A DNA stretch of 64,000 bases from Candidatus Wildermuthbacteria bacterium (GTDB lineage Bacteria; Patescibacteriota; Minisyncoccia; Minisyncoccales; UBA10102), in NCBI GenBank assembly GCA_016181405.1, contig JACOZJ010000004.1, forward strand, positions 5,479-69,478, written 5' to 3'. This document shows positions 1 to 64,000 of the stretch, piece after piece. The translations under genes were made by a program, and so were the position numbers. Every line of letters starts with the position of its first letter. Position 1 is the stretch's first letter. The notes below the pieces were generated by a model. That model saw only the letters and a list, made by a program, of their open reading frames with translations, ran no database searches and had not been told where the DNA came from.

Positions 1-200
1 ACTTCGCCCACCAGCTGCTCGGTTACGCGCCTGCCATAACTTGTCATATGTCTGCTTCCCACAACCGCCAAGCAATCTGTAAACAGTTCTTCTGCCCATG
101 TACCTTTGTAATACAGTCGGGCTGGCGCATCTGGAATTCCCCGAAGCAGCGCAGGATACAAGGCATCTTCCTTATAAATAATGTGCGTATCTCTTACCAT
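1..200 (-). CDS. dprA: DNA-processing protein DprA/Smf, N-terminal part (runs off the window)
   Basis: Minus-strand translation from ATG at 200: MVRDTHIIYKEDALYPALLRGIPDAPARLYYKGTWAEELFTDCLAVVGSRHMTSYGRRVTEQLVGE. This matches the DprA pattern LYPxLLxxIxDPPxxLYxxG...AVVGSRxxSxYG. The ATG overlaps the stop of the upstream ORF (ATGGTAA). Confidence 0.75.
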   Translation of the reverse strand, partial: MVRDTHIIYKEDALYPALLRGIPDAPARLYYKGTWAEELFTDCLAVVGSRHMTSYGRRVTEQLVGE

Positions 201-679
201 AAACTAGCGAGCCAACCTACATACTCTTCCATAATCTGGCCAACTGCCGCACCGTATGACTCGAAAGCCGAGGAATGAAGAACGCGCGCCATCTGCTCTT
301 GGCCGAGAGAAACATTTACCGCGAACAATACAATAACGAGCAAAGTAGCGCAAGCAAACTGGAGTTTTCGCTGAAACTCGATTTGCCGGACAACCTCTTC
401 TGGCCTATTATCCTCCCATACATCGGAATCGGGAGCGTATATCGGTAAATTAGTAGGTGGGGTTAATTCACGTGAAACCCGATTTCCATAAACTCCTTTT
501 TTGTATTCCTCTGACTTTTGACTATATTCCTGCAACCACTCTCGGGTCGTCGCCCAATTACGTCCAAGCTTTACTGCTTTTAATTTTTTCTGGCGCGCGC
601 GCAAACTCAAATACTCTTGAGAATAATCACAATATTGCGTAGCTGCTTTCAACGAAATAAAATCGCTTTCTTGAGCCAT
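194..679 (-). CDS. Hypothetical protein with N-terminal helix-turn-helix (excisionase/MerR-like) and one C-terminal TM helix
   Basis: 161-aa ORF. The N-terminus FISLKAATQYCDYSQEYLSLRARQKKLKAVKLGRNWATTREWLQEY resembles a short HTH DNA-binding domain. Hydrophobic stretch ACATLLVIVLFAVNV. Translationally coupled to dprA. Confidence 0.55.
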   Translation of the reverse strand: MAQESDFISLKAATQYCDYSQEYLSLRARQKKLKAVKLGRNWATTREWLQEYSQKSEEYKKGVYGNRVSRELTPPTNLPIYAPDSDVWEDNRPEEVVRQIEFQRKLQFACATLLVIVLFAVNVSLGQEQMARVLHSSAFESYGAAVGQIMEEYVGWLASLW

Positions 680-718
680 ATCCGATATATATTATTTTCC
701 CAAATAAAATCGTACGGG

Positions 719-1810
719 TCAATCCCGAACCTTGATTGCCAACAAAATACCCAACCCGATATATGTTACGATAAGCAATCCTCCCCCATAACTTACAAAT
801 GGGAGGGATAAACCTATGATAGGCAAAAACCCAAGATTCATGCCTACGTTAACGAACGCCTGCACAATAAGCAAAGCAGCTAAACCAGTGGCGTATAGTC
901 TTGCGAAATTATCTTGCGCCCCGGCGCCGATTTTCAAAATCCGCCACACCAAAAGCGTGAAGAGCAAAAAGAGCAGTGAAATCCCCAAAAAGCCAAATTC
1001 CTCGCCAATTGCGGCGAAAATAAAGTCAGTTTGAGGCTCGGAAAGAAATCCATACTGGGTTTGTGTCCCTTGAGCGAATCCTTTCCCAAAAATTCCACCG
1101 TTGCCAACTGCTATTTTTGCCTGCTCTTGGTTCCATCCGATACCTAATGGATCTAGCTCTGGCTCGAGAAAGCTTATAATCCTGTTTTTTTGGTAGTCTA
1201 AAAGAAAGGCAGACCATCCTACAGCAAACACAAGAATCCCGACAGTAATTATGGCAGCAAGATGCCAAAATCGAATCCCCGCCACAAGCAGAAGGATGAT
1301 CCATAAAGCCCCGAGGAGAACAAGCGAACCAAGGTCGGGCTGAAACGCTATGAGCAGCATCGGAACAAAAAAATAAAGACCGGTAAGCACAATGTGTCGT
1401 ATCCGATAGACTTCGATATGCCGTAGAGCGAAATATTTTGCTGCTATAATTACTAAGATAAGCTTCATATACTCTACCGGATCTACTGATATGCCTCCTA
1501 AACGATACCATCTCTGTGTGCCGCGAATTTCCGGCGCGAATATAAAAAGCCCTGCCAAAGCTATAAGCCCAACAATATACAAGAAAAGGATAAAGTAGGG
1601 GGCGTTGCGCAAGAGGCGATAATCAAAAAATGATATCGCAAACATCCCCAGAAGCCCGATAGCCAAAAATATAATCTGCTTTTCAAAATTGCCAAAATTG
1701 TCCCTCGCAATTGAGGAACTGTAAATAGAAACAAGCCCCAGAGCAACTAATGCGAGAGAGCTCCCAACCAAAATCCAATCGAGGCGTTTAAGGTGATTAA
1801 TAATAAACAT
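719..1810 (-). CDS. rodA: SEDS-family peptidoglycan glycosyltransferase (FtsW/RodA/SpoVE family)
   Basis: 363 aa and polytopic. The family-typical C-terminal motif is LPFVSYGGGLLIVTYIGLGILLAI, with GIGWNQEQAKIAVGNGGIFGKGF upstream. Choosing rodA over ftsW is uncertain. Confidence 0.85.
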   Translation of the reverse strand: MFIINHLKRLDWILVGSSLALVALGLVSIYSSSIARDNFGNFEKQIIFLAIGLLGMFAISFFDYRLLRNAPYFILFLYIVGLIALAGLFIFAPEIRGTQRWYRLGGISVDPVEYMKLILVIIAAKYFALRHIEVYRIRHIVLTGLYFFVPMLLIAFQPDLGSLVLLGALWIILLLVAGIRFWHLAAIITVGILVFAVGWSAFLLDYQKNRIISFLEPELDPLGIGWNQEQAKIAVGNGGIFGKGFAQGTQTQYGFLSEPQTDFIFAAIGEEFGFLGISLLFLLFTLLVWRILKIGAGAQDNFARLYATGLAALLIVQAFVNVGMNLGFLPIIGLSLPFVSYGGGLLIVTYIGLGILLAIKVRD

Positions 1811-1823
1811 CGATTTTTTCTTT

Positions 1824-3872
<2,049 letters not shown>

Positions 3873-3939
3873 CTATACAAAACAAAGGCGGGGGTCTATG
3901 CCTCCCTTCTGGTGCAAAATGGCACAGGTTAGATATATT

Positions 3940-4392
3940 TTATCTGTCGGTTTGAACGTTTCGGATAGATGCCGGAGTAGCGAGGGTGCGCTGGAACTGC
4001 CCTTTTGACTCTATGCAGTAGTAATCACCCGGACAGTCTGGGTCGGTGTCGGGTTTCAATTCAAGCTCGTATTCTGACTCGTTCGGAAGCGCTTGGCCAC
4101 CAACGGGGAGATTGCTATTTACGCAATCAAATACATCGGGCACGTTCGCGGGTACTGGCTCGATTGCGTTACACTCAACCCTATCTACATAAAGACCGCG
4201 CTCTGCGCCCGCGTCCGCGGCTCCAAAAGCAAATACCGAATCTCCCAAGCCGCGCAGCTGCTGCAGCTGGGATACGGTAATTCCGCTCACGCCAACTCCG
4301 ATAGCCAAAAGTATCGCTGTAAGCATAATGGCGAGGAATAGCGCGGAACCCTTCTCGAGTTCTCTGGGATTTTTAGGGTTATTGCACCACAT
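3940..4392 (-). CDS. Pilus-associated protein, PilX-like (N-terminal TM, no canonical prepilin motif)
   Basis: 150 aa. N-terminus EKGSALFLAIMLTAILLAIGVGVSGITVSQLQ. Last gene of the minor-pilin block and overlaps the upstream pilin gene. Confidence 0.55.
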   Translation of the reverse strand: MWCNNPKNPRELEKGSALFLAIMLTAILLAIGVGVSGITVSQLQQLRGLGDSVFAFGAADAGAERGLYVDRVECNAIEPVPANVPDVFDCVNSNLPVGGQALPNESEYELELKPDTDPDCPGDYYCIESKGQFQRTLATPASIRNVQTDR

Positions 4393-4975
4393 CGAATGTT
4401 CGCTGGGAAACAGTTGTTTGCATCCTGACCTTTGCGGCCGATCCTTCCCCCTCAGCCTCGATTACAAAAGTTATGCGAGGTTGCATAGCATCGTGCTCAT
4501 CTGCGCCAAGCTGCTCAATGCGGAAATCTGTGACAGTCATCTTGTCTGGCGTAAGAGACTGGGCAGCGCCAAAGTTTACAGCCTGATGGTCTGTGGATAC
4601 CTCCTCTAAAATCCGCTGGTTGATGCTATCAAAAGAAATTCGCCGGCATATGCCATTCCGATCGAGAAACGTAACCGAATCATTTGTAGCCGAAACTTCA
4701 TAGTTCCAACCCGGACCCACAACTGTAAGACATACGGCAGGATCGGTGAGCTCTTTTTTCGCTTGCCGCAATGCTCTCCCTATATATTCTGCCCGAAAGG
4801 AAACTTGGTTCGCGCTTTCTTGTATTGAAAGTGTATTCCGTTGAGCGACAAACCCAGAAATAAACAACTGGAATACGAGCCCTACCAAGAGAGCAAACAA
4901 CGCAAAAGCTACCACCATTTCAATCAGGGTGAAACCGCGAGACTCACACCTCCTGGAAGATACTGTATGGGGCAT
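4379..4975 (-). CDS. Type IV pilin-like (minor pilin) protein with prepilin N-terminal methylation motif
   Basis: Motif SRGFTLIEMVVAFALFALLVGLVF (G|FTLIE). The ATG at 4975 avoids overlap; an alternative ATG lies at 4999. Confidence 0.8.
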   Translation of the reverse strand: MPHTVSSRRCESRGFTLIEMVVAFALFALLVGLVFQLFISGFVAQRNTLSIQESANQVSFRAEYIGRALRQAKKELTDPAVCLTVVGPGWNYEVSATNDSVTFLDRNGICRRISFDSINQRILEEVSTDHQAVNFGAAQSLTPDKMTVTDFRIEQLGADEHDAMQPRITFVIEAEGEGSAAKVRMQTTVSQRTFDVVQ

Positions 4976-4979
4976 AGAA

Positions 4980-5858
4980 TTATGGGTTTGCGATGTCAAA
5001 GCTAATTATAAAATCGGTCACATTCGCATTGTAGAAAGGATCTGTGAGAGGGTCTGAATAATGCCCAGTGCAGCGCACGTAGTAGGTGTAGCTTTCTCCG
5101 TTAGCGAGACCGGAAACATTCTGGGAATGCGCCGTGCCGCCTGTGGTGAAAAAAATGTCGCTCATAGCTGTGTATCGCACGCCAGCTGTAGTAGAATAGC
5201 GGCACGTGGCATTCTGGTTTGTGGTGAGCTCAATAGTAGCGCTGATAGTGCCGGCAGGCAGGATTCCGCTCGGGCTTCCGTTAGAACGCCTAGGCTGTGG
5301 AAGTATAAGCCAGTTGTACAACTCGGTTGAAGCCACCACGCGTTGAGAATGCCAAGAAACCTCCACGTCCACTTTCAACGAATCTCTTGTGGTGTCATCA
5401 ATGGTAATTTTACGCTTAAAAGGCGTTGCGCTCCCTGTGGTGTAATTATATATGCCGTTGCTATCTCGCAAAAGAAACGCGTCAGCGTATGGCTCTAGGT
5501 CCACGCTATCGTACTGCGCCTCGCACCCGGCAGAACAATTGGTTAAATCGACTACCGGCAACGGAGGCCCTGAACAAGAACCAGGATCATCTATAACCCC
5601 TTTCCACGCGTTAGGATTTTGGAACGGATCGCAAAGGGCGTATCGTATGGCAAGAAAGTTGGTGTCGCGCAGATTGCGCACTACTTCGATACCTTCTTGG
5701 GCAAGGTAAGCGGCTTCCAGATTCCGTGCCACATCTCCACTGACGCGCAAGTTGAATACCACAAGCGAATATACTCCTCCCACAACAAGAACAACCACGA
5801 ACGTTGCCGCAATGATTTCAAGAATGGTAAAACCGTTTTCACTTTGCACTTTTTTCAT
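4980..5858 (-). CDS. Type IV pilin-like (minor pilin) protein
   Basis: N-terminus MKKVQSENGFTILEIIAATFVVVLVVGGVY (G|FTILE). ATGA overlap with the upstream gene. Confidence 0.8.
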   Translation of the reverse strand: MKKVQSENGFTILEIIAATFVVVLVVGGVYSLVVFNLRVSGDVARNLEAAYLAQEGIEVVRNLRDTNFLAIRYALCDPFQNPNAWKGVIDDPGSCSGPPLPVVDLTNCSAGCEAQYDSVDLEPYADAFLLRDSNGIYNYTTGSATPFKRKITIDDTTRDSLKVDVEVSWHSQRVVASTELYNWLILPQPRRSNGSPSGILPAGTISATIELTTNQNATCRYSTTAGVRYTAMSDIFFTTGGTAHSQNVSGLANGESYTYYVRCTGHYSDPLTDPFYNANVTDFIISFDIANP

Positions 5859-6523
5859 TGTATCTCAACCACTCCTTTATTGGTAACAGTAATTGTCCTT
5901 GTGTTGTTTGGATCGTTTGTTAAGCCGAGAACAATCCATGCTTTTTTCAGTCGAAGCGGCGACGGCATTGCGTCACCACAACCATCATCACTATTGGTGG
6001 CAGCACTTTGTCTCCTGCAAAGCGCAATCTGGGGGTCAGGAGGGAAAAAAGCAACACTCCAATGATTTGTCGGTCCACCACCTCCCCATGTACCCGCCTC
6101 GGGCTCTCCCTGCACCGATTGAATTTGAACCGAGCTTCCTAGAGAAAATATCTCAAGGTACTCATCTTGTCTCGCCCCGGTCCTATACCCCTCTTTATCT
6201 ATGCCATTACAGTTTGCGAAAACTCTATATTCATCTGGGGTGCTTGCATCGAAATAGATTCCGAAGCCAGAAAGTCCTTCACTCGTTGCATCGCAAGGAT
6301 CTTCCTGCCTCGCCTGCAAAGCATAATTCATCGCCAGCCGAATATCCTGCATAACTCTATGCGCAGCCTGATCGAGTTTCACGCTATCTTGTATGGTGCG
6401 AAAGCTCCAAAATCCGATTCCCGATAAAATCCCGATAACCCCAACCACCACCACAAGCTCCATGAGGGTGAAACCGCGAGATCGCTGGCTTATAGTTGAT
6501 GCTCTAGAGTTATCATTTGTCAT
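5855..6523 (-). CDS. Type IV pilin-like (minor pilin) protein
   Basis: N-terminus ...SQRSRGFTLMELVVVVGVIGILSGIGF (G|FTLME). Confidence 0.8.
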   Translation of the reverse strand: MTNDNSRASTISQRSRGFTLMELVVVVGVIGILSGIGFWSFRTIQDSVKLDQAAHRVMQDIRLAMNYALQARQEDPCDATSEGLSGFGIYFDASTPDEYRVFANCNGIDKEGYRTGARQDEYLEIFSLGSSVQIQSVQGEPEAGTWGGGGPTNHWSVAFFPPDPQIALCRRQSAATNSDDGCGDAMPSPLRLKKAWIVLGLTNDPNNTRTITVTNKGVVEIQ

Positions 6524-6526
6524 TGA

Positions 6527-9517
6527 TTAAAACGGTGAAACTTCCCGCCAGCCCGGGAATGGAATATGCACATTGAAAGACTGCTGATAGCTGCAAAAGT
6601 TGCCGTACGTGGGCTCTGTAACAGTTAACTTCATGGTTTGTCCTGTGAGGAGATCGTCAAAAATGCGTTCTTGAGATCCTCTACAGCTGGGGTCACTGGT
6701 TGAATCGCATGTCCAACCTCCACCCCCCACCTCCCATTTATATTCGGGAGTATAAGCTCCTGCCGCACAATCAGCCGGAGGAGAATCTGCGCAGTTAAAC
6801 GGAAGATTTGTCTGATTTATATTCCCGGGCTGGCTGCACCAGCAGCGTGAGGTATCGCGAAACTCTACTACTTCGCCCAATACAGGATTTTCCGGAACTA
6901 TTTCAAAACTCGGTGCTGGAGCCCGATGCATAATGGTGTAGAAACGACCCGCGCTGGGCCAATTCGTTATTGCTGGAGCGGGTGCCTGCGGCGGATCAAG
7001 AGGAGCCCACTCTGACCATTTCGCCCATACCCCTTGGTCGTCTTTCACCCTAACTGCCCAATAATACGCATCTTGCGACAGAAGAGTTCTATTAAAGAGA
7101 GGATGGGATACATTCAATATATTCCCTGATGTTGGAATATAAACCTCTGCGGTGTTGCCAGGATCACAGGTGCCACCGGTTGGATTTGGTATGTCACTAT
7201 CCATGCCGGGACAACTGTTGGTGGCTACCGGACACCCTCCCGCAAGACACACAGCGAATGAATCTGCAACTTCTTGCACCAACACTTGAAAAGCATCCTG
7301 AACATCATCTGGGTTTGGATCGCTAAAATCCCAATGGAGCTCCACGCGGCCAGTGTTGGCGCTGCAATACGCCCCGCCGCCGGCAAGATCTTGCGCGCCG
7401 AGGTTAATGGCGCTTGGAGGAGCATTTAAATCAAGCGTAACCGCGTACTGGGGGATTGCCCCGTCGGTGCCGCTGTTAAAAGAAATCCATCCGACCACAT
7501 CGCCTCCCCACGCCCATCCTTCGACTTCTCGGGTCGTTTTCTCCCATTTCAAGCCGTAATTGCCTCCTCCCCCACCAGCAATTAAGGCATTGATTTCGCC
7601 CGCATCAAGCGCTCTATTATAAATGCGGATATCATCCATAAACCCCCGATAATCTGAATTTCGCGCACGGGGATCGGTGCCAAAATACAGATCATAGCGT
7701 CCATTGTCTCCTGGTATATATCCGTTGAGAGGGTCGGGAGGAGGTGGGGGAACGGGAGGGTCCGAACACACCTTTTTATCGTTACAGGTATCTGTGATTG
7801 AGTACTGAATATCTCCTGAATAAGGTTCAATACCTTTTTCTACTCCATCAACATAGATTCTCACATTAGATCCATCAAATGTTCCTGCAATGTGGTGCCA
7901 ATCCCCGTCTAAAATATCCATGTTTGATTCTGCAATTGCATAAGTATTAGAACCTCCTGCATTATTAACCTTAAACAAAGGGCCTCCATCGCTTTGTTGT
8001 TCCACAACCAAGATATAGTTGTTATCCATGGACACCACTTCATATCTTGTAAAATCAGTGGGGGATTCCACATTGACCCATGCAGCCACGGTAATAACAC
8101 AAGGCATAAGCTCGTGGGTTCCACAAGGTTTTGGCGGCGGGCCAGAAACAATGTCTCGTACTGCCACATAATCCTCTTGAGAATTACTACTCCTCGGGTT
8201 GTCAAACTCCAAAGCTCCAGGGGCAACTTGTACAGTACCTCCCGGAACTTGCCACATATCATCTGGCGCACCCGAAGCAAGCGACGACAAGATCCCATCA
8301 TTTCCTCCAACTGAATCCCGAACAGTTGTTTCTCCTAAACCATACAGTGCCCCGTCGTCCAACCCCCAATGAGCTACCAGTCCATCTCCTCCGCTTCCGC
8401 GAAGCTTAATCCAGCCATCCCAGCCGCCAGCCAGATTGCCCGCTCCAACTCCGGTGCACTTGGCACCATCCCACAAGCTGTCTTGGCATGCTGCAATCAC
8501 GCGAGCCCAGCCGCAGATATCATACGTGCTGCCGCCGCACACCGTGCCGCCTGCAGTCATATCAATCCGCGCAATACATTCGCCCCCTGGGCATACGTCA
8601 TCTGAAGGTGGCGGGCCGGTTACCGCGCGATCAAAATTAACCCATCCCACGTTCGGCGACCAGGCATACCCTTTTAAAATCCCTGTATCAAAGTCCGCCT
8701 GCACCTTATAGGCCTCCGCGGCCGGCGGAATGTTAGAAAACGATTCTCCCCCTAGTGTCCATCTTACATAAAGGCGTGCCGCACCGTTCCTATCCCCCTC
8801 ATAGCTCTCCCAAAGGTGGTTCTGCGATCCACTGTCACTCGTCTTTTTTTCCAACAATACCACCGAATTCAACACGCCACCTGGACCAAGACTATCTACT
8901 ACCTGCTTAAGACCCACTCTAAGATTAGGGGTTTTTGACCACCCAAAAAATGTGCTAGTATCCTCTCGCGTATTATACCAATTCCAGTTTACGGTAGATG
9001 TTATGCCGCCCGGAATATCCCATCTTTCTAGGGGAGTATCTCCGGAAAGAGCATCTGCAGGAAATGGCGAAGGATCCGATGCCAGCTGAAAAGCTAAAGC
9101 GGTAGTAAGTGTAGTCACAGTGCCTTCACGATTCTTGAGCCGAACGTAGGCCTCTTGGATAGTTGCTCCCGCAGGGATTTCCAAATCCGTCCACCTCCAT
9201 CCCCCTACTGTTCTTTTACTATTTGGTCTTCCCGCGTACACTCCCACATCTGTATTGCTATAATCCGGCCAGCCTCCAGCTGCATGATACGCATCGTCTG
9301 AACTTGCAACAATGGGAATTCCAAAATCGTCTTCGGAATTAAATGAAATCCATCCAACTGTTTCGCTCCAGGCAAACCCGAAAGCATCCGCATCTGGTGG
9401 GGACACGGCCACAGCAGTCTGCAAAGCAAAAAACAAACCGAAAATTCCGACGGAAACTGTAATCAGCAACAAAGACAGAAACATCTTGCGGAGGAACAAA
9501 AAACCCATTTCTATCAC
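6527..9517 (-). CDS. Large secreted/anchored protein with LamG (concanavalin-A-like lectin) domain; candidate pilus tip or adhesin component
   Basis: 996 aa with an N-terminal TM segment. LamG-like segment DGDWHHIAGTFDGSNVRIYVDGVEKG ... FMDDIRIYNRAL. Recurring G-x-AW-x(3-5)-GW(I/V)(S/N)F motif, 3 clear copies plus 1 degenerate. Sits between pilD and the minor pilins. Confidence 0.8.
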   Translation of the reverse strand: MIEMGFLFLRKMFLSLLLITVSVGIFGLFFALQTAVAVSPPDADAFGFAWSETVGWISFNSEDDFGIPIVASSDDAYHAAGGWPDYSNTDVGVYAGRPNSKRTVGGWRWTDLEIPAGATIQEAYVRLKNREGTVTTLTTALAFQLASDPSPFPADALSGDTPLERWDIPGGITSTVNWNWYNTREDTSTFFGWSKTPNLRVGLKQVVDSLGPGGVLNSVVLLEKKTSDSGSQNHLWESYEGDRNGAARLYVRWTLGGESFSNIPPAAEAYKVQADFDTGILKGYAWSPNVGWVNFDRAVTGPPPSDDVCPGGECIARIDMTAGGTVCGGSTYDICGWARVIAACQDSLWDGAKCTGVGAGNLAGGWDGWIKLRGSGGDGLVAHWGLDDGALYGLGETTVRDSVGGNDGILSSLASGAPDDMWQVPGGTVQVAPGALEFDNPRSSNSQEDYVAVRDIVSGPPPKPCGTHELMPCVITVAAWVNVESPTDFTRYEVVSMDNNYILVVEQQSDGGPLFKVNNAGGSNTYAIAESNMDILDGDWHHIAGTFDGSNVRIYVDGVEKGIEPYSGDIQYSITDTCNDKKVCSDPPVPPPPPDPLNGYIPGDNGRYDLYFGTDPRARNSDYRGFMDDIRIYNRALDAGEINALIAGGGGGNYGLKWEKTTREVEGWAWGGDVVGWISFNSGTDGAIPQYAVTLDLNAPPSAINLGAQDLAGGGAYCSANTGRVELHWDFSDPNPDDVQDAFQVLVQEVADSFAVCLAGGCPVATNSCPGMDSDIPNPTGGTCDPGNTAEVYIPTSGNILNVSHPLFNRTLLSQDAYYWAVRVKDDQGVWAKWSEWAPLDPPQAPAPAITNWPSAGRFYTIMHRAPAPSFEIVPENPVLGEVVEFRDTSRCWCSQPGNINQTNLPFNCADSPPADCAAGAYTPEYKWEVGGGGWTCDSTSDPSCRGSQERIFDDLLTGQTMKLTVTEPTYGNFCSYQQSFNVHIPFPGWREVSPF

Positions 9518-9535
9518 TTTTAATACAGTTACTCT

Positions 9536-9904
9536 TTAATTAAGTGTCACCCATTTCCACACAGAGGCGATACATACATAAAGGCGAGAGTTCGAAGTAT
9601 CAATAATCGTCCGCCCCTCTGTACCAGCGCCACAGTCTCCTCCAGCAGGAGCGCCAGTTACCGTATCAAGCTGCAGATAAGCGTCTCCACCATCTTTTAC
9701 AACGAGCATATCCTCAAACGAACGAAAGCCGTGAACGCGGAGGACACCGCCCTTTTCCTGCATTGCAGAGCTTACATTAATTGGAGCATCAACATTAGCT
9801 CCGGGAGGCGCCGCGGCTGGCGGCTGAAATGCAAACACGTTATACCCTAGGAGTACTGCCACAAGCGCAATGGCGAATATCAAAGAAGAAAAATATATTT
9901 TCAT
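9536..9904 (-). CDS. Small secreted hypothetical protein in the pilus block
   Basis: 122 aa. Signal/anchor MKIYFSSLIFAIALVAVLLGYNVFA, then a Pro/Ala-rich segment. Confidence 0.55.
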   Translation of the reverse strand: MKIYFSSLIFAIALVAVLLGYNVFAFQPPAAAPPGANVDAPINVSSAMQEKGGVLRVHGFRSFEDMLVVKDGGDAYLQLDTVTGAPAGGDCGAGTEGRTIIDTSNSRLYVCIASVWKWVTLN

Positions 9905-9925
9905 AAATTACTTTATTAACAGTTA

Positions 9926-10210
9926 TTAATTTTGTGAAGGAGCCATAAGATCTTGCCTGACCTTTTCTTTTTGCTCTTCTGACAGAGACTGAAGAGGAGG
10001 ATCCGCCAAATCTTTCGGAATCTGCTGTCTCTGTTCTTCAGAAATTTCGTAGAGAGGAGGAGCCATAAGTTCTCTCTGGATTCTCTCTTCGGGAGTTTCT
10101 TCTTGCAGCGGCCCTTCTGCCTTTTTGTTTGCGTAATAAAATAGAAAAATAAGAAGAGCAGCAAGAATAATAAAAATGGGCTGTATGATTTGTTTTTTGT
10201 CAATGGCCAT
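9926..10210 (-). CDS. Small membrane-anchored protein with three acidic ~19-aa repeats
   Basis: The internal ATG at 10210 (MAIDKKQIIQPIFIILAALLIFLFYY) avoids overlap with pilD. Repeats: PEERIQRELMAPP / EEQRQQIPKDLADPP / EEQKEKVRQDLMAPS. Confidence 0.5.
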   Translation of the reverse strand: MAIDKKQIIQPIFIILAALLIFLFYYANKKAEGPLQEETPEERIQRELMAPPLYEISEEQRQQIPKDLADPPLQSLSEEQKEKVRQDLMAPSQN

Positions 10211-10217
10211 ATACATA

Positions 10218-11015
10218 TTATACCAAAACCAAGTCAAGATACCAATCCACAAGCTCCTTTCCCCACCATAATGCGGTAAATGTTCCTCCAATAAGAAAGG
10301 GGCCGAAGGGCACTTCCGATCTCATCGCCTTTTTCTTCATAATAATGAGCGCAATGCCAACGAGCGCGCCCACGAAAAACGCTGCAAACAGCGCGACAAG
10401 AATGTTTGGCCAACCAAGAAATAATCCCATAAAAAATGCGAGCTTCACATCGCCAAAACCCATGGCCCGCCCCCGAGAAAGCAGAAAAATAGTGAGGAAA
10501 AAAGCAGCAGCAGCAAAACCCGAAACCACAAACCCCAAATCCCAAGCAAACCGAAAACCCAAAACCTCAAGAATCCGATACCCGAGGACAATTCCAATGG
10601 CAGGTAGAAGAATCTTATCTGGCAGAATGTAATGCCGAAGGTCATAAACAAAAAGGACAATCAGCAGACTCGCTATCGTCCAGAGGTAGAAAACGTTTAG
10701 GGTTTCGAAACTTAGAGCTTGATTGAAACTTGAAACTTGAAACTTGAAGCTTAGAAAGAATATCAACCCCGTTGCTATCTCAATTACGGGGTACTGAAGA
10801 GAAATTCGTCTTTTGCAATATCTGCATTTGCCGCCGAGCATTAGAAAGCTCGCAACCGGAATCAAATCCTGCCACGAGAGCCGATGTTTGCAATGCGGAC
10901 AGTATGATCTCCCCCGCAATGCGCTCTCACCTTTTTCCAAACGATCGACCACCGCGTTCAAAAAACTTCCTATAAACAATCCAAAGACGAAAATGGCAAA
11001 CGAAGCAAAAAACAT
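10218..11015 (-). CDS. pilD: Prepilin peptidase (A24 family, PilD-like)
   Basis: 265 aa. N-terminal Zn-cysteine motif SYCPHCKHRLSWQDLIPV...GGKCRYCKRRI. Polytopic, with GFGDVKL (aspartyl active-site motif). Confidence 0.9.
   Translation of the reverse strand: MFFASFAIFVFGLFIGSFLNAVVDRLEKGESALRGRSYCPHCKHRLSWQDLIPVASFLMLGGKCRYCKRRISLQYPVIEIATGLIFFLSFKFQVSSFNQALSFETLNVFYLWTIASLLIVLFVYDLRHYILPDKILLPAIGIVLGYRILEVLGFRFAWDLGFVVSGFAAAAFFLTIFLLSRGRAMGFGDVKLAFFMGLFLGWPNILVALFAAFFVGALVGIALIIMKKKAMRSEVPFGPFLIGGTFTALWWGKELVDWYLDLVLV
10701..10757. repeat. Heptamer-periodic module (GAAACTT units) in frame inside pilD
   Basis: ggtttcgaaacttagagcttgattgaaacttgaaacttgaaacttgaagcttagaaag encodes FKFQVSSFNQALSFET between TM segments. 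Confidence 0.7.
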
Positions 11016-11115
11016 TTCCTTATTGTATCATCGGAACTCACTACTCCACAAGCTTGAGTGAAAAACGATAAAAGTGATACATTAAGTGCAAAGCACACAA
11101 TACGGAATTTCACGC

Positions 11116-12234
11116 ATGCATACACTCAAGAACTCCCGACCCAAAGTAATCGTTTCTCTTCTTATGTTTTTAATCGCCGCAGAAGCATTTTTTATTTTCT
11201 CTCAATACCAGAAGTTTGTTTCAACAAAAGAAAACAACCGCGCAGATTGGCTTGGAAGGCCAACTCTTTTGAATTTAGACAACGCATGGATTCTTGTGTA
11301 CCGGAAAGCGCGCTTCCATAGTTTAGATCCTCAATCGAGCCTTCACATCCGTTTTTCCGAAGACCAGGGCAAAACCTGGACCAGAGAAGATACGTTTCTG
11401 AATGGCCGTAGCATAGACGGATTTCCTATTATTCCACACCCTTCCAAAGAAAATGTTTCCGGTATCGTTGATGCCAGTGAAGGAGAGTTGGTAAAAACTC
11501 CAAATGGAACATTGCTTTTGCTGGTACGGGAAGAAGGGACACCGCATAACGGCACATATGTTTGGCGTTCCCGCGACAAAGGAGCACACTGGGAAGAAGA
11601 GGGGAAAATTAATAGCGACAATACTCTTTTAATGGGAGGACAAGTGGTGAATGTGGGAAACGACTTGTACGGTACGTTTTGGGTTGATGAAAATGCAGAC
11701 TACGACCCCCCTTTTCGCACAACGCTATATAGAAGTTCCGATGACGGCATCTCATGGGTACACGTAAGTGATGTTACCCTAAACGGGACAGGTGAGTCAG
11801 CACTTATGTATCTCGGCGGAAGTGAATTTTTGACTGTCATGGGAGACGATAGTAAAGGCGAAAAAACATATCTCCGCAGATCTTTCGACCTTGGAAAGAC
11901 CTGGGGGATGCTCCAAGATGCAACTTCCATATTTGGGGCTTTACAGCGCCCAAAGCTTCAACTTTTTGCAGATGAACCGAACCGTTTGTACCTCTACGGC
12001 AGGAATCAACTTGGGGAGGTGGATGATTATACTGTTCTCTATTATTCAAACGATAAAGGGGCAACCTGGAGCAATGGATTTTATCTAGACACGACATCCT
12101 ATGCCGATACTGGGTACGCAACGCTCGCCAAAAGAGAAGATGGTACGTTTTATATGCTTTCCTACGGCGGCAATTCCGAAAAGGCGGAGATAAAGGAATA
12201 TAGTTTTACAAAAAATGAATTTGAGAGTCCGTAA
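11116..12234 (+). CDS. BNR/Asp-box repeat protein, sialidase (exo-alpha-sialidase)-like beta-propeller with N-terminal anchor
   Basis: Five Asp-boxes (S-x-D-x-G-x-x-W): SEDQGKTW, SRDKGAHW, SSDDGISW, SFDLGKTW, SNDKGATW. ATG at 11116 preferred over the GTG at 11086. Confidence 0.8.
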   Translation: MHTLKNSRPKVIVSLLMFLIAAEAFFIFSQYQKFVSTKENNRADWLGRPTLLNLDNAWILVYRKARFHSLDPQSSLHIRFSEDQGKTWTREDTFLNGRSIDGFPIIPHPSKENVSGIVDASEGELVKTPNGTLLLLVREEGTPHNGTYVWRSRDKGAHWEEEGKINSDNTLLMGGQVVNVGNDLYGTFWVDENADYDPPFRTTLYRSSDDGISWVHVSDVTLNGTGESALMYLGGSEFLTVMGDDSKGEKTYLRRSFDLGKTWGMLQDATSIFGALQRPKLQLFADEPNRLYLYGRNQLGEVDDYTVLYYSNDKGATWSNGFYLDTTSYADTGYATLAKREDGTFYMLSYGGNSEKAEIKEYSFTKNEFESP

Positions 12235-12235
12235 T

Positions 12236-14179
12236 ATGCAAGTTCCCTCTCTTTCGCTCCATACATTAGTCGCTCGTCTTTCTTGGGAGAAGACACTGCT
12301 GCTCGCAGCTCGAGGCTGCATATTCTTGGCACTTCTTACCCCTCTTCTTTTTACCAACCAAAGTTTTTTCCCGACTCTTCCTCCTCAAACACTCTATTTC
12401 CGAGTGCTGATAGAAGCGAGCTTTCTTTTCTACCTACTTTTGCTGCTGGAATCTCGAAGATATCTTCCTAAACCATCGCCTCTTCTATGGGGTATCGCTC
12501 TGTTTATCGGTATTCTCACTTTGGCAAGCCTTCTGGGAATTCATCCTGCAAAAAGCTTTTGGGGAACCTTGCATCGCATGGAAGGGCTTATTGCGTTTCT
12601 TCATTATGGGATATTTTTTCTTGTGCTCGCTGGCGTATTCCGAAAAATACAAGATTGGGTTTGGCTGTTCCGTTTAATTCTTTTCTTGAGCGTTCCCATA
12701 GGAATCGTAGGGCTGCTCGAATACTTTGGTGTTACCACTCTTTTGCCGATATCAGATGTGAAGAGGATGGAAGCTACCTTTGGCAACCCGGCGCTTTACG
12801 GAGCGTATCTTCTCTTTATCCTCTTACTCGGGATTTTTCTTACTTTCTGGGAGAAAAAAACCACAGGGAAAGTTGTTGCGTGGTCCCTCGTTCTGCTCAA
12901 TACCAGCTTTTTGTTTCTTTCTGGCACTCGCGCGGCTTGGGTAGGAGTAGCGTTCGGGCTTTTCTTCCTTTTTACTGCGTGGTTTGTATTGTTCCGCAAA
13001 AAATCACAAGCATCTCCACGCACCATTTTTTTGGGCATGGCAGCCGCCTTACTGATATTCCTTACATTTATTTCTTTGTTTTGGCTTCATGTTCTGCCAG
13101 CAAATCCGTTTTGGGATCGCTATCAAGCCTTGTGGAACGATGCCACAACTCTTGAAACACAGCGTTTTACCTTTTGGCCGGTCGCCTTTCAGGCCTGGCA
13201 AGAATCTCCTGTGTTGGGATACGGGTTGGAATCTTTCGCTTTCGCGTATGACACATTCTATAAACCTTCATTCCTTGAGGATACGCCTGAACTGCAGTTT
13301 TATGACCGGGCTCACAATATATTCTTAGAACTCCTCGTTGCGGCAGGACTTCTCGGGCTTATGGCTTATGGTTTTATGCTGGCAAGCGCATCCTGGCTGC
13401 TTTGGCGGATATACCGCTCCACTCACATTATTCTTCCTTTTATTCTTTTGGCGCTTTTGTTGGGTTATGTAATTCACACTATATTCTCTTTCGATACCAC
13501 CATATCGTACTCTTTGCTTTTTCTTGTGTTTGCGTTTGTGCACGTATGGTATCGAGAAATGCTTCACGCAGGATCCGAAAAGACCGCAAAAACCACGCCC
13601 CCGCTTCTCTCCCAAAGGGTTGGCGCATTTTTAGCAGCCCTTTTTCTCTTTGGATTCCTTTCATGGACCGCGAATATGGCAATCTGGCGCGCAACAACCG
13701 CCCTTGCCCAAGGGTATTATCTCCAGTACAAAGATCCCATCGCAATGGTTAAAACGCTTTCTGGCGTGTGCGCCGTCGGCCCTCTATCCATACGAATAGA
13801 CGCCTGCGACTCTGGCACCCAGTTATTATTGAGCGCTCCTTTCAACTTATATAGGGAACCAGGCCAAAAAGCACTCCTTGAAGGGCTCGAGCGCAATCTG
13901 CAAGCCATTTACTCTTTGGAAAAAGGATCCAACGTGTTTCAAATGAAGCATGCTGTTCTCTTGGCCCAAGGGTATGAAGCTTTGTATCTCCAAACACAAG
14001 ATTTGCGATACCTTCAAAAAGAAGAAGAGATTCTCAAAGAGGCCCAAAAACTTAATCCGGGCGTTCTTCCCCTGTACAAGTTTGCCCGGACAATGTACGA
14101 ATTCTCCGGAGACAAACAAAAGCAAGAACAATTTTTTCAAAAAGCTCCCGGAGAATTGCTGCCTTATCTCGCTCAATAG
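12236..14179 (+). CDS. O-antigen ligase-like (Wzy_C family) polytopic membrane protein with soluble C-terminal helical/TPR-like domain
   Basis: About 650 aa with at least 10 TM helices. Wzy_C-like loop LSGTRAAWVGVAFGLFF ... YDRAHNIFLELLVAAGLLG. Alternative ATG at 12215. Confidence 0.8.
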   Translation: MQVPSLSLHTLVARLSWEKTLLLAARGCIFLALLTPLLFTNQSFFPTLPPQTLYFRVLIEASFLFYLLLLLESRRYLPKPSPLLWGIALFIGILTLASLLGIHPAKSFWGTLHRMEGLIAFLHYGIFFLVLAGVFRKIQDWVWLFRLILFLSVPIGIVGLLEYFGVTTLLPISDVKRMEATFGNPALYGAYLLFILLLGIFLTFWEKKTTGKVVAWSLVLLNTSFLFLSGTRAAWVGVAFGLFFLFTAWFVLFRKKSQASPRTIFLGMAAALLIFLTFISLFWLHVLPANPFWDRYQALWNDATTLETQRFTFWPVAFQAWQESPVLGYGLESFAFAYDTFYKPSFLEDTPELQFYDRAHNIFLELLVAAGLLGLMAYGFMLASASWLLWRIYRSTHIILPFILLALLLGYVIHTIFSFDTTISYSLLFLVFAFVHVWYREMLHAGSEKTAKTTPPLLSQRVGAFLAALFLFGFLSWTANMAIWRATTALAQGYYLQYKDPIAMVKTLSGVCAVGPLSIRIDACDSGTQLLLSAPFNLYREPGQKALLEGLERNLQAIYSLEKGSNVFQMKHAVLLAQGYEALYLQTQDLRYLQKEEEILKEAQKLNPGVLPLYKFARTMYEFSGDKQKQEQFFQKAPGELLPYLAQ

Positions 14180-14190
14180 GCAAAACAGAA

Positions 14191-14214
14191 AACGCTCCGT
14201 TTGAACGGAGCGTT
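14191..14214. terminator. Bidirectional rho-independent terminator between the Wzy_C gene and pilA
   Basis: aacgctccgt-ttga-acggagcgtt is a perfect 10-bp stem, with an A-run on one side and a T-run on the other. Confidence 0.8.
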
Positions 14215-14234
14215 TTTCTTTCTAAAGTAGAGTT

Positions 14235-14672
14235 TTATGGGGCACAAGTGGTCGTTGCAGCAGCACACACATCATTTCCTACTTGACCCGCAGAGCTTAC
14301 GCAGATAGTACCCGTGGAAGCAAGGGGAGCGGAAATACAGTAATCGTCGCCAACAGCGTAGCACGTTGGCGCTGTTCCTCCTTGAGTCTGAACATCACTT
14401 GCAATAGTTTGCAGCTGAGTGCCATACGTTGCATGCGCAGTATTCAAACCAGTTCCCGAACATGTGCTGTTATACTGAACAGGGCTTGACCCATTATATA
14501 TGAGTTCTGCAATTGACCTGGTCTGCTGCATTGCGCCCTGAATTCGGGCATCTCTTGCAGAGTCACGCGCGCCTCCCAATGAAACCAATACAATTCCTGC
14601 CAGCAAGCCGATAATCGCTATCACCACCAGCAACTCAATAAGTGTAAACCCCTTTTGTTTGTTGTTGAACAT
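14235..14672 (-). CDS. pilA: Type IV major pilin (PilA-like)
   Basis: MFNNKQKGFTLIELLVVIAIIGLLAGIVLVSLGGARDSARDA is a canonical prepilin leader G|FTLIE. C-terminal Cys pair ...VCAAATTTCAP. Last gene of the pilM-pilC operon, after a 97-nt spacer. Confidence 0.9.
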   Translation of the reverse strand: MFNNKQKGFTLIELLVVIAIIGLLAGIVLVSLGGARDSARDARIQGAMQQTRSIAELIYNGSSPVQYNSTCSGTGLNTAHATYGTQLQTIASDVQTQGGTAPTCYAVGDDYCISAPLASTGTICVSSAGQVGNDVCAAATTTCAP

Positions 14673-14769
14673 AATAATTTCAAAATTTCACAATACTCGA
14701 CCTTTTCATAATGTCTTTATGCATATTGTATCATTATACTATAAACGCAAGAAGGACGCCTGTGGAAAA

Positions 14770-15984
14770 CTATTGGAATCCTGTCGTGATGCTCTGATAG
14801 AGCGGGAGCATCAGGGAAGCCATCACTCCTCCCACAACCACGCCGAGCACCACAATAAGCAATGGTTCGATAAGCGCGATAAAGGCGTCTACGCTCCGGT
14901 TCATTTCGCCACGATAGAATGTCACGATTTCAGCAAGGGTTTCGTCCAAAGCACCTGTCTTCTCTCCCACTTTTATCATCTGCGTAAAGGTAGGAGGGAA
15001 CTCTTTTGGATACCGTTCAAACACGTCTGCTACCTTACTCCCTTGAGACACCGAATCCTTTGCCTGCTGAATAATGTGTTCATATGCTTCATTCCCCACA
15101 ATTCTTCCCGTAATTCCCATAGCCTCCACAATGGGCACGCCACCCGTAATCAACGTAGACAGGTTCTCCCCAAATCGGGAAACATACATCATCCGGAGAA
15201 AATTTCCGATTATCGGAATCCTCAACAGAACCCGATGCACCACTTTTCTCCCTTCGGTGGTTTTTGCCAAACGCAAGATTCCCACGACTGCGGCGACAAC
15301 AGCAACAACAATAGCCCACCACCACTGGCGATAGAAGTTGGAAAACGCGATGACGACTCGGGTAAGCAGGGGAAGTTCGCTTCCGCTTTCTTCCAGGATC
15401 TGCGTGAGATTAGGGAGTACCATAATGGACGCGAGCGTAACCACTGCGAACGCGACAACCACCACAAAGATTGGATAAACCAGAGCCCCCCGAATTTTAC
15501 TTTTTAATTGGTGTTCGCGCTCCAAGTGGTCTGCCAAATATTGCAATACTTCGGAAAGCTTGCCTAAGGTTTCACCTCGTTTTACCATATTAACGTAAAA
15601 GAAAGAGAAGACGTTGGGATGTTTCGTTAACGCATCAGAAAATGCGGTGCCTGCTTCCACGTCTTGGGAAACTTGAAAAATTACACTCTTGAAGCTTTTT
15701 CGCTTAAGCTGGCTTCCAATGGTGGTTAGAGAATCCACGAGAGAAACGCGCGACTTAAACATAATCGCCAGCTGCCTGGAGAAAAGCATAACATCATTCT
15801 CGGAAACGCGGTCAAACAACGTAATCCGTCTGGCATACAAAGGTTCTTCTCTCGCTTCTTCCAGCTGCGTGATATACAGGCCGTGCCGGTCGAGAACCTG
15901 CAAAGCGGCCTGTTCTGAAGACGCCTGAATAAATCCCTCCTGATGTCTGCCCTGTTCGTCAGCTGCTCGATATCCAAATTTCAT
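14770..15984 (-). CDS. pilC: Type IV pilus platform protein PilC (GspF family)
   Basis: 404 aa with duplicated GspF domains and three TM regions; typical C-terminus LPLYQSITTGF. Confidence 0.92.
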   Translation of the reverse strand: MKFGYRAADEQGRHQEGFIQASSEQAALQVLDRHGLYITQLEEAREEPLYARRITLFDRVSENDVMLFSRQLAIMFKSRVSLVDSLTTIGSQLKRKSFKSVIFQVSQDVEAGTAFSDALTKHPNVFSFFYVNMVKRGETLGKLSEVLQYLADHLEREHQLKSKIRGALVYPIFVVVVAFAVVTLASIMVLPNLTQILEESGSELPLLTRVVIAFSNFYRQWWWAIVVAVVAAVVGILRLAKTTEGRKVVHRVLLRIPIIGNFLRMMYVSRFGENLSTLITGGVPIVEAMGITGRIVGNEAYEHIIQQAKDSVSQGSKVADVFERYPKEFPPTFTQMIKVGEKTGALDETLAEIVTFYRGEMNRSVDAFIALIEPLLIVVLGVVVGGVMASLMLPLYQSITTGFQ

Positions 15985-15990
15985 ACTAAT

Positions 15991-17082
15991 TTACCCGCGT
16001 ACGAGAGTTCGAAGCTCCGTGGGATTGAGTGAATATTTGAGTGCATCTTGTATAGTAATCTCCCGGATCTTCACAAGGCTGGCGAGGGCGCGGTTCAAAG
16101 AAAGCATCCCCTCTTCAACAGAGGTGTCAATTACGAGCGGAAGTTCGTGCACCTTATTCTCTCGGATAAGATTCGCGGCAGCGGAATTTACCATAAGCAC
16201 CTCGCACGCCGGAATCAACCCCCCTTGGATTCGGGGTACGAGGCGCTGTGAAACAACACCAAGTAGAGAACCAGAAAGCTGGGCCCGCACCTGACTCTGC
16301 TGTTCCGCTGGGAAAGAATCCACGATACGGTGCACCGTCTGAGCTGCGGAATTTGTGTGCAGGGTAGCGAATACCAAATGACCGGTTTCCGCCGCCGTAA
16401 GCGCCGTTCCAATAGTTTCTGCGTCACGCATTTCACCCACCATAATCACGTTGGGATCCTGCCGGAATGTAACGCGCAGAGCGGACGCGAAGCTTTTGGT
16501 GTCTTTTGTTACCTCGCGCTGGTCAATCACTGACTTGTCGTCTCGAAACATGTATTCAATAGGATCCTCAATGGTAATAATATGCTCTGCTCTCGTGTGA
16601 TTAATTTCGTCGATCATAGAAGCTAAGGTTGTCGATTTCCCATGCCCCGAAGGACCAGCGATAATCACAAATCCTTGGCTTGCCCTTGTGAATTGATGCA
16701 AAACCAGAGGCAAATTAAGCGCTTCTATTGAAAGAACTTCTTGGGGGATGAATCGGAGCGCAACGCTCAAATTTCCCATTGTATAAAAGATGTTCCCGCG
16801 GAACCTGGCGTCGCGTTCCTCAAGATTGTAGGAAAAATCAATCTCCTTATTTTCCTGGAGTTTTATTCTTTGCTCCTCGCTCAGCAAAGCTGCGGCACAT
16901 TCCTTGGTAAGCTGTGGAGACACAGGCGCTTTCTTGCCCAAAAAAACCAACTTTCCCGCTACTCGCAAAACAGGGGGCTGTCCGACTGAAAGGTGTAAAT
17001 CGGACGCTTTTTCTTCAATGGTTATCTCCAAAAGCTCTTGGATTTCTTTGTGAAACGGGGTTGGGGAATTTCCAAATTTCAT
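15991..17082 (-). CDS. pilT: Twitching-motility retraction ATPase PilT
   Basis: 363 aa. Walker A GPSGHGKSTT, Asp box, Walker B and His box (ATLHTNSAAQTVHRIVD). Confidence 0.92.
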   Translation of the reverse strand: MKFGNSPTPFHKEIQELLEITIEEKASDLHLSVGQPPVLRVAGKLVFLGKKAPVSPQLTKECAAALLSEEQRIKLQENKEIDFSYNLEERDARFRGNIFYTMGNLSVALRFIPQEVLSIEALNLPLVLHQFTRASQGFVIIAGPSGHGKSTTLASMIDEINHTRAEHIITIEDPIEYMFRDDKSVIDQREVTKDTKSFASALRVTFRQDPNVIMVGEMRDAETIGTALTAAETGHLVFATLHTNSAAQTVHRIVDSFPAEQQSQVRAQLSGSLLGVVSQRLVPRIQGGLIPACEVLMVNSAAANLIRENKVHELPLVIDTSVEEGMLSLNRALASLVKIREITIQDALKYSLNPTELRTLVRG

Positions 17083-17450
17083 AGGGATCCGGTAAGTTTT
17101 ACAACTTCCTCGACAATTTGGCTTGGGGTATAGTGGGCTTTAATGAGATATCTGACAGCGCCAAGGCGCAAACCCTTTTCAATTTCTTCTTTCTGGCCCA
17201 GGTTCGACAAGATAATGATTGGGATATGCTTGAGTTCCTCCGATGCCTGCACCTGCTGGAGGATGTCCCACCCGTCTACGTGGGGGAGCACAATATCTAA
17301 AAGCACAACGGCAGGCTTTTCTTTCTGAATCGCCGCGAGTACTTTCTCGCCCTGTTCCACTACCTGAACTTCAAATCCGCTCTGTTGCAATTTCGTAGTA
17401 TAGATATCGATCAATAAAGGATCGTCTTCTACAAGAAGTATTTTTTTCAT
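17079..17450 (-). CDS. Stand-alone response-regulator receiver (CheY-like REC) domain protein
   Basis: 123 aa. MKKILLVEDDPLLIDIY...VLLDIVLPHVDGWDIL...IIILSNLG...K. Start and stop overlap pilB and pilT. Confidence 0.9.
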   Translation of the reverse strand: MKKILLVEDDPLLIDIYTTKLQQSGFEVQVVEQGEKVLAAIQKEKPAVVLLDIVLPHVDGWDILQQVQASEELKHIPIIILSNLGQKEEIEKGLRLGAVRYLIKAHYTPSQIVEEVVKLTGSL

Positions 17451-19183
17451 GATTCTGCTGTTGCCCGAAGGATTTCTTCTAACGTAGTAACTCCATCCAA
17501 CACCTTTAGTATGCCATCCTGCCTCATGGTAATCATACCCTCCTCCTGCGCCACTTTCTCCACTTTTGCTTCCGACGCGTGCGTATTCACAAGTTCTGCT
17601 ATTTGATCAGACATTTCAAGCGTTTCCATAACGGCAATCCGCCCGGTATAGCCGCTTGCGCCGCATCTTTTGCAACCCGTAGGTTCAAATATGAATAGCT
17701 CTTCGGCACTCCCCCCCAAAGTGGGCGGAAACTGTTTCTTGGCGGCAGGAGGGAATCCTTGGATTTCCTTCCAGAGCAGTTCGCCCACCCCCTTATCTGG
17801 CTTCACTTTCTTTTTGCAGTTATTACATAATCTTCGCACAAGGCGCTGGCCAATTGCAAGGGCTAAGGTCGTGGGGATTAAATATCGGTCCACGCCCATA
17901 TCGAGCAAACGGGGGATAACGCCGGACGCGGAATTCGTGTGTAGGGTAGAGAGCACAATGTGCCCCGTGAGCGCCGCATGAATCACAAGTGTCGCGGTTT
18001 CAGAGTCGCGCACCTCCCCCACCATAATAATATCGGGGTCTTGGCGCAGGAGCTGGCGGAGTCCCGAGGCAAAGTCATACCCGATTTCTGGACGCACTTG
18101 AGACTGATTTATTCCGTCAATAAAGTATTCCACCGGATCCTCAAGACTCAAGATATTCACCGTTTCCCTATTGAGTTGGCGCAATATCGCATAGAGAGTT
18201 GTCGTTTTCCCGGATCCAGTTGGGCCCGTTACCAAGATAAGACCAAAGGGCCGATCGCTTGCTTTTTTGATTCGCTTCAAATTTTCGCTCTCAATGCCGA
18301 GATCTTCGAAGCTCTTGAAGGCTTGAGCTGGATCGAGAACGCGCAGCGCAATTTTTTCGCCCTGCGGAGTGGGAAGTGTAGCTACGCGGAAATCAATGGC
18401 GCGCCCCCCAATAACGGCAGTAAATCTTCCGTCTTGCGGTTTTCTCGTCTCGTCAAGTTTCATGTTCGCCAAAACTTTCAGGCGCGACACAATCGAGGCG
18501 CTTACGTTTGAAGGAAGTTGAAGAGAAGGATGTAATTCTCCCAGAAATCTGAAGCGCACACGCAACCCATCTTTTCCCGGCTCAATATGAATATCTGAAG
18601 CGCTCCCCTCCACCGCATTGCGCAAAATAACAGCCACCATTTTGGTAATAGGCGCCTCCTCTTTGAGTTGGCCCTCCACGAGCTCTTCTCGCTGTTTCTC
18701 CGGCTTCTTCCCCATTTCTTCCTCCAATTCTTTCAGCGCACGCGTTGTTTCGCGCCTTAAACTCCGAGATTCTCTCATCAAGCTCTCAAATGCAGAAAGA
18801 GTGATAAGAGATGTGGCGTATGAAAAATTTCCCTGCCGCGACAAAAATTGAAGTGCTTCCTGCGCCCTTGGATCTTCCGGATACACCATGCCAACCTCCA
18901 GTACCCCTTCTCTCAATACCAAAGGCGCCATCTTGTAATACTTGGCAGAATCTTCCGGAATAAGCTCCAGGGTTTTCAAAGAAACCTCTTTGGGTTCGAC
19001 GCTTCGAAGCGGCATCTGCAACAGTTCAGCCTTCGTTTGGAAAAGCAGCTCTTCGTCAATCTTCTTTTGCGCCAAAAGTACTTCTTCCGGCTTTTGTCCG
19101 GACGATCGAACTTCCTTTTCAACCTGCTCTATGTCTTCTTTATGCAACAGGTTCTTTTGTGCGAGAAGTTTCAAAATATCCAT
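17447..19183 (-). CDS. pilB: Type IV pilus assembly (extension) ATPase PilB/GspE family
   Basis: 578 aa. Walker A GPTGSGKTTT, tetracysteine CNNCKK...GCKRCGASGYTGR, N-terminal GSPII-like domain. Confidence 0.92.
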   Translation of the reverse strand: MDILKLLAQKNLLHKEDIEQVEKEVRSSGQKPEEVLLAQKKIDEELLFQTKAELLQMPLRSVEPKEVSLKTLELIPEDSAKYYKMAPLVLREGVLEVGMVYPEDPRAQEALQFLSRQGNFSYATSLITLSAFESLMRESRSLRRETTRALKELEEEMGKKPEKQREELVEGQLKEEAPITKMVAVILRNAVEGSASDIHIEPGKDGLRVRFRFLGELHPSLQLPSNVSASIVSRLKVLANMKLDETRKPQDGRFTAVIGGRAIDFRVATLPTPQGEKIALRVLDPAQAFKSFEDLGIESENLKRIKKASDRPFGLILVTGPTGSGKTTTLYAILRQLNRETVNILSLEDPVEYFIDGINQSQVRPEIGYDFASGLRQLLRQDPDIIMVGEVRDSETATLVIHAALTGHIVLSTLHTNSASGVIPRLLDMGVDRYLIPTTLALAIGQRLVRRLCNNCKKKVKPDKGVGELLWKEIQGFPPAAKKQFPPTLGGSAEELFIFEPTGCKRCGASGYTGRIAVMETLEMSDQIAELVNTHASEAKVEKVAQEEGMITMRQDGILKVLDGVTTLEEILRATAES

Positions 19184-19192
19184 AGGATTATG

Positions 19193-19492
19193 TTAACGAG
19201 TAGCTTCTTTCCCACCGCCTTGGGGCGCGAATGGATTTGGTTTTCCTATCTCGTCAGGAAGCAAAACAGGAATGGGCGGCCTGGGATCTCCTAATTCCAG
19301 GAAGGCAGGGGTTTGGAATACGGTAAAATCAATCTGCACATCCCGAGGCGGAGGCAGCAATTCAGAAGGGGGTAGAGGTTCCTCACGGATAAATCGATAC
19401 CAGAAAACGCCAAGCGCTCCCAGGAGAATCACTCCGAACAGCAAAAGAAGATATTTTTGTCTGCGATTTTGTGGAAGAAAAGTAATTGCCAT
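19193..19492 (-). CDS. Small single-TM Pro-rich protein in the pilus operon (function unknown; sits where pilP would be)
   Basis: 99 aa. TM segment YLLLLFGVILLGALGVFWY followed by a proline-rich tail. Confidence 0.5.
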   Translation of the reverse strand: MAITFLPQNRRQKYLLLLFGVILLGALGVFWYRFIREEPLPPSELLPPPRDVQIDFTVFQTPAFLELGDPRPPIPVLLPDEIGKPNPFAPQGGGKEATR

Positions 19493-19495
19493 ATG

Positions 19496-20023
19496 TTATG
19501 GTGCTGCGTACGCAGAAAGCTCAACGTCAATCTGTAATTCGCCGGGGCTTTGGGGGTTAGAAGAAATATCGAGCGCATTCACATTTAAAATTCGCGCAGA
19601 CCTTCTTGCCGCATCGAGAAAGCCTTTTAAGGCTTCATACGAACCCGTAAATTCTACATTGAAAGTTAACAAAACAACTCCCTCTATTAATTCGCCCTGT
19701 GCACGTCCCTCAATGGAATCCAAAATTAAACCGGAGTTCGTTCCAAGCTGTTGAATATGCTCATACAGCACCGGAAGCCCCTGATCTTGAGGTATTGCTT
19801 TGCCGATCTTTTCAAAATCCCCCTGGCGGGAAAACACCTCTTTTTGCACTTCCCGTAATTGCGCCAAAGCTCTTTGTCCGCTCTCTAAACGAGTTTTCCC
19901 TTCATCGATCTGCGCGCGCGTCGAGGCAAGTTCCTGATATCTTGGCCATACAAAAAATACTACCCCAAGCAAAGAAACGCCTAGAAGAATCACCGATAAA
20001 ATAACACGAAAAAGCTTCTTCAT
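19496..20023 (-). CDS. pilO: PilO-like pilus assembly protein
   Basis: 175 aa with an N-terminal TM, a coiled coil and a ferredoxin-like C-terminal region. Positioned after pilM and pilN. Confidence 0.65.
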   Translation of the reverse strand: MKKLFRVILSVILLGVSLLGVVFFVWPRYQELASTRAQIDEGKTRLESGQRALAQLREVQKEVFSRQGDFEKIGKAIPQDQGLPVLYEHIQQLGTNSGLILDSIEGRAQGELIEGVVLLTFNVEFTGSYEALKGFLDAARRSARILNVNALDISSNPQSPGELQIDVELSAYAAP

Positions 20024-20562
20024 AGAGGATCTAATAATCCGGGTCTTACGACAAACTTTGCTTCAAAAAGTCCCGACCCTTCATCTCCCAGCTTAATACC
20101 ACTCAATTCGGTTTCAAACTCTCCTAAACCTTTCCACGCAAGGCGCTGCTGTTCTAGCACAAAGAAATCCCGCGCCTCGCCTTCAAGCTCGAAAACGCCG
20201 GTTTTGGCATCTCCCTGAAATGTCTGAAAAAAGACATCAGGATGAGTAGTCCGTTCCAAGAGCGAGAAGAATGGGAGCAGAATTTTCCGCTCAAGAAGCA
20301 CCACTTTAAGAATTTCAGTCTGCCTTTTATACTCCTGAAGTTCCGAGAATAACTCCTCTTCCAAAGGTTTCGTATCTTCCACCAAAGTTTTTTCAACTTG
20401 GTTCAGTTCAAGACGTGCGCTATGAAGAAGCTGTTGAAGAATAAAAAAGGCAACCACGACTCCTGCCAGCACAGCTGCAGAAACAATAAGGAAAAACACC
20501 TGTCCAAAAATCGGTTTCTGCTCCTGTTTGGGGATAAATTCCACTATCATAAAACTATTCAA
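20020..20562 (-). CDS. pilN: PilN-like pilus assembly protein
   Basis: 180 aa with a single TM (FFLIVSAAVLAGVVVAFFIL) followed by a coiled coil. Overlaps pilM and pilO. Confidence 0.65.
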   Translation of the reverse strand: MNSFMIVEFIPKQEQKPIFGQVFFLIVSAAVLAGVVVAFFILQQLLHSARLELNQVEKTLVEDTKPLEEELFSELQEYKRQTEILKVVLLERKILLPFFSLLERTTHPDVFFQTFQGDAKTGVFELEGEARDFFVLEQQRLAWKGLGEFETELSGIKLGDEGSGLFEAKFVVRPGLLDPL

Positions 20563-21607
20563 AACCTCGGAGCGCCATTCCTACTGCTACGGCATAGGAA
20601 GGCCCCATGTCTTTGATTACTTCTTCAAGCAACGGGGGGTACAGAATGTTGTGGAACGGATTGATAACTTCGGTTTGCTTTCCAAATTGCTTTTCAAGAT
20701 ATTCTGCAAGCCCGGGGAGCCTCGCTGATCCCCCAGACAGCACAATTTTTCGCACAACTCCGGCGCTCTGCCGGTCAAACCCTTCCAGCGCCTTTCGGAT
20801 CTCCGTAACAATCAAATCCACTATCGGCACTAAAATCCGAACATTCCCCTGCACTAAATGTATCCCTTTTTGGAGTTTTTCCTCTTCCGCCTTCCTGTAG
20901 TTAACCGACAAACTTTGCGCAATGCGTTCGGTAAAATTGTTTCCTCCGACGTTAATGGTCTGGGAAAGTCGCACCATACTCTTGGCAACCACGCTTACCG
21001 TAGTCGTATGAGATCCAATATCTATTAGCACAGCCGGCTCTCTTTCTTCTTTAAAGTACGAACGGATATTGCCGAATACTTCTGCTTCCAAGGCAATCAA
21101 CGTCAAACCAGCGAATCTAGCAATCTCTTCGTAGTAGTTCACCACTTCCTTGGGAACCGCGACAAGCAATATGCGAGAACGCTTGTCTTTCGTTTTTTCG
21201 AGCAGTTGCCAGTCGAGCACTACTTCAGATAAGGGAAGGGGCACATGACGCCTTGCTTCAAACCGCACCGCAGATCCCAGTTCTTCTTCCTTTATGAAGG
21301 GAAGTTCGAAGGTGGTAAAAAAAGTCGAATAGTCGGAAATCGAAAAAATCGCCTTTTTTTCCGCCATATGGGTTTCCTCAAAAATCCCGCGTAGCGCCTT
21401 GGCGATATCGTTTGTGGAAAGCAGCAGCGCATTTTTTTCAAATGAGCGAAAGGGCTCTTTGTACATCGTGCGCATACGGATCTCTCCGTAATTTTTCAGC
21501 GTTCTGCGGTCGCCCCAACCGCCAATTTCCACCACGCGTAAAGCCGAACTCCCCACGTCAATGCCCAAAAAAGTTTTCGGAACTACATCTAAGGAAAACC
21601 AACTCAT
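20555..21607 (-). CDS. pilM: Type IV pilus assembly ATPase-fold protein PilM (actin-like)
   Basis: 350 aa. N-terminal FLGIDVGSSALRVVEIG phosphate-1 motif, DIGSHTTTVSV, and LSGGSARLPGLAEYL. Confidence 0.85.
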   Translation of the reverse strand: MSWFSLDVVPKTFLGIDVGSSALRVVEIGGWGDRRTLKNYGEIRMRTMYKEPFRSFEKNALLLSTNDIAKALRGIFEETHMAEKKAIFSISDYSTFFTTFELPFIKEEELGSAVRFEARRHVPLPLSEVVLDWQLLEKTKDKRSRILLVAVPKEVVNYYEEIARFAGLTLIALEAEVFGNIRSYFKEEREPAVLIDIGSHTTTVSVVAKSMVRLSQTINVGGNNFTERIAQSLSVNYRKAEEEKLQKGIHLVQGNVRILVPIVDLIVTEIRKALEGFDRQSAGVVRKIVLSGGSARLPGLAEYLEKQFGKQTEVINPFHNILYPPLLEEVIKDMGPSYAVAVGMALRGFE

Positions 21608-21642
21608 TTCATTATACCAACTCGCGCATTATAATAAAAACG

Positions 21643-22281
21643 ATGCATACTCTTGATATTTTATTTCCGAAACAATGTCTTGGGTGCAAAAGAGAAGGGA
21701 ACTACTGCTGCGAAGATTGTCTCTCTCTTCTGTCGATCGCCCGCACCCCATCTGTTCTTGGCGCGCGCTCATCTCTTTCTGCTTTGTTTTGCGCAACATC
21801 GTTTCAAGATCCATTCGTACAACAGCTTATTCACTCTTTCAAATACCCACCCTTCCTCCGGGATCTCGCCCGACCCTTAGCTTTCTCTATCATAGCGCAT
21901 TTCAATTTGCTCAACAAACCAATTTATCCACCAGATACGATTTGTCCCATCCCTCTGCACAAAAAACGCTTAAAGTGGCGCGGGTATAACCATGCAGAAG
22001 AATTGGCAAGGCAGTTAGGCCACGCACTTTCTCTTCCTGTGGTTTCAGACGCGCTCTGCAGAACAAAATACACTGCCCCACAGGCAAATTTAGGCAAAGA
22101 AAAACGCCTCGCCAATATGAAAGGTGTTTTTCGCGTAGCAAACTCGCAAGCGATAGCTGCAAAGAATATTCTCTTAGTGGACGATGTGTACACTACCGGA
22201 GCCACCATGGAAGAATGCGCTTTTGTGCTTAAAAAATCCGGCGCCGCCCATGTTTTCGGCGTCACCGTCGCCCGGGGGTAA
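21643..22281 (+). CDS. comF: ComF family protein (ComFC-like phosphoribosyltransferase-fold)
   Basis: ATG at 21643. N-terminal Zn-finger CLGCKREGNYCCEDCL and C-terminal PRT motif ILLVDDVYTTGATMEE. Divergent from pilM. Confidence 0.85.
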   Translation: MHTLDILFPKQCLGCKREGNYCCEDCLSLLSIARTPSVLGARSSLSALFCATSFQDPFVQQLIHSFKYPPFLRDLARPLAFSIIAHFNLLNKPIYPPDTICPIPLHKKRLKWRGYNHAEELARQLGHALSLPVVSDALCRTKYTAPQANLGKEKRLANMKGVFRVANSQAIAAKNILLVDDVYTTGATMEECAFVLKKSGAAHVFGVTVARG

Positions 22282-22300
22282 GTAGGCGGCGGGTGAGGAG

Positions 22301-22837
22301 TTATATTGTAAACTCTAGAATTTGCGCATTATCGATTTTAATCTCCCACATCTCCTCGTTGGATAGTTTATGAAAGTACCCATAGACTATTTTCATTATC
22401 TCGCTGTGAGTAATAATAAGCATAGTTTCATAACCTCGTCGAGGTAAATCATCGAGAAAACTGAAGACCCTTTCTTTTTCTTCTAAAAAGGATTCTCCTT
22501 CATTGAATTTTACGCTCCATTTATCTGGAGCGCTTTCAACGGCGGCAAAAAATGCCGAGGCCGATTTACTCTCGAAACCGGTCTTGCGATCATTGATACG
22601 CGAGTCAACAAGGATAGGAACATTATGATACTTATTAATTATTTCAGCGGTCTCTCTTGTTCGAGATAGCTCTGAAATTATTATGCCGCCAATCGTTTCA
22701 TTTTTTAGTTTTTCGGCAAGGAATTCCGACTGTTCTCGGCCTCGTACGGTTAGGTGAACTTCTTTTGAGGAATCGTCATTGCAGAGATTCGCAACATTAT
22801 AATTTGTCTCTCCATGCCTCACAAAATAAATTTTCAT
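22301..22837 (-). CDS. Histidine phosphatase family protein (phosphoglycerate-mutase-like)
   Basis: MKIYFVRHGETNYN (RHG motif) and a later ITHSEIM histidine. Confidence 0.85.
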   Translation of the reverse strand: MKIYFVRHGETNYNVANLCNDDSSKEVHLTVRGREQSEFLAEKLKNETIGGIIISELSRTRETAEIINKYHNVPILVDSRINDRKTGFESKSASAFFAAVESAPDKWSVKFNEGESFLEEKERVFSFLDDLPRRGYETMLIITHSEIMKIVYGYFHKLSNEEMWEIKIDNAQILEFTI

Positions 22838-22886
22838 ATTGTTTCGCTCCCCTCCTCACTCATCTTCACAATGTTCAGATTCGTTG

Positions 22887-22969
22887 CGGAGGGTGAGGGA
22901 TTCGAACCCCCAAGGGCTTTCGCCCGCCAGTTTTCAAGACTGGTGCATTAGCCGTTCTGCCAACCCTCC
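22887..22969 (-). tRNA. tRNA-Ser (anticodon TGA)
   Basis: The reverse complement folds as GGAGGGT / CCAGT-CTTGAAA-ACTGG / long variable arm CGGGCGAAAGCCCTTG / GGGGG-TTCGAAT-CCCTC / ACCCTCC-G. CCA is not encoded. Confidence 0.9.
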
Positions 22970-23021
22970 AAAGTGACTTAAAAATAACACAAAATAGGCT
23001 TACTGGCAATTTTTCAAAAAC

Positions 23022-23058
23022 AAAATCCACCCTGAGTAGAGTCAGAAGGGTGGATTTT
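23022..23058 (-). terminator. Rho-independent terminator downstream of the DUF2795-like gene
   Basis: aaaatccaccct-(13 nt)-agggtggatttt. On the minus strand it is followed by ttttgttttt. Confidence 0.7.
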
Positions 23059-23085
23059 ATCTACTGAACACCAATTTTCCTTTTC

Positions 23086-23277
23086 TTACCAGCCAAGCGC
23101 TTTCGCGACTTCATCCGCGGAGTTATAGGTTCCTTCGGGAAGACTGCTCTCGAACTCACGCTTATCCTCTTCTGAAAAATCAGACAGATTACCGCAGGCT
23201 GCGACAAGTTCAGCCTTTGTGGCTGGATAACTTTGGTGAGTCTGGAGATGTTCTTTGGCTCCTTGAACGTTTTGCAT
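23086..23277 (-). CDS. Small DUF2795-like protein
   Basis: 63 aa. YPATKAELVAACGNLSDFSEEDKREFESSLPEGTYNSADEV resembles the DUF2795 pattern as I recall it from memory. Confidence 0.55.
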   Translation of the reverse strand: MQNVQGAKEHLQTHQSYPATKAELVAACGNLSDFSEEDKREFESSLPEGTYNSADEVAKALGW

Positions 23278-23358
23278 ACAAGTAAGGCTTTTTAATATTT
23301 ATTACAGCCGACCTTGTATCCCTAATATACCATATCTATTGCCGCAAAGCGAGGATAC

Positions 23359-24060
23359 CTAAATACCCACCCTTGTTTTTTCTGCTGGCGAAAAGCGCTC
23401 TATTGCGTATCGAAGTGTCAAGCGCGGCATGATGTGTTTGTGGATTTTCAGAAAATCCATCTCCACTTTTTTATCTCGCTTGCCAACTTCGCGAAGCATC
23501 CAACCTACGGCTTTATGAATCAAGTCGTGCTCGTCACGCATAAGCAACTGCGCAATCTGAAGGGTAGGTTTAAACTGATTACATTTTATGAACTGAAAGG
23601 TGGCGATTATCGCAATGCGTCGCTCCCAAAGATTTTTTGAACGCGCCAGCTTTCCGAGGATAGTTATCTCTTTGGGATTATCCAAAAGATACTGCCCAAC
23701 AATTTTATCTGCTGTTAGATCAACAAGATCCCAATTATTAACATGCTTGGTGTGCGCGAGGTAATACCGATATATGGTTTTTTGAGTTTCAGCGCCACCC
23801 TTTTGGAAGTTATAAACCAAAATCAGAAGCCCAACGAGCCTCTCTTCGTGCACTGGCGATGCCAAGAGTTTTTTAATGTCGGAGAATGACAAGTTTTTGT
23901 ATGCCACAGCCAACGACCTCGATTCTGACACCATGACGCCCAAAAACACATCCCCTTCACCATACTGCCCAGGCCCGGTTTTAAAAAACCTCTGTAGTAT
24001 TTCCTTCTTTTTGGGGTTGGCAAACTTCCGAAGATCCGCCTTGAGTCTTTCGAACAACAT
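23359..24060 (-). CDS. DNA alkylation repair protein (AlkD-like HEAT-repeat glycosylase family)
   Basis: 233 aa. LRKFANPKKKEILQRFFKTGPGQYGEGDVFLGV ... NNWDLVD ... HDLIHKAVGWMLREVG matches that family. Confidence 0.8.
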   Translation of the reverse strand: MLFERLKADLRKFANPKKKEILQRFFKTGPGQYGEGDVFLGVMVSESRSLAVAYKNLSFSDIKKLLASPVHEERLVGLLILVYNFQKGGAETQKTIYRYYLAHTKHVNNWDLVDLTADKIVGQYLLDNPKEITILGKLARSKNLWERRIAIIATFQFIKCNQFKPTLQIAQLLMRDEHDLIHKAVGWMLREVGKRDKKVEMDFLKIHKHIMPRLTLRYAIERFSPAEKTRVGI

Positions 24061-24147
24061 GAATCTATCGTATCAAAAAATCGCCCCGCCAGCGATTTTT
24101 TGTTCCAGCTACGCAGCGTTAGAATTTTCCAAAGACGAAAGCTAGAA

Positions 24148-25323
24148 TTAGAGTTCGAGAATTTGGCGAGGAGTACCTCCGTCGGAAGGAATACTCCATA
24201 GGAATAAACGCCCAGGCGCGTTTTTGAGGCCTGCCCGAAAGATAATGTATTGGCTGTCAGCGCTAAAAAAGAAATCTCCAATATACATATCTGAAAGGCC
24301 GAGGGCATCTCGAGAAACGATAACACGAGACTGCAATCCGTTTCGATCCGCAACGCAGATATCTCCGGGAATTGATGGACATAATGCAGCTACTTTATCT
24401 CCAAGGAATGAACGCACCCCATACCGCAAATTATTCCAATATGCAGGTTGAATTGTAGCAACATCTCGAGTCCCCACGCTTGTATTATAGGTTATCCACA
24501 CATTAGGTTGAGGTCCGCCAGCTTCGGCAAGCACCCCGTAGTGGAGGTATTCGTTTGCATCAAAAAACATTTCATCACGCACGGGGGTCTGCGCTGGGGT
24601 TTCAAGCATTACGGTCGTAGATTGATCTTTCGAGGTATCATACAGCGCAATGCCGCGCACCATCTCCCCAGCTTCGTTTTGCATATCACCCAACACTGCA
24701 ATAAATTGCCCGCTTGAAGAAAGCTCAAAGTTATAAATCCTCCCAAACTCAATATAATCCGTGGAAGGATTCTTTACATAATGAATTTCTCTTTCCTGAA
24801 GGTCGTAATATTCAAGATTGTTAACCTCTTGCCCTTCTCGACGCTGAGTCAATTGCCACGCAACAATGGTGCCTTTTGAGGACCATCGAGGCCGAGACGC
24901 AAAAATCTCATTAGTAGCCAGCCTCCGAGGGTGGCTCACAATTTGAGAAACTACTCTGGTGTTTACATCAACAATCTTTGTAACCTCTTCGCTGCTGTTG
25001 GCAAGACGTTCAACATATACAATATACTTCCCATCGGGAGACTGCTCTGCGATAAATACAGGATCGTTCGTGGACAGCTCTGGCTCTGAACCATCGAAGT
25101 TGGCGAGAAAGAGCTGCGAGTTTTTGATAAAAGCCACAGAGCCGTTGGGAATTTCTTTCGTATTTTCATTTGTTTCGGATGGCACTTGCACCGCTTCCTT
25201 ATTCTCTGAACTCTTTAATTTCTGGGATATCGTATCTCCAAAAATTATATATCCTGCGCCGCCCGCAAACAGCAGGAAAACAAGGACCGCTAAAATTATC
25301 TTTGGAAAATTTTTCTGATTCAT
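24148..25323 (-). CDS. Membrane-anchored WD40-like/TolB-like beta-propeller protein
   Basis: ATG at 25323 (MNQKNFPKIILAVLVFLLFAGGAGYIIF). Repeated SPDGKYIV / SSSGQFIAV / SADSQYIIF strand motifs typical of TolB-like propellers. Confidence 0.6.
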   Translation of the reverse strand: MNQKNFPKIILAVLVFLLFAGGAGYIIFGDTISQKLKSSENKEAVQVPSETNENTKEIPNGSVAFIKNSQLFLANFDGSEPELSTNDPVFIAEQSPDGKYIVYVERLANSSEEVTKIVDVNTRVVSQIVSHPRRLATNEIFASRPRWSSKGTIVAWQLTQRREGQEVNNLEYYDLQEREIHYVKNPSTDYIEFGRIYNFELSSSGQFIAVLGDMQNEAGEMVRGIALYDTSKDQSTTVMLETPAQTPVRDEMFFDANEYLHYGVLAEAGGPQPNVWITYNTSVGTRDVATIQPAYWNNLRYGVRSFLGDKVAALCPSIPGDICVADRNGLQSRVIVSRDALGLSDMYIGDFFFSADSQYIIFRAGLKNAPGRLFLWSIPSDGGTPRQILEL

Positions 25324-25430
25324 GAACCTAACATAGCGCGTTTTCTTGCAAAATAAAAGAGCCGACGAGGAAACTTGCCAGCCTGACGATCCCAACTATC
25401 TCGCCTACGAAAAGTGCCATCGTACGCTCC

Positions 25431-26849
25431 TTATCGAAGTGTGCTACCTAAAAGAACTCCATCTGCCCAATAGAATCCGGTTTCTCCAGACGGCAAAATG
25501 TCGTAAGTGTAACCCTTGGCATACGATACGAGCGTGGCGCTTGCTACGTTGCTTCCATCGAGAACGTCACCGGGAGAAAGCTCGCCTACGGAGCGACCAT
25601 CTGCGGTCGGATGCTTTGGCGAAGCAAAGACTTCCCGGCCATCTTCAAGCGCAATATGAACCACTTGATGAGTAGCAGACACAGAAGTTTTTGCCGTTTC
25701 AAGCACAACACCCGCAACACGTTTGCCTTCGGCATTCGCCGTCCACACTAAATCTCCTGTATGCAGCTTCTGCACAGCAACTTCACCAGAAGGCGTATCA
25801 ATCAATGTATTTTCTGCTAAACATATCGGGCAGGGACGGTTGAAATCTGTTTTCTTTACAAACACAGCAGTATCGCCCTCAATGCGAATAAGGGTAAGCT
25901 GCACAGTGCAACCATTACTTACTATCTCTCCCACGCGCAATGTCACGGGATAACCCCGGTCAGTTGCCACAGGGTATTCCCAAAAGTTTAAACCTTCTAC
26001 ATAATCTGAATAAATGTTCTGCAGCAAAAACGAACTTTCACGTTGCCCTTCTCGAAGGATTATTTCTTGCCCCTTGAGATTTTCTTTTATGGAAGCAATA
26101 TCAATAGTGCCCACAATGTCGTATGCATTGCCATCTGGCCCAAATACTCCTTCCGTACTCAACACACCCACAACCTCAACCTGCAAACCAGTGGTAGAAA
26201 ACCTATAGTCCGGGTCGTATTTAAAAAGATTTGTTAACGCGTAATGCTTGCCATCCTCGCCCTTCAGGCCAATAGCGCATTCTAATGTTTGCGGGCCCGA
26301 ACCTTTTTTAGGCAAGCAAGTTATCTCGCCAAGAATAGTGACTGGTTTGCCAACTGGAACTGGCGAAGGTGTACTCGTTGGATTTTCCAGAACTTCAATA
26401 AGCGCCTCGGCCGCTTGTTCGTCCTGAACGCTTATGCCAAGCCGTTTGGAAAGATTTTCCAGCAGAATTCCGTATCCCTTGTTTGATATGGTTCTTTCAG
26501 CCGACGTAATCGGTTGGGTTGCTATTCTCTCATATACAAGCTGCCCACCCTCATACCGGTAAACGCCTTCAAATGCCAGGACTCCGTCGAAATCCTCCTC
26601 TTGCAATCCCGGAAATGCCTGCATAAGTAAAAACGCGTCAAACCCCTCAATCGGCTGACCCTGTTTTTCCACTCCGCGGGATACCAGCTTGTTTTGAAAC
26701 GCATCCACGATTTCTGCGGGAATGACGTTCGTATCTTCTCTATCGCGAGACTCTTGCAACCCAAGAATAAAACCAACGATACCCAGCGCAACCGAGAGTA
26801 CCAGAATAGTGCCGGAAAACGCGATGAGTATTTTTTGTGATTTTTTCAC
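25431..26849 (-). CDS. Membrane-anchored extracellular protein ending in a Hint (Hedgehog/intein-like) domain
   Basis: C-terminal ~130 aa: CLAENTLIDTPSGEVAVQKLHTGDLVWTANAEGKRVAGVVLE...YTYDILPSGETGFYWADGVLLGSTLR. The GTG at 26849 gives MKKSQKILIAFSGTILVLSV and avoids overlap with the upstream gene. The longest ORF extends to 27002. Confidence 0.75.
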   Translation of the reverse strand: MKKSQKILIAFSGTILVLSVALGIVGFILGLQESRDREDTNVIPAEIVDAFQNKLVSRGVEKQGQPIEGFDAFLLMQAFPGLQEEDFDGVLAFEGVYRYEGGQLVYERIATQPITSAERTISNKGYGILLENLSKRLGISVQDEQAAEALIEVLENPTSTPSPVPVGKPVTILGEITCLPKKGSGPQTLECAIGLKGEDGKHYALTNLFKYDPDYRFSTTGLQVEVVGVLSTEGVFGPDGNAYDIVGTIDIASIKENLKGQEIILREGQRESSFLLQNIYSDYVEGLNFWEYPVATDRGYPVTLRVGEIVSNGCTVQLTLIRIEGDTAVFVKKTDFNRPCPICLAENTLIDTPSGEVAVQKLHTGDLVWTANAEGKRVAGVVLETAKTSVSATHQVVHIALEDGREVFASPKHPTADGRSVGELSPGDVLDGSNVASATLVSYAKGYTYDILPSGETGFYWADGVLLGSTLR

Positions 26850-26889
26850 GATACTTTGATTGATTTTAAAGTAACCAACCAGCAAAAAA

Positions 26890-27654
26890 TTATAAGTGAA
26901 ATTCCATCCCATCCACAGCAGCGGTTGTTTGAGGAAAAATCTTTTTTGCCTGTTCTTGTGCCCATTTTCTATCCTCCAGGGAGGGATAAGCCTGAGCTCC
27001 AAAATGAGTAAGGATAAGCTGTCTCACGTTTGACTCCTTTGCCAATGTTGCCGCTTGCACGGGGTCGAAATGCCCCCAAGCATCTGGCATCTCTGTCTTT
27101 TTATTACTGCACTCGCAAATAAGTAAGTCAACATTTTGGGTAAGTTTTTTGATTGCGTCAGTGGGGCCGCAATCACCAGTATATGCAACAACCTTTCCTT
27201 CCAGCTCAAAGCGATACCCATGGCCAACATACGCATGGTGCTGTTCTATGGCAGCAGCCGGGAATGGGATGTTTTCCTCCTGTTCAGAAAGTTCATGGAG
27301 GCGTATCTCTGTTTTCAAAGTCGCAATGTTTTCCGGTTTGGGTTTATAGCCAATCGTAAAAGGAGGATTTACCAAAGTTTCAAAATCTTTTACCCTGCCT
27401 TTGCCAACATACACATCTATTCCTTGCTTGAAATCGAATTTTGCCAAGGCATGAAGCCCCGATATGTGGTCGATATGAAAATGAGAAATAAAAAGCGCAA
27501 TGGGCTTCTTCTCGGCAATGAAGCTATCCAACTTATACAGTCCGTTGCCGGCATCCAAAACTACATACTGATCTTTTGCGTCAACAAGAATACATGGGGT
27601 ATCTCCCGTAGGACTTGGGTACCATCCATTTGTTCCAAGAAAAAGAATTTTCAT
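26890..27654 (-). CDS. MBL-fold metallo-hydrolase, RNase Z-like
   Basis: ATG at 27654. MKILFLGTNGWYPSPTGDTPCILVD...VLDAGNG and ISHFHIDHISGL (HxHxDH). The longer ORF would run through the adjacent tRNA. Confidence 0.85.
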   Translation of the reverse strand: MKILFLGTNGWYPSPTGDTPCILVDAKDQYVVLDAGNGLYKLDSFIAEKKPIALFISHFHIDHISGLHALAKFDFKQGIDVYVGKGRVKDFETLVNPPFTIGYKPKPENIATLKTEIRLHELSEQEENIPFPAAAIEQHHAYVGHGYRFELEGKVVAYTGDCGPTDAIKKLTQNVDLLICECSNKKTEMPDAWGHFDPVQAATLAKESNVRQLILTHFGAQAYPSLEDRKWAQEQAKKIFPQTTAAVDGMEFHL

Positions 27655-27656
27655 GT

Positions 27657-27748
<92 letters not shown>

Positions 27749-27810
27749 TCGTGGAGTCATTGTAGCCAAAAACGCTTGAAAAATCAACTCAAAAAAGCTA
27801 CAGTAATAAT

Positions 27811-27916
27811 GCCCGACAAAAACAAGCAGTTGATACCCTGGGCGTTTCGTTACGCTCATCCGTCCCTCCGGGACATGGATTCGCTGAAACGCCCGACAAA
27901 ATTCAAGCAGTTGAAT
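27811..27916 (+). repeat. Two ~25-nt direct repeats bracketing a ~53-nt imperfect hairpin, immediately upstream of tRNA-Arg
   Basis: gcccgacaaaaacaagcagttgata (27811-27835) and gcccgacaaaattcaagcagttgaat (27891-27916). Between them ggcgtttc...gtccc-tcc-gggac...gaaacgcc. Confidence 0.5.
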
Positions 27917-27919
27917 TTT

Positions 27920-27994
27920 GTCCCCATAGCTCAACGGATAGAGCGTGGCCCTGCGGAGGCCAAGATGGAGGTTCGATTCCCCCTGGGGACACCA
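27920..27994 (+). tRNA. tRNA-Arg (anticodon GCG), CCA encoded
   Basis: GTCCCCA TA GCTC AACGGATA GAGC G TGGCC CTGCGGA GGCCA ... TTCGATT ... TGGGGAC A CCA. There is one A-C mismatch in the T stem. Confidence 0.82.
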
Positions 27995-28013
27995 GCCAAA
28001 AAGGAGTATACGT

Positions 28014-28541
28014 ATGCCGTTACCTTCGCCAGAATCTTACATTCACCCGAACGTTGAAAAACGCTGGATAAACCAACAACTGCAATATGGCCTTTTCGCG
28101 AAAGCACCTATCCGCGCGGGAGAAGTTGTCCTGCGCGACGGAGGAAGAATTCTGTCCAAAGAAGAATATTTGCAGCTCTCTTCCGCGTGTAGAGAATTTC
28201 CATACCAGATAGATTCTTCCTCGATATTGGCCCCGGAAAGTTGCGACAGCGTTCCAGACGAATGGCTCGCCAACCACTCTTGTGATCCTACAGTGGTATA
28301 CAAAGAACCATATACGTGGGTTGCGCTTCGCGATATATCCGCCGGCGAAGAAATTACTTGTGATTACGCCACTACCTGGACAGAGGATACGGAAGATGAA
28401 GAAATGGAATGTTTTTGCAACGCCAAAAACTGCCGGAAAAAATGGACCAGCAGAGATTGGATGCTGCCAGAGCTTCAAAAACGTCTGAAGGGATTTTTTA
28501 CAAAAGGCGTGCAAAATAAAATTGATTCTCAAGCGCCATGA
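28014..28541 (+). CDS. SET-domain protein (putative lysine methyltransferase)
   Basis: ATG at 28014, preceded by aaaaaggag. Motifs LANHSCDPT, GEEITCDYATTW and post-SET-like CFCNAKNCRKKW. Confidence 0.85.
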   Translation: MPLPSPESYIHPNVEKRWINQQLQYGLFAKAPIRAGEVVLRDGGRILSKEEYLQLSSACREFPYQIDSSSILAPESCDSVPDEWLANHSCDPTVVYKEPYTWVALRDISAGEEITCDYATTWTEDTEDEEMECFCNAKNCRKKWTSRDWMLPELQKRLKGFFTKGVQNKIDSQAP

Positions 28542-30649
28542 CATTATCTACTCCCATAGGGCAGGTTCCGCGCATTGGAGCTGCATACGAAGCAAAATTA
28601 AGGAAAATGGGGATCACTACTGTACGTGATCTTCTTTTTCATTTCCCGCGAACATACGTAGACTTTTCTACGATTACGCCAATCAGAGATCTTAAAGAGG
28701 GTGAAGTATATTGCGTTTCGGGGACACTACTCGATATCAAGGAAACTCGCACATTTCGCAAGCGAGTGTCTCTCATTACTGCTTTAGTGGAAGACAAAAC
28801 CGGCGCCATAAAAATTTTGTGGTTCAACCAGCCATATCTTGTGGATTCACTGAAACCCAAAGATGAAATTTATTTAGCGGGAAAGGTAGTGCGCGACAAA
28901 GAAGGCATATACATTTCAAACCCAGTTCACGAAAAAGCAGGAGGCGGCCTGTCTGCGCAGGCAGGAAAAAGTCTTACTCATGTGGGAAGAATTATCCCCG
29001 TATACCCAGAAACAATTGACGTTTCGTCGCGCTGGCTGCGTTCCATTATAAAAATGGTGTTGGCGCAGGTGAAAGAAATGCCAGAAACCCTACCGCAAGA
29101 AATGCTGCGAGAGCGAAATTTTATTCCTATTCAAAAAGCTCTTTGGCAAATCCACTTTCCAGATTCCATGGAGCAGGCGCAGCAAGCAAGCAGGCGTTTC
29201 TCATTTGAAGAACTGTTTTACATTCTGCTTTTTATCCTTGCAGAAAGGAAAAAAATTGCTCAAGTAAAAGCTCCTGTAATTCCGTTTGACGAAACTGTTA
29301 TGAAGCGATTTACCGGAAAACTTCCATTTCAGCTTACCGACGACCAAAAAAAGGCGGCTTGGTACATTTTAAAAGACATGGAAAAGCCCAGGCCCATGAA
29401 CCGCCTCTTAGAAGGCGACGTGGGGTCGGGCAAAACCGTAGTGGCTGCAATGGCAATGCTCTCTGCGGTAAAGGCAGGTTATCAGGCGGCACTCCTGGCA
29501 CCCACTGAAATTTTGGCGCAGCAGCATCATAAAACCGTAGCAAAAGTGCTCACGCCTTTTAAAATAACCATTGGCTTACTTACAGGAAAAACAGACCGTT
29601 TTATTTCTCCAAAACTTCCCAATGACTATATTGAAATTTCCCGCTCCAAACTGCTTGAGAAAGTAAAGAACAATGAAGTGCAGGTGCTTATCGGTACGCA
29701 TTCTTTAATTCAAGACACGGTAAAGTTTGGGAACCTGGCCTTGGTTGTGGTGGACGAACAGCATCGCTTTGGCGTAAAGCAGCGCGCGCGCTTACTCCAC
29801 AGAACAACTCTTATTCCGCACTTGCTTTCCATGACCGCAACCCCAATCCCGCGCACGCTGGCCATGACTTTATACGGAGATCTCGACCTTACCCTAATTA
29901 CCCAGCTTCCCAACGGAAGAAAACAAATAATCACTCGAGTTGTCCCGCCTGCGGGGCGCGAGAAGGCCTATGAAGCAATTGCAGAGCAGATAGCCCAGGG
30001 GCGGCAAGCCTTTGTTATCTGCCCGAGAATTGAACGCACCGAAAAATCGCCCAAGGACGTGGAAGTAAAAACTGTAAAAGAAGAATACGAAAAACTATCA
30101 AAAGAAATATTCCCCGACCTTAGGATAGAAATGCTTCATGGCAAAATGGCCACAAAAGAAAAAGAGGGAATAATGCGCAAGTTCAAGTTTGGGAAGATTG
30201 ATGTGCTGGTTTCAACGTCGGTCGTTGAGGTTGGGGTAGATATACCAAATGCCACTGTCATGATGATAGAGGGGGCAGACCGATTCGGCTTGGCGCAACT
30301 CCATCAATTCCGGGGAAGAGTCGGGAGAGCAGAACACCAATCATATTGTTTTTTGTTTTCAGAATCGAATTCTTTTTTCGCGCGCAAACGCCTTAAAGCG
30401 CTCGAAGAGTCATCGAGTGGTTTTGAGCTGGCAGAACGCGATTTGCACATTCGCGGTCCAGGAGATTTTGCCGGCACCAAACAATGGGGTATTCCTGATT
30501 TTGCCATGCAGCAGCTCACCAATCTTGAACTCGTGGAACAAGCCAGAGAAGCCGCAAAAATGATTCTCGAAAAAGATATTACGCTAAAAAACTACCCCCT
30601 CTTACGCGAGAAGGTAGCCGATTTTCGAGAAAGACTTCATTTGGAATAA
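28538..30649 (+). CDS. recG: ATP-dependent DNA helicase RecG
   Basis: 703 aa. Wedge/OB N-terminus, helicase motifs GDVGSGKT, VVDEQHRFGV, MTATPIPRTL and QLHQFRGRVGR. ATGA overlap with the SET gene. Confidence 0.93.
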   Translation: MTLSTPIGQVPRIGAAYEAKLRKMGITTVRDLLFHFPRTYVDFSTITPIRDLKEGEVYCVSGTLLDIKETRTFRKRVSLITALVEDKTGAIKILWFNQPYLVDSLKPKDEIYLAGKVVRDKEGIYISNPVHEKAGGGLSAQAGKSLTHVGRIIPVYPETIDVSSRWLRSIIKMVLAQVKEMPETLPQEMLRERNFIPIQKALWQIHFPDSMEQAQQASRRFSFEELFYILLFILAERKKIAQVKAPVIPFDETVMKRFTGKLPFQLTDDQKKAAWYILKDMEKPRPMNRLLEGDVGSGKTVVAAMAMLSAVKAGYQAALLAPTEILAQQHHKTVAKVLTPFKITIGLLTGKTDRFISPKLPNDYIEISRSKLLEKVKNNEVQVLIGTHSLIQDTVKFGNLALVVVDEQHRFGVKQRARLLHRTTLIPHLLSMTATPIPRTLAMTLYGDLDLTLITQLPNGRKQIITRVVPPAGREKAYEAIAEQIAQGRQAFVICPRIERTEKSPKDVEVKTVKEEYEKLSKEIFPDLRIEMLHGKMATKEKEGIMRKFKFGKIDVLVSTSVVEVGVDIPNATVMMIEGADRFGLAQLHQFRGRVGRAEHQSYCFLFSESNSFFARKRLKALEESSSGFELAERDLHIRGPGDFAGTKQWGIPDFAMQQLTNLELVEQAREAAKMILEKDITLKNYPLLREKVADFRERLHLE

Positions 30650-32179
30650 CTATTTTCGAAACTTTGGAGTGGACCAAAAACCCATATACTTGCCAAGCAG
30701 CAAACGGGTTTGGGCGTGCAAAGCCGGAACAGCGAAGAAAATCATAATAGGCGGCAAAAAAATCCACTGGAGAACGAGCCATGCGGTATGCCATTTTCCG
30801 TAATTGACCGGCCGCGGCGGAAGAAACAGCATGCTCAAAAAGGCAGACCAAACCAATCCAGCCATCATCACGGTTAGAATCCACGAAGTAAACCGCGGCA
30901 AGTTATATGAAAGGAGCGTCTGAGTGAATGCGTCTCCTCCGAGCACCAATGGCAGCCAACCCAAAAGAAATATAAGGATAGAAGTAGTTGCCCAAGACCA
31001 GTAGGACTCTATGCGATCGATGCTCAGGGAAATTTTCTTTGAAATAGGAATTTTTTTGTTCTGGAGAAAACCGTACAAAAAATACGGAATGTCGGCAGCT
31101 CCATACGCCCATCTCAGCTGCTGACGATAAATATTCTTTACCGTGTCCAGAAAGTTCGGTGCGACATTCGCATCCATGGATACAGGGTAATACAAAGCCT
31201 CCACAGAATAATTGCCGTCATAGTGCAGAAAGCATTGCCAGAAAATGCGGGAGTCATCCACCGCATAGTTTACCTGCCGGTATCCCACCTCAACCAGCGT
31301 TTTGAAAGGCATGGAGTGTGAAGAAAAAGTGCTCAATTTCTCGGGGCGTTCTTGGTTCATCAAAAACCAAAATGTGGTTGAAAAAGCGAATAGACGGGAT
31401 AGCACGGATGAAGACCATATGTTGTTTATAAACAAAGGAACCGGCTGGTAAGAACGGTGCAAAGGGTCCGGAGAGGTAAGATAATGGTATGTAAGACAAC
31501 TGAAGTATTTTGGGAATACCACCGTGTCTGCGTCCAACGAGGTAACAATAATTTTCTCTAACGGGATTGCGAGAGGATCGATAATATTTTCTTTCGCTAG
31601 CTTGACGGCCCAAGTTTCATTGGACCCCTTACCCGCTATTTCGCCCGGCAACCCAACGGGATGCACGGTCAGGAAAAACCGAAAAAAATCTTTCCCAAAC
31701 TCTTGTTCTATGAGGCGCGCTCTCTCTTTCGCGGCTTCACCCGCCTTCTCTTCAACCCCAAGCACCACAATCATCTTTTCTAAAGGATAGTCTGAATTGC
31801 GAAGAGCTCTAAATGTTTCCCGTAAGATCTCGACGGGCTCCTCGTACGTTGGCACGACTACCAAATGATATATTTCTTCCCACCCAGGAAGGCCTTTGAC
31901 TTTTGAAAACCAATCTACTTTTTCATGTTCTATTGTTTTCCTGTATCCTGAACGAAGATGAAATGCAAAGTAGAGCACTCGAAAAAACCAATACAAAATG
32001 AAACTTAAAATAAAGAAAGCTGCAAGCACAGGGAATAGCCACGAAGCCAAAAACGCAAAACCAAGCGTCCCCCATGCAGCAACCCCCGGGACCATCTCAA
32101 ACACTCTATACAAAAATCTGCCTTTTGGAGTATCCAGATCGGCGGCTCTTGCGGCAGTAAGATGAGCTGCTCTCGTCAT
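30650..32179 (-). CDS. Family-2 glycosyltransferase, processive membrane type (cellulose/chitin-synthase-like architecture)
   Basis: VVVPTYEEPVEILRETF, SLDADTV, QQLRWAYGA (QxxRW), with TM helices flanking on both sides. The ATG at 32179 forms an ATGA overlap with the upstream stop; the TTG at 32221 is less likely. Confidence 0.85.
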   Translation of the reverse strand: MTRAAHLTAARAADLDTPKGRFLYRVFEMVPGVAAWGTLGFAFLASWLFPVLAAFFILSFILYWFFRVLYFAFHLRSGYRKTIEHEKVDWFSKVKGLPGWEEIYHLVVVPTYEEPVEILRETFRALRNSDYPLEKMIVVLGVEEKAGEAAKERARLIEQEFGKDFFRFFLTVHPVGLPGEIAGKGSNETWAVKLAKENIIDPLAIPLEKIIVTSLDADTVVFPKYFSCLTYHYLTSPDPLHRSYQPVPLFINNIWSSSVLSRLFAFSTTFWFLMNQERPEKLSTFSSHSMPFKTLVEVGYRQVNYAVDDSRIFWQCFLHYDGNYSVEALYYPVSMDANVAPNFLDTVKNIYRQQLRWAYGAADIPYFLYGFLQNKKIPISKKISLSIDRIESYWSWATTSILIFLLGWLPLVLGGDAFTQTLLSYNLPRFTSWILTVMMAGLVWSAFLSMLFLPPRPVNYGKWHTAWLVLQWIFLPPIMIFFAVPALHAQTRLLLGKYMGFWSTPKFRK

Positions 32180-33576
32180 AGGGAATAGTTTGGAGAAAGC
32201 TGATAGTTTTGCTGAAGCCAAGCGTACAGCCGCTGAGTGTCGAGCTTGTCATTGTTGGAACCCAACAAAACAAATGCTACGGTGCGCACTTCGTTTTCTC
32301 GCGTGAGAAAGTTAAACAAAAAGATTCCGGTGTGTTTAGAAACCACAATATACCCCGTCTTTCCCCCCGCAAAACTGGAATCTGCGGCAAACACATTTTT
32401 ATTCCAGAGATCTTCTTTCGGGAAACGCACCTCTCCATAAGTCCGCACCTCCTTGCCTTTGGTAATTTCAAACAGAGGCGGACGATTGTTTACAATGTAT
32501 CTGGCCAAATAGAAAAGGTCTTGAGCGCTCGAAATGTTGCCGGGATCAAATCCCGAAGGATCAGTAAACACCGTATTTTGCAAAAGCATGGCCTTCGCCT
32601 TCTCGTTCATCATTCTGATTGTACGTTCTCTGCCCAAAAAGCCCGCGATCGCCTCTGCCGCGTCATTGGAAGAAGCAATGAGTAGGGGATGGAACAACTC
32701 CACCACACGATACCGGACTCCCTCTTCTAATCCGTCGGTCTCTCCATATGCTTCCAACATAGGTACGGTTATCTCAACCGATTTTCGCAAATCAACATTT
32801 TCTGCAACTACCAACGCAGTCATTAATTTGGTTATGGAGGCAATGGGCAGCGCTTCTTGAGAATTCTTCTCTGCAAACACAAACCCCGAGTTAAGATCGG
32901 CAACAAGATAAGCCGCCGCAGAAACGAGCGGGGGCGATGAAACCTTGGTAGCGCCATACACATATCCGTCATTTTCTTTGTCCACCACCAATACGGGAAG
33001 CCCTTGATCCACAAGTTCATATATTTGCCGCGCCGACTCATCTTCCAATTGAATGCAGCCGCCGGAAACGTCGGCACCGGTCTTTTCGCCCCACGGATAA
33101 TACGGTTCTCCGTGCACATAGTACTTTCCATAAAAATGGATAGCATACGGCATATATACTTGTGCAATGCCCGAAAACGCGTCTTTGTATTTTGCTAGTA
33201 CTTCGTACAATCCTGCGGGAGTGCCACCCCAACCTTGAGGATCGCCTTGCGCCAATACAGGCACTTCTTTCACCATCACCCCGTTTTCGTATTTCAATAC
33301 CTTATCTTGAGAAAAGTTGATTTCCAAAAACTCTGTCCCGTTTGCGATAAGATCTGCCCGCATCTCTCCAAATCTGTCCAAAACCATAGTATTCGGTTTC
33401 GTTTCTTTGCTTGGAGGCATAAACGGCCGCAACGCCTCTACGCTATTTTCTTGGGTACCTCCCTCTTCTGAAGAAACATCTCGCCAAAACAAAAAGAAAC
33501 CGGCAAGAACTATAGTTTGCAGTAACAGAAAACTTATGCCGCCAATTAAAAAGGCCGATTTCTTTCTTGCCTTCAT
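32176..33576 (-). CDS. Fusion of L,D-transpeptidase (YkuD-like) and D-alanyl-D-alanine carboxypeptidase (S11, PBP5-like) domains
   Basis: The N-terminal half has HGEPYYPWGEKTGADVSGGCIQL (H...C catalytic pattern). The C-terminal half has PIASITKLMT (SxxK), SSND (SxN-like) and GGKTGY (KTG). Confidence 0.8.
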   Translation of the reverse strand: MKARKKSAFLIGGISFLLLQTIVLAGFFLFWRDVSSEEGGTQENSVEALRPFMPPSKETKPNTMVLDRFGEMRADLIANGTEFLEINFSQDKVLKYENGVMVKEVPVLAQGDPQGWGGTPAGLYEVLAKYKDAFSGIAQVYMPYAIHFYGKYYVHGEPYYPWGEKTGADVSGGCIQLEDESARQIYELVDQGLPVLVVDKENDGYVYGATKVSSPPLVSAAAYLVADLNSGFVFAEKNSQEALPIASITKLMTALVVAENVDLRKSVEITVPMLEAYGETDGLEEGVRYRVVELFHPLLIASSNDAAEAIAGFLGRERTIRMMNEKAKAMLLQNTVFTDPSGFDPGNISSAQDLFYLARYIVNNRPPLFEITKGKEVRTYGEVRFPKEDLWNKNVFAADSSFAGGKTGYIVVSKHTGIFLFNFLTRENEVRTVAFVLLGSNNDKLDTQRLYAWLQQNYQLSPNYSL

Positions 33577-33580
33577 AAAG

Positions 33581-33655
33581 CGGCCCCGACGGGATTCGAA
33601 CCCGTGTTCCAGGAATGAAAATCCTGTGTCCTAGACCAGGCTAGACGACAGGGCC
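33581..33655 (-). tRNA. tRNA-Glu (anticodon TTC)
   Basis: Reverse complement GGCCCTGTCGTCTAGCCTGGTCTAGGACACAGGATTTTCATTCCTGGAACACGGGTTCGAATCCCGTCGGGGCCG, with anticodon loop TTTTCAT. Confidence 0.9.
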
Positions 33656-33832
33656 AAAAGACGCGTTGCGTCTTTTGGGGGTTTGCGCGCCCCGAGTCTT
33701 CGAGGGGCGAATAATGCAAATCCGGGGCCTCCTTTGGGAAACCGCTGAAAGCGAATAGTTTCACAAAGGAGGTTTCTTCGAAATTGTAGCCCAAAAATTG
33801 AAAAATGTAAAGAAAAAAGGTAGAAAAAATCT

Positions 33833-35098
33833 ATGCGAATTTTAGGCATTGAAACCTCATGCGATGATACGGGGATTGCTGTTTTAGAAGCGGGCAGGGG
33901 CTCGCATTTTCAGATTCTCTCAAACGTAGTGGCTTCGCAAATTGCTGTGCACCAAAAATATGGCGGCGTATACCCCATGCTCGCAAAACGCGAGCATCTG
34001 AAAAATTTGCCTATCGTTCTTAGAAGGGCACTCGGCAGTAGCCCCCGAAGCGAAGTTCGGGCTGGCCGTGGGTCGTGGTGGCGGACGAAGCGGAGGGAAC
34101 CACTGCCGAGCGATGCAAAATCCTATGGCATAACAGCTATTGCTGTAACGTATGGCCCCGGGCTTTCACCCTGCCTTTGGGCTGGCCTTAATTTTGCGCA
34201 GGACCTTGCGAAAAAATGGGGCGTTCCTCTTGTGCCAGTTGACCACATTGAAGGACATCTTCTCATCGGTTTGCTGAAAAATATACAAGATACAAAATAC
34301 CAGATACCAAATACAAGGGGCATATTTCCAGCTATTGCATTGATTGTTTCAGGCGGACATACGCAACTGGTGCTGGTAAAAGACATAGGCAAGTACGAAA
34401 TGATTGGAGAAACACGGGACGACGCTGCCGGCGAATGTTTCGACAAAACCGCCCGCATTCTTGGACTAGAATATCCCGGCGGACCTGCGATTGCCGAACA
34501 GGCCCGCCTATGGGGTGAGGACATGCTGCTTTCCGGGAAGCTCTCGGAGGCAGTTTGGCATGGTCCCGCCAAAGGCGGGCAAACGGCCGAGAGCGCAACC
34601 CCCGAGCGCCCGCTGGGGCGCGAGAGGGGTGACTCCCGGAAGCAGCATTCCGAACGACATAACATTCGACTACCGCGACCGATGATGCACACGAAAGACT
34701 ACGATTTTAGTTTTTCCGGACTCAAAACCGCAGTGCTGTATAATTATCAAGCGCGGCCCAAAAAAGAACGCGAGTCAAAAAAATATATCCAAATAATGGC
34801 AGCAGAAATCCAGCAAGCAATTGTGGACGTGCTTGTCCACAAAACCATTAAGGCCGCAAAAGAATATGGAGCAAAAACCATTATAATGGGTGGGGGCGTT
34901 GCCGCAAACGACGAACTCCGCAAACAGCTCGGCCAAAAAGCAAAAGATATGAATGCCGAATTTTTAGCTCCGTCTAAAAACTTAAGTACTGACAACGGCG
35001 CCATGATCGCGCTCGCTGGATATTTTCGGTATAAAGCGCACGATTACCCAAAAAACTCAGGCCAAATTGAAGCAAATCCAAATTTAAGAATCGCATAG
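33833..35098 (+). CDS. tsaD: tRNA N6-adenosine threonylcarbamoyltransferase TsaD, carrying three in-frame insertions
   Basis: MRILGIETSCDDTGIAV, HIEGHLL, VSGGHTQL, DDAAGECFDKTARILGL, FSFSGLKTAV and STDNGAMIA. It is 421 aa against about 340 aa for characterised TsaD. Confidence 0.92.
   Translation: MRILGIETSCDDTGIAVLEAGRGSHFQILSNVVASQIAVHQKYGGVYPMLAKREHLKNLPIVLRRALGSSPRSEVRAGRGSWWRTKRREPLPSDAKSYGITAIAVTYGPGLSPCLWAGLNFAQDLAKKWGVPLVPVDHIEGHLLIGLLKNIQDTKYQIPNTRGIFPAIALIVSGGHTQLVLVKDIGKYEMIGETRDDAAGECFDKTARILGLEYPGGPAIAEQARLWGEDMLLSGKLSEAVWHGPAKGGQTAESATPERPLGRERGDSRKQHSERHNIRLPRPMMHTKDYDFSFSGLKTAVLYNYQARPKKERESKKYIQIMAAEIQQAIVDVLVHKTIKAAKEYGAKTIIMGGGVAANDELRKQLGQKAKDMNAEFLAPSKNLSTDNGAMIALAGYFRYKAHDYPKNSGQIEANPNLRIA
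34031..34110. repeat. GC-rich ~80-nt element with 9-bp terminal inverted repeats, in frame inside tsaD
   Basis: ctcggcagt (34031-34039) ... actgccgag (34102-34110), with an internal hairpin gcccccgaa/ttcgggc. Encodes roughly SSPRSEVRAGRGSWWRTKRREPLPS, which is absent from E. coli TsaD at this position. Confidence 0.6.
34281..34318. repeat. Heptamer-periodic module (ATACAAG/ATACCAA units) in frame inside tsaD
   Basis: atatacaagatacaaaataccagataccaaatacaagg encodes NIQDTKYQIPNTR between the HxEGH and VSGGHT motifs. Confidence 0.65.
34523..34648. repeat. GC-rich 126-nt nested-hairpin element with ~15-bp terminal inverted repeats, in frame inside tsaD
   Basis: atgctgctttccggga (34523-34538) pairs with tcccggaagcagcat (34634-34648). 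Nested pairs: gctctcgg/ccgagagc and cccgcc-aaa-ggcggg. Encodes about 42 aa (MLLSGKLSEAVWHGPAKGGQTAESATPERPLGRERGDSRKQH) absent from reference TsaD. Confidence 0.65.
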
Positions 35099-35121
35099 AT
35101 TTGTGCTACCATACAAATGCC

Positions 35122-37251
35122 ATGAAAGAACTACCGAAAGCATACGACGCAAAACAAGTAGAAGATCGAATCTATAAACTCTGGGAAGAGAGCGGTTTCT
35201 TCAACCCTGATAATTTGCCTGGGGATAGGAAGGAAACTTTTACCATCATTATGCCCCCAACTAACGCCAATGGCGATTTGCATGCCGGGCACGGGTTGGT
35301 GATGACCATCGAAGATATTATGGTTCGATTCAATAGGATGCGCGGCAAGAAAACTCTGTGGCTTCCCGGGAATGATCATGCCGGCTTTGAAACCCAGGTT
35401 GTGTATGAAAAAGTGTTAGAAAAACAAGGCCGCTCGCGCTTTGATATGGCGCCAGAGGATTTATACAAAGAAATCTGGGATTTCACGCAGAACAATCGCT
35501 CTCATATAAACTCGCAGGTGAGAAGCATGGGTGCATCTTGCGACTGGTCTCGCGAAAAATTTACCCTTGATAAAGACATTATAGAAACGGTTTACAACAC
35601 GTTTGAGAAACTTTTCAAAGAAGGCTTAGTGTATAGGGGCAAAAGAATAGTAAGTTGGTGTCCAAAACACCAAACGAGTTTTTCTGATCTTGAAATAATC
35701 GATGAGGAACGGCTGGATAAATTTTACTATTTAAAGTACGGGCCGTTTGTTATCGGCACCGCGCGGCCGGAAACCAAATTCGGCGACAAGTACGTGGTCA
35801 TGCATCCGGCCGACAAAAGATACAAACAATATGCAGACGGGCAAAAAATTGAACTGGAATGGATAAACGGCCCTATTACCGCAACCGTAGTAAAAGATGA
35901 GGCAGTAGATATGGAATTCGGCACGGGAGTTATGACCATTACCCCTTGGCACGATGCCACAGATTTTGACATCGCAGAACGTCACGGCTTGGAAAAGGAG
36001 CAAATTATTGACGGGCAGGGTAAGCTTCTCCCTATCGCTGGCGAATTTGCCGGAATGAAAATCGCAGAAGCCCGACCAAAAATCGTAGAGAAGCTTGCCT
36101 CGAAGGGTTTGGTAGAAAAAATTGATGACAATTACAAACATACCGTAAGGCTTTGCTACAAATGCAATTCTGTAATAGAGCCTCAAGTGAAATCGCAGTG
36201 GTTTGTAAAAATGAAACCGCTCGCAGAACCCATTATCAAAGCGATTGAGAGAAAAGAAATCAAATATATCCCTGAACATTACGAGAAAATCACCCTCCAT
36301 TGGCTCCACAATATAATCGACTGGAATATCTCCCGGCAGATTGTCTGGGGCATACCAATACCGGCAAAAGTTTGCGACGCATGCGAAAAAGGGCTGCCTG
36401 ATTTGGAAAATAAAATCAGCAAATGCCCAGAGTGTGGCGGGGAGTTACGAAAAGAAACCGATACCTTTGATACATGGTTTTCTTCCGGGCAATGGCCATT
36501 TGCCGCGCTCGGCTATCCAGACAGCAAAGATTTTAAAGAATTTTATCCAACGCAAGTAATGGAAACTGCCGGAGAAATAATATTCTTCTGGGTTTCGAGA
36601 ATGCTTATGCTCGGCAAGTGGGTTACTGGTCAATTGCCATTTAATACTGTGTATTTGCATGGGCTCGTGCTCGACGCAAAAGGAAAAAAAATGAGCAAGA
36701 GCAAAGGCAACGTAATAAATCCTCTTGACTTAACCGCAAAATACGGCACGGACGCCTTCCGCATGGGTCTGATTGTGGGCAATACACCAGGCACTTCGCT
36801 CGCCCTTTCGGAAGACAAAATAAAAGCGTACAAGCACTTCGCAAACAAACTTTGGAACATCGCTCGGTTTGTACTCTCAAACATCGAAGAAAATATTTCT
36901 AAAGAGCAACCAGAACTCTTACCCCAACATCAAGAAATTTTGCAAAAACTCCACGAAACCGCAAAAGAGGTTACCGACGACATGGAAAACTACCGCTTCT
37001 ATTTAGCAGCTGAAAAACTCTACCATTATACTTGGCATACATTTGCGGATATCATTATCGAAGACAGCAAACCTTTCCTGCAAGGAAAAGATACAGCAGC
37101 TAAGCAATCTGCCCAGTGGACTCTTTACCAAGCGCTCACGACGACCCTCAAACTCCTTCATCCATTCTGCCCCTTTGTTACCGAAGAGATATATCAGCAA
37201 CTTCCCGTAAAAGAAGAAAAGTTTCTCATGATTGAACAATGGCCAGTATAA
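35122..37251 (+). CDS. valS: Valine--tRNA ligase (short form)
   Basis: HIGH-type PPTNANGDLHAGHG, editing-domain GTGVMTITPWHDATDFDIAERHGL, DTFDTWFSSGQWPF, and KMSKSKGN. ATG at 35122. Confidence 0.93.
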   Translation: MKELPKAYDAKQVEDRIYKLWEESGFFNPDNLPGDRKETFTIIMPPTNANGDLHAGHGLVMTIEDIMVRFNRMRGKKTLWLPGNDHAGFETQVVYEKVLEKQGRSRFDMAPEDLYKEIWDFTQNNRSHINSQVRSMGASCDWSREKFTLDKDIIETVYNTFEKLFKEGLVYRGKRIVSWCPKHQTSFSDLEIIDEERLDKFYYLKYGPFVIGTARPETKFGDKYVVMHPADKRYKQYADGQKIELEWINGPITATVVKDEAVDMEFGTGVMTITPWHDATDFDIAERHGLEKEQIIDGQGKLLPIAGEFAGMKIAEARPKIVEKLASKGLVEKIDDNYKHTVRLCYKCNSVIEPQVKSQWFVKMKPLAEPIIKAIERKEIKYIPEHYEKITLHWLHNIIDWNISRQIVWGIPIPAKVCDACEKGLPDLENKISKCPECGGELRKETDTFDTWFSSGQWPFAALGYPDSKDFKEFYPTQVMETAGEIIFFWVSRMLMLGKWVTGQLPFNTVYLHGLVLDAKGKKMSKSKGNVINPLDLTAKYGTDAFRMGLIVGNTPGTSLALSEDKIKAYKHFANKLWNIARFVLSNIEENISKEQPELLPQHQEILQKLHETAKEVTDDMENYRFYLAAEKLYHYTWHTFADIIIEDSKPFLQGKDTAAKQSAQWTLYQALTTTLKLLHPFCPFVTEEIYQQLPVKEEKFLMIEQWPV

Positions 37252-37955
37252 CTTACCCGCTTCTTCTCCTCTTCGCCTCGGCGCCCAGCTTCATCTGGCT
37301 TGCTTTCTTTCTTAGAAAGGACTCTCATCCTGAACCCAACCGGATGATTCTTAAGATATTTCTTTTTGGCGCTCTTGCGACCATTCCCGCGATGTATCTG
37401 GAAACCTTTCTCGAAGGATTCTTCTCAGATCTTTCGCTTTCTCGAACCACTTTTCTCCTTGTATACTTCCTCATTGGTATTGCCTTTGTCGAAGAGTTTC
37501 TCAAATATCTGGTGGTGCGCATTGGCGCGCTTTCGAACTCCGCCCTCGACGAACCTTTGGATGTTATGCTGTATATGGTAATCGCAGCCCTTGGATTTGC
37601 AGCGCTCGAAAATATTCTCCTGCTTTTTGGCCTCATTCAAACCTATCCCGCTTCCGACGTATTCCTTGTAAACAGCATTCGCTTTGTGCAGGCGGTTTTT
37701 CTCCATGCCTTAACTTCCGGCCTGTTCGGATATTTCCTTGCTCGTGCCATCTTCAAGAAAAAACACACGTGGCTTTTAACGCTCCTGGGCTTACTACTCG
37801 CCACGCTCTTGCATGGTTCCTTTAACTTCTATATATTTACTGTAGGGGGGCAAAACTTTTTCCTTCTGCTTCTCCCGATTATTCCGCTTCTCGCAATTGG
37901 TATTTTTATTTCTTTCGGCTTTCAACAATTAAAATTATGGAAAAAATCACAATAG
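37239..37955 (+). CDS. PrsW-family intramembrane protease
   Basis: 238 aa and polytopic. FVEEFLKYLVV (EExxK) and FLHALTSGLFGY ... HGSFN motifs. Confidence 0.8.
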   Translation: MASITYPLLLLFASAPSFIWLAFFLRKDSHPEPNRMILKIFLFGALATIPAMYLETFLEGFFSDLSLSRTTFLLVYFLIGIAFVEEFLKYLVVRIGALSNSALDEPLDVMLYMVIAALGFAALENILLLFGLIQTYPASDVFLVNSIRFVQAVFLHALTSGLFGYFLARAIFKKKHTWLLTLLGLLLATLLHGSFNFYIFTVGGQNFFLLLLPIIPLLAIGIFISFGFQQLKLWKKSQ

Positions 37956-38350
37956 AAGAACAACCTTCTGCGCAAGAGCCTATTGTAGAGCAGAAGGTCG
38001 ACGATTGGTTTGAGCCAGAGGGCGAACTTGCCGTTGACGTGTATCAAACAGAAAAAGATATCGTAATCCAATCTGCTATCGCCGGGGTGCGACCCGAAGA
38101 ACTCGACATCAGTGTGGAGAATGATGTAGTTACCATACGCGGATCCCGGAAAAACTCAACCATATCAGAAACCAAAGAATATCTGCACGAAGAATGCTTC
38201 TGGGGCGCTTTCTCGCGGCAAATTTTCCTTCCCGAAGAAGTAGATGTAAAAAATGTGCAAGCCACGATGAGAGATGGTGTGCTCACTCTCCGACTTCCTA
38301 AACTCAAAACCGAAAAAACAAAACGGGTAAAGATTGAGAAAGAGAGTTAA
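37937..38350 (+). CDS. Hsp20/alpha-crystallin small heat-shock protein
   Basis: 137 aa. GELAVDVYQTEKDIVIQSAIAGVRPEELDISVENDVVTIRGSR ... GVLTLRLPK. Confidence 0.9.
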   Translation: MEKITIEEQPSAQEPIVEQKVDDWFEPEGELAVDVYQTEKDIVIQSAIAGVRPEELDISVENDVVTIRGSRKNSTISETKEYLHEECFWGAFSRQIFLPEEVDVKNVQATMRDGVLTLRLPKLKTEKTKRVKIEKES

Positions 38351-39846
38351 CGTTCCTCAACAAGCCTGCGAGCCCATATTTGAGCCGTAAGATATTCGAC
38401 CGGCGCAAAATTGTCGGTGAGCAAAGGATGAGGATCAAAGTCAAAACGGTTTGTGTCTATAAGTTTTTCTTGAAACGCAGAACCCTTTAAGCCAACGGGC
38501 TTTTCGCTGTTGTGCCCCACAAATATGAAGTTCTGGAGCTCCTGTGTTTCAGGTGATTTAATAGCAAAGAAGTAGCTCTGGGGGAACGCAGCCCGAAAGG
38601 TTTTCATTTCTGCGAGCACGAATGAAGGCGGGTTCGGCGCAAGATCCCCAACAATATTCGCCAGAAAAATTCCCTCAGGCGCCAGTTTGCTTTTCGCGAT
38701 TTCAAAAAACTCTTTGGTTGCAAAATGTGCGGGGATAGACGACACGTATACATCGCTAAAAATAAGGTCATAGCGCTTTTTGGTGTCGTGGAGAAACCGT
38801 CTGCCGTCTTCGATATAGTGGGTAAGACGAGCATCCTCGGGCACGCGGAAAAAACGTTTGCCAATATCCACGAGTTCAGGTTCAATTTCCACCGCGTCCA
38901 CGTGAATATCCGGCAACTCCTGAAGCAGCGCCTTGGGCACGCTGTACGCCCCGGCGCCAATCGCCAGCGCTTTTTTTGGATTGGGAGTAAAGATTTTATA
39001 GAGCGTATAGTACTTTGTGTATTCGTACGCGAGCTCGTCTGAATCTAAGAACATAGCGGAAGAAGAACTCCAATCCTGTTTAAGAAACCTTGCTGGCCTT
39101 CCTCGATACTCTCCGTCGTACACTGTGATTTTCTCGTATAGCCCGTCTGTTTCGTACACAACATCTGCCTTTGCTGCGGCAAGCGTTGAAAACAAACTTC
39201 CCAAAAGAACCGCGCTTACCCCCACACACGCGAGGATATTTTCTTTCCTTGATCCCGATGCAACCATTCCAACCATTCCTATAACAAGAAGGAGTACGCC
39301 CGTGCCCAGAAAAATTTCATTCACGCCAAACCGAGGGATAAGAATGAAACCGGCGCTCAAACTTCCTGCAATGCTCCCACACGTGGACCAAAAAAATACT
39401 TTACCCGCGACCGTACCGACTCCTTCTTCTGGCACATGGAGCTTCTGAAGTTTAATGGCAAAAGGCGAAAGCGTGCCAAGTAAAAGTCCTGGAAGGAAAA
39501 ATAAAATCGTCGAAGAAATAAGCGGTCCGCTCACAAGGGAAAGCCGATATCCGATATAAGGCATGAGTACCAACGCGAGAAGCTGAAGCGCAAGCACCGT
39601 AGCTCCGCTCGCCGTGATAATTCCGTAAAAGAGACTGGGAGACGGCCGTTGGTCGGCAAGTCTGCCGCCCGCGTAATACCCCACGCTCAAGGCGGCCAGT
39701 ATTACGGTAATTACGCTCGAAACGGAAAAAATCGTGTTGCCATAATAGGGTGACAGGACGCGCACTGCCACAAGTTCAATAATCAGTACACACGCCCCAG
39801 TCAGAAACACAACACCCAAAAGAATATATTTGCTGAATAAGTGCAT
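38347..39846 (-). CDS. Fused polytopic membrane domain / spermidine-synthase-like (class I SAM-dependent aminopropyltransferase fold) protein
   Basis: 499 aa. About 7 N-terminal TM helices, then KALAIGAGAYSVPKALL ... YDLIFSDVY, typical of the spermidine-synthase fold. Confidence 0.8.
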   Translation of the reverse strand: MHLFSKYILLGVVFLTGACVLIIELVAVRVLSPYYGNTIFSVSSVITVILAALSVGYYAGGRLADQRPSPSLFYGIITASGATVLALQLLALVLMPYIGYRLSLVSGPLISSTILFFLPGLLLGTLSPFAIKLQKLHVPEEGVGTVAGKVFFWSTCGSIAGSLSAGFILIPRFGVNEIFLGTGVLLLVIGMVGMVASGSRKENILACVGVSAVLLGSLFSTLAAAKADVVYETDGLYEKITVYDGEYRGRPARFLKQDWSSSSAMFLDSDELAYEYTKYYTLYKIFTPNPKKALAIGAGAYSVPKALLQELPDIHVDAVEIEPELVDIGKRFFRVPEDARLTHYIEDGRRFLHDTKKRYDLIFSDVYVSSIPAHFATKEFFEIAKSKLAPEGIFLANIVGDLAPNPPSFVLAEMKTFRAAFPQSYFFAIKSPETQELQNFIFVGHNSEKPVGLKGSAFQEKLIDTNRFDFDPHPLLTDNFAPVEYLTAQIWARRLVEER

Positions 39847-39872
39847 AGTTTACACTGAACGAAGTTGAAGTG

Positions 39873-39954
39873 TGCCGAGGGTGGGACTCGAACCCACAAG
39901 CCTTGCGGCGCTAGCTCCTAAGGCTAGTGCGTTTGCCAATTTCGCCACCTCGGC
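39873..39954 (-). tRNA. tRNA-Leu (anticodon TAG)
   Basis: Reverse complement GCCGAGGTGGCGAAATTGGCAAACGCACTAGCCTTAGGAGCTAGCGCCGCAAGGCTTGTGGGTTCGAGTCCCACCCTCGGCA, with anticodon loop CTTAGGA and a long variable arm. Confidence 0.9.
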
Positions 39955-40040
39955 GCATATGTAGCCAATTATGCACGATTTACTTACAAAAATCAAAAGA
40001 AGAGGCCTTCTGTCGAATAAATCGGCATAGGCCTCATGCT

Positions 40041-41717
40041 TTACCGCTGGAGCACTCGCTGGAACGAGAGCTCACACCTTGGCACTTGAGCAATGCTTTC
40101 CTCGGGCTCTACGCGAACCTCAAAGGAGGCAGTGCCCCTTTGTGCAATAAGCACCTTTTCAGACAGCGACTTCTCGTCGCCATCCACAAAGATGGTTGTC
40201 CTGCCTTTCTTGAAAGAGCAAGACACACTCTGTATCCGTACAGACTGATCTTCGCTTGCTCTGTTCTCCAGGCTCCCCGAGAACACGACCTCAAGTTCTT
40301 TCTCGTCGACTCGCAAGAACTGCAAGTTCATTAGCGAGGAGGGTTCGAGGGTTTCTGGAACCCTGATGTTTTGAGCCACGAGCAGCGACTCAATCAGCGT
40401 GCCCGACCCCGTCTTCACATCTACAAACACTTTTTGGATTTGAAACGGGGCTACTCCAGAAGGCACGCTGATTATACCCAGCACTATTGTTTCCCCCTTT
40501 GGAATGGAAAACGTGTGCCCCTCCTGAATCTCAACGAAAGCAGGGAGTACCCGCATGACAACTCGTGCATCCCCCCGCTTCGTTACAAACCGCCAGACCA
40601 ACATACGCTCAAGTTCCCTTTCTGACGGATTGTTCAGCACCACCTGGACAGACAAGGGGCTACCCGGCAACAAATCCACGTTGTCTGCCACATTTATAAC
40701 CCGCGCCCCGGGCACTACAAACAGAGGCGTTGGTGTGGGAACCGGCGTGCTCGTCGGCGTGGGAGTAGCTGGAGGAACTGTTGGCGTTGGTGTTGGTGTC
40801 GCTGTCGGCGTTGCGCTCGGCGTGGGCGTCGCAAAGGGGATAACGGTAGGCGTAGGCGAGGGAGTTGGAGTCGGGGTAGACGTAGGCGCCGAGATCGGCG
40901 TTGGCGCTGGCAAAACCACAAACTTCATCTCACCCTTGCATCCACTTTCTCCAATCACCACGGTAATATCATCAATCACCGCACCCCAGTGGGATCCGCC
41001 ACCCACTCCTTGAAACTTCAAACGCGAGGTAACTTCCTGTGCCGTAAGCCGATACCCTTGATAAACCCACCCCATCTGGCTGGGAGAACGCCCCGTTGTG
41101 TCAACCGCAATACGGTCAACCAATAGAGCATTCCACCACACCTCCATCACCTTTATGGAATCTCCTCCGCTAGGGTTGCCGGAAAGCGCGAAGCAAACCT
41201 CATAGATCTGCCCAGGAGTCGTTGCAAACTCCCGGGCGATTGCGCCTGCGCTCCAGCCATGGATATCGAGGGATTGTCTACCCCTAGCTGCCTTCCAAAA
41301 AGACCCGACAAAGTCTACGCTTCCCTCAACTGTCCATCCTCCAACGAGCCCACCATCAAACGATATCCATCGGTCACCCGCAAAGGGGATCTCGAAGTCT
41401 TCGTAAAGAATGACGTTGCTCGGGAGAGGCATCGGCAACAACGAATGAATAGAGGGGAGCGGCGTTGGGGTTGGCGTAGGCGTTGGCTGCGCGACGACAA
41501 TATGCCTCCGATACTGCTGTGTTGGAGTCGGGGTTGGCGTTGGCGTTGGCCATGCCAGAAGAATATGGGTAGGCGTGGGAGTTGGAGTTGGAATTCGGGT
41601 TGATCCGCCAGGTGGCGAAGGGGTTGGCGTAACTACCGTACAACCCAACCCCAATATTGCCATAGCAAGCGCCATACTCAATACGCCGAGTATCTTCCTC
41701 ATGGGAAGTCTCCTCAA
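40041..41717 (-). CDS. GC-rich lipoprotein with Pro/Thr linkers and a DUF642 / choice-of-anchor-C-like lectin-fold domain
   Basis: Lipobox-like LGLGCTV. Two PTPTPTP linker tracts. The central segment [47 protein letters not shown]...GAVIDDITV resembles DUF642. The C-terminal ~230 aa are unassigned. Confidence 0.7.
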
Positions 41718-41801
41718 ACAAAATGTGCTGGGACTAAACCAGTGTTACAACAACTTCCTTATTTTGTCAAGAAAAACGCGCGAACAAAGAAGAGCGCTTT
41801 A

Positions 41802-42416
41802 CTACACTTTTTCAAATACCGTAAGGTATTGAGGATAAAAAGATCCAAAAAGTGGACTCGTAACGTGCTTGAGACGAAGACCAAGAGCATGTATCAATCC
41901 CCGAAGTTTCTTGGGATGGATACTGTGAATATGAATCTCGCGGGCGACCAAAGGGTTTTTATACACAACAACTGCGTGATAGAGGCACCAAAATCCCCGC
42001 ATGAAACTTGGCTCTATTGGATATGTTAAAACGAGGCGCCCTTGAGGTTTCAAAATCCTTTCCATCTCGGCAAGCGCCTTTTGTAGATCTGGAATGTGTT
42101 CAATGGTGTGCAAACTATATACTTTGTCAAAACTGTTATCGGGGAATTCGAGATGTGTGGCATCCATAACGCTTAGATTATTCGTCACTCTATCTGCAAT
42201 AGCTTCTGCGTTGATATCAACTCCATATGCGTCAACTCCCAATCCTTGAAGTCTCCTGACGAGAGCTCCTCTATTGCATCCTATCTCAAGCACTCTTTCT
42301 CCCTCACGCGCGTTCAAATACCTTTGCAGAACTTGGAACAAATAGCGCTCAAACCATGTGGAAAGATATGTGGAGTGAGCATACTGATAATTATAAGAGA
42401 TGCCTACTGCTTTCAT
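41802..42416 (-). CDS. Class I SAM-dependent methyltransferase
   Basis: ATG at 42416. Motif I VLEIGCNRGALVRRL, then FDKVYSLHTIEHIPD and LKPQGRLVLTYP. Confidence 0.85.
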   Translation of the reverse strand: MKAVGISYNYQYAHSTYLSTWFERYLFQVLQRYLNAREGERVLEIGCNRGALVRRLQGLGVDAYGVDINAEAIADRVTNNLSVMDATHLEFPDNSFDKVYSLHTIEHIPDLQKALAEMERILKPQGRLVLTYPIEPSFMRGFWCLYHAVVVYKNPLVAREIHIHSIHPKKLRGLIHALGLRLKHVTSPLFGSFYPQYLTVFEKV

Positions 42417-42459
42417 AAAATCAATGTTTCTTTTTTTCTTTATTATTTTTCCTATTGTA

Positions 42460-43239
42460 CTACTTTTTGATTTTAACGCCAATCCTGCCCGTATAGTCAA
42501 CGCGCTGCAGGAGTAAGGGAATGTTGTTATCCTGAATATATGTGTCCACGGCTTCTTTCGCCCCTTGGAAACATCCATAGTCATCAATAAGGAGCACTCC
42601 ATGCTGAGCAAGCAAAGGAAAGAGGTGTCTAAGCTCATGGATTGTTGACTCATACCAGTCGGTATCCAATCGAAGAAGCGCGATCGAAGACGGCACTACT
42701 TTGGGAATCGTTTCTTCCACCTTGCCTTGTACAAACACAAGCTGTTGGGCAGGGTATGCTGTCGCGGCAAGATTTTTCTTCACTTCCTGCAAAGAAGCAA
42801 AAGCCCATTCGTTATGATGCTCTTTTTGCATCTTTCGCCAAACGTTTTTCGCAGGCGAAGATCCAAAAACTCTCACATCTTTCACGCCTGGTTTCGTCAT
42901 CCCGGCGAACGTATCGTATACATATATTTTTCGCTCTGTGCTATTCATGGAGAGCAGCGTAAGCGCTATCAGCATGGCGCTTCCGCCTCGCCATGCCCCA
43001 CATTCGACAAAATCACCAGGAATTCCAGCGCGTATCACGTATATAACCGCCTTATACAAAGCATACATGCGTTCCGGGGAAGTCATAGTATATGCCTTAC
43101 ATGCGTTGTATATTTCTTCAAACTCCTTTTCGCGCATATCTCGAGGCAGGCCACGGCGAAAAACAAATCCCGCGGCAAACAACTTATACCAATATGCCTC
43201 AAGGGAAGATGTAATAAATTCTCGTATGCGTGCAATCAT
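42460..43239 (-). CDS. TylF/MycF-family (macrocin-O-methyltransferase-like) methyltransferase
   Basis: GDFVECGAWRGGSAMLIA and LRLDTDWYESTIHELRHLFPLLAQHGVLLIDDYG are typical of that family. Confidence 0.85.
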   Translation of the reverse strand: MIARIREFITSSLEAYWYKLFAAGFVFRRGLPRDMREKEFEEIYNACKAYTMTSPERMYALYKAVIYVIRAGIPGDFVECGAWRGGSAMLIALTLLSMNSTERKIYVYDTFAGMTKPGVKDVRVFGSSPAKNVWRKMQKEHHNEWAFASLQEVKKNLAATAYPAQQLVFVQGKVEETIPKVVPSSIALLRLDTDWYESTIHELRHLFPLLAQHGVLLIDDYGCFQGAKEAVDTYIQDNNIPLLLQRVDYTGRIGVKIKK

Positions 43240-44297
43240 AGTACTTCACTCTTCTTGGCTAAAAAATGCGCGGCCCAAATAGCTACACCACCACAAAGCA
43301 ACCCAGCTATAATATCTACAAAGTAATGGGCGGCGAATAAATTCGTCCCGATTGTGGAAAGAACTGTGAATGGAACCGATACGAGCAAAAGCCATTTCGA
43401 TACACGATAGGAATAATACGCGAGAAATACTGCCCATACGACGTGCGCGCTGGGAATCGCGGTTGTAGGAAGCACAAATGCATCCTTGAGAGTCGCGTCT
43501 ATTTTTTCCCAAAATGCGGCTATTTCTTCCTGCGGATGCCAGCCATCCACATATTGCTGCACTTGAGCAGGGACAGAAAGGTTATACTCATCGGTGACAA
43601 AACGATAGTAGGGGCTTAACACGGGGAACAACGTCCAGCCTGCGAACATAATCATTGCAGACAAGAAAAAAGCGCCGGCTGCCTCGCGGAAAAGGCGCGG
43701 ACGAGCGACCAGAAGATAAGCCCCAAAAATAGTAAGCGCCGGCACGAGGTAAAAAAAGGAAAACTCCACCGCAGAGATAAACCAGTTGGGATATTGAAAC
43801 GAAGCTAGAGAAAGCGGGGGGAATGTACCAGTTAGAAATGTATCCCATGTAAATAAAAGCTCATCTCGCAGCCTCGTGGCATTAAACACGTTAAGCGGAC
43901 CTAACGCCATGCTCATGCTGTAAAAGGCAAGCGCAAAGGGAATCCCCACGACAATAACGTCTCGGAGAATCGTGCGTGTACGCTGCAAAAATCGCACTGC
44001 ATTCTGGCGAGTAAAAACAGTCAACGGATCTGTCTGCTGTAGCGCAGCTTTTGCCCAGAGCACGACGCCGTGAGCAAACAACCCGATGGAAAACAGAATA
44101 AACGTCCACACGACGCGGGCTCCATTGAGATTTACATAATGTTTGAGGATATCTTGCCCGCCTTGCTGCGAGGCAGGCCCGCTATTTTGAACCAGCGAGC
44201 TCAAAACGAAAAAAGCGGCAGTAAATAGAAAAAGAGCAACATACAAAAAAATTTCCGGCCGGACAAAAAATCTCAAAAATAAATTCACTCTTCCCAT
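43236..44297 (-). CDS. PAP2-superfamily polytopic membrane protein (phosphatase or phospho-headgroup transferase-like)
   Basis: 353 aa. C-terminal PSAHVVWAV and AAHYFVDIIAG (SxH ... HxxxD PAP2 motifs). Confidence 0.7.
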   Translation of the reverse strand: MGRVNLFLRFFVRPEIFLYVALFLFTAAFFVLSSLVQNSGPASQQGGQDILKHYVNLNGARVVWTFILFSIGLFAHGVVLWAKAALQQTDPLTVFTRQNAVRFLQRTRTILRDVIVVGIPFALAFYSMSMALGPLNVFNATRLRDELLFTWDTFLTGTFPPLSLASFQYPNWFISAVEFSFFYLVPALTIFGAYLLVARPRLFREAAGAFFLSAMIMFAGWTLFPVLSPYYRFVTDEYNLSVPAQVQQYVDGWHPQEEIAAFWEKIDATLKDAFVLPTTAIPSAHVVWAVFLAYYSYRVSKWLLLVSVPFTVLSTIGTNLFAAHYFVDIIAGLLCGGVAIWAAHFLAKKSEVL

Positions 44298-44335
44298 AAC
44301 ATAGGAAAATATCGGAAAAACAAATCAAATTTTGC

Positions 44336-44686
44336 CTACGACCCAATGAGGCTTCTTACCGCAGTTACAAGACCTCTTGCCAATACTGCAACCGCGATAC
44401 CTATAGCAGCGTACAGGAGTTTGTTGCGCGCCTGCCCAACCTGCTGGGGTTCTCCTCCTCCGGTAATAAACTGAAAGCCGGCAAGCACAATAAAGATAAC
44501 AGCGAATACAAGCACCACCACGAATATCCAGTCTACGATGTTGTCTAAAAGATCGATGAAGTTTTGAGCGCTCGTAACAGTATCAGGAATTGTGGCCGGG
44601 GGTGGTTCTCCGATCGCCAGAGCGGCATTCCCCACCGCGAGCCCCAATAAAACAAGAAATCCAAATGCTATCGTTTTTTTTGCCAT
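44336..44686 (-). CDS. VirB2/TrbC-like mini-pilin (signal peptide plus two hydrophobic helices), paralog A
   Basis: 116 aa. Signal MAKKTIAFGFLVLLGLAVGNAALA, then NFIDLLDNIVDWIFVVVLVFAVIFIVLAGFQFITGGGEPQQVGQARNKLLYAAIGIAVAVLARGLVTAVRSLIGS. Confidence 0.7.
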   Translation of the reverse strand: MAKKTIAFGFLVLLGLAVGNAALAIGEPPPATIPDTVTSAQNFIDLLDNIVDWIFVVVLVFAVIFIVLAGFQFITGGGEPQQVGQARNKLLYAAIGIAVAVLARGLVTAVRSLIGS

Positions 44687-44777
44687 ATTATTAATGAAAT
44701 TTCTAGAAAATTCGACTTTACGTGTTTAATGGATTATAGAATACAGATTTCCCAAAAACAATCCTGGTTTTCCACAG

Positions 44778-45053
44778 TTATCCTCCAACGATTGCCCTGA
44801 TTGCTGTTGGAATTCCTTTGGCGAACACCGCGGCGATTATTGCCACCACGGCCCAAAGAAGCTTGCTCTTGGCCTGCGAAACTGCCTGTGGCTGTGCCTC
44901 ACCAGAAATAAACTGCCAGGCAGCGAGCACGATAAACAAAACAGCCAGCACCAAAAACACCACAAAAAACCAATCGAGGAGATTTTCTATCAAGGCAATG
45001 AGGCCGACGCCCGTTTTGGGCCCTGTGGGAGCTGGGATAATCCAAGGAGGCAT
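44778..45053 (-). CDS. VirB2/TrbC-like two-helix module protein without signal peptide, paralog B
   Basis: 91 aa. MPPWIIPAPTGPKTGVGLIALIENLLDWFFVVFLVLAVLFIVLAAWQFISGEAQPQAVSQAKSKLLWAVVAIIAAVFAKGIPTAIRAIVGG. Confidence 0.6.
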   Translation of the reverse strand: MPPWIIPAPTGPKTGVGLIALIENLLDWFFVVFLVLAVLFIVLAAWQFISGEAQPQAVSQAKSKLLWAVVAIIAAVFAKGIPTAIRAIVGG

Positions 45054-45076
45054 TGTTTAATTATAGCAATATAGTT

Positions 45077-45118
45077 AAAACAAAACAAACCCCGCCCTTC
45101 GACTACGCTCAGGGCGGG
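45077..45118 (-). terminator. Rho-independent terminator after paralog C
   Basis: cccgccct-(12 nt)-agggcggg. On the minus strand it is followed by gtttgttttgtttt. Confidence 0.7.
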
Positions 45119-45138
45119 ATAAGTGATTTTTGAACAAG

Positions 45139-45486
45139 TTACCCACGGATAAGGTTGTCCACCGCATCTGGGAGTCCTCGTGCAAGCAACGCAACGCCGA
45201 TACCCACTGCCGCCCAGATAAGTTTGGTTCGAGCCGCGGACACTGCGGCCGGGTCGCCTCCTCCGGTAATGAACTGAAGGCCGGCAAGAACGATGAATAT
45301 CACCGCAATCACCACAAGAATCACGAAGAGCCAGTCGGTAAGCACTCGCAACGCGTCAATAAACCCTTGTGCCGTGGTAATACCCGTAGGAATCACCCTC
45401 TCCGGAGTCGCGATTGCTGAAGCCTGACTCGCCATTGTTACTGCCAGTACAAGCGTAATCAGAAAAGCTGCAATAGTTTTCTTCAT
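45139..45486 (-). CDS. VirB2/TrbC-like mini-pilin, paralog C
   Basis: 115 aa. Signal MKKTIAAFLITLVLAVTMASQASA, then GFIDALRVLTDWLFVILVVIAVIFIVLAGLQFITGGGDPAAVSAARTKLIWAAVGIGVALLARGLPDAVDNLIRG. Confidence 0.7.
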   Translation of the reverse strand: MKKTIAAFLITLVLAVTMASQASAIATPERVIPTGITTAQGFIDALRVLTDWLFVILVVIAVIFIVLAGLQFITGGGDPAAVSAARTKLIWAAVGIGVALLARGLPDAVDNLIRG

Positions 45487-45566
45487 ATTGTCTATAATCC
45501 TAAATATTCCAATGAACTTTTATCATAAAAAGTTCTCTCGACCTTTTGCTACGTTTCCGTATTCCT

Positions 45567-45594
45567 ATTATATCCCATCAGCAAATCTTGTAAA
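45567..45594 (-). promoter_or_regulatory. Candidate sigma70-type promoter for paralog C
   Basis: The minus strand reads TTTACA-16 nt-TATAAT, about 80 nt upstream of the ATG at 45486. Confidence 0.45.
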
Positions 45595-45611
45595 CTCATT
45601 TATCCACAGCG

Positions 45612-45740
45612 CCAAGGAACCTCAAGCACCAAGCTTCAAAACCCAAGCAAATCATAAACCATAATGTTCAATTCTTTTTGTTTAGAGTTTTTATCCTTAG
45701 GGTTTGTTTGAACATTGAGCATTGGGGCTTGGGATTTTGT
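45612..45740. repeat. Pair of inverted heptamer-periodic modules (CAAG-type and CTTG-type) in the D-C intergenic spacer
   Basis: 45612-45653 has 7-nt periodic units ending in caa(g). 45697-45740 has 7-nt units ending in ttg in the opposite orientation. Confidence 0.5.
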
Positions 45741-45744
45741 CCCG

Positions 45745-46680
45745 TTAGGGACCAAAGATGCTTCTGACAGCCACAAACACTCCCTTCGAAAGCACTGCCA
45801 GCGCCAGCCCTATAGCAGTCCACAAGAACAGTTTTTTTGCCGTAGCCAGCCGGGTCGGATCGCCTCCTGCAGTCAAGAGCATCGTAGCGCCAATAAGAAC
45901 CATGAGGGTCGCTATAAGCAGTGCGATAACAAAAATCCAATTGCCGATATTCTCCAGCATAGCCATGAATTCGGCAGCGCTAAAAGTCGGGAGAGGAGAT
46001 GCCGCCGGAGGCGGGGGCGGAGGGGGTGGTGGCGGGGGCGGAGGGGGTGGTGGGGGATCAATAACGCTTGTAGCCAAAAACTGCCAGCTGCTTATGCCGA
46101 CCATAAAGTTCATATCAAAAGTGGCGCAGGATCCAGCGCCCAGGTTAAAACCCCTAAGCGCCATTCCATCCGTGTTATCTGCGCGCCAATCCCAAAACGT
46201 TGAAAGATTCCCTCCCGCAAGGACATATGTATCCGCACCCACACCGACAGGATCATCCCATACTGCAATTGATGCGCCCCCGGGAATTCCAGAAGCCGTA
46301 AGCCTTGCTTGGCCGATGGTGGCATTCGCATTTCGCCTGTCAAGCACAATTACAAGACTTACAACATTAAACGTAGTATCGCGATGAAGATACATGATGC
46401 TCCCGTCTGAAACAGAAGGGGCCAAAGCATCTCCATTGTAGCTGGCTGCTGAATAATTGTACCTCGAGGCTACGCCCTGAGTGTCGTCGATTGCCGAAAG
46501 CCACTTTAATGCAGTACCGCCTTGCCGAATTTCCCATTGGTTAGCACCCACTCCGCAAAGCTCAAGCGGCTCACCCATCGTTAAGGGAATACTTGTCTGC
46601 GCCTGCGCTGGAGAGGGCAAAAATCCCAAAGCGAAAACTGCTGTTGCGAAAACGACAGGAAAAAGAAGTTTCTTTTGCAT
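45745..46680 (-). CDS. Secreted protein: unknown N-terminal domain, poly-proline spacer and C-terminal VirB2/TrbC-like two-helix module (paralog D)
   Basis: ATG at 46680 (MQKKLLFPVVFATAVFALGFLPSPAQA). An 18-residue Pro run is followed by FMAMLENIGNWIFVIALLIATLMVLIGATMLLTAGGDPTRLATAKKLFLWTAIGLALAVLSKGVFVAVRSIFGP. Confidence 0.7.
   Translation of the reverse strand: MQKKLLFPVVFATAVFALGFLPSPAQAQTSIPLTMGEPLELCGVGANQWEIRQGGTALKWLSAIDDTQGVASRYNYSAASYNGDALAPSVSDGSIMYLHRDTTFNVVSLVIVLDRRNANATIGQARLTASGIPGGASIAVWDDPVGVGADTYVLAGGNLSTFWDWRADNTDGMALRGFNLGAGSCATFDMNFMVGISSWQFLATSVIDPPPPPPPPPPPPPPPPPAASPLPTFSAAEFMAMLENIGNWIFVIALLIATLMVLIGATMLLTAGGDPTRLATAKKLFLWTAIGLALAVLSKGVFVAVRSIFGP
46010..46051. repeat. 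Perfect tandem duplication of a 21-bp unit encoding poly-proline
   Basis: ggcgggggcggagggggtggt occurs twice on the plus strand and encodes most of the P18 tract of paralog D. Confidence 0.9.
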
Positions 46681-46682
46681 AG

Positions 46683-49025
46683 CTAAATTCCGAGAATTCC
46701 CTTGAGAACTTCGACCAATCCTTTGGAAATCAAGATAATGCCGAATCCGACAATAGTCCACAAAAGCATGCGGCGGGCGGTTGCCACTTTGCTAGGGTCT
46801 CCGGCCGCGGTCATAAAGATAACGCCAGCAATAACCAGCAGAATCGGCGCCACGATTACTGCTAAAGTAAAGAGAAAATTAATAATCCTGTTGATGAGGT
46901 CAGTGAACGATGTCGCGCCCAACGGATTTGGAAAAGTAAATACCCCTGCTCCAGGCGTAGGTGTAGCTCCAGATGTAGGAGTAGGTGTAGCTCCGGGCGT
47001 AGGCGTAGCTCCAGATGTAGGCGTAGGCGTAGCCCCTCCTGCGACAGTAATTGTTCGCGGCGTATTCGCGAATCCACCCACTCCATCAGTAATAATTAAT
47101 GTTGCAGTATAAGTGCCAACAGCGGAATAGGTATGCTGAACCGTAAAATCGCATGCAGGATCAACCGTACTAAGACAGCTGGCGCTATCTCCAAAATTCC
47201 AAGTAACAATCGTACCTGGGGTTGATCCGGTTGCGTCAAAGTTGACAACGAGCGGAGCAGGTCCGCTCGCAGGGCTCACGGTGAAAGTAGCGGTAAGCGC
47301 TGAAGTACCAGTACCTGAAACTGGAGTCGTTACAGTTATGGGGGCAAAAGGTCCTGGTGTTTGTACTGTCACCGTTTCATTGTAGGAAACGAGGGCTGTC
47401 GGGTTAAATGTAATGGCAACGTTCAGAGTTGCCCCCGGCGCAATAAGAGGCCAAGGGCCAAGCGGAACTTGAAATACAGAAGGATTACTACTGCTAATAC
47501 TTGTGATCGTAACGTTGCTCGCGCTCGTATTCGTAATAGTAAGAGTTTTGGGAAGAGAAGCAGTGCCCACTGCCTGGCTTCCAAAAGCGAGACCACCAGC
47601 AGGGCTTAATGTGATAGGAGCCCCACCGCCGGACACCGTAAATGTCTTATGAGGAGTAAATTCATCTGTATTGCCCATGCTATCCATTGCAACTGCCCAA
47701 TATTCAATCGTTATCCCTGCAGGAAACGGACCTGCCGGGGAAGAAGTGTATGAAGCACTTGTGCCAGTACCAATACAACTTGGCAGACCGCCTCCGATTG
47801 CACAGGTTGCATTGAGAACAGTAGCTCCCGTATCCGTCCTCTTTGCCAAAAGGTTAATAGCATTCATGTTGTTATCAGGATCGACAGCTGTGGCCGAAAA
47901 TGTTACTTGCTGCGTCGCATTTGGCGGATCAGGATTTGCGGTTACAGTACTCACATTAGGGGATGATCCCCCAGCAGGAGTCACGGTAAATGTTACCGAA
48001 ACATTCTGGCTTCCGATAGAACCTCCTGTGCTCGCGTCTGTCGCGGAAACGGTTATGGTCGCATTGTATGATCCCGCGGCGAAACCAGTAGGGTTAGCGC
48101 TCACAGCTCTTCCTTGAAACCCTCCTCCTGGCACTGGTATCGTGGAATTTAGAGGTGGTGTAATTTTGAGCCAAGTAGCGCTTGCGGGTGCTACAGACAT
48201 CACCCAGTTTAGCTCTCCTCCCCCCGTGTTTTGAATTTCGAGGAACTCTGCGGCAGTCTCCAACCCTCCCTCTATCGCAGAAAATACAAACGATGAGCTG
48301 CTCGGAGGAATATTAAGAATTGGGGAAGGAGAGCCCGGAACCACCGTAAAGGATGCGACAGGAGTAAACGCCCCATTCCCAACCAAATCTCTTGCGGTAC
48401 CATAATAGTTGTAGGTTCCGGCAGCCAAAGTTCCTACTATAAGTCCACAATTACCTGACGCACACGTCTTACTCTCTCCAGGATCAGCAAAAAAGCCATT
48501 TCCATTGAGGTCGACGAATATGCGCGTCTCCCCCCCGAGCATCCCACTTCCACCCGGATTATCATTTGCTGTAGTGATTAAAGAAACTGAATCTGCGGTC
48601 GTTGGATTGAGGGGACCATAAGCCGCTGAAACGGTCGGATCTGTAAAATCAATGCTGAAAAAACGGCTGTCTTCTGAAAAAGTCCCACCGGAAGACTCTG
48701 ATATCGCGGTTATCTTGCAGGCATCGACACCCTCGACTCTGCAATCCCGCCCCGCGCCCACAGTAACACCGAGGCTCGAGTTAGGAGTACGTGCGCTAAA
48801 AGGCACCGTAAGCATCATGCCATTGTAGATCTCATAATAGGCACGTACCGTTCCCATTGGGTCACTTATGGAAACATTGAACCCCGCGGGTCCCTGCCAT
48901 GAACTTGCGGCTGGCGAGTCAAAAACTGGGTGTACCACTTGTGCGGCGACGGACGAAGGAAATAAAGCGAAAACAAAAATAGCAAACGAAAGTCCGAACA
49001 ATGCGAAAAAAGATTTTGAAACCAT
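46683..49025 (-). CDS. Large secreted multi-domain protein (Ig-like/PKD domains), Thr/Pro linker and C-terminal VirB2/TrbC-like two-helix module (paralog E)
   Basis: Signal peptide from ATG 49025 (MVSKSFFALFGLSFAIFVFALFPSSVAAQ); the longest ORF starts at 49082. PKD-like FTVSPASGPAPLVVNFDATGS...HTYSAVGTYTATLIITDG. C-terminus FTDLINRIINFLFTLAVIVAPILLVIAGVIFMTAAGDPSKVATARRMLLWTIVGFGIILISKGLVEVLKGILGI. Confidence 0.75.
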   Translation of the reverse strand: MVSKSFFALFGLSFAIFVFALFPSSVAAQVVHPVFDSPAASSWQGPAGFNVSISDPMGTVRAYYEIYNGMMLTVPFSARTPNSSLGVTVGAGRDCRVEGVDACKITAISESSGGTFSEDSRFFSIDFTDPTVSAAYGPLNPTTADSVSLITTANDNPGGSGMLGGETRIFVDLNGNGFFADPGESKTCASGNCGLIVGTLAAGTYNYYGTARDLVGNGAFTPVASFTVVPGSPSPILNIPPSSSSFVFSAIEGGLETAAEFLEIQNTGGGELNWVMSVAPASATWLKITPPLNSTIPVPGGGFQGRAVSANPTGFAAGSYNATITVSATDASTGGSIGSQNVSVTFTVTPAGGSSPNVSTVTANPDPPNATQQVTFSATAVDPDNNMNAINLLAKRTDTGATVLNATCAIGGGLPSCIGTGTSASYTSSPAGPFPAGITIEYWAVAMDSMGNTDEFTPHKTFTVSGGGAPITLSPAGGLAFGSQAVGTASLPKTLTITNTSASNVTITSISSSNPSVFQVPLGPWPLIAPGATLNVAITFNPTALVSYNETVTVQTPGPFAPITVTTPVSGTGTSALTATFTVSPASGPAPLVVNFDATGSTPGTIVTWNFGDSASCLSTVDPACDFTVQHTYSAVGTYTATLIITDGVGGFANTPRTITVAGGATPTPTSGATPTPGATPTPTSGATPTPGAGVFTFPNPLGATSFTDLINRIINFLFTLAVIVAPILLVIAGVIFMTAAGDPSKVATARRMLLWTIVGFGIILISKGLVEVLKGILGI
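46948..47040. repeat. Tandem ~45-bp repeat encoding the (SGATPTPGATPTPT)x2 linker of paralog E
   Basis: ccaggcgtaggtgtagctccagatgtagga... is repeated with few changes. The protein reads GGATPTPTSGATPTPGATPTPTSGATPTPGAG. Confidence 0.8.
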
Positions 49026-49082
49026 TGGTTTATTGTACCGAAACCAAAATGCAAGAGCAAGAAAAGAGTTTATCCACAGCAC

Positions 49083-51572
49083 CTATACGCACGCGGCAGA
49101 GGCCACCTTATCACCGGACTCCAATTTCATAATGCGCACTCCTTGTGTGGAGCGGCTGATTTTCGGGATAGAATCAATTGCTGTCCGGATAACATGGCCC
49201 TGCCGGGAAATTACGATAAGATCTTCCTCTCCTTCTTCTTCTCCTCCCAGCACCCGCGCATAAGCCACTTCTCCGGTTTTAGAAGTAATATTCGCAGTTT
49301 TAATGCCAGATCCTCCACGGCCCTGCAGTCGGTACTCTTTGATATCTGTCCTCTTGCCGTAGCCGTTCTCCATAACCACTAATACAAACTGCTCTTGTTT
49401 CGGATTTCGTGCTTCGGATTTCGGATTTTGAATGACATCCATTCCTACGACCTCATCTCCTTTCTTTAGGCGAATCGCCCGTGTTCCGGCGGCGCTCCTT
49501 CCCATTGAGCGCACATCCTTTTCTTCGAACCGCACTGACTGGCCCTTTTTTGTAACGATAATCATTTCATCCTCTCCCGTGGTTTTCCGTACGGTCTTCA
49601 GCCCGTCGCCTTTCTTTAAGGTTATCGCAATAAGCCCATTGCGGCGCACGTTCTTGAAATCCTCCAGCGGAGTTTTCTTGATAATGCCGTTTTTCGTAAT
49701 CATCGCTAAGTATTTTACGCCCGCGGCCGCATCTTCCTTGCCCAAAGCAAAAGCCGACATCACTTTGTCTTCGGAGCTCATCTCAAAGAAATTCAAAAGC
49801 CCTCTTCCCTTTGACACCCGCGTACCTTCTGGAATTTCATATGCAGCCGCCCGAAACACTTTTCCTGAATCGGTAAACACCAAGAGAGAATCGTGCGTTT
49901 CCGCGAATAAAAAGTGCTCGACAATATCGTCCCCTGTTGTTTTCAGGCCAATAATTCCTTTCCCTCCTCTCTTTTGAATCTTGTACGCGGAAGGATTAAT
50001 GCGTTTAATGTATCCGCCCTGAGTAATAGTAATAATAGTGTCTTCCTGCGGAATAAGATCTTCTTCCGCGATTTCCCCTATGCCCTGCACCATTACCTTT
50101 GTTCTGCGTTCGTCTCCAAAAATTTGCTCAGCCTCCGCCAGCTCTTTTTTCAAAACGCCGTCTATTTTCTTGGGACTTGCCAAAATGGCAGACAGCTCCT
50201 TGATTTTTTCCCGAATCTCCTTAAGCTCATCTTCAATTTTCTGGCGCTCCAAACGGGCCAGCTGAGCCAAACGAGTATCCAAAATCGCGTTCGCCTGAAT
50301 TTCCGTCAGGCGGAAACGCTTCATTAAGTTTATTTGGGCATCTGCTCGGTCTGACGCTCGGCGGATAATGCGAATTACTTCGTCAATATTTTCCAAACAC
50401 TTGTGCAACCCCTCCAAAATATGCTCCCGCTCTTTGGCGCGCTCCAATTCGTATTTGGTGCGGCGCGTAATTACCTCTCTCCGGTGTTCAATGAAATAGT
50501 GCAAAATCTCAACCAAAGAGAGCACCTTGGGCTGCAAACCGTCCACCAAAGCGATCATATTCAGGTGAAACGATTTTTGCAGATCGGAAAACTTATAGAG
50601 ACGGTTTAAAATCTTCTGGGGTTGGGCTTCCCGCTGCAAATCGAACACAATGCGCAGGCCATCTTTGTCTGATTCGTCGCGAATATCTCTAATGCCGTCG
50701 ATTTTCTTGTCTCCTACGAGTTTCGCGAACTGCTCCACCAGCGAGGACTTGTTCACCTGATAAGGAATTTCGGTAATGATAATTTGCGTTTTCTTGCCCT
50801 GAGTTTGTCGAAGGGTCTTCTCGCCACCATCTACGATATCGGCTTTACCGCGCATGGTAATAGGGCCTCTCCCTTGCGAATAGGCTTCAATAATCTCTTT
50901 TCTGTTGTAGATAATGCCCCCTGTTGGGAAATCCGGCCCCTTGATGAACTCAAAAAGATCTTCCGTTGCCGCTTCCGGGTTGTCGATAAGGTACACGGCA
51001 GCATCCAGAATCTCCCGAATGTTGTGAGGAGGAATATTTGTAGCCATCCCCACCGCAATGCCCAATGTTCCATTGAGAAGAAGCTGGGGTAAGGGCGATG
51101 GAAGCACGACGGGCTCTTTTCGGGTGCCGTCGTAATTGTCCATGAAATTCACGGTATCTTTGCCGATGTCTTGGAGCATTGCTTCTCCTACGCGCGACAT
51201 TCTTGCTTCTGAATAACGCATTGCCGCCGGCGGATCCCCGTCTATGGAGCCGAAATTCCCTTGGCCGTCAATTAAAGGATAACGCATGGAAAAGTCTTGG
51301 GCCATGCGCACGAGGGAATCGTACACCGCCACATCTCCGTGCGGGTGGTAACGCCCCAAACAGCTTCCCACAACCGTCGCGCATTTTCGGTACTTGGCTC
51401 CATGCGTAAGCCCGTCTTCCTGCATGGCAAAAAGAATACGCCGGTGTACGGGTTTCAATCCGTCGCGCACGTCTGGAAGCGCGCGCGCCACTATCACCGA
51501 CATTGCGTAGTCGATGTAGGAGCCGCGCATCTCCTCTACGATTTCTCTTGGCTCTACTTTATTGTTCTCCAT
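49083..51572 (-). CDS. gyrA: DNA gyrase subunit A
   Basis: 829 aa. [33 protein letters not shown], the active-site region [10 protein letters not shown], and a C-terminal beta-pinwheel. Confidence 0.95.
49397..49430. repeat. Heptamer-periodic module (GGATTTC units) in frame inside the gyrA C-terminal domain
   Basis: gtttcggatttcgtgcttcggatttcggattttg encodes (minus strand) [14 protein letters not shown]. Confidence 0.65.
50796..50816. repeat. Short hairpin motif CCCTGAG-N4-TCGAAGGG in frame inside gyrA
   Basis: gccctgagtttgtcgaagggt encodes TLRQTQG on the minus strand. It has the same arms as the terminator hairpin at 45094-45115 (its reverse complement reads ccctgagcgtagtcgaaggg). Confidence 0.55.
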
Positions 51573-51798
51573 TGCTCGAAGAAGGCATTTGGGCCTCCAG
51601 GTCTTTCAACTGTTTTTGCAACTCTTCGAACTGAAGCTGCTCTCCAATGCTCGGGCCTTGTTGAATTTGCATTCGCTCGCTTATTCGCGGAATCCACCAA
51701 GCAAGCAACCCAATTCCGATTGTAATCGTTACCCCCCATACGATCATTTTTTTCTGGAGGTCGGACAACCCCCGCAGTCGCTCTAAGAATTTTGTCAT
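51559..51798 (-). CDS. Small single-TM hypothetical protein
   Basis: 79 aa. TM segment [19 protein letters not shown] followed by an acidic coiled tail. Overlaps the gyrA start by 14 nt. Confidence 0.5.
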
Positions 51799-51805
51799 AC
51801 CGGCT

Positions 51806-52459
51806 TTACGGCTGCAATACCATAACTTTGGTTTCTTCTGAAGTAAAATCCCGAAGCTTTATTACAAGCTTTGGTTGCGCTTCCGCATTCTTAACTCCCA
51901 TTTCCTTCAGAAACTCATCAACTTTTTCCAGTTTAAATCGAAGGTTCGCCAGCATATAATGCATAGGAATTACAATGCGGGGTTCAATTTGGCTTACGAT
52001 TTTTGCGGCTGCCTTCGCCCCTATAGTATACACGCCTCCCACCGGAATAAGCAGAATGTCCACATTTCCTATCCTACTCACCTGATCTTCGGTGAGTTCA
52101 CCCTGCCCTAGGTCGCCCAAATGGCAAAGCCGCATGCCTTCAGCTTCGATTACATATATAGTGTTCTTGCCTCGTTCTTTGCCCTCTTTCTCGTCGTGGA
52201 ACGACGGAATGCCCCGTACAGATACATCTTTTATTTCATATTCACCCGGCCCAGTAATAACAAAAGGGGTCCCTTTCACCGCTTTCACATTATTATGATC
52301 TTCATGATCATGGGTTGAAAGCACTATGTCTGCCTCGAGCACAGGCATTTTAAGGCCTATAGAGGGGTCAAAAGGGTCAATCACGAGCTTCACCTGCTCC
52401 TGTTTGTTCCTCTGAGCGATAACGGAAAAACAGGCTTGTCCTTTCCAAATTATCTGCAT
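51806..52459 (-). CDS. MBL-fold metal-dependent hydrolase (UPF0173-like)
   Basis: ATG at 52459. MQIIWKGQACFSV...IDPFD...DIVLSTHDHEDHNN. Confidence 0.85.
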   Translation of the reverse strand: MQIIWKGQACFSVIAQRNKQEQVKLVIDPFDPSIGLKMPVLEADIVLSTHDHEDHNNVKAVKGTPFVITGPGEYEIKDVSVRGIPSFHDEKEGKERGKNTIYVIEAEGMRLCHLGDLGQGELTEDQVSRIGNVDILLIPVGGVYTIGAKAAAKIVSQIEPRIVIPMHYMLANLRFKLEKVDEFLKEMGVKNAEAQPKLVIKLRDFTSEETKVMVLQP

Positions 52460-52546
52460 ACGAGCACAGTGTAGCATAGAAGCGCGCCGGATTCAACGAG
52501 GGGTGAGGGCTTGCAAAAAAGTTCATTCTCTTGTAGTGTGGAGTGG

Positions 52547-53710
52547 ATGCTAAAGACAATCAATCCGCCCTTAGTTGGCGAAAAACCAAGACTCGATCTT
52601 GTAAAGCCGTTCCGGATAGGAGATCTCGTGGAAGGTCAAGTTTTAGGCATTGGCCGCTCCGCGGTGTATTTGGATTTGGGCCCGCAAGGAACTGGCATTA
52701 TTTATGGCCGGGAGTTTTTGGAAGAGAAAGCCGCGCTCAAAGAAGTCACGCCCGGAGAAAAGATAGTGGCAAAAATTGTTGATTTGGAAAATGATGAAGG
52801 TTATATTGAGCTCTCGCTCCGGGAAGCAGGAAGAGAACTCACTTGGGATAAGCTTAAGGAAAAGAAAGAAAAGGAAGAGGTGCTCAAAGTAAAAATTATC
52901 GGGGCAAACAAGGGAGGCCTTTTGGCAAACCTGCATGGCACACAAGCCTTCTTGCCGGTTTCCCAGCTTGCGCAAGAACACTATCCGCGCGTGGAAGACG
53001 GAGATTCCTCGAAAATCCTCCGCGCGCTGCAAGCGTTTATCGGCCAGGAGCTGGAACTGCAGATTTTCGACTTAGATCCTCGAGAAGGGAAAGTCATTCT
53101 TTCTGAACGCTCCGGAGAACGGGCAAAACTCAAAGAGCAGTTGGCGCGTTTTCAGGTGGGTGATGTTGTTGAAGGAGAAATTACAGGAGTAGTTGATTTT
53201 GGCGCATTTATCAAATTCCCGGTAGGCAAAGCAGATGAAGAATCTATTGAGGGGCTCATTCACATTTCGGAAATTGACTGGCAAATTATTGAAGACCCAG
53301 CGCAAATCCTGAAAGTGGGTGACAAGGTCAAGGCAAAAATCGTTGATCTTTCCCAGGGCCGTGCCTCTCTTTCTCTCAAGGCCTTAAAAGAAGACCCATG
53401 GCGAGAAGCAGAAAAAAAATACAGCAAGCTAAGCACCGTGAAGGGAAAGGTTACTAAGTTGAATCCTTTTGGCGCGTTTGTAGAGATTGAGGAAAAAATT
53501 CAAGGATTGTGTCACATCTCGGAGTTTGGCACGAAGACAAAAATGGAAGAAGTGCTGAAGCCTGGGCAAACCTACGCCTTTCAGATTTTGGAGCTCAATC
53601 CTGCCGAACATCGAATGAGTCTTCGCCTCGCGGCAGAGAGCGCATCAAATACTGCCTCAACACCAGAATCACAGCCGCAAAAAGAAGAGCAACCAGAAAC
53701 GCCCGAATAA
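52547..53710 (+). CDS. rpsA: 30S ribosomal protein S1 (four S1 domains)
   Basis: Repeated S1/OB motifs: GDLVEGQVLGIGRSAVYLDLG, VGDVVEGEITGVVDFGAFIKF, GKVTKLNPFGAFVEI. Low-complexity acidic tail. ATG at 52547. Confidence 0.88.
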   Translation: MLKTINPPLVGEKPRLDLVKPFRIGDLVEGQVLGIGRSAVYLDLGPQGTGIIYGREFLEEKAALKEVTPGEKIVAKIVDLENDEGYIELSLREAGRELTWDKLKEKKEKEEVLKVKIIGANKGGLLANLHGTQAFLPVSQLAQEHYPRVEDGDSSKILRALQAFIGQELELQIFDLDPREGKVILSERSGERAKLKEQLARFQVGDVVEGEITGVVDFGAFIKFPVGKADEESIEGLIHISEIDWQIIEDPAQILKVGDKVKAKIVDLSQGRASLSLKALKEDPWREAEKKYSKLSTVKGKVTKLNPFGAFVEIEEKIQGLCHISEFGTKTKMEEVLKPGQTYAFQILELNPAEHRMSLRLAAESASNTASTPESQPQKEEQPETPE

Positions 53711-54359
53711 AGACGGGGTCCCCAACAGCTTGGAAGAAAGAAGCCCAGACCGGCTCCTTTTTTGTTTCGTCCATAACGGCTAACGAATTTTGGTTTAATG
53801 TTACAAACTTCTCTTTGCCAAACAAACTGTTCTGTGCCTTCGGCGTTCCGCCCGTGTTCTTGCTTGAACCCCAGTTTTCCTCGTCTGCTGCCGGGCGATC
53901 CGGGAATCTTCGCTCCATAGTAAGTTTCAAATCATTGTCACCGCCATACCAGCCGCTCCCGGCATCAATTTCTTCTACTACAGTGCCCGAAGCATCTTTC
54001 AACACAACGTGCTGCCCAGGATTTTTGAATTTTCCTGCAAGCGTCGCATAATTTATATTTACTCCCGGAATTTTATCTGAAGCTCCCACCAAAAAATAGC
54101 CATTTGCTGGCACGCTTCCATATAGCACAATCGTAAAATCCAATCCGCCAGCTGGCGGACCTGAATACAATTCAATACGCCACCCCTGCACAAAAACTGT
54201 TTGTTCGCCAGCATTATACAGTTCTATCCATTCGTATCGCCACTCCTGTTTTGCATCCACCCCCTCCACCGGCACCCCCATCCACGCAATTTCATTGATG
54301 ATAATCTGCCCGAAAGCAACAGAAGGCAGTAGGAGTAAAACAGCAAATAGGAAAATCAT
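53595..54359 (-). CDS. Lamin-tail-domain (LTD) protein with signal peptide and C-terminal TM anchor
   Basis: MIFLFAVLLLLPSVAFG then IIINEIAWMG...EWIELYNAGEQTVFVQGWRI (LTD signature). C-terminal TM AFLVALLFAAVILVL. ATGA overlap with the vapC stop. Confidence 0.8.
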   Translation of the reverse strand: MIFLFAVLLLLPSVAFGQIIINEIAWMGVPVEGVDAKQEWRYEWIELYNAGEQTVFVQGWRIELYSGPPAGGLDFTIVLYGSVPANGYFLVGASDKIPGVNINYATLAGKFKNPGQHVVLKDASGTVVEEIDAGSGWYGGDNDLKLTMERRFPDRPAADEENWGSSKNTGGTPKAQNSLFGKEKFVTLNQNSLAVMDETKKEPVWASFFQAVGDPVFIRAFLVALLFAAVILVLRQYLMRSLPRGEDSFDVRQD

Positions 54360-54727
54360 TTCAATGCTTTTTCGAGGTTCTTATCGAACGTAAGTATCTT
54401 CATGCGACGCGACAAAAAGAGGAGCGCGTAATCAACGAAAGAAAGATTTTTTGTACTGCTCGAGAGGTAAAACGAAACGAGTTCGTCTAAAAACTGTCCT
54501 GAAGAAACGATAATCTGAATATCCCTATTTGCGTAAACTTTTTGAAGGAATGAGTCGGCAAACGATTTTCCCGCTTTTTGAGCGAGCACTGTGGTTACTT
54601 CTAAAATTACATATTCGGGAAGAGCCACCCGTTCTTTTAGTCCACCTATCGCGCGTTGCGCCCGGCCATGCAAAGAATCATCCTTATCGAAAAGGGCGAT
54701 CCATACGTTAGAATCGAGAACGATCAT
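54356..54727 (-). CDS. vapC: PIN-domain toxin VapC
   Basis: MIVLDSNVWIALFDKDD (first acidic residue) ... LPEYVILEVTT ... SFVDYALL. Confidence 0.88.
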   Translation of the reverse strand: MIVLDSNVWIALFDKDDSLHGRAQRAIGGLKERVALPEYVILEVTTVLAQKAGKSFADSFLQKVYANRDIQIIVSSGQFLDELVSFYLSSSTKNLSFVDYALLFLSRRMKILTFDKNLEKALK

Positions 54728-54963
54728 GTTTTATACACAATCTCATCAATTTTTTCATGCAGCTTTTTCTCGCCACTCCGAAAACGAAGAGCTATCACGT
54801 CTCGCAATGTAAAGGGTTTTTGTGTCGCGTCCTGCTCACTGGGCACAATGCGAAATAGAGGAGTAGCGTGCTTCACCACCACAAAACTTTCACCCGCTTT
54901 TGCGCGTTTTGCAATATCGCGAAGGTTTTTATACAGTTGTTTTACGCCTATTATTTCTGCCAT
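54724..54963 (-). CDS. vapB: Antitoxin (Phd/YefM-like) of the VapBC pair
   Basis: ATG at 54963. MAEIIGVKQLYKNLRDIAKRAKAGESFVVVKHATPLFRIVP. ATGA overlap with vapC. Confidence 0.7.
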   Translation of the reverse strand: MAEIIGVKQLYKNLRDIAKRAKAGESFVVVKHATPLFRIVPSEQDATQKPFTLRDVIALRFRSGEKKLHEKIDEIVYKT

Positions 54964-55166
54964 ATGAATATAGTTTAACAAAAGTCCAACTTTCCTGTCA
55001 ACCCCTAAGGAGAAAACCACCTACCGAATACCGTACTCTTATTCTGTTTCTTGTACGCGCGATCGCTTGCACAAGAAACATACGATGCATTTCAACAGGT
55101 ATTTCCAAGATATTGAACCATTACACTGCACTCGACAACTCCTCAATTTCTTTCTAAGCTTTTTAC

Positions 55167-56636
55167 ATGGACTCAAATTTCTCCAATGGCTGGCGATCGC
55201 TGGTCCCAACACTCTCAGATATTCTTCAAAAAATGCAGGAGAAAACAATTATTGGATTTGGCCTAGTGCCCTACCCGCGCATTGTTCCTGCTCTTTTTTT
55301 ACAAAACTATGTTGTTTACGCCGTAAAGGATACTGCTGATCTCGATGTCTTGCGGCCGCATGCAAAAATTTTCTGCCTTGAGGAAAAATTTCCGAAGGCC
55401 GCGGCAAAAATTCACGCGGCAAGCTATCTCTTGGGAAACTACGCCTTCCATGCTTTTTTGAAATCACGGCGCCAGCCGTTCCATTTGCTTATGCATCGCA
55501 CCACAGAACCGATTATCCAGAAACTCGAGGAGCATAAACTCGACTGGCTGGGGAATCGACCGGAAAGCTTTCAAGGCGTATGGCTGAAAACAGATTTTTA
55601 TAAAGTACTACACGCAGCACAACTGCCATATATCGAAACTGTGAGATTAGGCCGAGAAGAAATCGCAGGGAAGACGTTTTCCGAGTTCAATGTCAAATGG
55701 CAGCAGCCCATGGTTGCTTATCGAGTCTTTCCTCAAACAGGCATGGAGCAAAGCCCTTTTATTCTTTTAGACGAAGATGATTGGGAAGATATGCGCCAAA
55801 CGCTCTCGCTTGATGAAAAATACAGTGAGATACAAATTTCTCCGATTGTTCGAGGCATTTCTTTGTCTATGGTAGGGTGCGTTACTCATCTGGGCGTCCT
55901 TACTTCGCCTCTCCAGCTGCAGTTTCACAACGTGCCGGAAGTCCTTCATGGAGAAGACCCCAGCAGACTTTCATTCGGCCAAGATTTTGGATTTTGCAGC
56001 TGGGATGACCATATCGAAAAGAAAGCTCAAGAAATAACAGAGAAGGTGGGAGAATTTCTTTCAACTAAAGGGTTCCACGGAATCTTTGGCGTTGACTTTC
56101 TGTACAACACGGAGCAGCAAAAGATTTTTGCCACCGAATGCATGCCGCAATTTACCGAAGATCTCCACATCTATTCGTTAATGACTATGGCGCATAACAA
56201 TGTGCCCCCGCTCGAATTCTTCCATATTATGGCAACCCTCGGCCTGAAAGAAAAATTCGACTTCGCCAAGGCCAACGCGCAACTTAAAAAGCGGTTTCCT
56301 GCTTCACACATCTTTCTTCTCCAGAAAGGGATAGAAACAATGCCCATTCCTCTTCGAGCAGGAGTTTATTCGTTCTCCCCAGAGAACCGCGGCCTTACGT
56401 ATCTGCGCGAAGGAGCGTTTCCTTGGGATTTAAAAAACGAGTCAGAATTTCTCATGCTCGATTCCATGCCTCGATACCAGCAAAAGGTTATTGATAACGT
56501 TCCCAGTCTTTTCAAACTCATTTTCCCACGTTCCATCGCCGAATCTTCCTCCAAAGTAAAGCCAGATGTAGGGGAATTAATAGCTATGCTCTCCCAAGCT
56601 CTCCGCGAGGAAGAAGGGTTGACAGAAACCCAGTAA
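55167..56636 (+). CDS. ATP-grasp-like protein, paralog 1 (divergent catalytic motif)
   Basis: 489 aa and roughly half identical by eye to the ORF at 57634-59115. ...FHGIFGVDFLYNTEQQKIFATECMPQFT occupies the place where paralog 2 has the ATP-grasp ECNPRFT. Confidence 0.7.
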   Translation: MDSNFSNGWRSLVPTLSDILQKMQEKTIIGFGLVPYPRIVPALFLQNYVVYAVKDTADLDVLRPHAKIFCLEEKFPKAAAKIHAASYLLGNYAFHAFLKSRRQPFHLLMHRTTEPIIQKLEEHKLDWLGNRPESFQGVWLKTDFYKVLHAAQLPYIETVRLGREEIAGKTFSEFNVKWQQPMVAYRVFPQTGMEQSPFILLDEDDWEDMRQTLSLDEKYSEIQISPIVRGISLSMVGCVTHLGVLTSPLQLQFHNVPEVLHGEDPSRLSFGQDFGFCSWDDHIEKKAQEITEKVGEFLSTKGFHGIFGVDFLYNTEQQKIFATECMPQFTEDLHIYSLMTMAHNNVPPLEFFHIMATLGLKEKFDFAKANAQLKKRFPASHIFLLQKGIETMPIPLRAGVYSFSPENRGLTYLREGAFPWDLKNESEFLMLDSMPRYQQKVIDNVPSLFKLIFPRSIAESSSKVKPDVGELIAMLSQALREEEGLTETQ

Positions 56637-56680
56637 TCTGCTATAGTTATAGCTAGCAAATTTGGGTTGGAGGTGACCCC

Positions 56681-57508
56681 GTGGAAGCCTATGGGATTAC
56701 CATAGAGGTAGACCCGCAGATTGAGCTGGGAAAGACGTTCGGCCAAGAGGAGAACGGCCACGTGGGCGCCCGGCTCACGGTTTCTGAGATGCCCGAGCAA
56801 GTCGCTCTCCACATCCGCCCCCCGCAAGAGGGGAACCCAATCATCGTCTTTCGCGGCGGAGCCGCGGAAGACGCGCGGCAGTTCTCCCTTCGAGTCCCCC
56901 TGAAGTGGGCCGGAGAGGGAGAACGACGAATCCCTTCCCTCCCAGACTGGAAGGAAGAGCAGAACTTCCTCAACGTTGTTCTGCTCAACCCAGATCTGCA
57001 CATCACCGACGTACAGATCTCCCTGGTGATCCGCGGCGGCAACCTGTACGTTGTCGCACAGCGGGTATACCAAGGATGGGTCCGGGGCACGGATGGCGAG
57101 ATGACCTTCATCCCCTCCCAGCCGGCGTATGCTTACCCTGGTATGGACTACCGGGCGATCTGGAAGGACCGCGGTTGGGCCGTGGCCCTCTTCGCCGCAT
57201 TGGAAGGGCTGACCAGGAGCACAACGCTCACCGAGCCCACGCCGGCGGCGTGGGAGCCGGAGTCGAATCCGGCTGATCCCGACAACGTCGCCACGATCGC
57301 GTACTTCAACGCGATCACCGACAGCGGCCTCGCCATCGGCGACGATGGCGAGGAATACCAGATCTTCGGGTACAACTTGCGGGGGGTGAAGGGAGCCGTG
57401 AAGATCCTTCCGCCCCTCACGAGGGTGGTAGTAGACCCTCTCCCGCGCAAGGAGGGATACAGCAGAACCCCGGTGCGGACCTGCTGGCCCGCCGACTCCT
57501 ACGAGTAA
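56681..57508 (+). CDS. GC-rich orphan protein (no recognisable family)
   Basis: GTG start 7 nt after GGAGG. 275-aa ORF with strong G/C at third codon positions, followed by a strong terminator. The composition differs clearly from the flanks. Confidence 0.6.
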   Translation: MEAYGITIEVDPQIELGKTFGQEENGHVGARLTVSEMPEQVALHIRPPQEGNPIIVFRGGAAEDARQFSLRVPLKWAGEGERRIPSLPDWKEEQNFLNVVLLNPDLHITDVQISLVIRGGNLYVVAQRVYQGWVRGTDGEMTFIPSQPAYAYPGMDYRAIWKDRGWAVALFAALEGLTRSTTLTEPTPAAWEPESNPADPDNVATIAYFNAITDSGLAIGDDGEEYQIFGYNLRGVKGAVKILPPLTRVVVDPLPRKEGYSRTPVRTCWPADSYE

Positions 57509-57540
57509 GGTCTCTCGTCCGCTTCGCGGCGCGAGGCGCG

Positions 57541-57592
57541 AAACCCGGGGGAACGACAATGCGAAAGCAAAGTCGTTCTCCCCCGGGTTTTT
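57541..57592 (+). terminator. Rho-independent terminator after the GC-rich orphan
   Basis: aaacccgggggaacgac-(loop)-gtcgttctcccccgggttt followed by tttt. Confidence 0.8.
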
Positions 57593-57633
57593 CATTTCAT
57601 TGAGTTTTGCCTTTTGGTATAGTAAAACAACGT

Positions 57634-59115
57634 ATGAATCAAAACCTGTTCCAGACATGGCAACAATCGGTTCCAAACCTTCTCAAGGTATTAGCCCTCA
57701 TGCAGGAAAAAACAATTATTGCTGTAGGAGGAACTCCCTACCCTCGCGTTACCCCCGCCCTATTTTTAAACAATTATACTATCTATTCTGTAAAAGATCC
57801 TGCAGATAACGACCTCTTGCGGAATTACGCCCAAATCTTTTCCCTTGAAGAAAAATTTCCCAAGGTGGCAGAGAAAATTCACTCCACAAGCTATCTTCTT
57901 GGTAACTATGCTTTCCAAGCGTTTTTAAAATCCCGCCACGCCCCTTATCGCCTGTTCTTTTCCCAGGCGCTTAGCGCGGGCGTTGTAAACGCGTTGGAAA
58001 AGTTGGGAGTTGAGTGGCTTGGCAACAAACCAGAAACCATAGAAGACGTATACTTGAAAGGAAAATTTCGGGCGTTGCTCAAAAGCCTTAGCCTGCCTCA
58101 CCTTCCAGACTGGAAACTTTCAAAAGAAGAATTCCTCTCAAAAAATTTTGCTTCTCTTCAAGAACATTGGAGAAAGCCTGCCGTCATCCAGCGAGCGGAT
58201 TTTGATGTGAACGGAGAACAGGGCACCTTTTTCATTCGGGAAGAAAAAGACTGGACTCACGCCCACAAAATTCTTTCAGCCGACGAACGGTACAAAGAAA
58301 TTCAAATCTCTCCCTTTATAGAAGGACATTCAGTTTCCATGCTCGGATGCGTCACTCATCTTGGTGTTTTGACTTCAACCCTTCAGCTTCAGCTTATCGA
58401 CGTGCCAGAGGCACTTCATGGCCAGTTTCCTACCGGCGTCTTTTTGGGCCACGATTGGGCATTCCGCGACTGGACCGACAAAACCGAGCGGACAGCACAG
58501 CAAATTGTAGAATCTGTAGGAGAAGCGCTTTCGCAGAAAGGATTTCGGGGAGTCTTTGGAATTGACTTTGTCTACGACGCGCGAAGCGATGAACTATTCC
58601 CCTTAGAGTGCAACCCGCGCTTTACAGCCGCCCTACCCATGTATTCTTTGATGACAACCAGCATCAATAAAGTCCCGCCCATAGAATTCTTTCATCTGAT
58701 GGCGCAATTGGGCATCAAAGAAAACTTTGACTTTCAAATGATCAATAGCGGCCTCAAAGAAAGAATTCCCTTTTCCCATATCTCCCTTACGCCGAAGGGA
58801 GTTTATGAAATGAAACTCAACTTGCCAGCCGGCGTATATTCGCTCGCTTCTGAAAATCTCGGCCTGCGCTACGAAAGGCCCGGCGCTTTTTTGTGGGATT
58901 TGAAAAACGAGTCGGAATTTCTTATGGCAGATTCTATTCCGCGCTTTGGCGCGAAAGTCGCGCAAGACGCTCCCACTCTCTTTCGGCTTATATTCCCCCG
59001 TTCCATCGCAACCTCTTCTTTTTCTATATCTCCTGAAATAGGGCAACTTATTACAAACCTTTCTTTGCTTTTGAGAAAAGATCAAAAACCTCCGGAAGAA
59101 ATTGACAAACTCTAA
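57634..59115 (+). CDS. ATP-grasp-like protein, paralog 2 (canonical E-x-N-x-R motif)
   Basis: The ATG at 57634 aligns with the paralog 1 N-terminus (MNQNLFQTWQQSVPNLLKVLALMQEKTIIAVG). FRGVFGIDFVYDARSDELFPLECNPRFTAALPMYSLM. Confidence 0.75.
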   Translation: MNQNLFQTWQQSVPNLLKVLALMQEKTIIAVGGTPYPRVTPALFLNNYTIYSVKDPADNDLLRNYAQIFSLEEKFPKVAEKIHSTSYLLGNYAFQAFLKSRHAPYRLFFSQALSAGVVNALEKLGVEWLGNKPETIEDVYLKGKFRALLKSLSLPHLPDWKLSKEEFLSKNFASLQEHWRKPAVIQRADFDVNGEQGTFFIREEKDWTHAHKILSADERYKEIQISPFIEGHSVSMLGCVTHLGVLTSTLQLQLIDVPEALHGQFPTGVFLGHDWAFRDWTDKTERTAQQIVESVGEALSQKGFRGVFGIDFVYDARSDELFPLECNPRFTAALPMYSLMTTSINKVPPIEFFHLMAQLGIKENFDFQMINSGLKERIPFSHISLTPKGVYEMKLNLPAGVYSLASENLGLRYERPGAFLWDLKNESEFLMADSIPRFGAKVAQDAPTLFRLIFPRSIATSSFSISPEIGQLITNLSLLLRKDQKPPEEIDKL

Positions 59116-59158
59116 CTATATGGTAATGTCCTCTTATCCTGATCAAGAAGGAACGCAC

Positions 59159-59611
59159 ATGCTTTACGTTTTGGGGTACGGAGACGACATGAGTCTACGG
59201 GGGCTCCAACGGCATCTCCCCAAAAAGGAGATCCTAGGAAGAGTCACCGTGCGAGGATGGAAACGCTCGTTCTCGCACTTTGGACGCGAGCACCGATACC
59301 TAACCCTCGTCAAGGAGGAGGGTGCCACGGCCAAGCACGTGGCCATCTTCGAAGTTAGCCCCACGGAGCTTGAGATCCACGCGCGACAAGAGTGGGGTCA
59401 AAAGCTCACAGACCTCACTGCCTACGTGGATCCGCTTCCGCCCGGGGATGATGTGAAGGTATACGCCTTCATCTCCATTCCTCCTGGAGAGAAAAACTCC
59501 ATCAGGAGGAGCTACCTCGACACGGTGCTCGAAGATCTCACGCCCGAGCAACGCAAGGAAGTCCTCGCGGAGATCGATTTCTGCGGGGCAAAGATTGACG
59601 AGAAGAACTAA
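59159..59611 (+). CDS. GC-rich small protein, tentatively gamma-glutamylcyclotransferase-like (GGCT/ChaC/AIG2 fold)
   Basis: MLYVLGYGDDMSLRGL...GRVTVRGWKRSFSH...RYLTLVKEEGATAKHVAIFEVSPTELEIHARQEWG loosely follows the YGS-L ... GY-R-F ... G-x-Y-x-V ... E pattern of that fold. Alternative ATG at 59120. Confidence 0.45.
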   Translation: MLYVLGYGDDMSLRGLQRHLPKKEILGRVTVRGWKRSFSHFGREHRYLTLVKEEGATAKHVAIFEVSPTELEIHARQEWGQKLTDLTAYVDPLPPGDDVKVYAFISIPPGEKNSIRRSYLDTVLEDLTPEQRKEVLAEIDFCGAKIDEKN

Positions 59612-59646
59612 TGCCTTGCGCAGCCTGCGCAAGGCATCCTTTTTTC
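59611..59646 (+). terminator. Rho-independent terminator after the GGCT-like gene
   Basis: atgccttgcgcag / ctgcgcaaggcat are perfect 13-nt arms, followed by ccttttttc. Confidence 0.8.
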
Positions 59647-59681
59647 TTGAATCTTCGGCGATTTTTGCTATAATACTAGTG

Positions 59682-61535
59682 ATGAAAAAATTCTCAAAAA
59701 ACTTTTTCCTTGTTGTTTTGATTCTTCTCACGGTTTCGGCGCTGTTCGCGCTTTTTTCAGATCCATTCACTCAAGTGGAGCGGATTTCGCTTTCGCAAGT
59801 AGCCCAAGACATTAATGAAGAACAGGTGGAAAAAATTGTTATTTCTGGGAACAAGCTCACTATTTCTTATACCGACGGAAGCACCAATGAATCCACAAAA
59901 GAGCCGCAGGCAGCTTTGTCGGAAACTCTGCTTCAGCTCGGTGTGCAACAAGATAAACTCGCCCGAGTGGACATTGAACCCAGAGAAGAAAGCGGCTTTT
60001 CAACGTTCATCGGTCCCCTCGCTTTTATACTGCTGCCACTTTTGATTTTTTTCATCTTTTTCTGGATGATGTTCCGGCAGGCGAGATCTGGCATTGGCCA
60101 AGCATTCGATTTCACCAAGGCAAGGGCGCGGCTGTTTGGAGCCGAAGGCCAGCTCAAACAAAAAGTGAGCTTCAAAGACGTAGCCGGTCTGAAAGAAGCA
60201 AAAGAAGAAGTGCAGGAAGTAGTAGACTTTTTAAAGTTCCCAAAAAAGTATCTGCAAATGGGGGCGAAAATCCCGCGGGGCGTGTTGCTCGTGGGGCCGC
60301 CCGGCACAGGCAAAACGCTTTTGGCAAAAGCAGTGGCCAGTGAGGCGGGCGTGCCATTTTTTTCTGCTTCCGGATCTGAATTTATTGAGATGTTCGTCGG
60401 AGTAGGAAGCTCGCGGGTTCGGGATTTATTCTCGACGGCAAAAAAAGCAGGGCGCGCCATTGTATTTATCGACGAGCTCGACGCAATCGGGCGGACGCGC
60501 GGCTTTGGATTTGGCGGCGGCCACGACGAGCGCGAACAAACATTGAATCAGATTCTAGTTGAGATGGACGGCTTCGAGCGCGATGAAGCCGTTATTGTAA
60601 TGTCTGCCACAAACCGACCTGATGTGCTCGACCCCGCGTTGCTTCGCCCAGGCCGGTTTGACCGCACTATTATTCTCGATCTCCCTGACGTGGAAGACCG
60701 AAACGCAATTCTTCAGATTCATGCGCAAGGCAAACCATTGGCTCCAAACACGCATCTCCGAGAAATTGCAGAGCGCACCCCCGGGTTTTCCGGAGCCGAT
60801 CTTGCGAACTTGATGAATGAAGCCGCTATCCTGGCTGCGAGAAGAAACAAGCAGCAAATTTCTCAACACGAGCTCTATGAGTCCATAGACAAAGTGCTGC
60901 TTGGCCCCGAACGGAAAAGCCACGTGCTTTCAAAGAAAGAAAAAGGAATTACCGCATACCACGAAGCTGGACACGCGCTTGTGGCTGCCTCGTTAAAAAA
61001 TGTTGATCCGGTACGCAAAATTTCCATTATCTCTCGCGGCAGAGCAGGCGGATACACCTTAAAGCTGCCCAGCGAAGATAAGCACATGAAGTCCCGTGCA
61101 GAATTTCTCGATGAGCTTGCAGTATTGCTCGGTGGCTACGCAGCGGAAAAAATGGTATTCGGCGACATTACTACGGGCCCAAGCAATGATTTGGAAAAAG
61201 CCTCTGAAATCGCACGAAGCATCGTAAAAGATTTTGGCATGTCCGAAAAATTGGGAGCCGTTACTTTTGGAGAAAAAGAGCATATGCCGTTTTTGGGCAG
61301 AGATATGGAATCAGGGAAAAACTATTCTGAGGCAACAGCCCTTGAAATTGACAAAGAAGTTGCCGGGCTTATTGAAAACGCGCGCAAACTTGCAGAACGG
61401 GTGCTTGGACAAAAACGCAAGACTCTGGACAAAATCGCCCAAGTTCTGGTAGAAAAGGAGACAATCGAGCGCGAAGAATTTGCGCAGCTCGTAGGCAAAC
61501 CTGCCAAATCCTCGCCTCGAAAAAAGGGCATGTAG
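59682..61535 (+). CDS. ftsH: ATP-dependent zinc metalloprotease FtsH
   Basis: ATG at 59682. Two TM helices, Walker [14 protein letters not shown], Walker [13 protein letters not shown] region, and zinc motif HEAGHAL. Confidence 0.95.
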
Positions 61536-61599
61536 CTCAATTGGTTAGAGCTCGCGTCTTATACACGCGTGGTTCCTGGTTCGAGTCCAGGCATGCCCA
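61526..61599 (+). tRNA. tRNA-Ile (anticodon TAT)
   Basis: GGGCATG TA GCTC AATTGGTTA GAGC T CGCGT CTTATAC ACGCG TGGTT CCTGG TTCGAGT CCAGG CATGCCC A. The first 10 nt overlap the last codons and stop of ftsH. Confidence 0.85.
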
Positions 61600-61605
61600 C
61601 CCACA

Positions 61606-61677
61606 GGGCTCATAGTTCAGTGGCAGAACGCTTCGTTGACATCGAAGAGGTGGTAGGTTCGATTCCTACTGGGCCCA
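61606..61677 (+). tRNA. tRNA-Val (anticodon GAC)
   Basis: GGGCTCA TA GTTC AGTGGCA GAAC G CTTCG TTGACAT CGAAG AGGTG GTAGG TTCGATT CCTAC TGGGCCC A. Confidence 0.88.
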
Positions 61678-61706
61678 CATTTCAATAATAAATTCAGCGT
61701 AAACCC

Positions 61707-62435
61707 ATGAAAAACATTCAACAATACCTTACAAAATTTACCCCGTGGAAGCGAAGCTTCTTTACGGGGCGCACAATTCTTTTTATCACCATATTTGCGG
61801 TGGTAGGCTTTGGAGCGCTGCAAATCCCCGTAACCCAGCTTGTGGGGTCTGGCGCGAAGTTTACGGTATTCGACGCCTTCGCCCCCTTAACGGGCGCCTT
61901 TATCGGAAGCGTCCCCGGGGTCATTGCGGTATTGCTCATGAACTTTGCAAATTTTCTCTTTCACGGCGCACAGGTACAGGACATAGGCACCTTTATCCGA
62001 TTCTTCCCGGTACTATTCGCAGTGCTGTATTTTGCAAAGAAAAGTCGGCTTAGCCTCATTGTTCCGCTTCTCGCAATCGTAATTTTCGTGGCGCATCCAA
62101 TAGGCCGCTCCGTATGGTATTTCTCCCTATTCTGGACTATACCCATTATCGCGTATTTCTTTCGTGACCGGTTTTTACTTGCGCGCGCGCTTGGGGCGAC
62201 ATTCTCCGCGCACGCGGTGGGTGGAGCTAGCTGGATTTGGGCTTTCGCGCTTCCGGCTGCAGCGTGGAATTCTTTGATTCCTATTGTAATCGCAGAGCGC
62301 TTGCTTTTCGCGCTTGGAATAGCGGCAAGCTATATCGCCTTAAACAATCTTCTCTATGCTCTTGAGCAAAAGCAGATTCTCAAACTGGGATTTCATCTTG
62401 ACCATAAATATCTCCTTCCCTGGAAGCTTGCTTAA
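61707..62435 (+). CDS. Polytopic membrane protein of unknown function (possibly a small-molecule transporter S-component-like protein)
   Basis: 242 aa with about 6 TM helices and no diagnostic motif that I recognise. Confidence 0.5.
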   Translation: MKNIQQYLTKFTPWKRSFFTGRTILFITIFAVVGFGALQIPVTQLVGSGAKFTVFDAFAPLTGAFIGSVPGVIAVLLMNFANFLFHGAQVQDIGTFIRFFPVLFAVLYFAKKSRLSLIVPLLAIVIFVAHPIGRSVWYFSLFWTIPIIAYFFRDRFLLARALGATFSAHAVGGASWIWAFALPAAAWNSLIPIVIAERLLFALGIAASYIALNNLLYALEQKQILKLGFHLDHKYLLPWKLA

Positions 62436-63110
62436 ATGGGGTTGAATATTATCCACGAAAATGCTAAGCTACTGGTTGTAGATAAGCCAGCGGGGTTAAC
62501 CGTTGAACAGGTGGGAGAACTGCTCAAAAAACAGTTTCCGGAACTTGAAAAGCTTGGGGAAGAAAAACGGTATGGCATTGTGCACCGGCTCGATAAGGAC
62601 ACGTCCGGCGTACTGCTTGCGGCAAAAACAAAAGAAGAGTTCGAGGAACTGCAGGGGCAGTTCGCGAACAGGCAAGTAGAGAAACACTATATTTGTCTTG
62701 TGGAAGGCGCGATATCTCAAGACAAAGGCGTTATACACACGCTTCTCGCAAGATCTCCCGCAGATAGAAGAAAACAACGGACATATTCTTTGCAGGAACA
62801 ACAAGCTGGAAGAAGGGAGGCGATAACCGAATGGCAGGTACTTCAACGATTTGGAACTTTCACGCTTCTCCAGATAACCCCCAAAACAGGCAGAAAACAT
62901 CAGATAAGGGCTCACATGGCTTCTCTGGGCCATCCTGTAGCCGGCGATAAACTCTACGGCTTCAAAAATCAACAAATCCCGCAGGATCTGAAACGCCAAT
63001 TTCTTCACGCCTCTTCTCTGAAAATCGGGAACGCCGAATTTTCCGCAGAGCTTGCCTTAGATCTACAAAAAGTGTTAGAAAAACTGCAATCAAATGACAA
63101 CACCCACTGA
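62436..63110 (+). CDS. RluA-family pseudouridine synthase (no S4 domain)
   Basis: [28 protein letters not shown] (catalytic Asp) and [24 protein letters not shown]. Confidence 0.9.
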
Positions 63111-63528
63111 AACAACAATCGTAAAAGAACAATTGAAAGAACATGGTCTGGACGTTCAGCCCGGAGATACCGTTCGCGTACACCAAAAAATCAAGGAAGG
63201 AGGGAAAGAACGCATTCAGATTTTTGAAGGAGTGATCCTGGCGCGAAAGCACGGGAAAGGCATAAGCGCAACCATTACCGTGAGGAAAATAAGCCAAGGA
63301 GTTGGCGTGGAACGCATTTTTCCTATTCACGCTCCATTTGTGCAGAAACTCGAAGTTGTGAAGCGGGCAAAGGTGCGCAGAGCGAAACTCTACTACCTCC
63401 GAGACGCAAAAGGCAAAAAAGCACGCTTGAAAGCAAAAGCGTTTGGCGTGGAAGTAGCGGAGCCCGAACAACCTAAAGCTAGGACAGAAGAAGTACCCGC
63501 AGAAGCCCCCGAAACAAAAATAGAATAG
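63094..63528 (+). CDS. rplS: 50S ribosomal protein L19 with a charged C-terminal extension
   Basis: [66 protein letters not shown]. Confidence 0.93.
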
Positions 63529-63542
63529 TATGCATGCGCGGG

Positions 63543-63610
63543 GCCGAAGCCAACTGCTTGGCTTCGGCGGGCGATTTAGGCGAAGCTCCTGCGGAGCCGT
63601 AAAATCGCCC
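63543..63610 (+). other. GC-rich double stem-loop downstream of rplS (terminator variant or small structured RNA/repeat)
   Basis: gccgaagccaa-ctgc-ttggcttcggc, then gggcgattt...(gctcc-tgc-ggagc)...aaatcgccc. No T-run follows. Confidence 0.4.
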
Positions 63611-63641
63611 CGGGATACATTGAGAACTTTGTGATAGCTAT

Positions 63642-63726
63642 GCGCGGGTGGTGAAATTGGTAAACACGCTAGGTCGAGGGCCTAGTGCCGCAAGGCTTGG
63701 AGGTTCAAGTCCTCTCCCGCGCACCA
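63642..63726 (+). tRNA. tRNA-Leu (anticodon GAG), CCA encoded; anticodon loop reads TCGAGGG
   Basis: GCGCGGG TG GTG AAATTGGTAAA CAC G CTAGG TCGAGGG CCTAG TGCCGCAAGGCT GGAGG TTCAAGT CCTCT CCCGCGC A CCA. Confidence 0.82.
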
Positions 63727-63729
63727 TAA

Positions 63730-63803
63730 GCGCGCGTAGCTCAGCTGGCTAGAGCGTCTCGTTTACACCGAGAAGGCCCGTGGTTCGAATCCACGCGCGC
63801 GCA
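63730..63803 (+). tRNA. tRNA-Val (anticodon TAC)
   Basis: GCGCGCG TA GCTC AGCTGGCTA GAGC G TCTCG TTTACAC CGAGA AGGCC CGTGG TTCGAAT CCACG CGCGCGC A. Confidence 0.9.
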
Positions 63804-63839
63804 CCCTTCTCCGCCAGCTGGCGGATCACAGCAAACCAA

Positions 63840-64000
63840 ATGCCAGAAAACCGAGAACACCAAACGTTTCACGTGGGGCTGAAAGCATTTATCGCAAACG
63901 GAGAGAAACTTTTGATTCTTCAAGATCCCGAAGGATTTTTGGAACTCCCCGGAGGCAGAACCGAAAAGCAGGAAATTTATAAGCCCCTTGAACAAATACT
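63840..64000 (+). CDS. NUDIX hydrolase, N-terminal fragment (runs off the window)
   Basis: MPENREHQTFHVGLKAFIANGEKLLILQDPEGFLELPGGRTEKQE is the start of a Nudix fold (LPGG...E). It is not in the ORF track because no stop lies inside the window. Confidence 0.6.
   Translation, partial: MPENREHQTFHVGLKAFIANGEKLLILQDPEGFLELPGGRTEKQEIYKPLEQI

Follow-up and report, generated by a model that had tools for sequence, protein, structure and literature searches.

The essential tRNA-modification gene tsaD of the window, i.e. the whole 64-kb stretch of DNA that was analysed, which stems from a tiny groundwater bacterium (Parcubacteria), carries two extra segments (elements 1 and 2), and with a probability of about 0.6 both are insertions of G+C-rich, self-complementary hairpin DNA belonging to several low-copy families which circulate in Parcubacteria (Wildermuthbacteria and relatives). 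The best reading of the elements is that of a low-copy, dispersed hairpin DNA of the MITE- or RPE-like kind which is tolerated in surface loops, whereby copies have been shown to occur in spacers as well as within genes, irrespective of orientation and reading frame. A search of a full-text library retrieved no description of such elements from this phylum. The coordinates of all features are compiled in Table 1.

Table 1. Positions within the window of tsaD, its two inserts and the short hairpins
Feature	Position	Strand	Remarks
18-nt near-palindrome CCTGTCTGCGCAGGCAGG	28948..28965	+	in-frame recG insertion as compared with L001
P2 hairpin CCCCGAG-TCTT-CGAGGGG	33690..33707	+	tRNA-Glu/tsaD spacer
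tsaD (tRNA t6A37 threonylcarbamoyltransferase)	33833..35098	+	hosts elements 1 and 2; 421 aa; Pfam PF00814, E = 1.8e-75
Element 1 hairpin	34031..34110	+	inverted repeat; 9-bp closing stem around a GA-rich irregular stem-loop
Element 1, conserved core CCGAAGCGAAGTTCGGG..GGCCGTGGGT..TGGCGGACGAAGCGGAGG	34045..34096	+	52 nt; match to the L019 insert
Element 2, full structured unit	34511..34660	+	~150 nt = 50 codons; RNAalifold and covariance models
Element 2, core (limits of the first-pass annotation)	34523..34648	+	126 nt, 42 codons; MFE -83.3 kcal/mol
P2 hairpin CCCTGAG-CGTAG-TCGAAGGG	45095..45114	-	nested in a terminator-like stem
P2 hairpin CCCTGAG-TTTGT-CGAAGGG	50797..50815	+	inside gyrA (gene on -), read TLRQTQG
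P1 copy	54144..54159		in frame in the 254-aa ORF 53595..54359 (-), read GPPAGGL
P1, second exact copy in the window	63810..63825		intergenic, directly after tRNA-Val

The tsaD gene and its two inserts

The first-pass annotation had described a 421-aa TsaD with two extra, in-frame, G+C-rich segments, and this description was borne out by the ORF itself, by its Pfam match (Table 1) and by alignment with Thermotoga TsaD (6nak), in which the extra residues locate between Tm 68/71 and 186/192, i.e. between secondary-structure elements. Matches to TsaD structures in the PDB reached E = 5e-69, and a TsaD from an NCBI MAG (P0001) is 100% identical to that of the window. In the complete MAG the protein bears the accession MBI2098602.1, and its gene lies on a contig of 114 kb. 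At the inserts the G+C content rises locally up to 0.70-0.75, compared with 0.48 window-wide. Most of the 24 TsaD orthologs that were aligned lack the two inserts, and both sites host many different inserts in other orthologs. Peptides shared between orthologs at the same sites, named beforehand as speaking against mobility, are lacking from this alignment, and the presence/absence polymorphism proposed at the same time is seen among close relatives, as element 1 is lacking in L001, L004 and L009 (85-92% identical) and in each of the 23 other orthologs of the alignment. The placement in surface loops, likewise proposed, agrees with an AlphaFold2 model of TsaD (mean pLDDT 83.7, core >90), whose pLDDT falls below 50 only at residues 70-88, 237-273 and 419-421; both inserts are hence predicted by the model to be disordered loops outside the confident TsaD core, surface-placed and compatible with the fold. 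Taken together, the sequence comparisons and the model support the view that both segments are insertions in variable surface loops with presence/absence polymorphism. That both elements are stop-free, as had been pointed out, is correct and both are in frame in tsaD, but being free of stops is unremarkable, since five of the six frames are open in either element. An intein or intron reading was rejected, as the inserts are too small (20 and 50 codons), Rfam scans returned no intron families and the frame is maintained; the residue following ...HN is Ile and not Cys, Ser or Thr.

Element 1 had been delimited by its ends, and CTCGGCAGT (34031-34039) and ACTGCCGAG (34102-34110) are indeed perfect 9-nt inverted repeats, but the net insertion as compared with close relatives amounts to only 60 nt (20 codons, ~34034-34093), because the host sequence itself provides the 3' arm. 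Empty alleles, too, contain the host segment CGAGGACTACTGCCGA, of which the 5' arm is the reverse complement. Inverted repeats of 9 bp within 120 nt are commonplace (44 in the window versus 28.6 +/- 6.3 expected) and the fold of element 1 is ordinary for a sequence of this composition (z = -0.47); it is classed as an insertion on the basis of the comparison with relatives and not of the inverted repeat. The 52-nt core recurs in the site-2 insert of another TsaD, P0011 (L019:728-798), with 17/17, 10/10 and 18/18 nt identical, where it occupies a different tsaD site and a different reading frame. Element 1 and the L019 insert have a common fold, six pairs of the outer stem differing on both sides, meaning that the core is common and the arms are different. 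The reading of the element-1 repeats as transposon ends was rejected, as one arm is host sequence, the other is an inverted copy of it and those of L019 differ; for the same reasons the search for terminal inverted repeats (TIRs) conserved in all copies, as in a MITE, failed for element 1. No target-site duplication was identified, the only direct repeat beside either element being a palindromic AT, and in the empty allele of L004 the whole linker differs, so that neither a precise excision nor a clean empty site was seen.

For element 2, the earlier limits capture paired ends (ATGCTGCTTTCCGGGA / TCCCGGAAGCAGCAT, paired with one bulged base, bounding 34523-34648) as well as the nested pairs GCTCTCGG/CCGAGAGC and CCCGCC/GGCGGG, but the true unit extends over ~34511-34660 and forms a three-way junction, made up of two arms, a closing stem of 15 bp and an outer stem that is interrupted by GA/GA internal loops. 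The folding energy given in Table 1 corresponds to z = -6.6, and none of 200 shuffled sequences (0/200) folds as well. In an alignment of five copies 94.6% of the cells are paired and 11 of the 56 pairs covary, compared with 3.4 +/- 1.4 in shuffles (0/500) and 0-2 in slid controls. Variable columns of the core were found at 8/94 paired versus 11/35 unpaired positions (Fisher p = 0.0036), and by codon position the variable columns distribute as 7:3:6. In all five copies the same strand is the more stable one (-87 to -91 versus -77 to -86 kcal/mol for the complement, calculated with RNA parameters), G-U pairs and the GA/GA internal loops favouring one strand. The sole indel between the tsaD copies is of +3 nt; in L007 the distal hairpin is wholly replaced by another perfect hairpin, with a gain of 3 nt. 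Frame 0 is open in every tsaD copy, but not in the intergenic copy. Judged from the aligned copies, it appears to be the structure of element 2 that is conserved and not the peptide. In a search with Rfam 15 only tRNAs passed the gathering threshold, and the region 33980-34720 gave no credible match at E <= 10.

Distribution of the elements and of shorter hairpins

Element 2 occurs at the same tsaD site in three non-sister TsaD clades, as judged from a simple neighbour-joining tree of 70 sequences, each of these clades possessing element-free sisters; one sister allele that is ~88% identical to a bearer lacks the element. Between tsaD copies, nucleotide identity of element 2 amounts to 87-92% (third positions 0.88-0.90), compared with 0.61-0.66 (third positions 0.36-0.44) for the remainder of these genes. 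The possibility that recombination dragged the flanks along with the element was discarded, because the similarity of the 60-codon flanks is no higher than that between genes without the element. A homolog of 73-79% identity resides in the rpsG-fusA spacer of a Wildermuthbacteria genome (L022:4990-5137), where it is antisense to the operon and possesses a frame-0 stop; from the proximity of accessions (OHA64750.1, OHA64878.1), this homolog and an element-2-bearing tsaD probably belong to one MAG. The copies of element 2 have common ends, and on the basis of these alignments the element seems to behave as a unit separate from its host gene.

The first-pass annotation had further suggested a family of elements comparable to the Rickettsia palindromic elements (RPEs), which holds insofar as further copies, in-frame sites and spacer sites were identified, i.e. 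the rpsG-fusA homolog of element 2 and the element-1 core in L019, but neither element has a second copy in the window. None was detected by BLASTN of both elements, by a mismatch-tolerant search of the window for the element-1 core or by covariance models R1 and R2 run over 150-167 kb of related sequence. Six-frame peptides of both elements matched TsaD only among 5.8 billion proteins, a search of low power for the short element-1 core, and scans with 20- to 21-mers of genome and metagenome collections retrieved full copies only in tsaD, next to four chance matches. Viral contigs and a phage collection gave no match to the elements. Two short contigs from other samples (L024 and L025), both 100% identical to the window where they overlap with it, carry no element copies in the ~4.6 kb which L024 adds past the window start or in L025, which lies wholly inside; L024 encodes DprA and a Mg-chelatase/AAA+ protein that is taken as ComM-like. 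Judged from the 64-kb window and the ~167 kb of related sequence, in which no second copy was found, elements 1 and 2 appear to be low-copy and not to form an abundant RPE-like family.

Next to the two elements, two short hairpin families, P1 and P2, recur both in frame (gyrA, valS, tsaD and a 254-aa ORF) and in spacers. P1 (TCCGCCAGCTGGCGGA) is a perfect 16-nt palindrome with five exact copies in ~155 kb, located in tsaD (two different sites), in valS (+3 aa), in ORF 53595..54359 and in one spacer; from sequence length alone, we calculate a chance expectation of ~0.0005 for an exact 14-mer in 64 kb. The 254-aa ORF is taken, from its sequence, as putatively lamin-tail-domain-like, and its P1 region has 26 nt in common with the tsaD site-3 insert of L001. 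P2 is defined as CCCYGAG-N4-6-CGARGGG, for which four regex matches (three of them compact) were obtained versus 0.53 expected in the window. A P2 hairpin is also located upstream of tsaD in L021 (9837-9856), and a near-identical P2 hairpin to that of gyrA lies in frame within tsaD site 3 of L021 as well (10392-10411, read TLRQNSG). The gyrA copy falls within a loop insertion of 6-8 aa as compared with solved GyrA structures. The claim that hairpins of the CCCYGAG type related to the elements exist at three other places was confirmed as to the hairpins themselves, but they constitute a separate family that is not demonstrably related to element 1 or 2, and the heptamer CCCCGAR is not enriched in the window (19 versus 18.4 expected). 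None of the motifs CCCCGAR, CGAAGC, GCGAAGC and GTAGCCCC, which were considered as joining the elements, is enriched. The recG identity of the gene hosting the 18-nt near-palindrome was derived from domain matches, and palindromes occur in each of the three in-frame coding indels (3/3) that were seen over the ~17 kb aligned with L001. A G+C-rich block at 56681-57508, considered as a further hairpin insert, was dismissed as it represents a separate 275-aa ORF. Large inverted repeats were also seen in gyrA at 51277-51450; these are probably due to chance.

Origin of the inserts

If both segments are hairpin DNA insertions, the copies that survive within genes would be only those that keep the frame, are stop-free and reside in surface loops, and these would be transcribed and translated as disordered loops, in TsaD at residues ~68-93 and 227-276. 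By analogy with REPINs, attC sites and IS200-type ends, the hairpin of element 2 would presumably be kept for its own propagation and not for TsaD. Three unrelated lineages may have acquired element 2 in the same tsaD linker, by entry or by exchange, owing either to a site preference or to DNA uptake combined with short-tract recombination; DprA and the ComM-like protein are encoded on L024. Element 1 would be a recent insertion of an imported 52-nt core, whose closing stem arose by inverted copying of the adjoining host DNA; such a stem is more suggestive of template switching or fold-back than of a cut-and-paste transposon with fixed ends.

A rival idea is that the hairpins are local replication or repair errors (template switching, fold-back priming or quasi-palindrome correction), i.e. 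a mutational signature rather than moving elements. Next to the 5' arm of element 1, the idea draws on the 18-nt recG insert, which resembles inverted and direct copies of the neighbouring GCAGG, on the L007 hairpin that was swapped whole with a gain of 3 nt, and on the palindromes within all three in-frame indels between the window and L001. It was nevertheless judged unlikely, as local errors cannot explain a 52-nt element-1 core that is identical at unrelated loci and genomes, an exact 16-mer P1 found five times, the 26 nt common to ORF 53595..54359 and the L001 tsaD, or a 150-nt element-2 homolog at another locus; moreover, a hairpin copied from a distant donor template would have to be counted as mobile all the same. 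That the segments arose as artefacts of a chimeric metagenome assembly or of a sequencing construct has a negligible probability: L009 may be chimeric, because its 5' half is 100% L004 and its 3' half 100% L001, but element 2 is present in independent JGI, ENA, Logan and NCBI assemblies with lineage-specific variants and compensatory changes, and all tsaD copies are in frame.

The remaining explanations invoke a benefit for the host. Element 2, and perhaps element 1, might be a functional structured RNA in the tsaD message with a cis-regulatory, processing or protein-binding role, coding read-through being a by-product. The very stable fold (z = -6.6), the 11 covarying pairs, the concentration of substitutions in unpaired positions and the strand bias common to all five copies, with its G-U pairs and GA/GA loops, are consistent with this, as covariation fits an RNA equally well; yet the rpsG-fusA copy is antisense to its operon, so that the copies are not uniformly oriented with respect to host transcripts, element 2 is absent from most orthologs including the ~88% identical sister allele, neither an Rfam match nor a promoter or terminator context was found, and element 1 is missing from near-identical strains, which renders a functional RNA improbable. 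It is very improbable that the inserts are lineage-specific loops selected for TsaD function (e.g. for partner binding in a reduced t6A machinery), with the DNA hairpins being incidental to Arg/Gly/Pro/Ser-rich coding. Here, the maintained frame, including the +3 nt indel, and the many different inserts at both sites of other orthologs would fit, but third-position conservation of 0.88-0.90 and the 7:3:6 distribution of variable columns leave no protein-level signature, the loops are predicted by the model to be disordered, the intergenic homolog is interrupted by a stop in that frame and L019 uses another frame for the element-1 core.

Within the preferred reading, i.e. that of circulating hairpin DNA, a more specific proposal was formulated, which is considered unlikely: element 2 would represent an undescribed CPR class of strand-specific, structure-dependent mobile hairpin (the ~150-nt three-way junction), a non-coding 'homing' element which passes from genome to genome and settles in a conserved linker within an essential gene. 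It would either be handled in single-stranded form by an enzyme, of HUH type or another, or be transferred through DNA uptake combined with short-tract recombination. The same machinery, using target sequence for the closing stems, would also have produced elements 1, P1 and P2. The tiny genomes of CPR bacteria (Patescibacteria) are generally regarded as containing little mobile DNA. If hairpins routinely insert in frame in essential genes (tsaD, gyrA, valS, recG), they would be a source of lineage-specific protein loops, a marker of recent DNA exchange between lineages and a trap for annotation and alignment. Element 2 would be a clean case of a non-coding structure that, as its alignment suggests, is under base-pairing constraint and yet is translated, and, as unrelated lineages carry it at one and the same site, the question arises of a site-specific spread without an encoded enzyme.

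Comparison with known systems

Prokaryotic MITEs (ERIC, BOX, Nezha and others) are non-autonomous, structured and at times form in-frame fusions with host ORFs (PMC10969869). The elements described here are likewise structured and occasionally fused in frame to host ORFs, whereas MITEs possess conserved TIRs, target-site duplications and a related IS; element 1 is without conserved TIRs, and neither target-site duplications nor an associated transposase were seen here.

RPEs, according to the part of PMC10969869 that summarises Ogata et al. 2000, measure ~100-150 bp, possess palindromic potential and reside in spacers as well as in frame in unrelated housekeeping genes, their peptides being located where the fold tolerates them. 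The same part of that source (PMC10969869) gives 44 integrations in R. conorii and describes each family as encoding a conserved peptide in one frame. The present elements resemble RPEs in length class, in palindromic potential, in occupying spacers and in-frame sites, in peptides that the fold is predicted to tolerate and in their presence or absence between related genomes. Hairpins are formed by element 2 (z = -6.6, 56 pairs) and by element 1 together with its L019 copy, which have a common fold, the folding energy of element 1 being unexceptional, and stop-free in-frame genic copies exist alongside spacer copies, P1 and P2 included. They differ from RPEs in an apparently very low copy number, in the occurrence of element 2 at one tsaD site in unrelated lineages, in the different frames of the element-1 core, in outer arms that are not conserved and partly host-derived, in lacking sequence similarity and in belonging to a different phylum.

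REP and REPIN elements are mobilised by RAYTs, which are IS200-like Y1 transposases, and REPs are extragenic and abundant. Imperfect hairpins, a structure preserved by covariation and one strand that folds better are common to them and to the elements of the window. In L001, a close relative, tsaD adjoins a RAYT-like gene which has palindromes of its own on its flanks (GGGCTAGGACSGTCCTAGCCC), but these palindromes are unrelated in sequence to elements 1, 2, P1 and P2, and they were rejected as a source of the window elements, as a search of the window that allowed up to 3 mismatches did not detect them. No RAYT gene was noticed in a non-systematic inspection of the window ORFs.

For the optional G+C-rich clusters of the yeast mitochondrial var1 gene, unidirectional gene conversion was reportedly shown genetically in the Butow and Perlman laboratories in the 1980s-1990. 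These clusters are mitochondrial, ~46 bp in length and present in many copies per genome, whereas the routes of spread considered for the present elements are proposals. Common to both are short G+C-rich palindromes within an A+T-richer genome that lie in frame in an essential protein gene, strain-dependent polymorphism and a spread, putative for the present elements, into the corresponding site of alleles that had been empty.

The tsaD host gene and its inserted loops

The window tsaD gene (t6A tRNA modification; Pfam PF00814, E = 1.8e-75) encodes a protein 100% identical to database protein P0001 (MBI2098602.1, NCBI MAG, 114-kb contig). Its closest relatives are Parcubacteria, i.e., Candidatus Wildermuthbacteria. 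Compared with Thermotoga TsaD, the extra residues map between Tm residues 68/71 and 186/192, corresponding to two elements with a G+C content of 0.70-0.75 vs 0.48 across the window. Alignment of 24 orthologs revealed the element-1 peptide only in the window protein and the element-2 peptide only in P0001, P0002, P0003, P0005 and P0010; at both sites the remaining orthologs possess linkers that are short or unrelated, which upholds the claim of the first-pass annotation that both elements are inserted segments. As both elements are open in five of their six frames, their stop-free status is uninformative. An AlphaFold2 model (mean pLDDT 83.7) yielded values below 50 at residues 70-88 and 237-273, and on this basis both inserts were modelled as floppy loops external to the ASKHA core, in line with the surface-loop placement to be checked; the last three residues (419-421) also lie outside the confident part. 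Another loop, site 3, holds low-complexity ATAC(C)AA-like repeats coding for KNIQDTKYQIPNTR and varies largely in length and sequence across orthologs, with P1 or P2 hairpins (two short families, see below) being located there in contigs L001 and L021.

Positions of the elements, hairpins and neighbouring features (window coordinates unless a contig handle is given)
Feature	Position	Context
tsaD ORF	33833..35098 (+)	421-aa TsaD
Element 1, between repeats	34031-34110	CTCGGCAGT/ACTGCCGAG
Element-1 core	34045-34096	tsaD
Element-1 core, second copy	L019:728-798	site-2 insert of TsaD P0011
Element 2, between repeats	34523-34648	ATGCTGCTTTCCGGGA/TCCCGGAAGCAGCAT
Element 2, structured unit	34511-34660	150 nt
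Element-2 homolog	L022:4990-5137	187-nt rpsG/fusA spacer, antisense to str operon
P2 hairpin	33690	
P2 hairpin	45095 (-)	
P2 hairpin	50797	gyrA
P1 palindrome	54144-54159	in frame in 254-aa ORF 53595..54359
P1 palindrome	63810-63825	spacer after tRNA-Val
P1 palindrome	L001:10403-10418	tsaD site 3
P1 palindrome	L021:11027-11042	near tsaD C-terminus
P1 palindrome	L021:14395-14410	valS
recG near-palindrome	28948-28965	CCTGTCTGCGCAGGCAGG, 18 nt
Site-3 repeats	34262-34315	tsaD
RAYT-like and SWIM genes	L001:11243-12770	tsaD-valS interval
DprA and Mg-chelatase/AAA+ genes	L024:3154-5566	beyond window position 1
DUF642 gene	40041-41777	558 aa
G+C peak	45969-46075	107 nt, in ORF 45745..46761 (-)
275-aa ORF	56681-57508	
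Paralogous genes	55167-56636, 57607-59115	~490-500 aa
Strong hairpin	57541-57590	after 275-aa ORF
tRNA-Ile	61526-61601	anticodon TAT (UAU), ARAGORN
Two adjacent strong hairpins	63541-63610	upstream of tRNA-Leu

Element 2 as a structured unit

The inverted repeats bounding element 2 and its two nested pairs were confirmed, with one bulge in the pairing of the outer repeats. Its fold (-83.3 kcal/mol, z = -6.6) is far better than that of shuffles, and RNAalifold extended the pairing into the flanking linker, so that of the boundaries annotated earlier the core repeats stood but the actual unit is the longer one given in the table. Within a codon-aware tsaD alignment of five contigs, nucleotide identity amounts to 0.87-0.92 inside element 2 (third positions 0.88-0.90) and to 0.61-0.66 outside of it (third positions 0.36-0.44, saturated), while third-position identity of the 60-codon flanks (0.42-0.55) is the same as between element-free genes; judged from these sequences, element 2 behaves as a unit separate from its host gene, with a sharp boundary. 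A simple distance tree (neighbour-joining, 70 TsaD sequences, inserts masked) placed its bearers into three separate clades with element-free sisters in each. The empty allele of contig L004, ~88% identical to the window gene, differs in the whole linker, i.e., reveals no precise excision.

Among five sequences of element 2, which represent four lineages or loci, 11 of 56 pairs changed on both sides yet still pair (94.6% of cells paired); shuffles gave 3.4 +/- 1.4 such pairs, with 0/500 reaching 11, and slid controls 0-2. Substitutions among the tsaD copies are biased towards unpaired core columns (11/35 variable vs 8/94 paired, p = 0.0036), and variable columns spread over the codon positions as 7:3:6. 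Given this covariation, the unpaired bias and the codon-position spread, element 2 evolves as structured nucleic acid rather than as a stretch of protein. The open frame of the tsaD copies and their sole length change of +3 nt fit read-through translation.

Searched as six-frame peptides against 5.8 billion proteins, element 2 was found only in TsaD, and in genome and metagenome collections scanned with 20-21-mers its full copies were confined to tsaD. Contigs L015 and L016 are members of the L007 lineage. With the 50-aa element-2 peptide as query, exhaustive HMMER searching recovered a 33-aa 'protein', P0121, whose contigs revealed a homolog in the rpsG-fusA spacer of a Candidatus Wildermuthbacteria genome. 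This copy shares 73-79% identity with those in tsaD and adopts their three-way-junction fold (-89.4 kcal/mol), and a stop closes its frame 0. The adjoining EF-Tu (OHA64878.1) and an element-2-bearing TsaD (OHA64750.1) have accessions only 128 apart, and both copies are therefore probably part of one MAG.

No Rfam family matched element 2. In all five copies it is the same strand that folds more stably, although its orientation towards host transcription varies by locus. The reversed rpsG-fusA copy counts against a shared cis-regulatory role in host messages, and a functional RNA is the less probable reading. A need of the element's own propagation would account more readily for the conserved structure. 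Its threefold occurrence at the same tsaD site could reflect a site preference or, alternatively, uptake of DNA followed by conversion over very short tracts.

Element 1, short hairpins and neighbouring genes

In contrast to that of element 2, the element-1 fold is not better than shuffles (z = -0.47), and 9-bp inverted repeats within 120 nt are commonplace in the window (44 observed vs ~29 expected). Its bounding repeats do exist; yet the 3' arm ACTGCCGAG is host sequence found in empty alleles, and the 5' arm, taken with a few bases more (TCGGCAGTAGCCCCCG), corresponds to host CGAGGACTACTGCCGA in reverse complement. On these grounds the supposed terminal inverted repeat would not mark an element end but be built out of the target, with a net insertion of 60 nt. 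Element 1 is considered recent because L001, L004 and L009 (85-92% identical) do not have it. Its core matches the L019 copy at 17/17, 10/10 and 18/18 nt, in another tsaD site and reading frame; both adopt a common rod-like fold with internal loops of the GAA/GAA type, the outer stems differing at six pairs on both sides. Further copies, which had been asked for, were thus obtained for the element-1 core in L019 and for element 2 in the rpsG-fusA spacer, but none for element 1 in the window, compared loci, viral contigs or proteins, the protein search being weak for so short a core.

The annotated CCCYGAG-N4-6-CGARGGG hairpins (P2) proved real, with four regex matches in the window vs 0.53 expected. 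The gyrA copy sits in a loop that is inserted (6-8 aa) when compared with solved GyrA structures. L021 has a near-identical hairpin in frame at tsaD site 3, additional copies occupy L020 and L021 spacers, and the site-2 insert of L020 tsaD contains a one-mismatch variant. P1, a perfect 16-nt palindrome (TCCGCCAGCTGGCGGA) with two exact window copies, codes for SASWR or PPAGG according to frame; it occupies two different tsaD sites (L001, L021) and adds three residues to L021 valS. The window ORF carrying P1, taken by its sequence as lamin-tail-domain-like, has 26 nt in common with the L001 tsaD copy. The recG near-palindrome is G+C-rich and inserted in frame compared with L001 (92% identical), and 3/3 in-frame coding indels between window and L001 involve G+C-rich palindromes. 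As candidate simple motifs linking the hairpin families were not enriched, the families are treated as separate.

In L001, the tsaD-valS interval holds a gene for a RAYT-like Y1 transposase (NF047646, 27 bits, below cut-off) together with one for a SWIM zinc-finger protein. Three copies of palindrome GGGCTAGGACSGTCCTAGCCCAA bracket the two, which gives this Parcubacterium a REP/RAYT-like layout; in the window, valS directly follows 35098. DUF642 and PBP genes are also present in L001 where the window has an empty site (~30651-30657), and L001 has no DUF642 gene at the position syntenic to that of the window. The 2-kb contig L009 matches element-free L004 at 100% identity over the 5' half and L001, likewise at 100%, over the 3' half; it arose either by natural recombination or through chimeric assembly. 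Contig L024, identical to the first 3.4 kb of the window, extends outside to genes for DprA and an Mg-chelatase/AAA+ protein (PF13541, PF01078, PF13335) taken as ComM-like, which points to a putative capacity for DNA uptake and recombination.

Elsewhere in the window, the 275-aa ORF (G+C up to 0.76, much higher; no Pfam match) lies amid two paralogous genes and looks like a foreign insertion. The G+C peak (0.88 in 50-nt windows), located in an ORF with a T4SS-pilin-like C-terminus, folds unexceptionally (z = -0.9). Upstream of tRNA-Leu, the hairpins GCCGAAGCCAA..TTGGCTTCGGC and GGGCGATTT..AAATCGCCC, the latter holding a GCGAAGC motif, lie in a G+C-rich island (63532-63614, fold z = -3.7). UAU tRNA-Ile, as annotated in the window, is uncommon in bacteria, where AUA is usually decoded by a lysidine-modified CAU tRNA.

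Comparison with known systems

Taken together, the sequences fit low-copy, dispersed hairpin DNA elements. Such elements insert into genes as well as spacers, in both orientations; in genes they would persist solely where frame and fold permit, and may then be translated as disordered loops. The RAYT-like gene adjoining L001 tsaD is flanked by its own palindromes, which were rejected as source of the window elements, being unrelated in sequence and missing from the window. Full-text searching found no literature describing palindromic or hairpin elements that are inserted in frame into genes of CPR/Patescibacteria.

The proposed RPE-like behaviour stands as far as insertion into spacers and in-frame gene sites is concerned: Rickettsia palindromic elements, as summarised in PMC10969869, have the same habit of entering genes and spacers and of being translated as loops where tolerated. 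Unlike RPEs and MITEs, the window elements occur at very low copy number, unrelated lineages carry element 2 at the same tsaD linker, element-1 arms are made of target sequence, neither target-site duplication nor a clean empty site accompanies the elements, and no associated transposase was noticed. We rate them as in-frame hairpin elements of the RPE/MITE type, unusual in several features and occurring in a phylum new for such elements.
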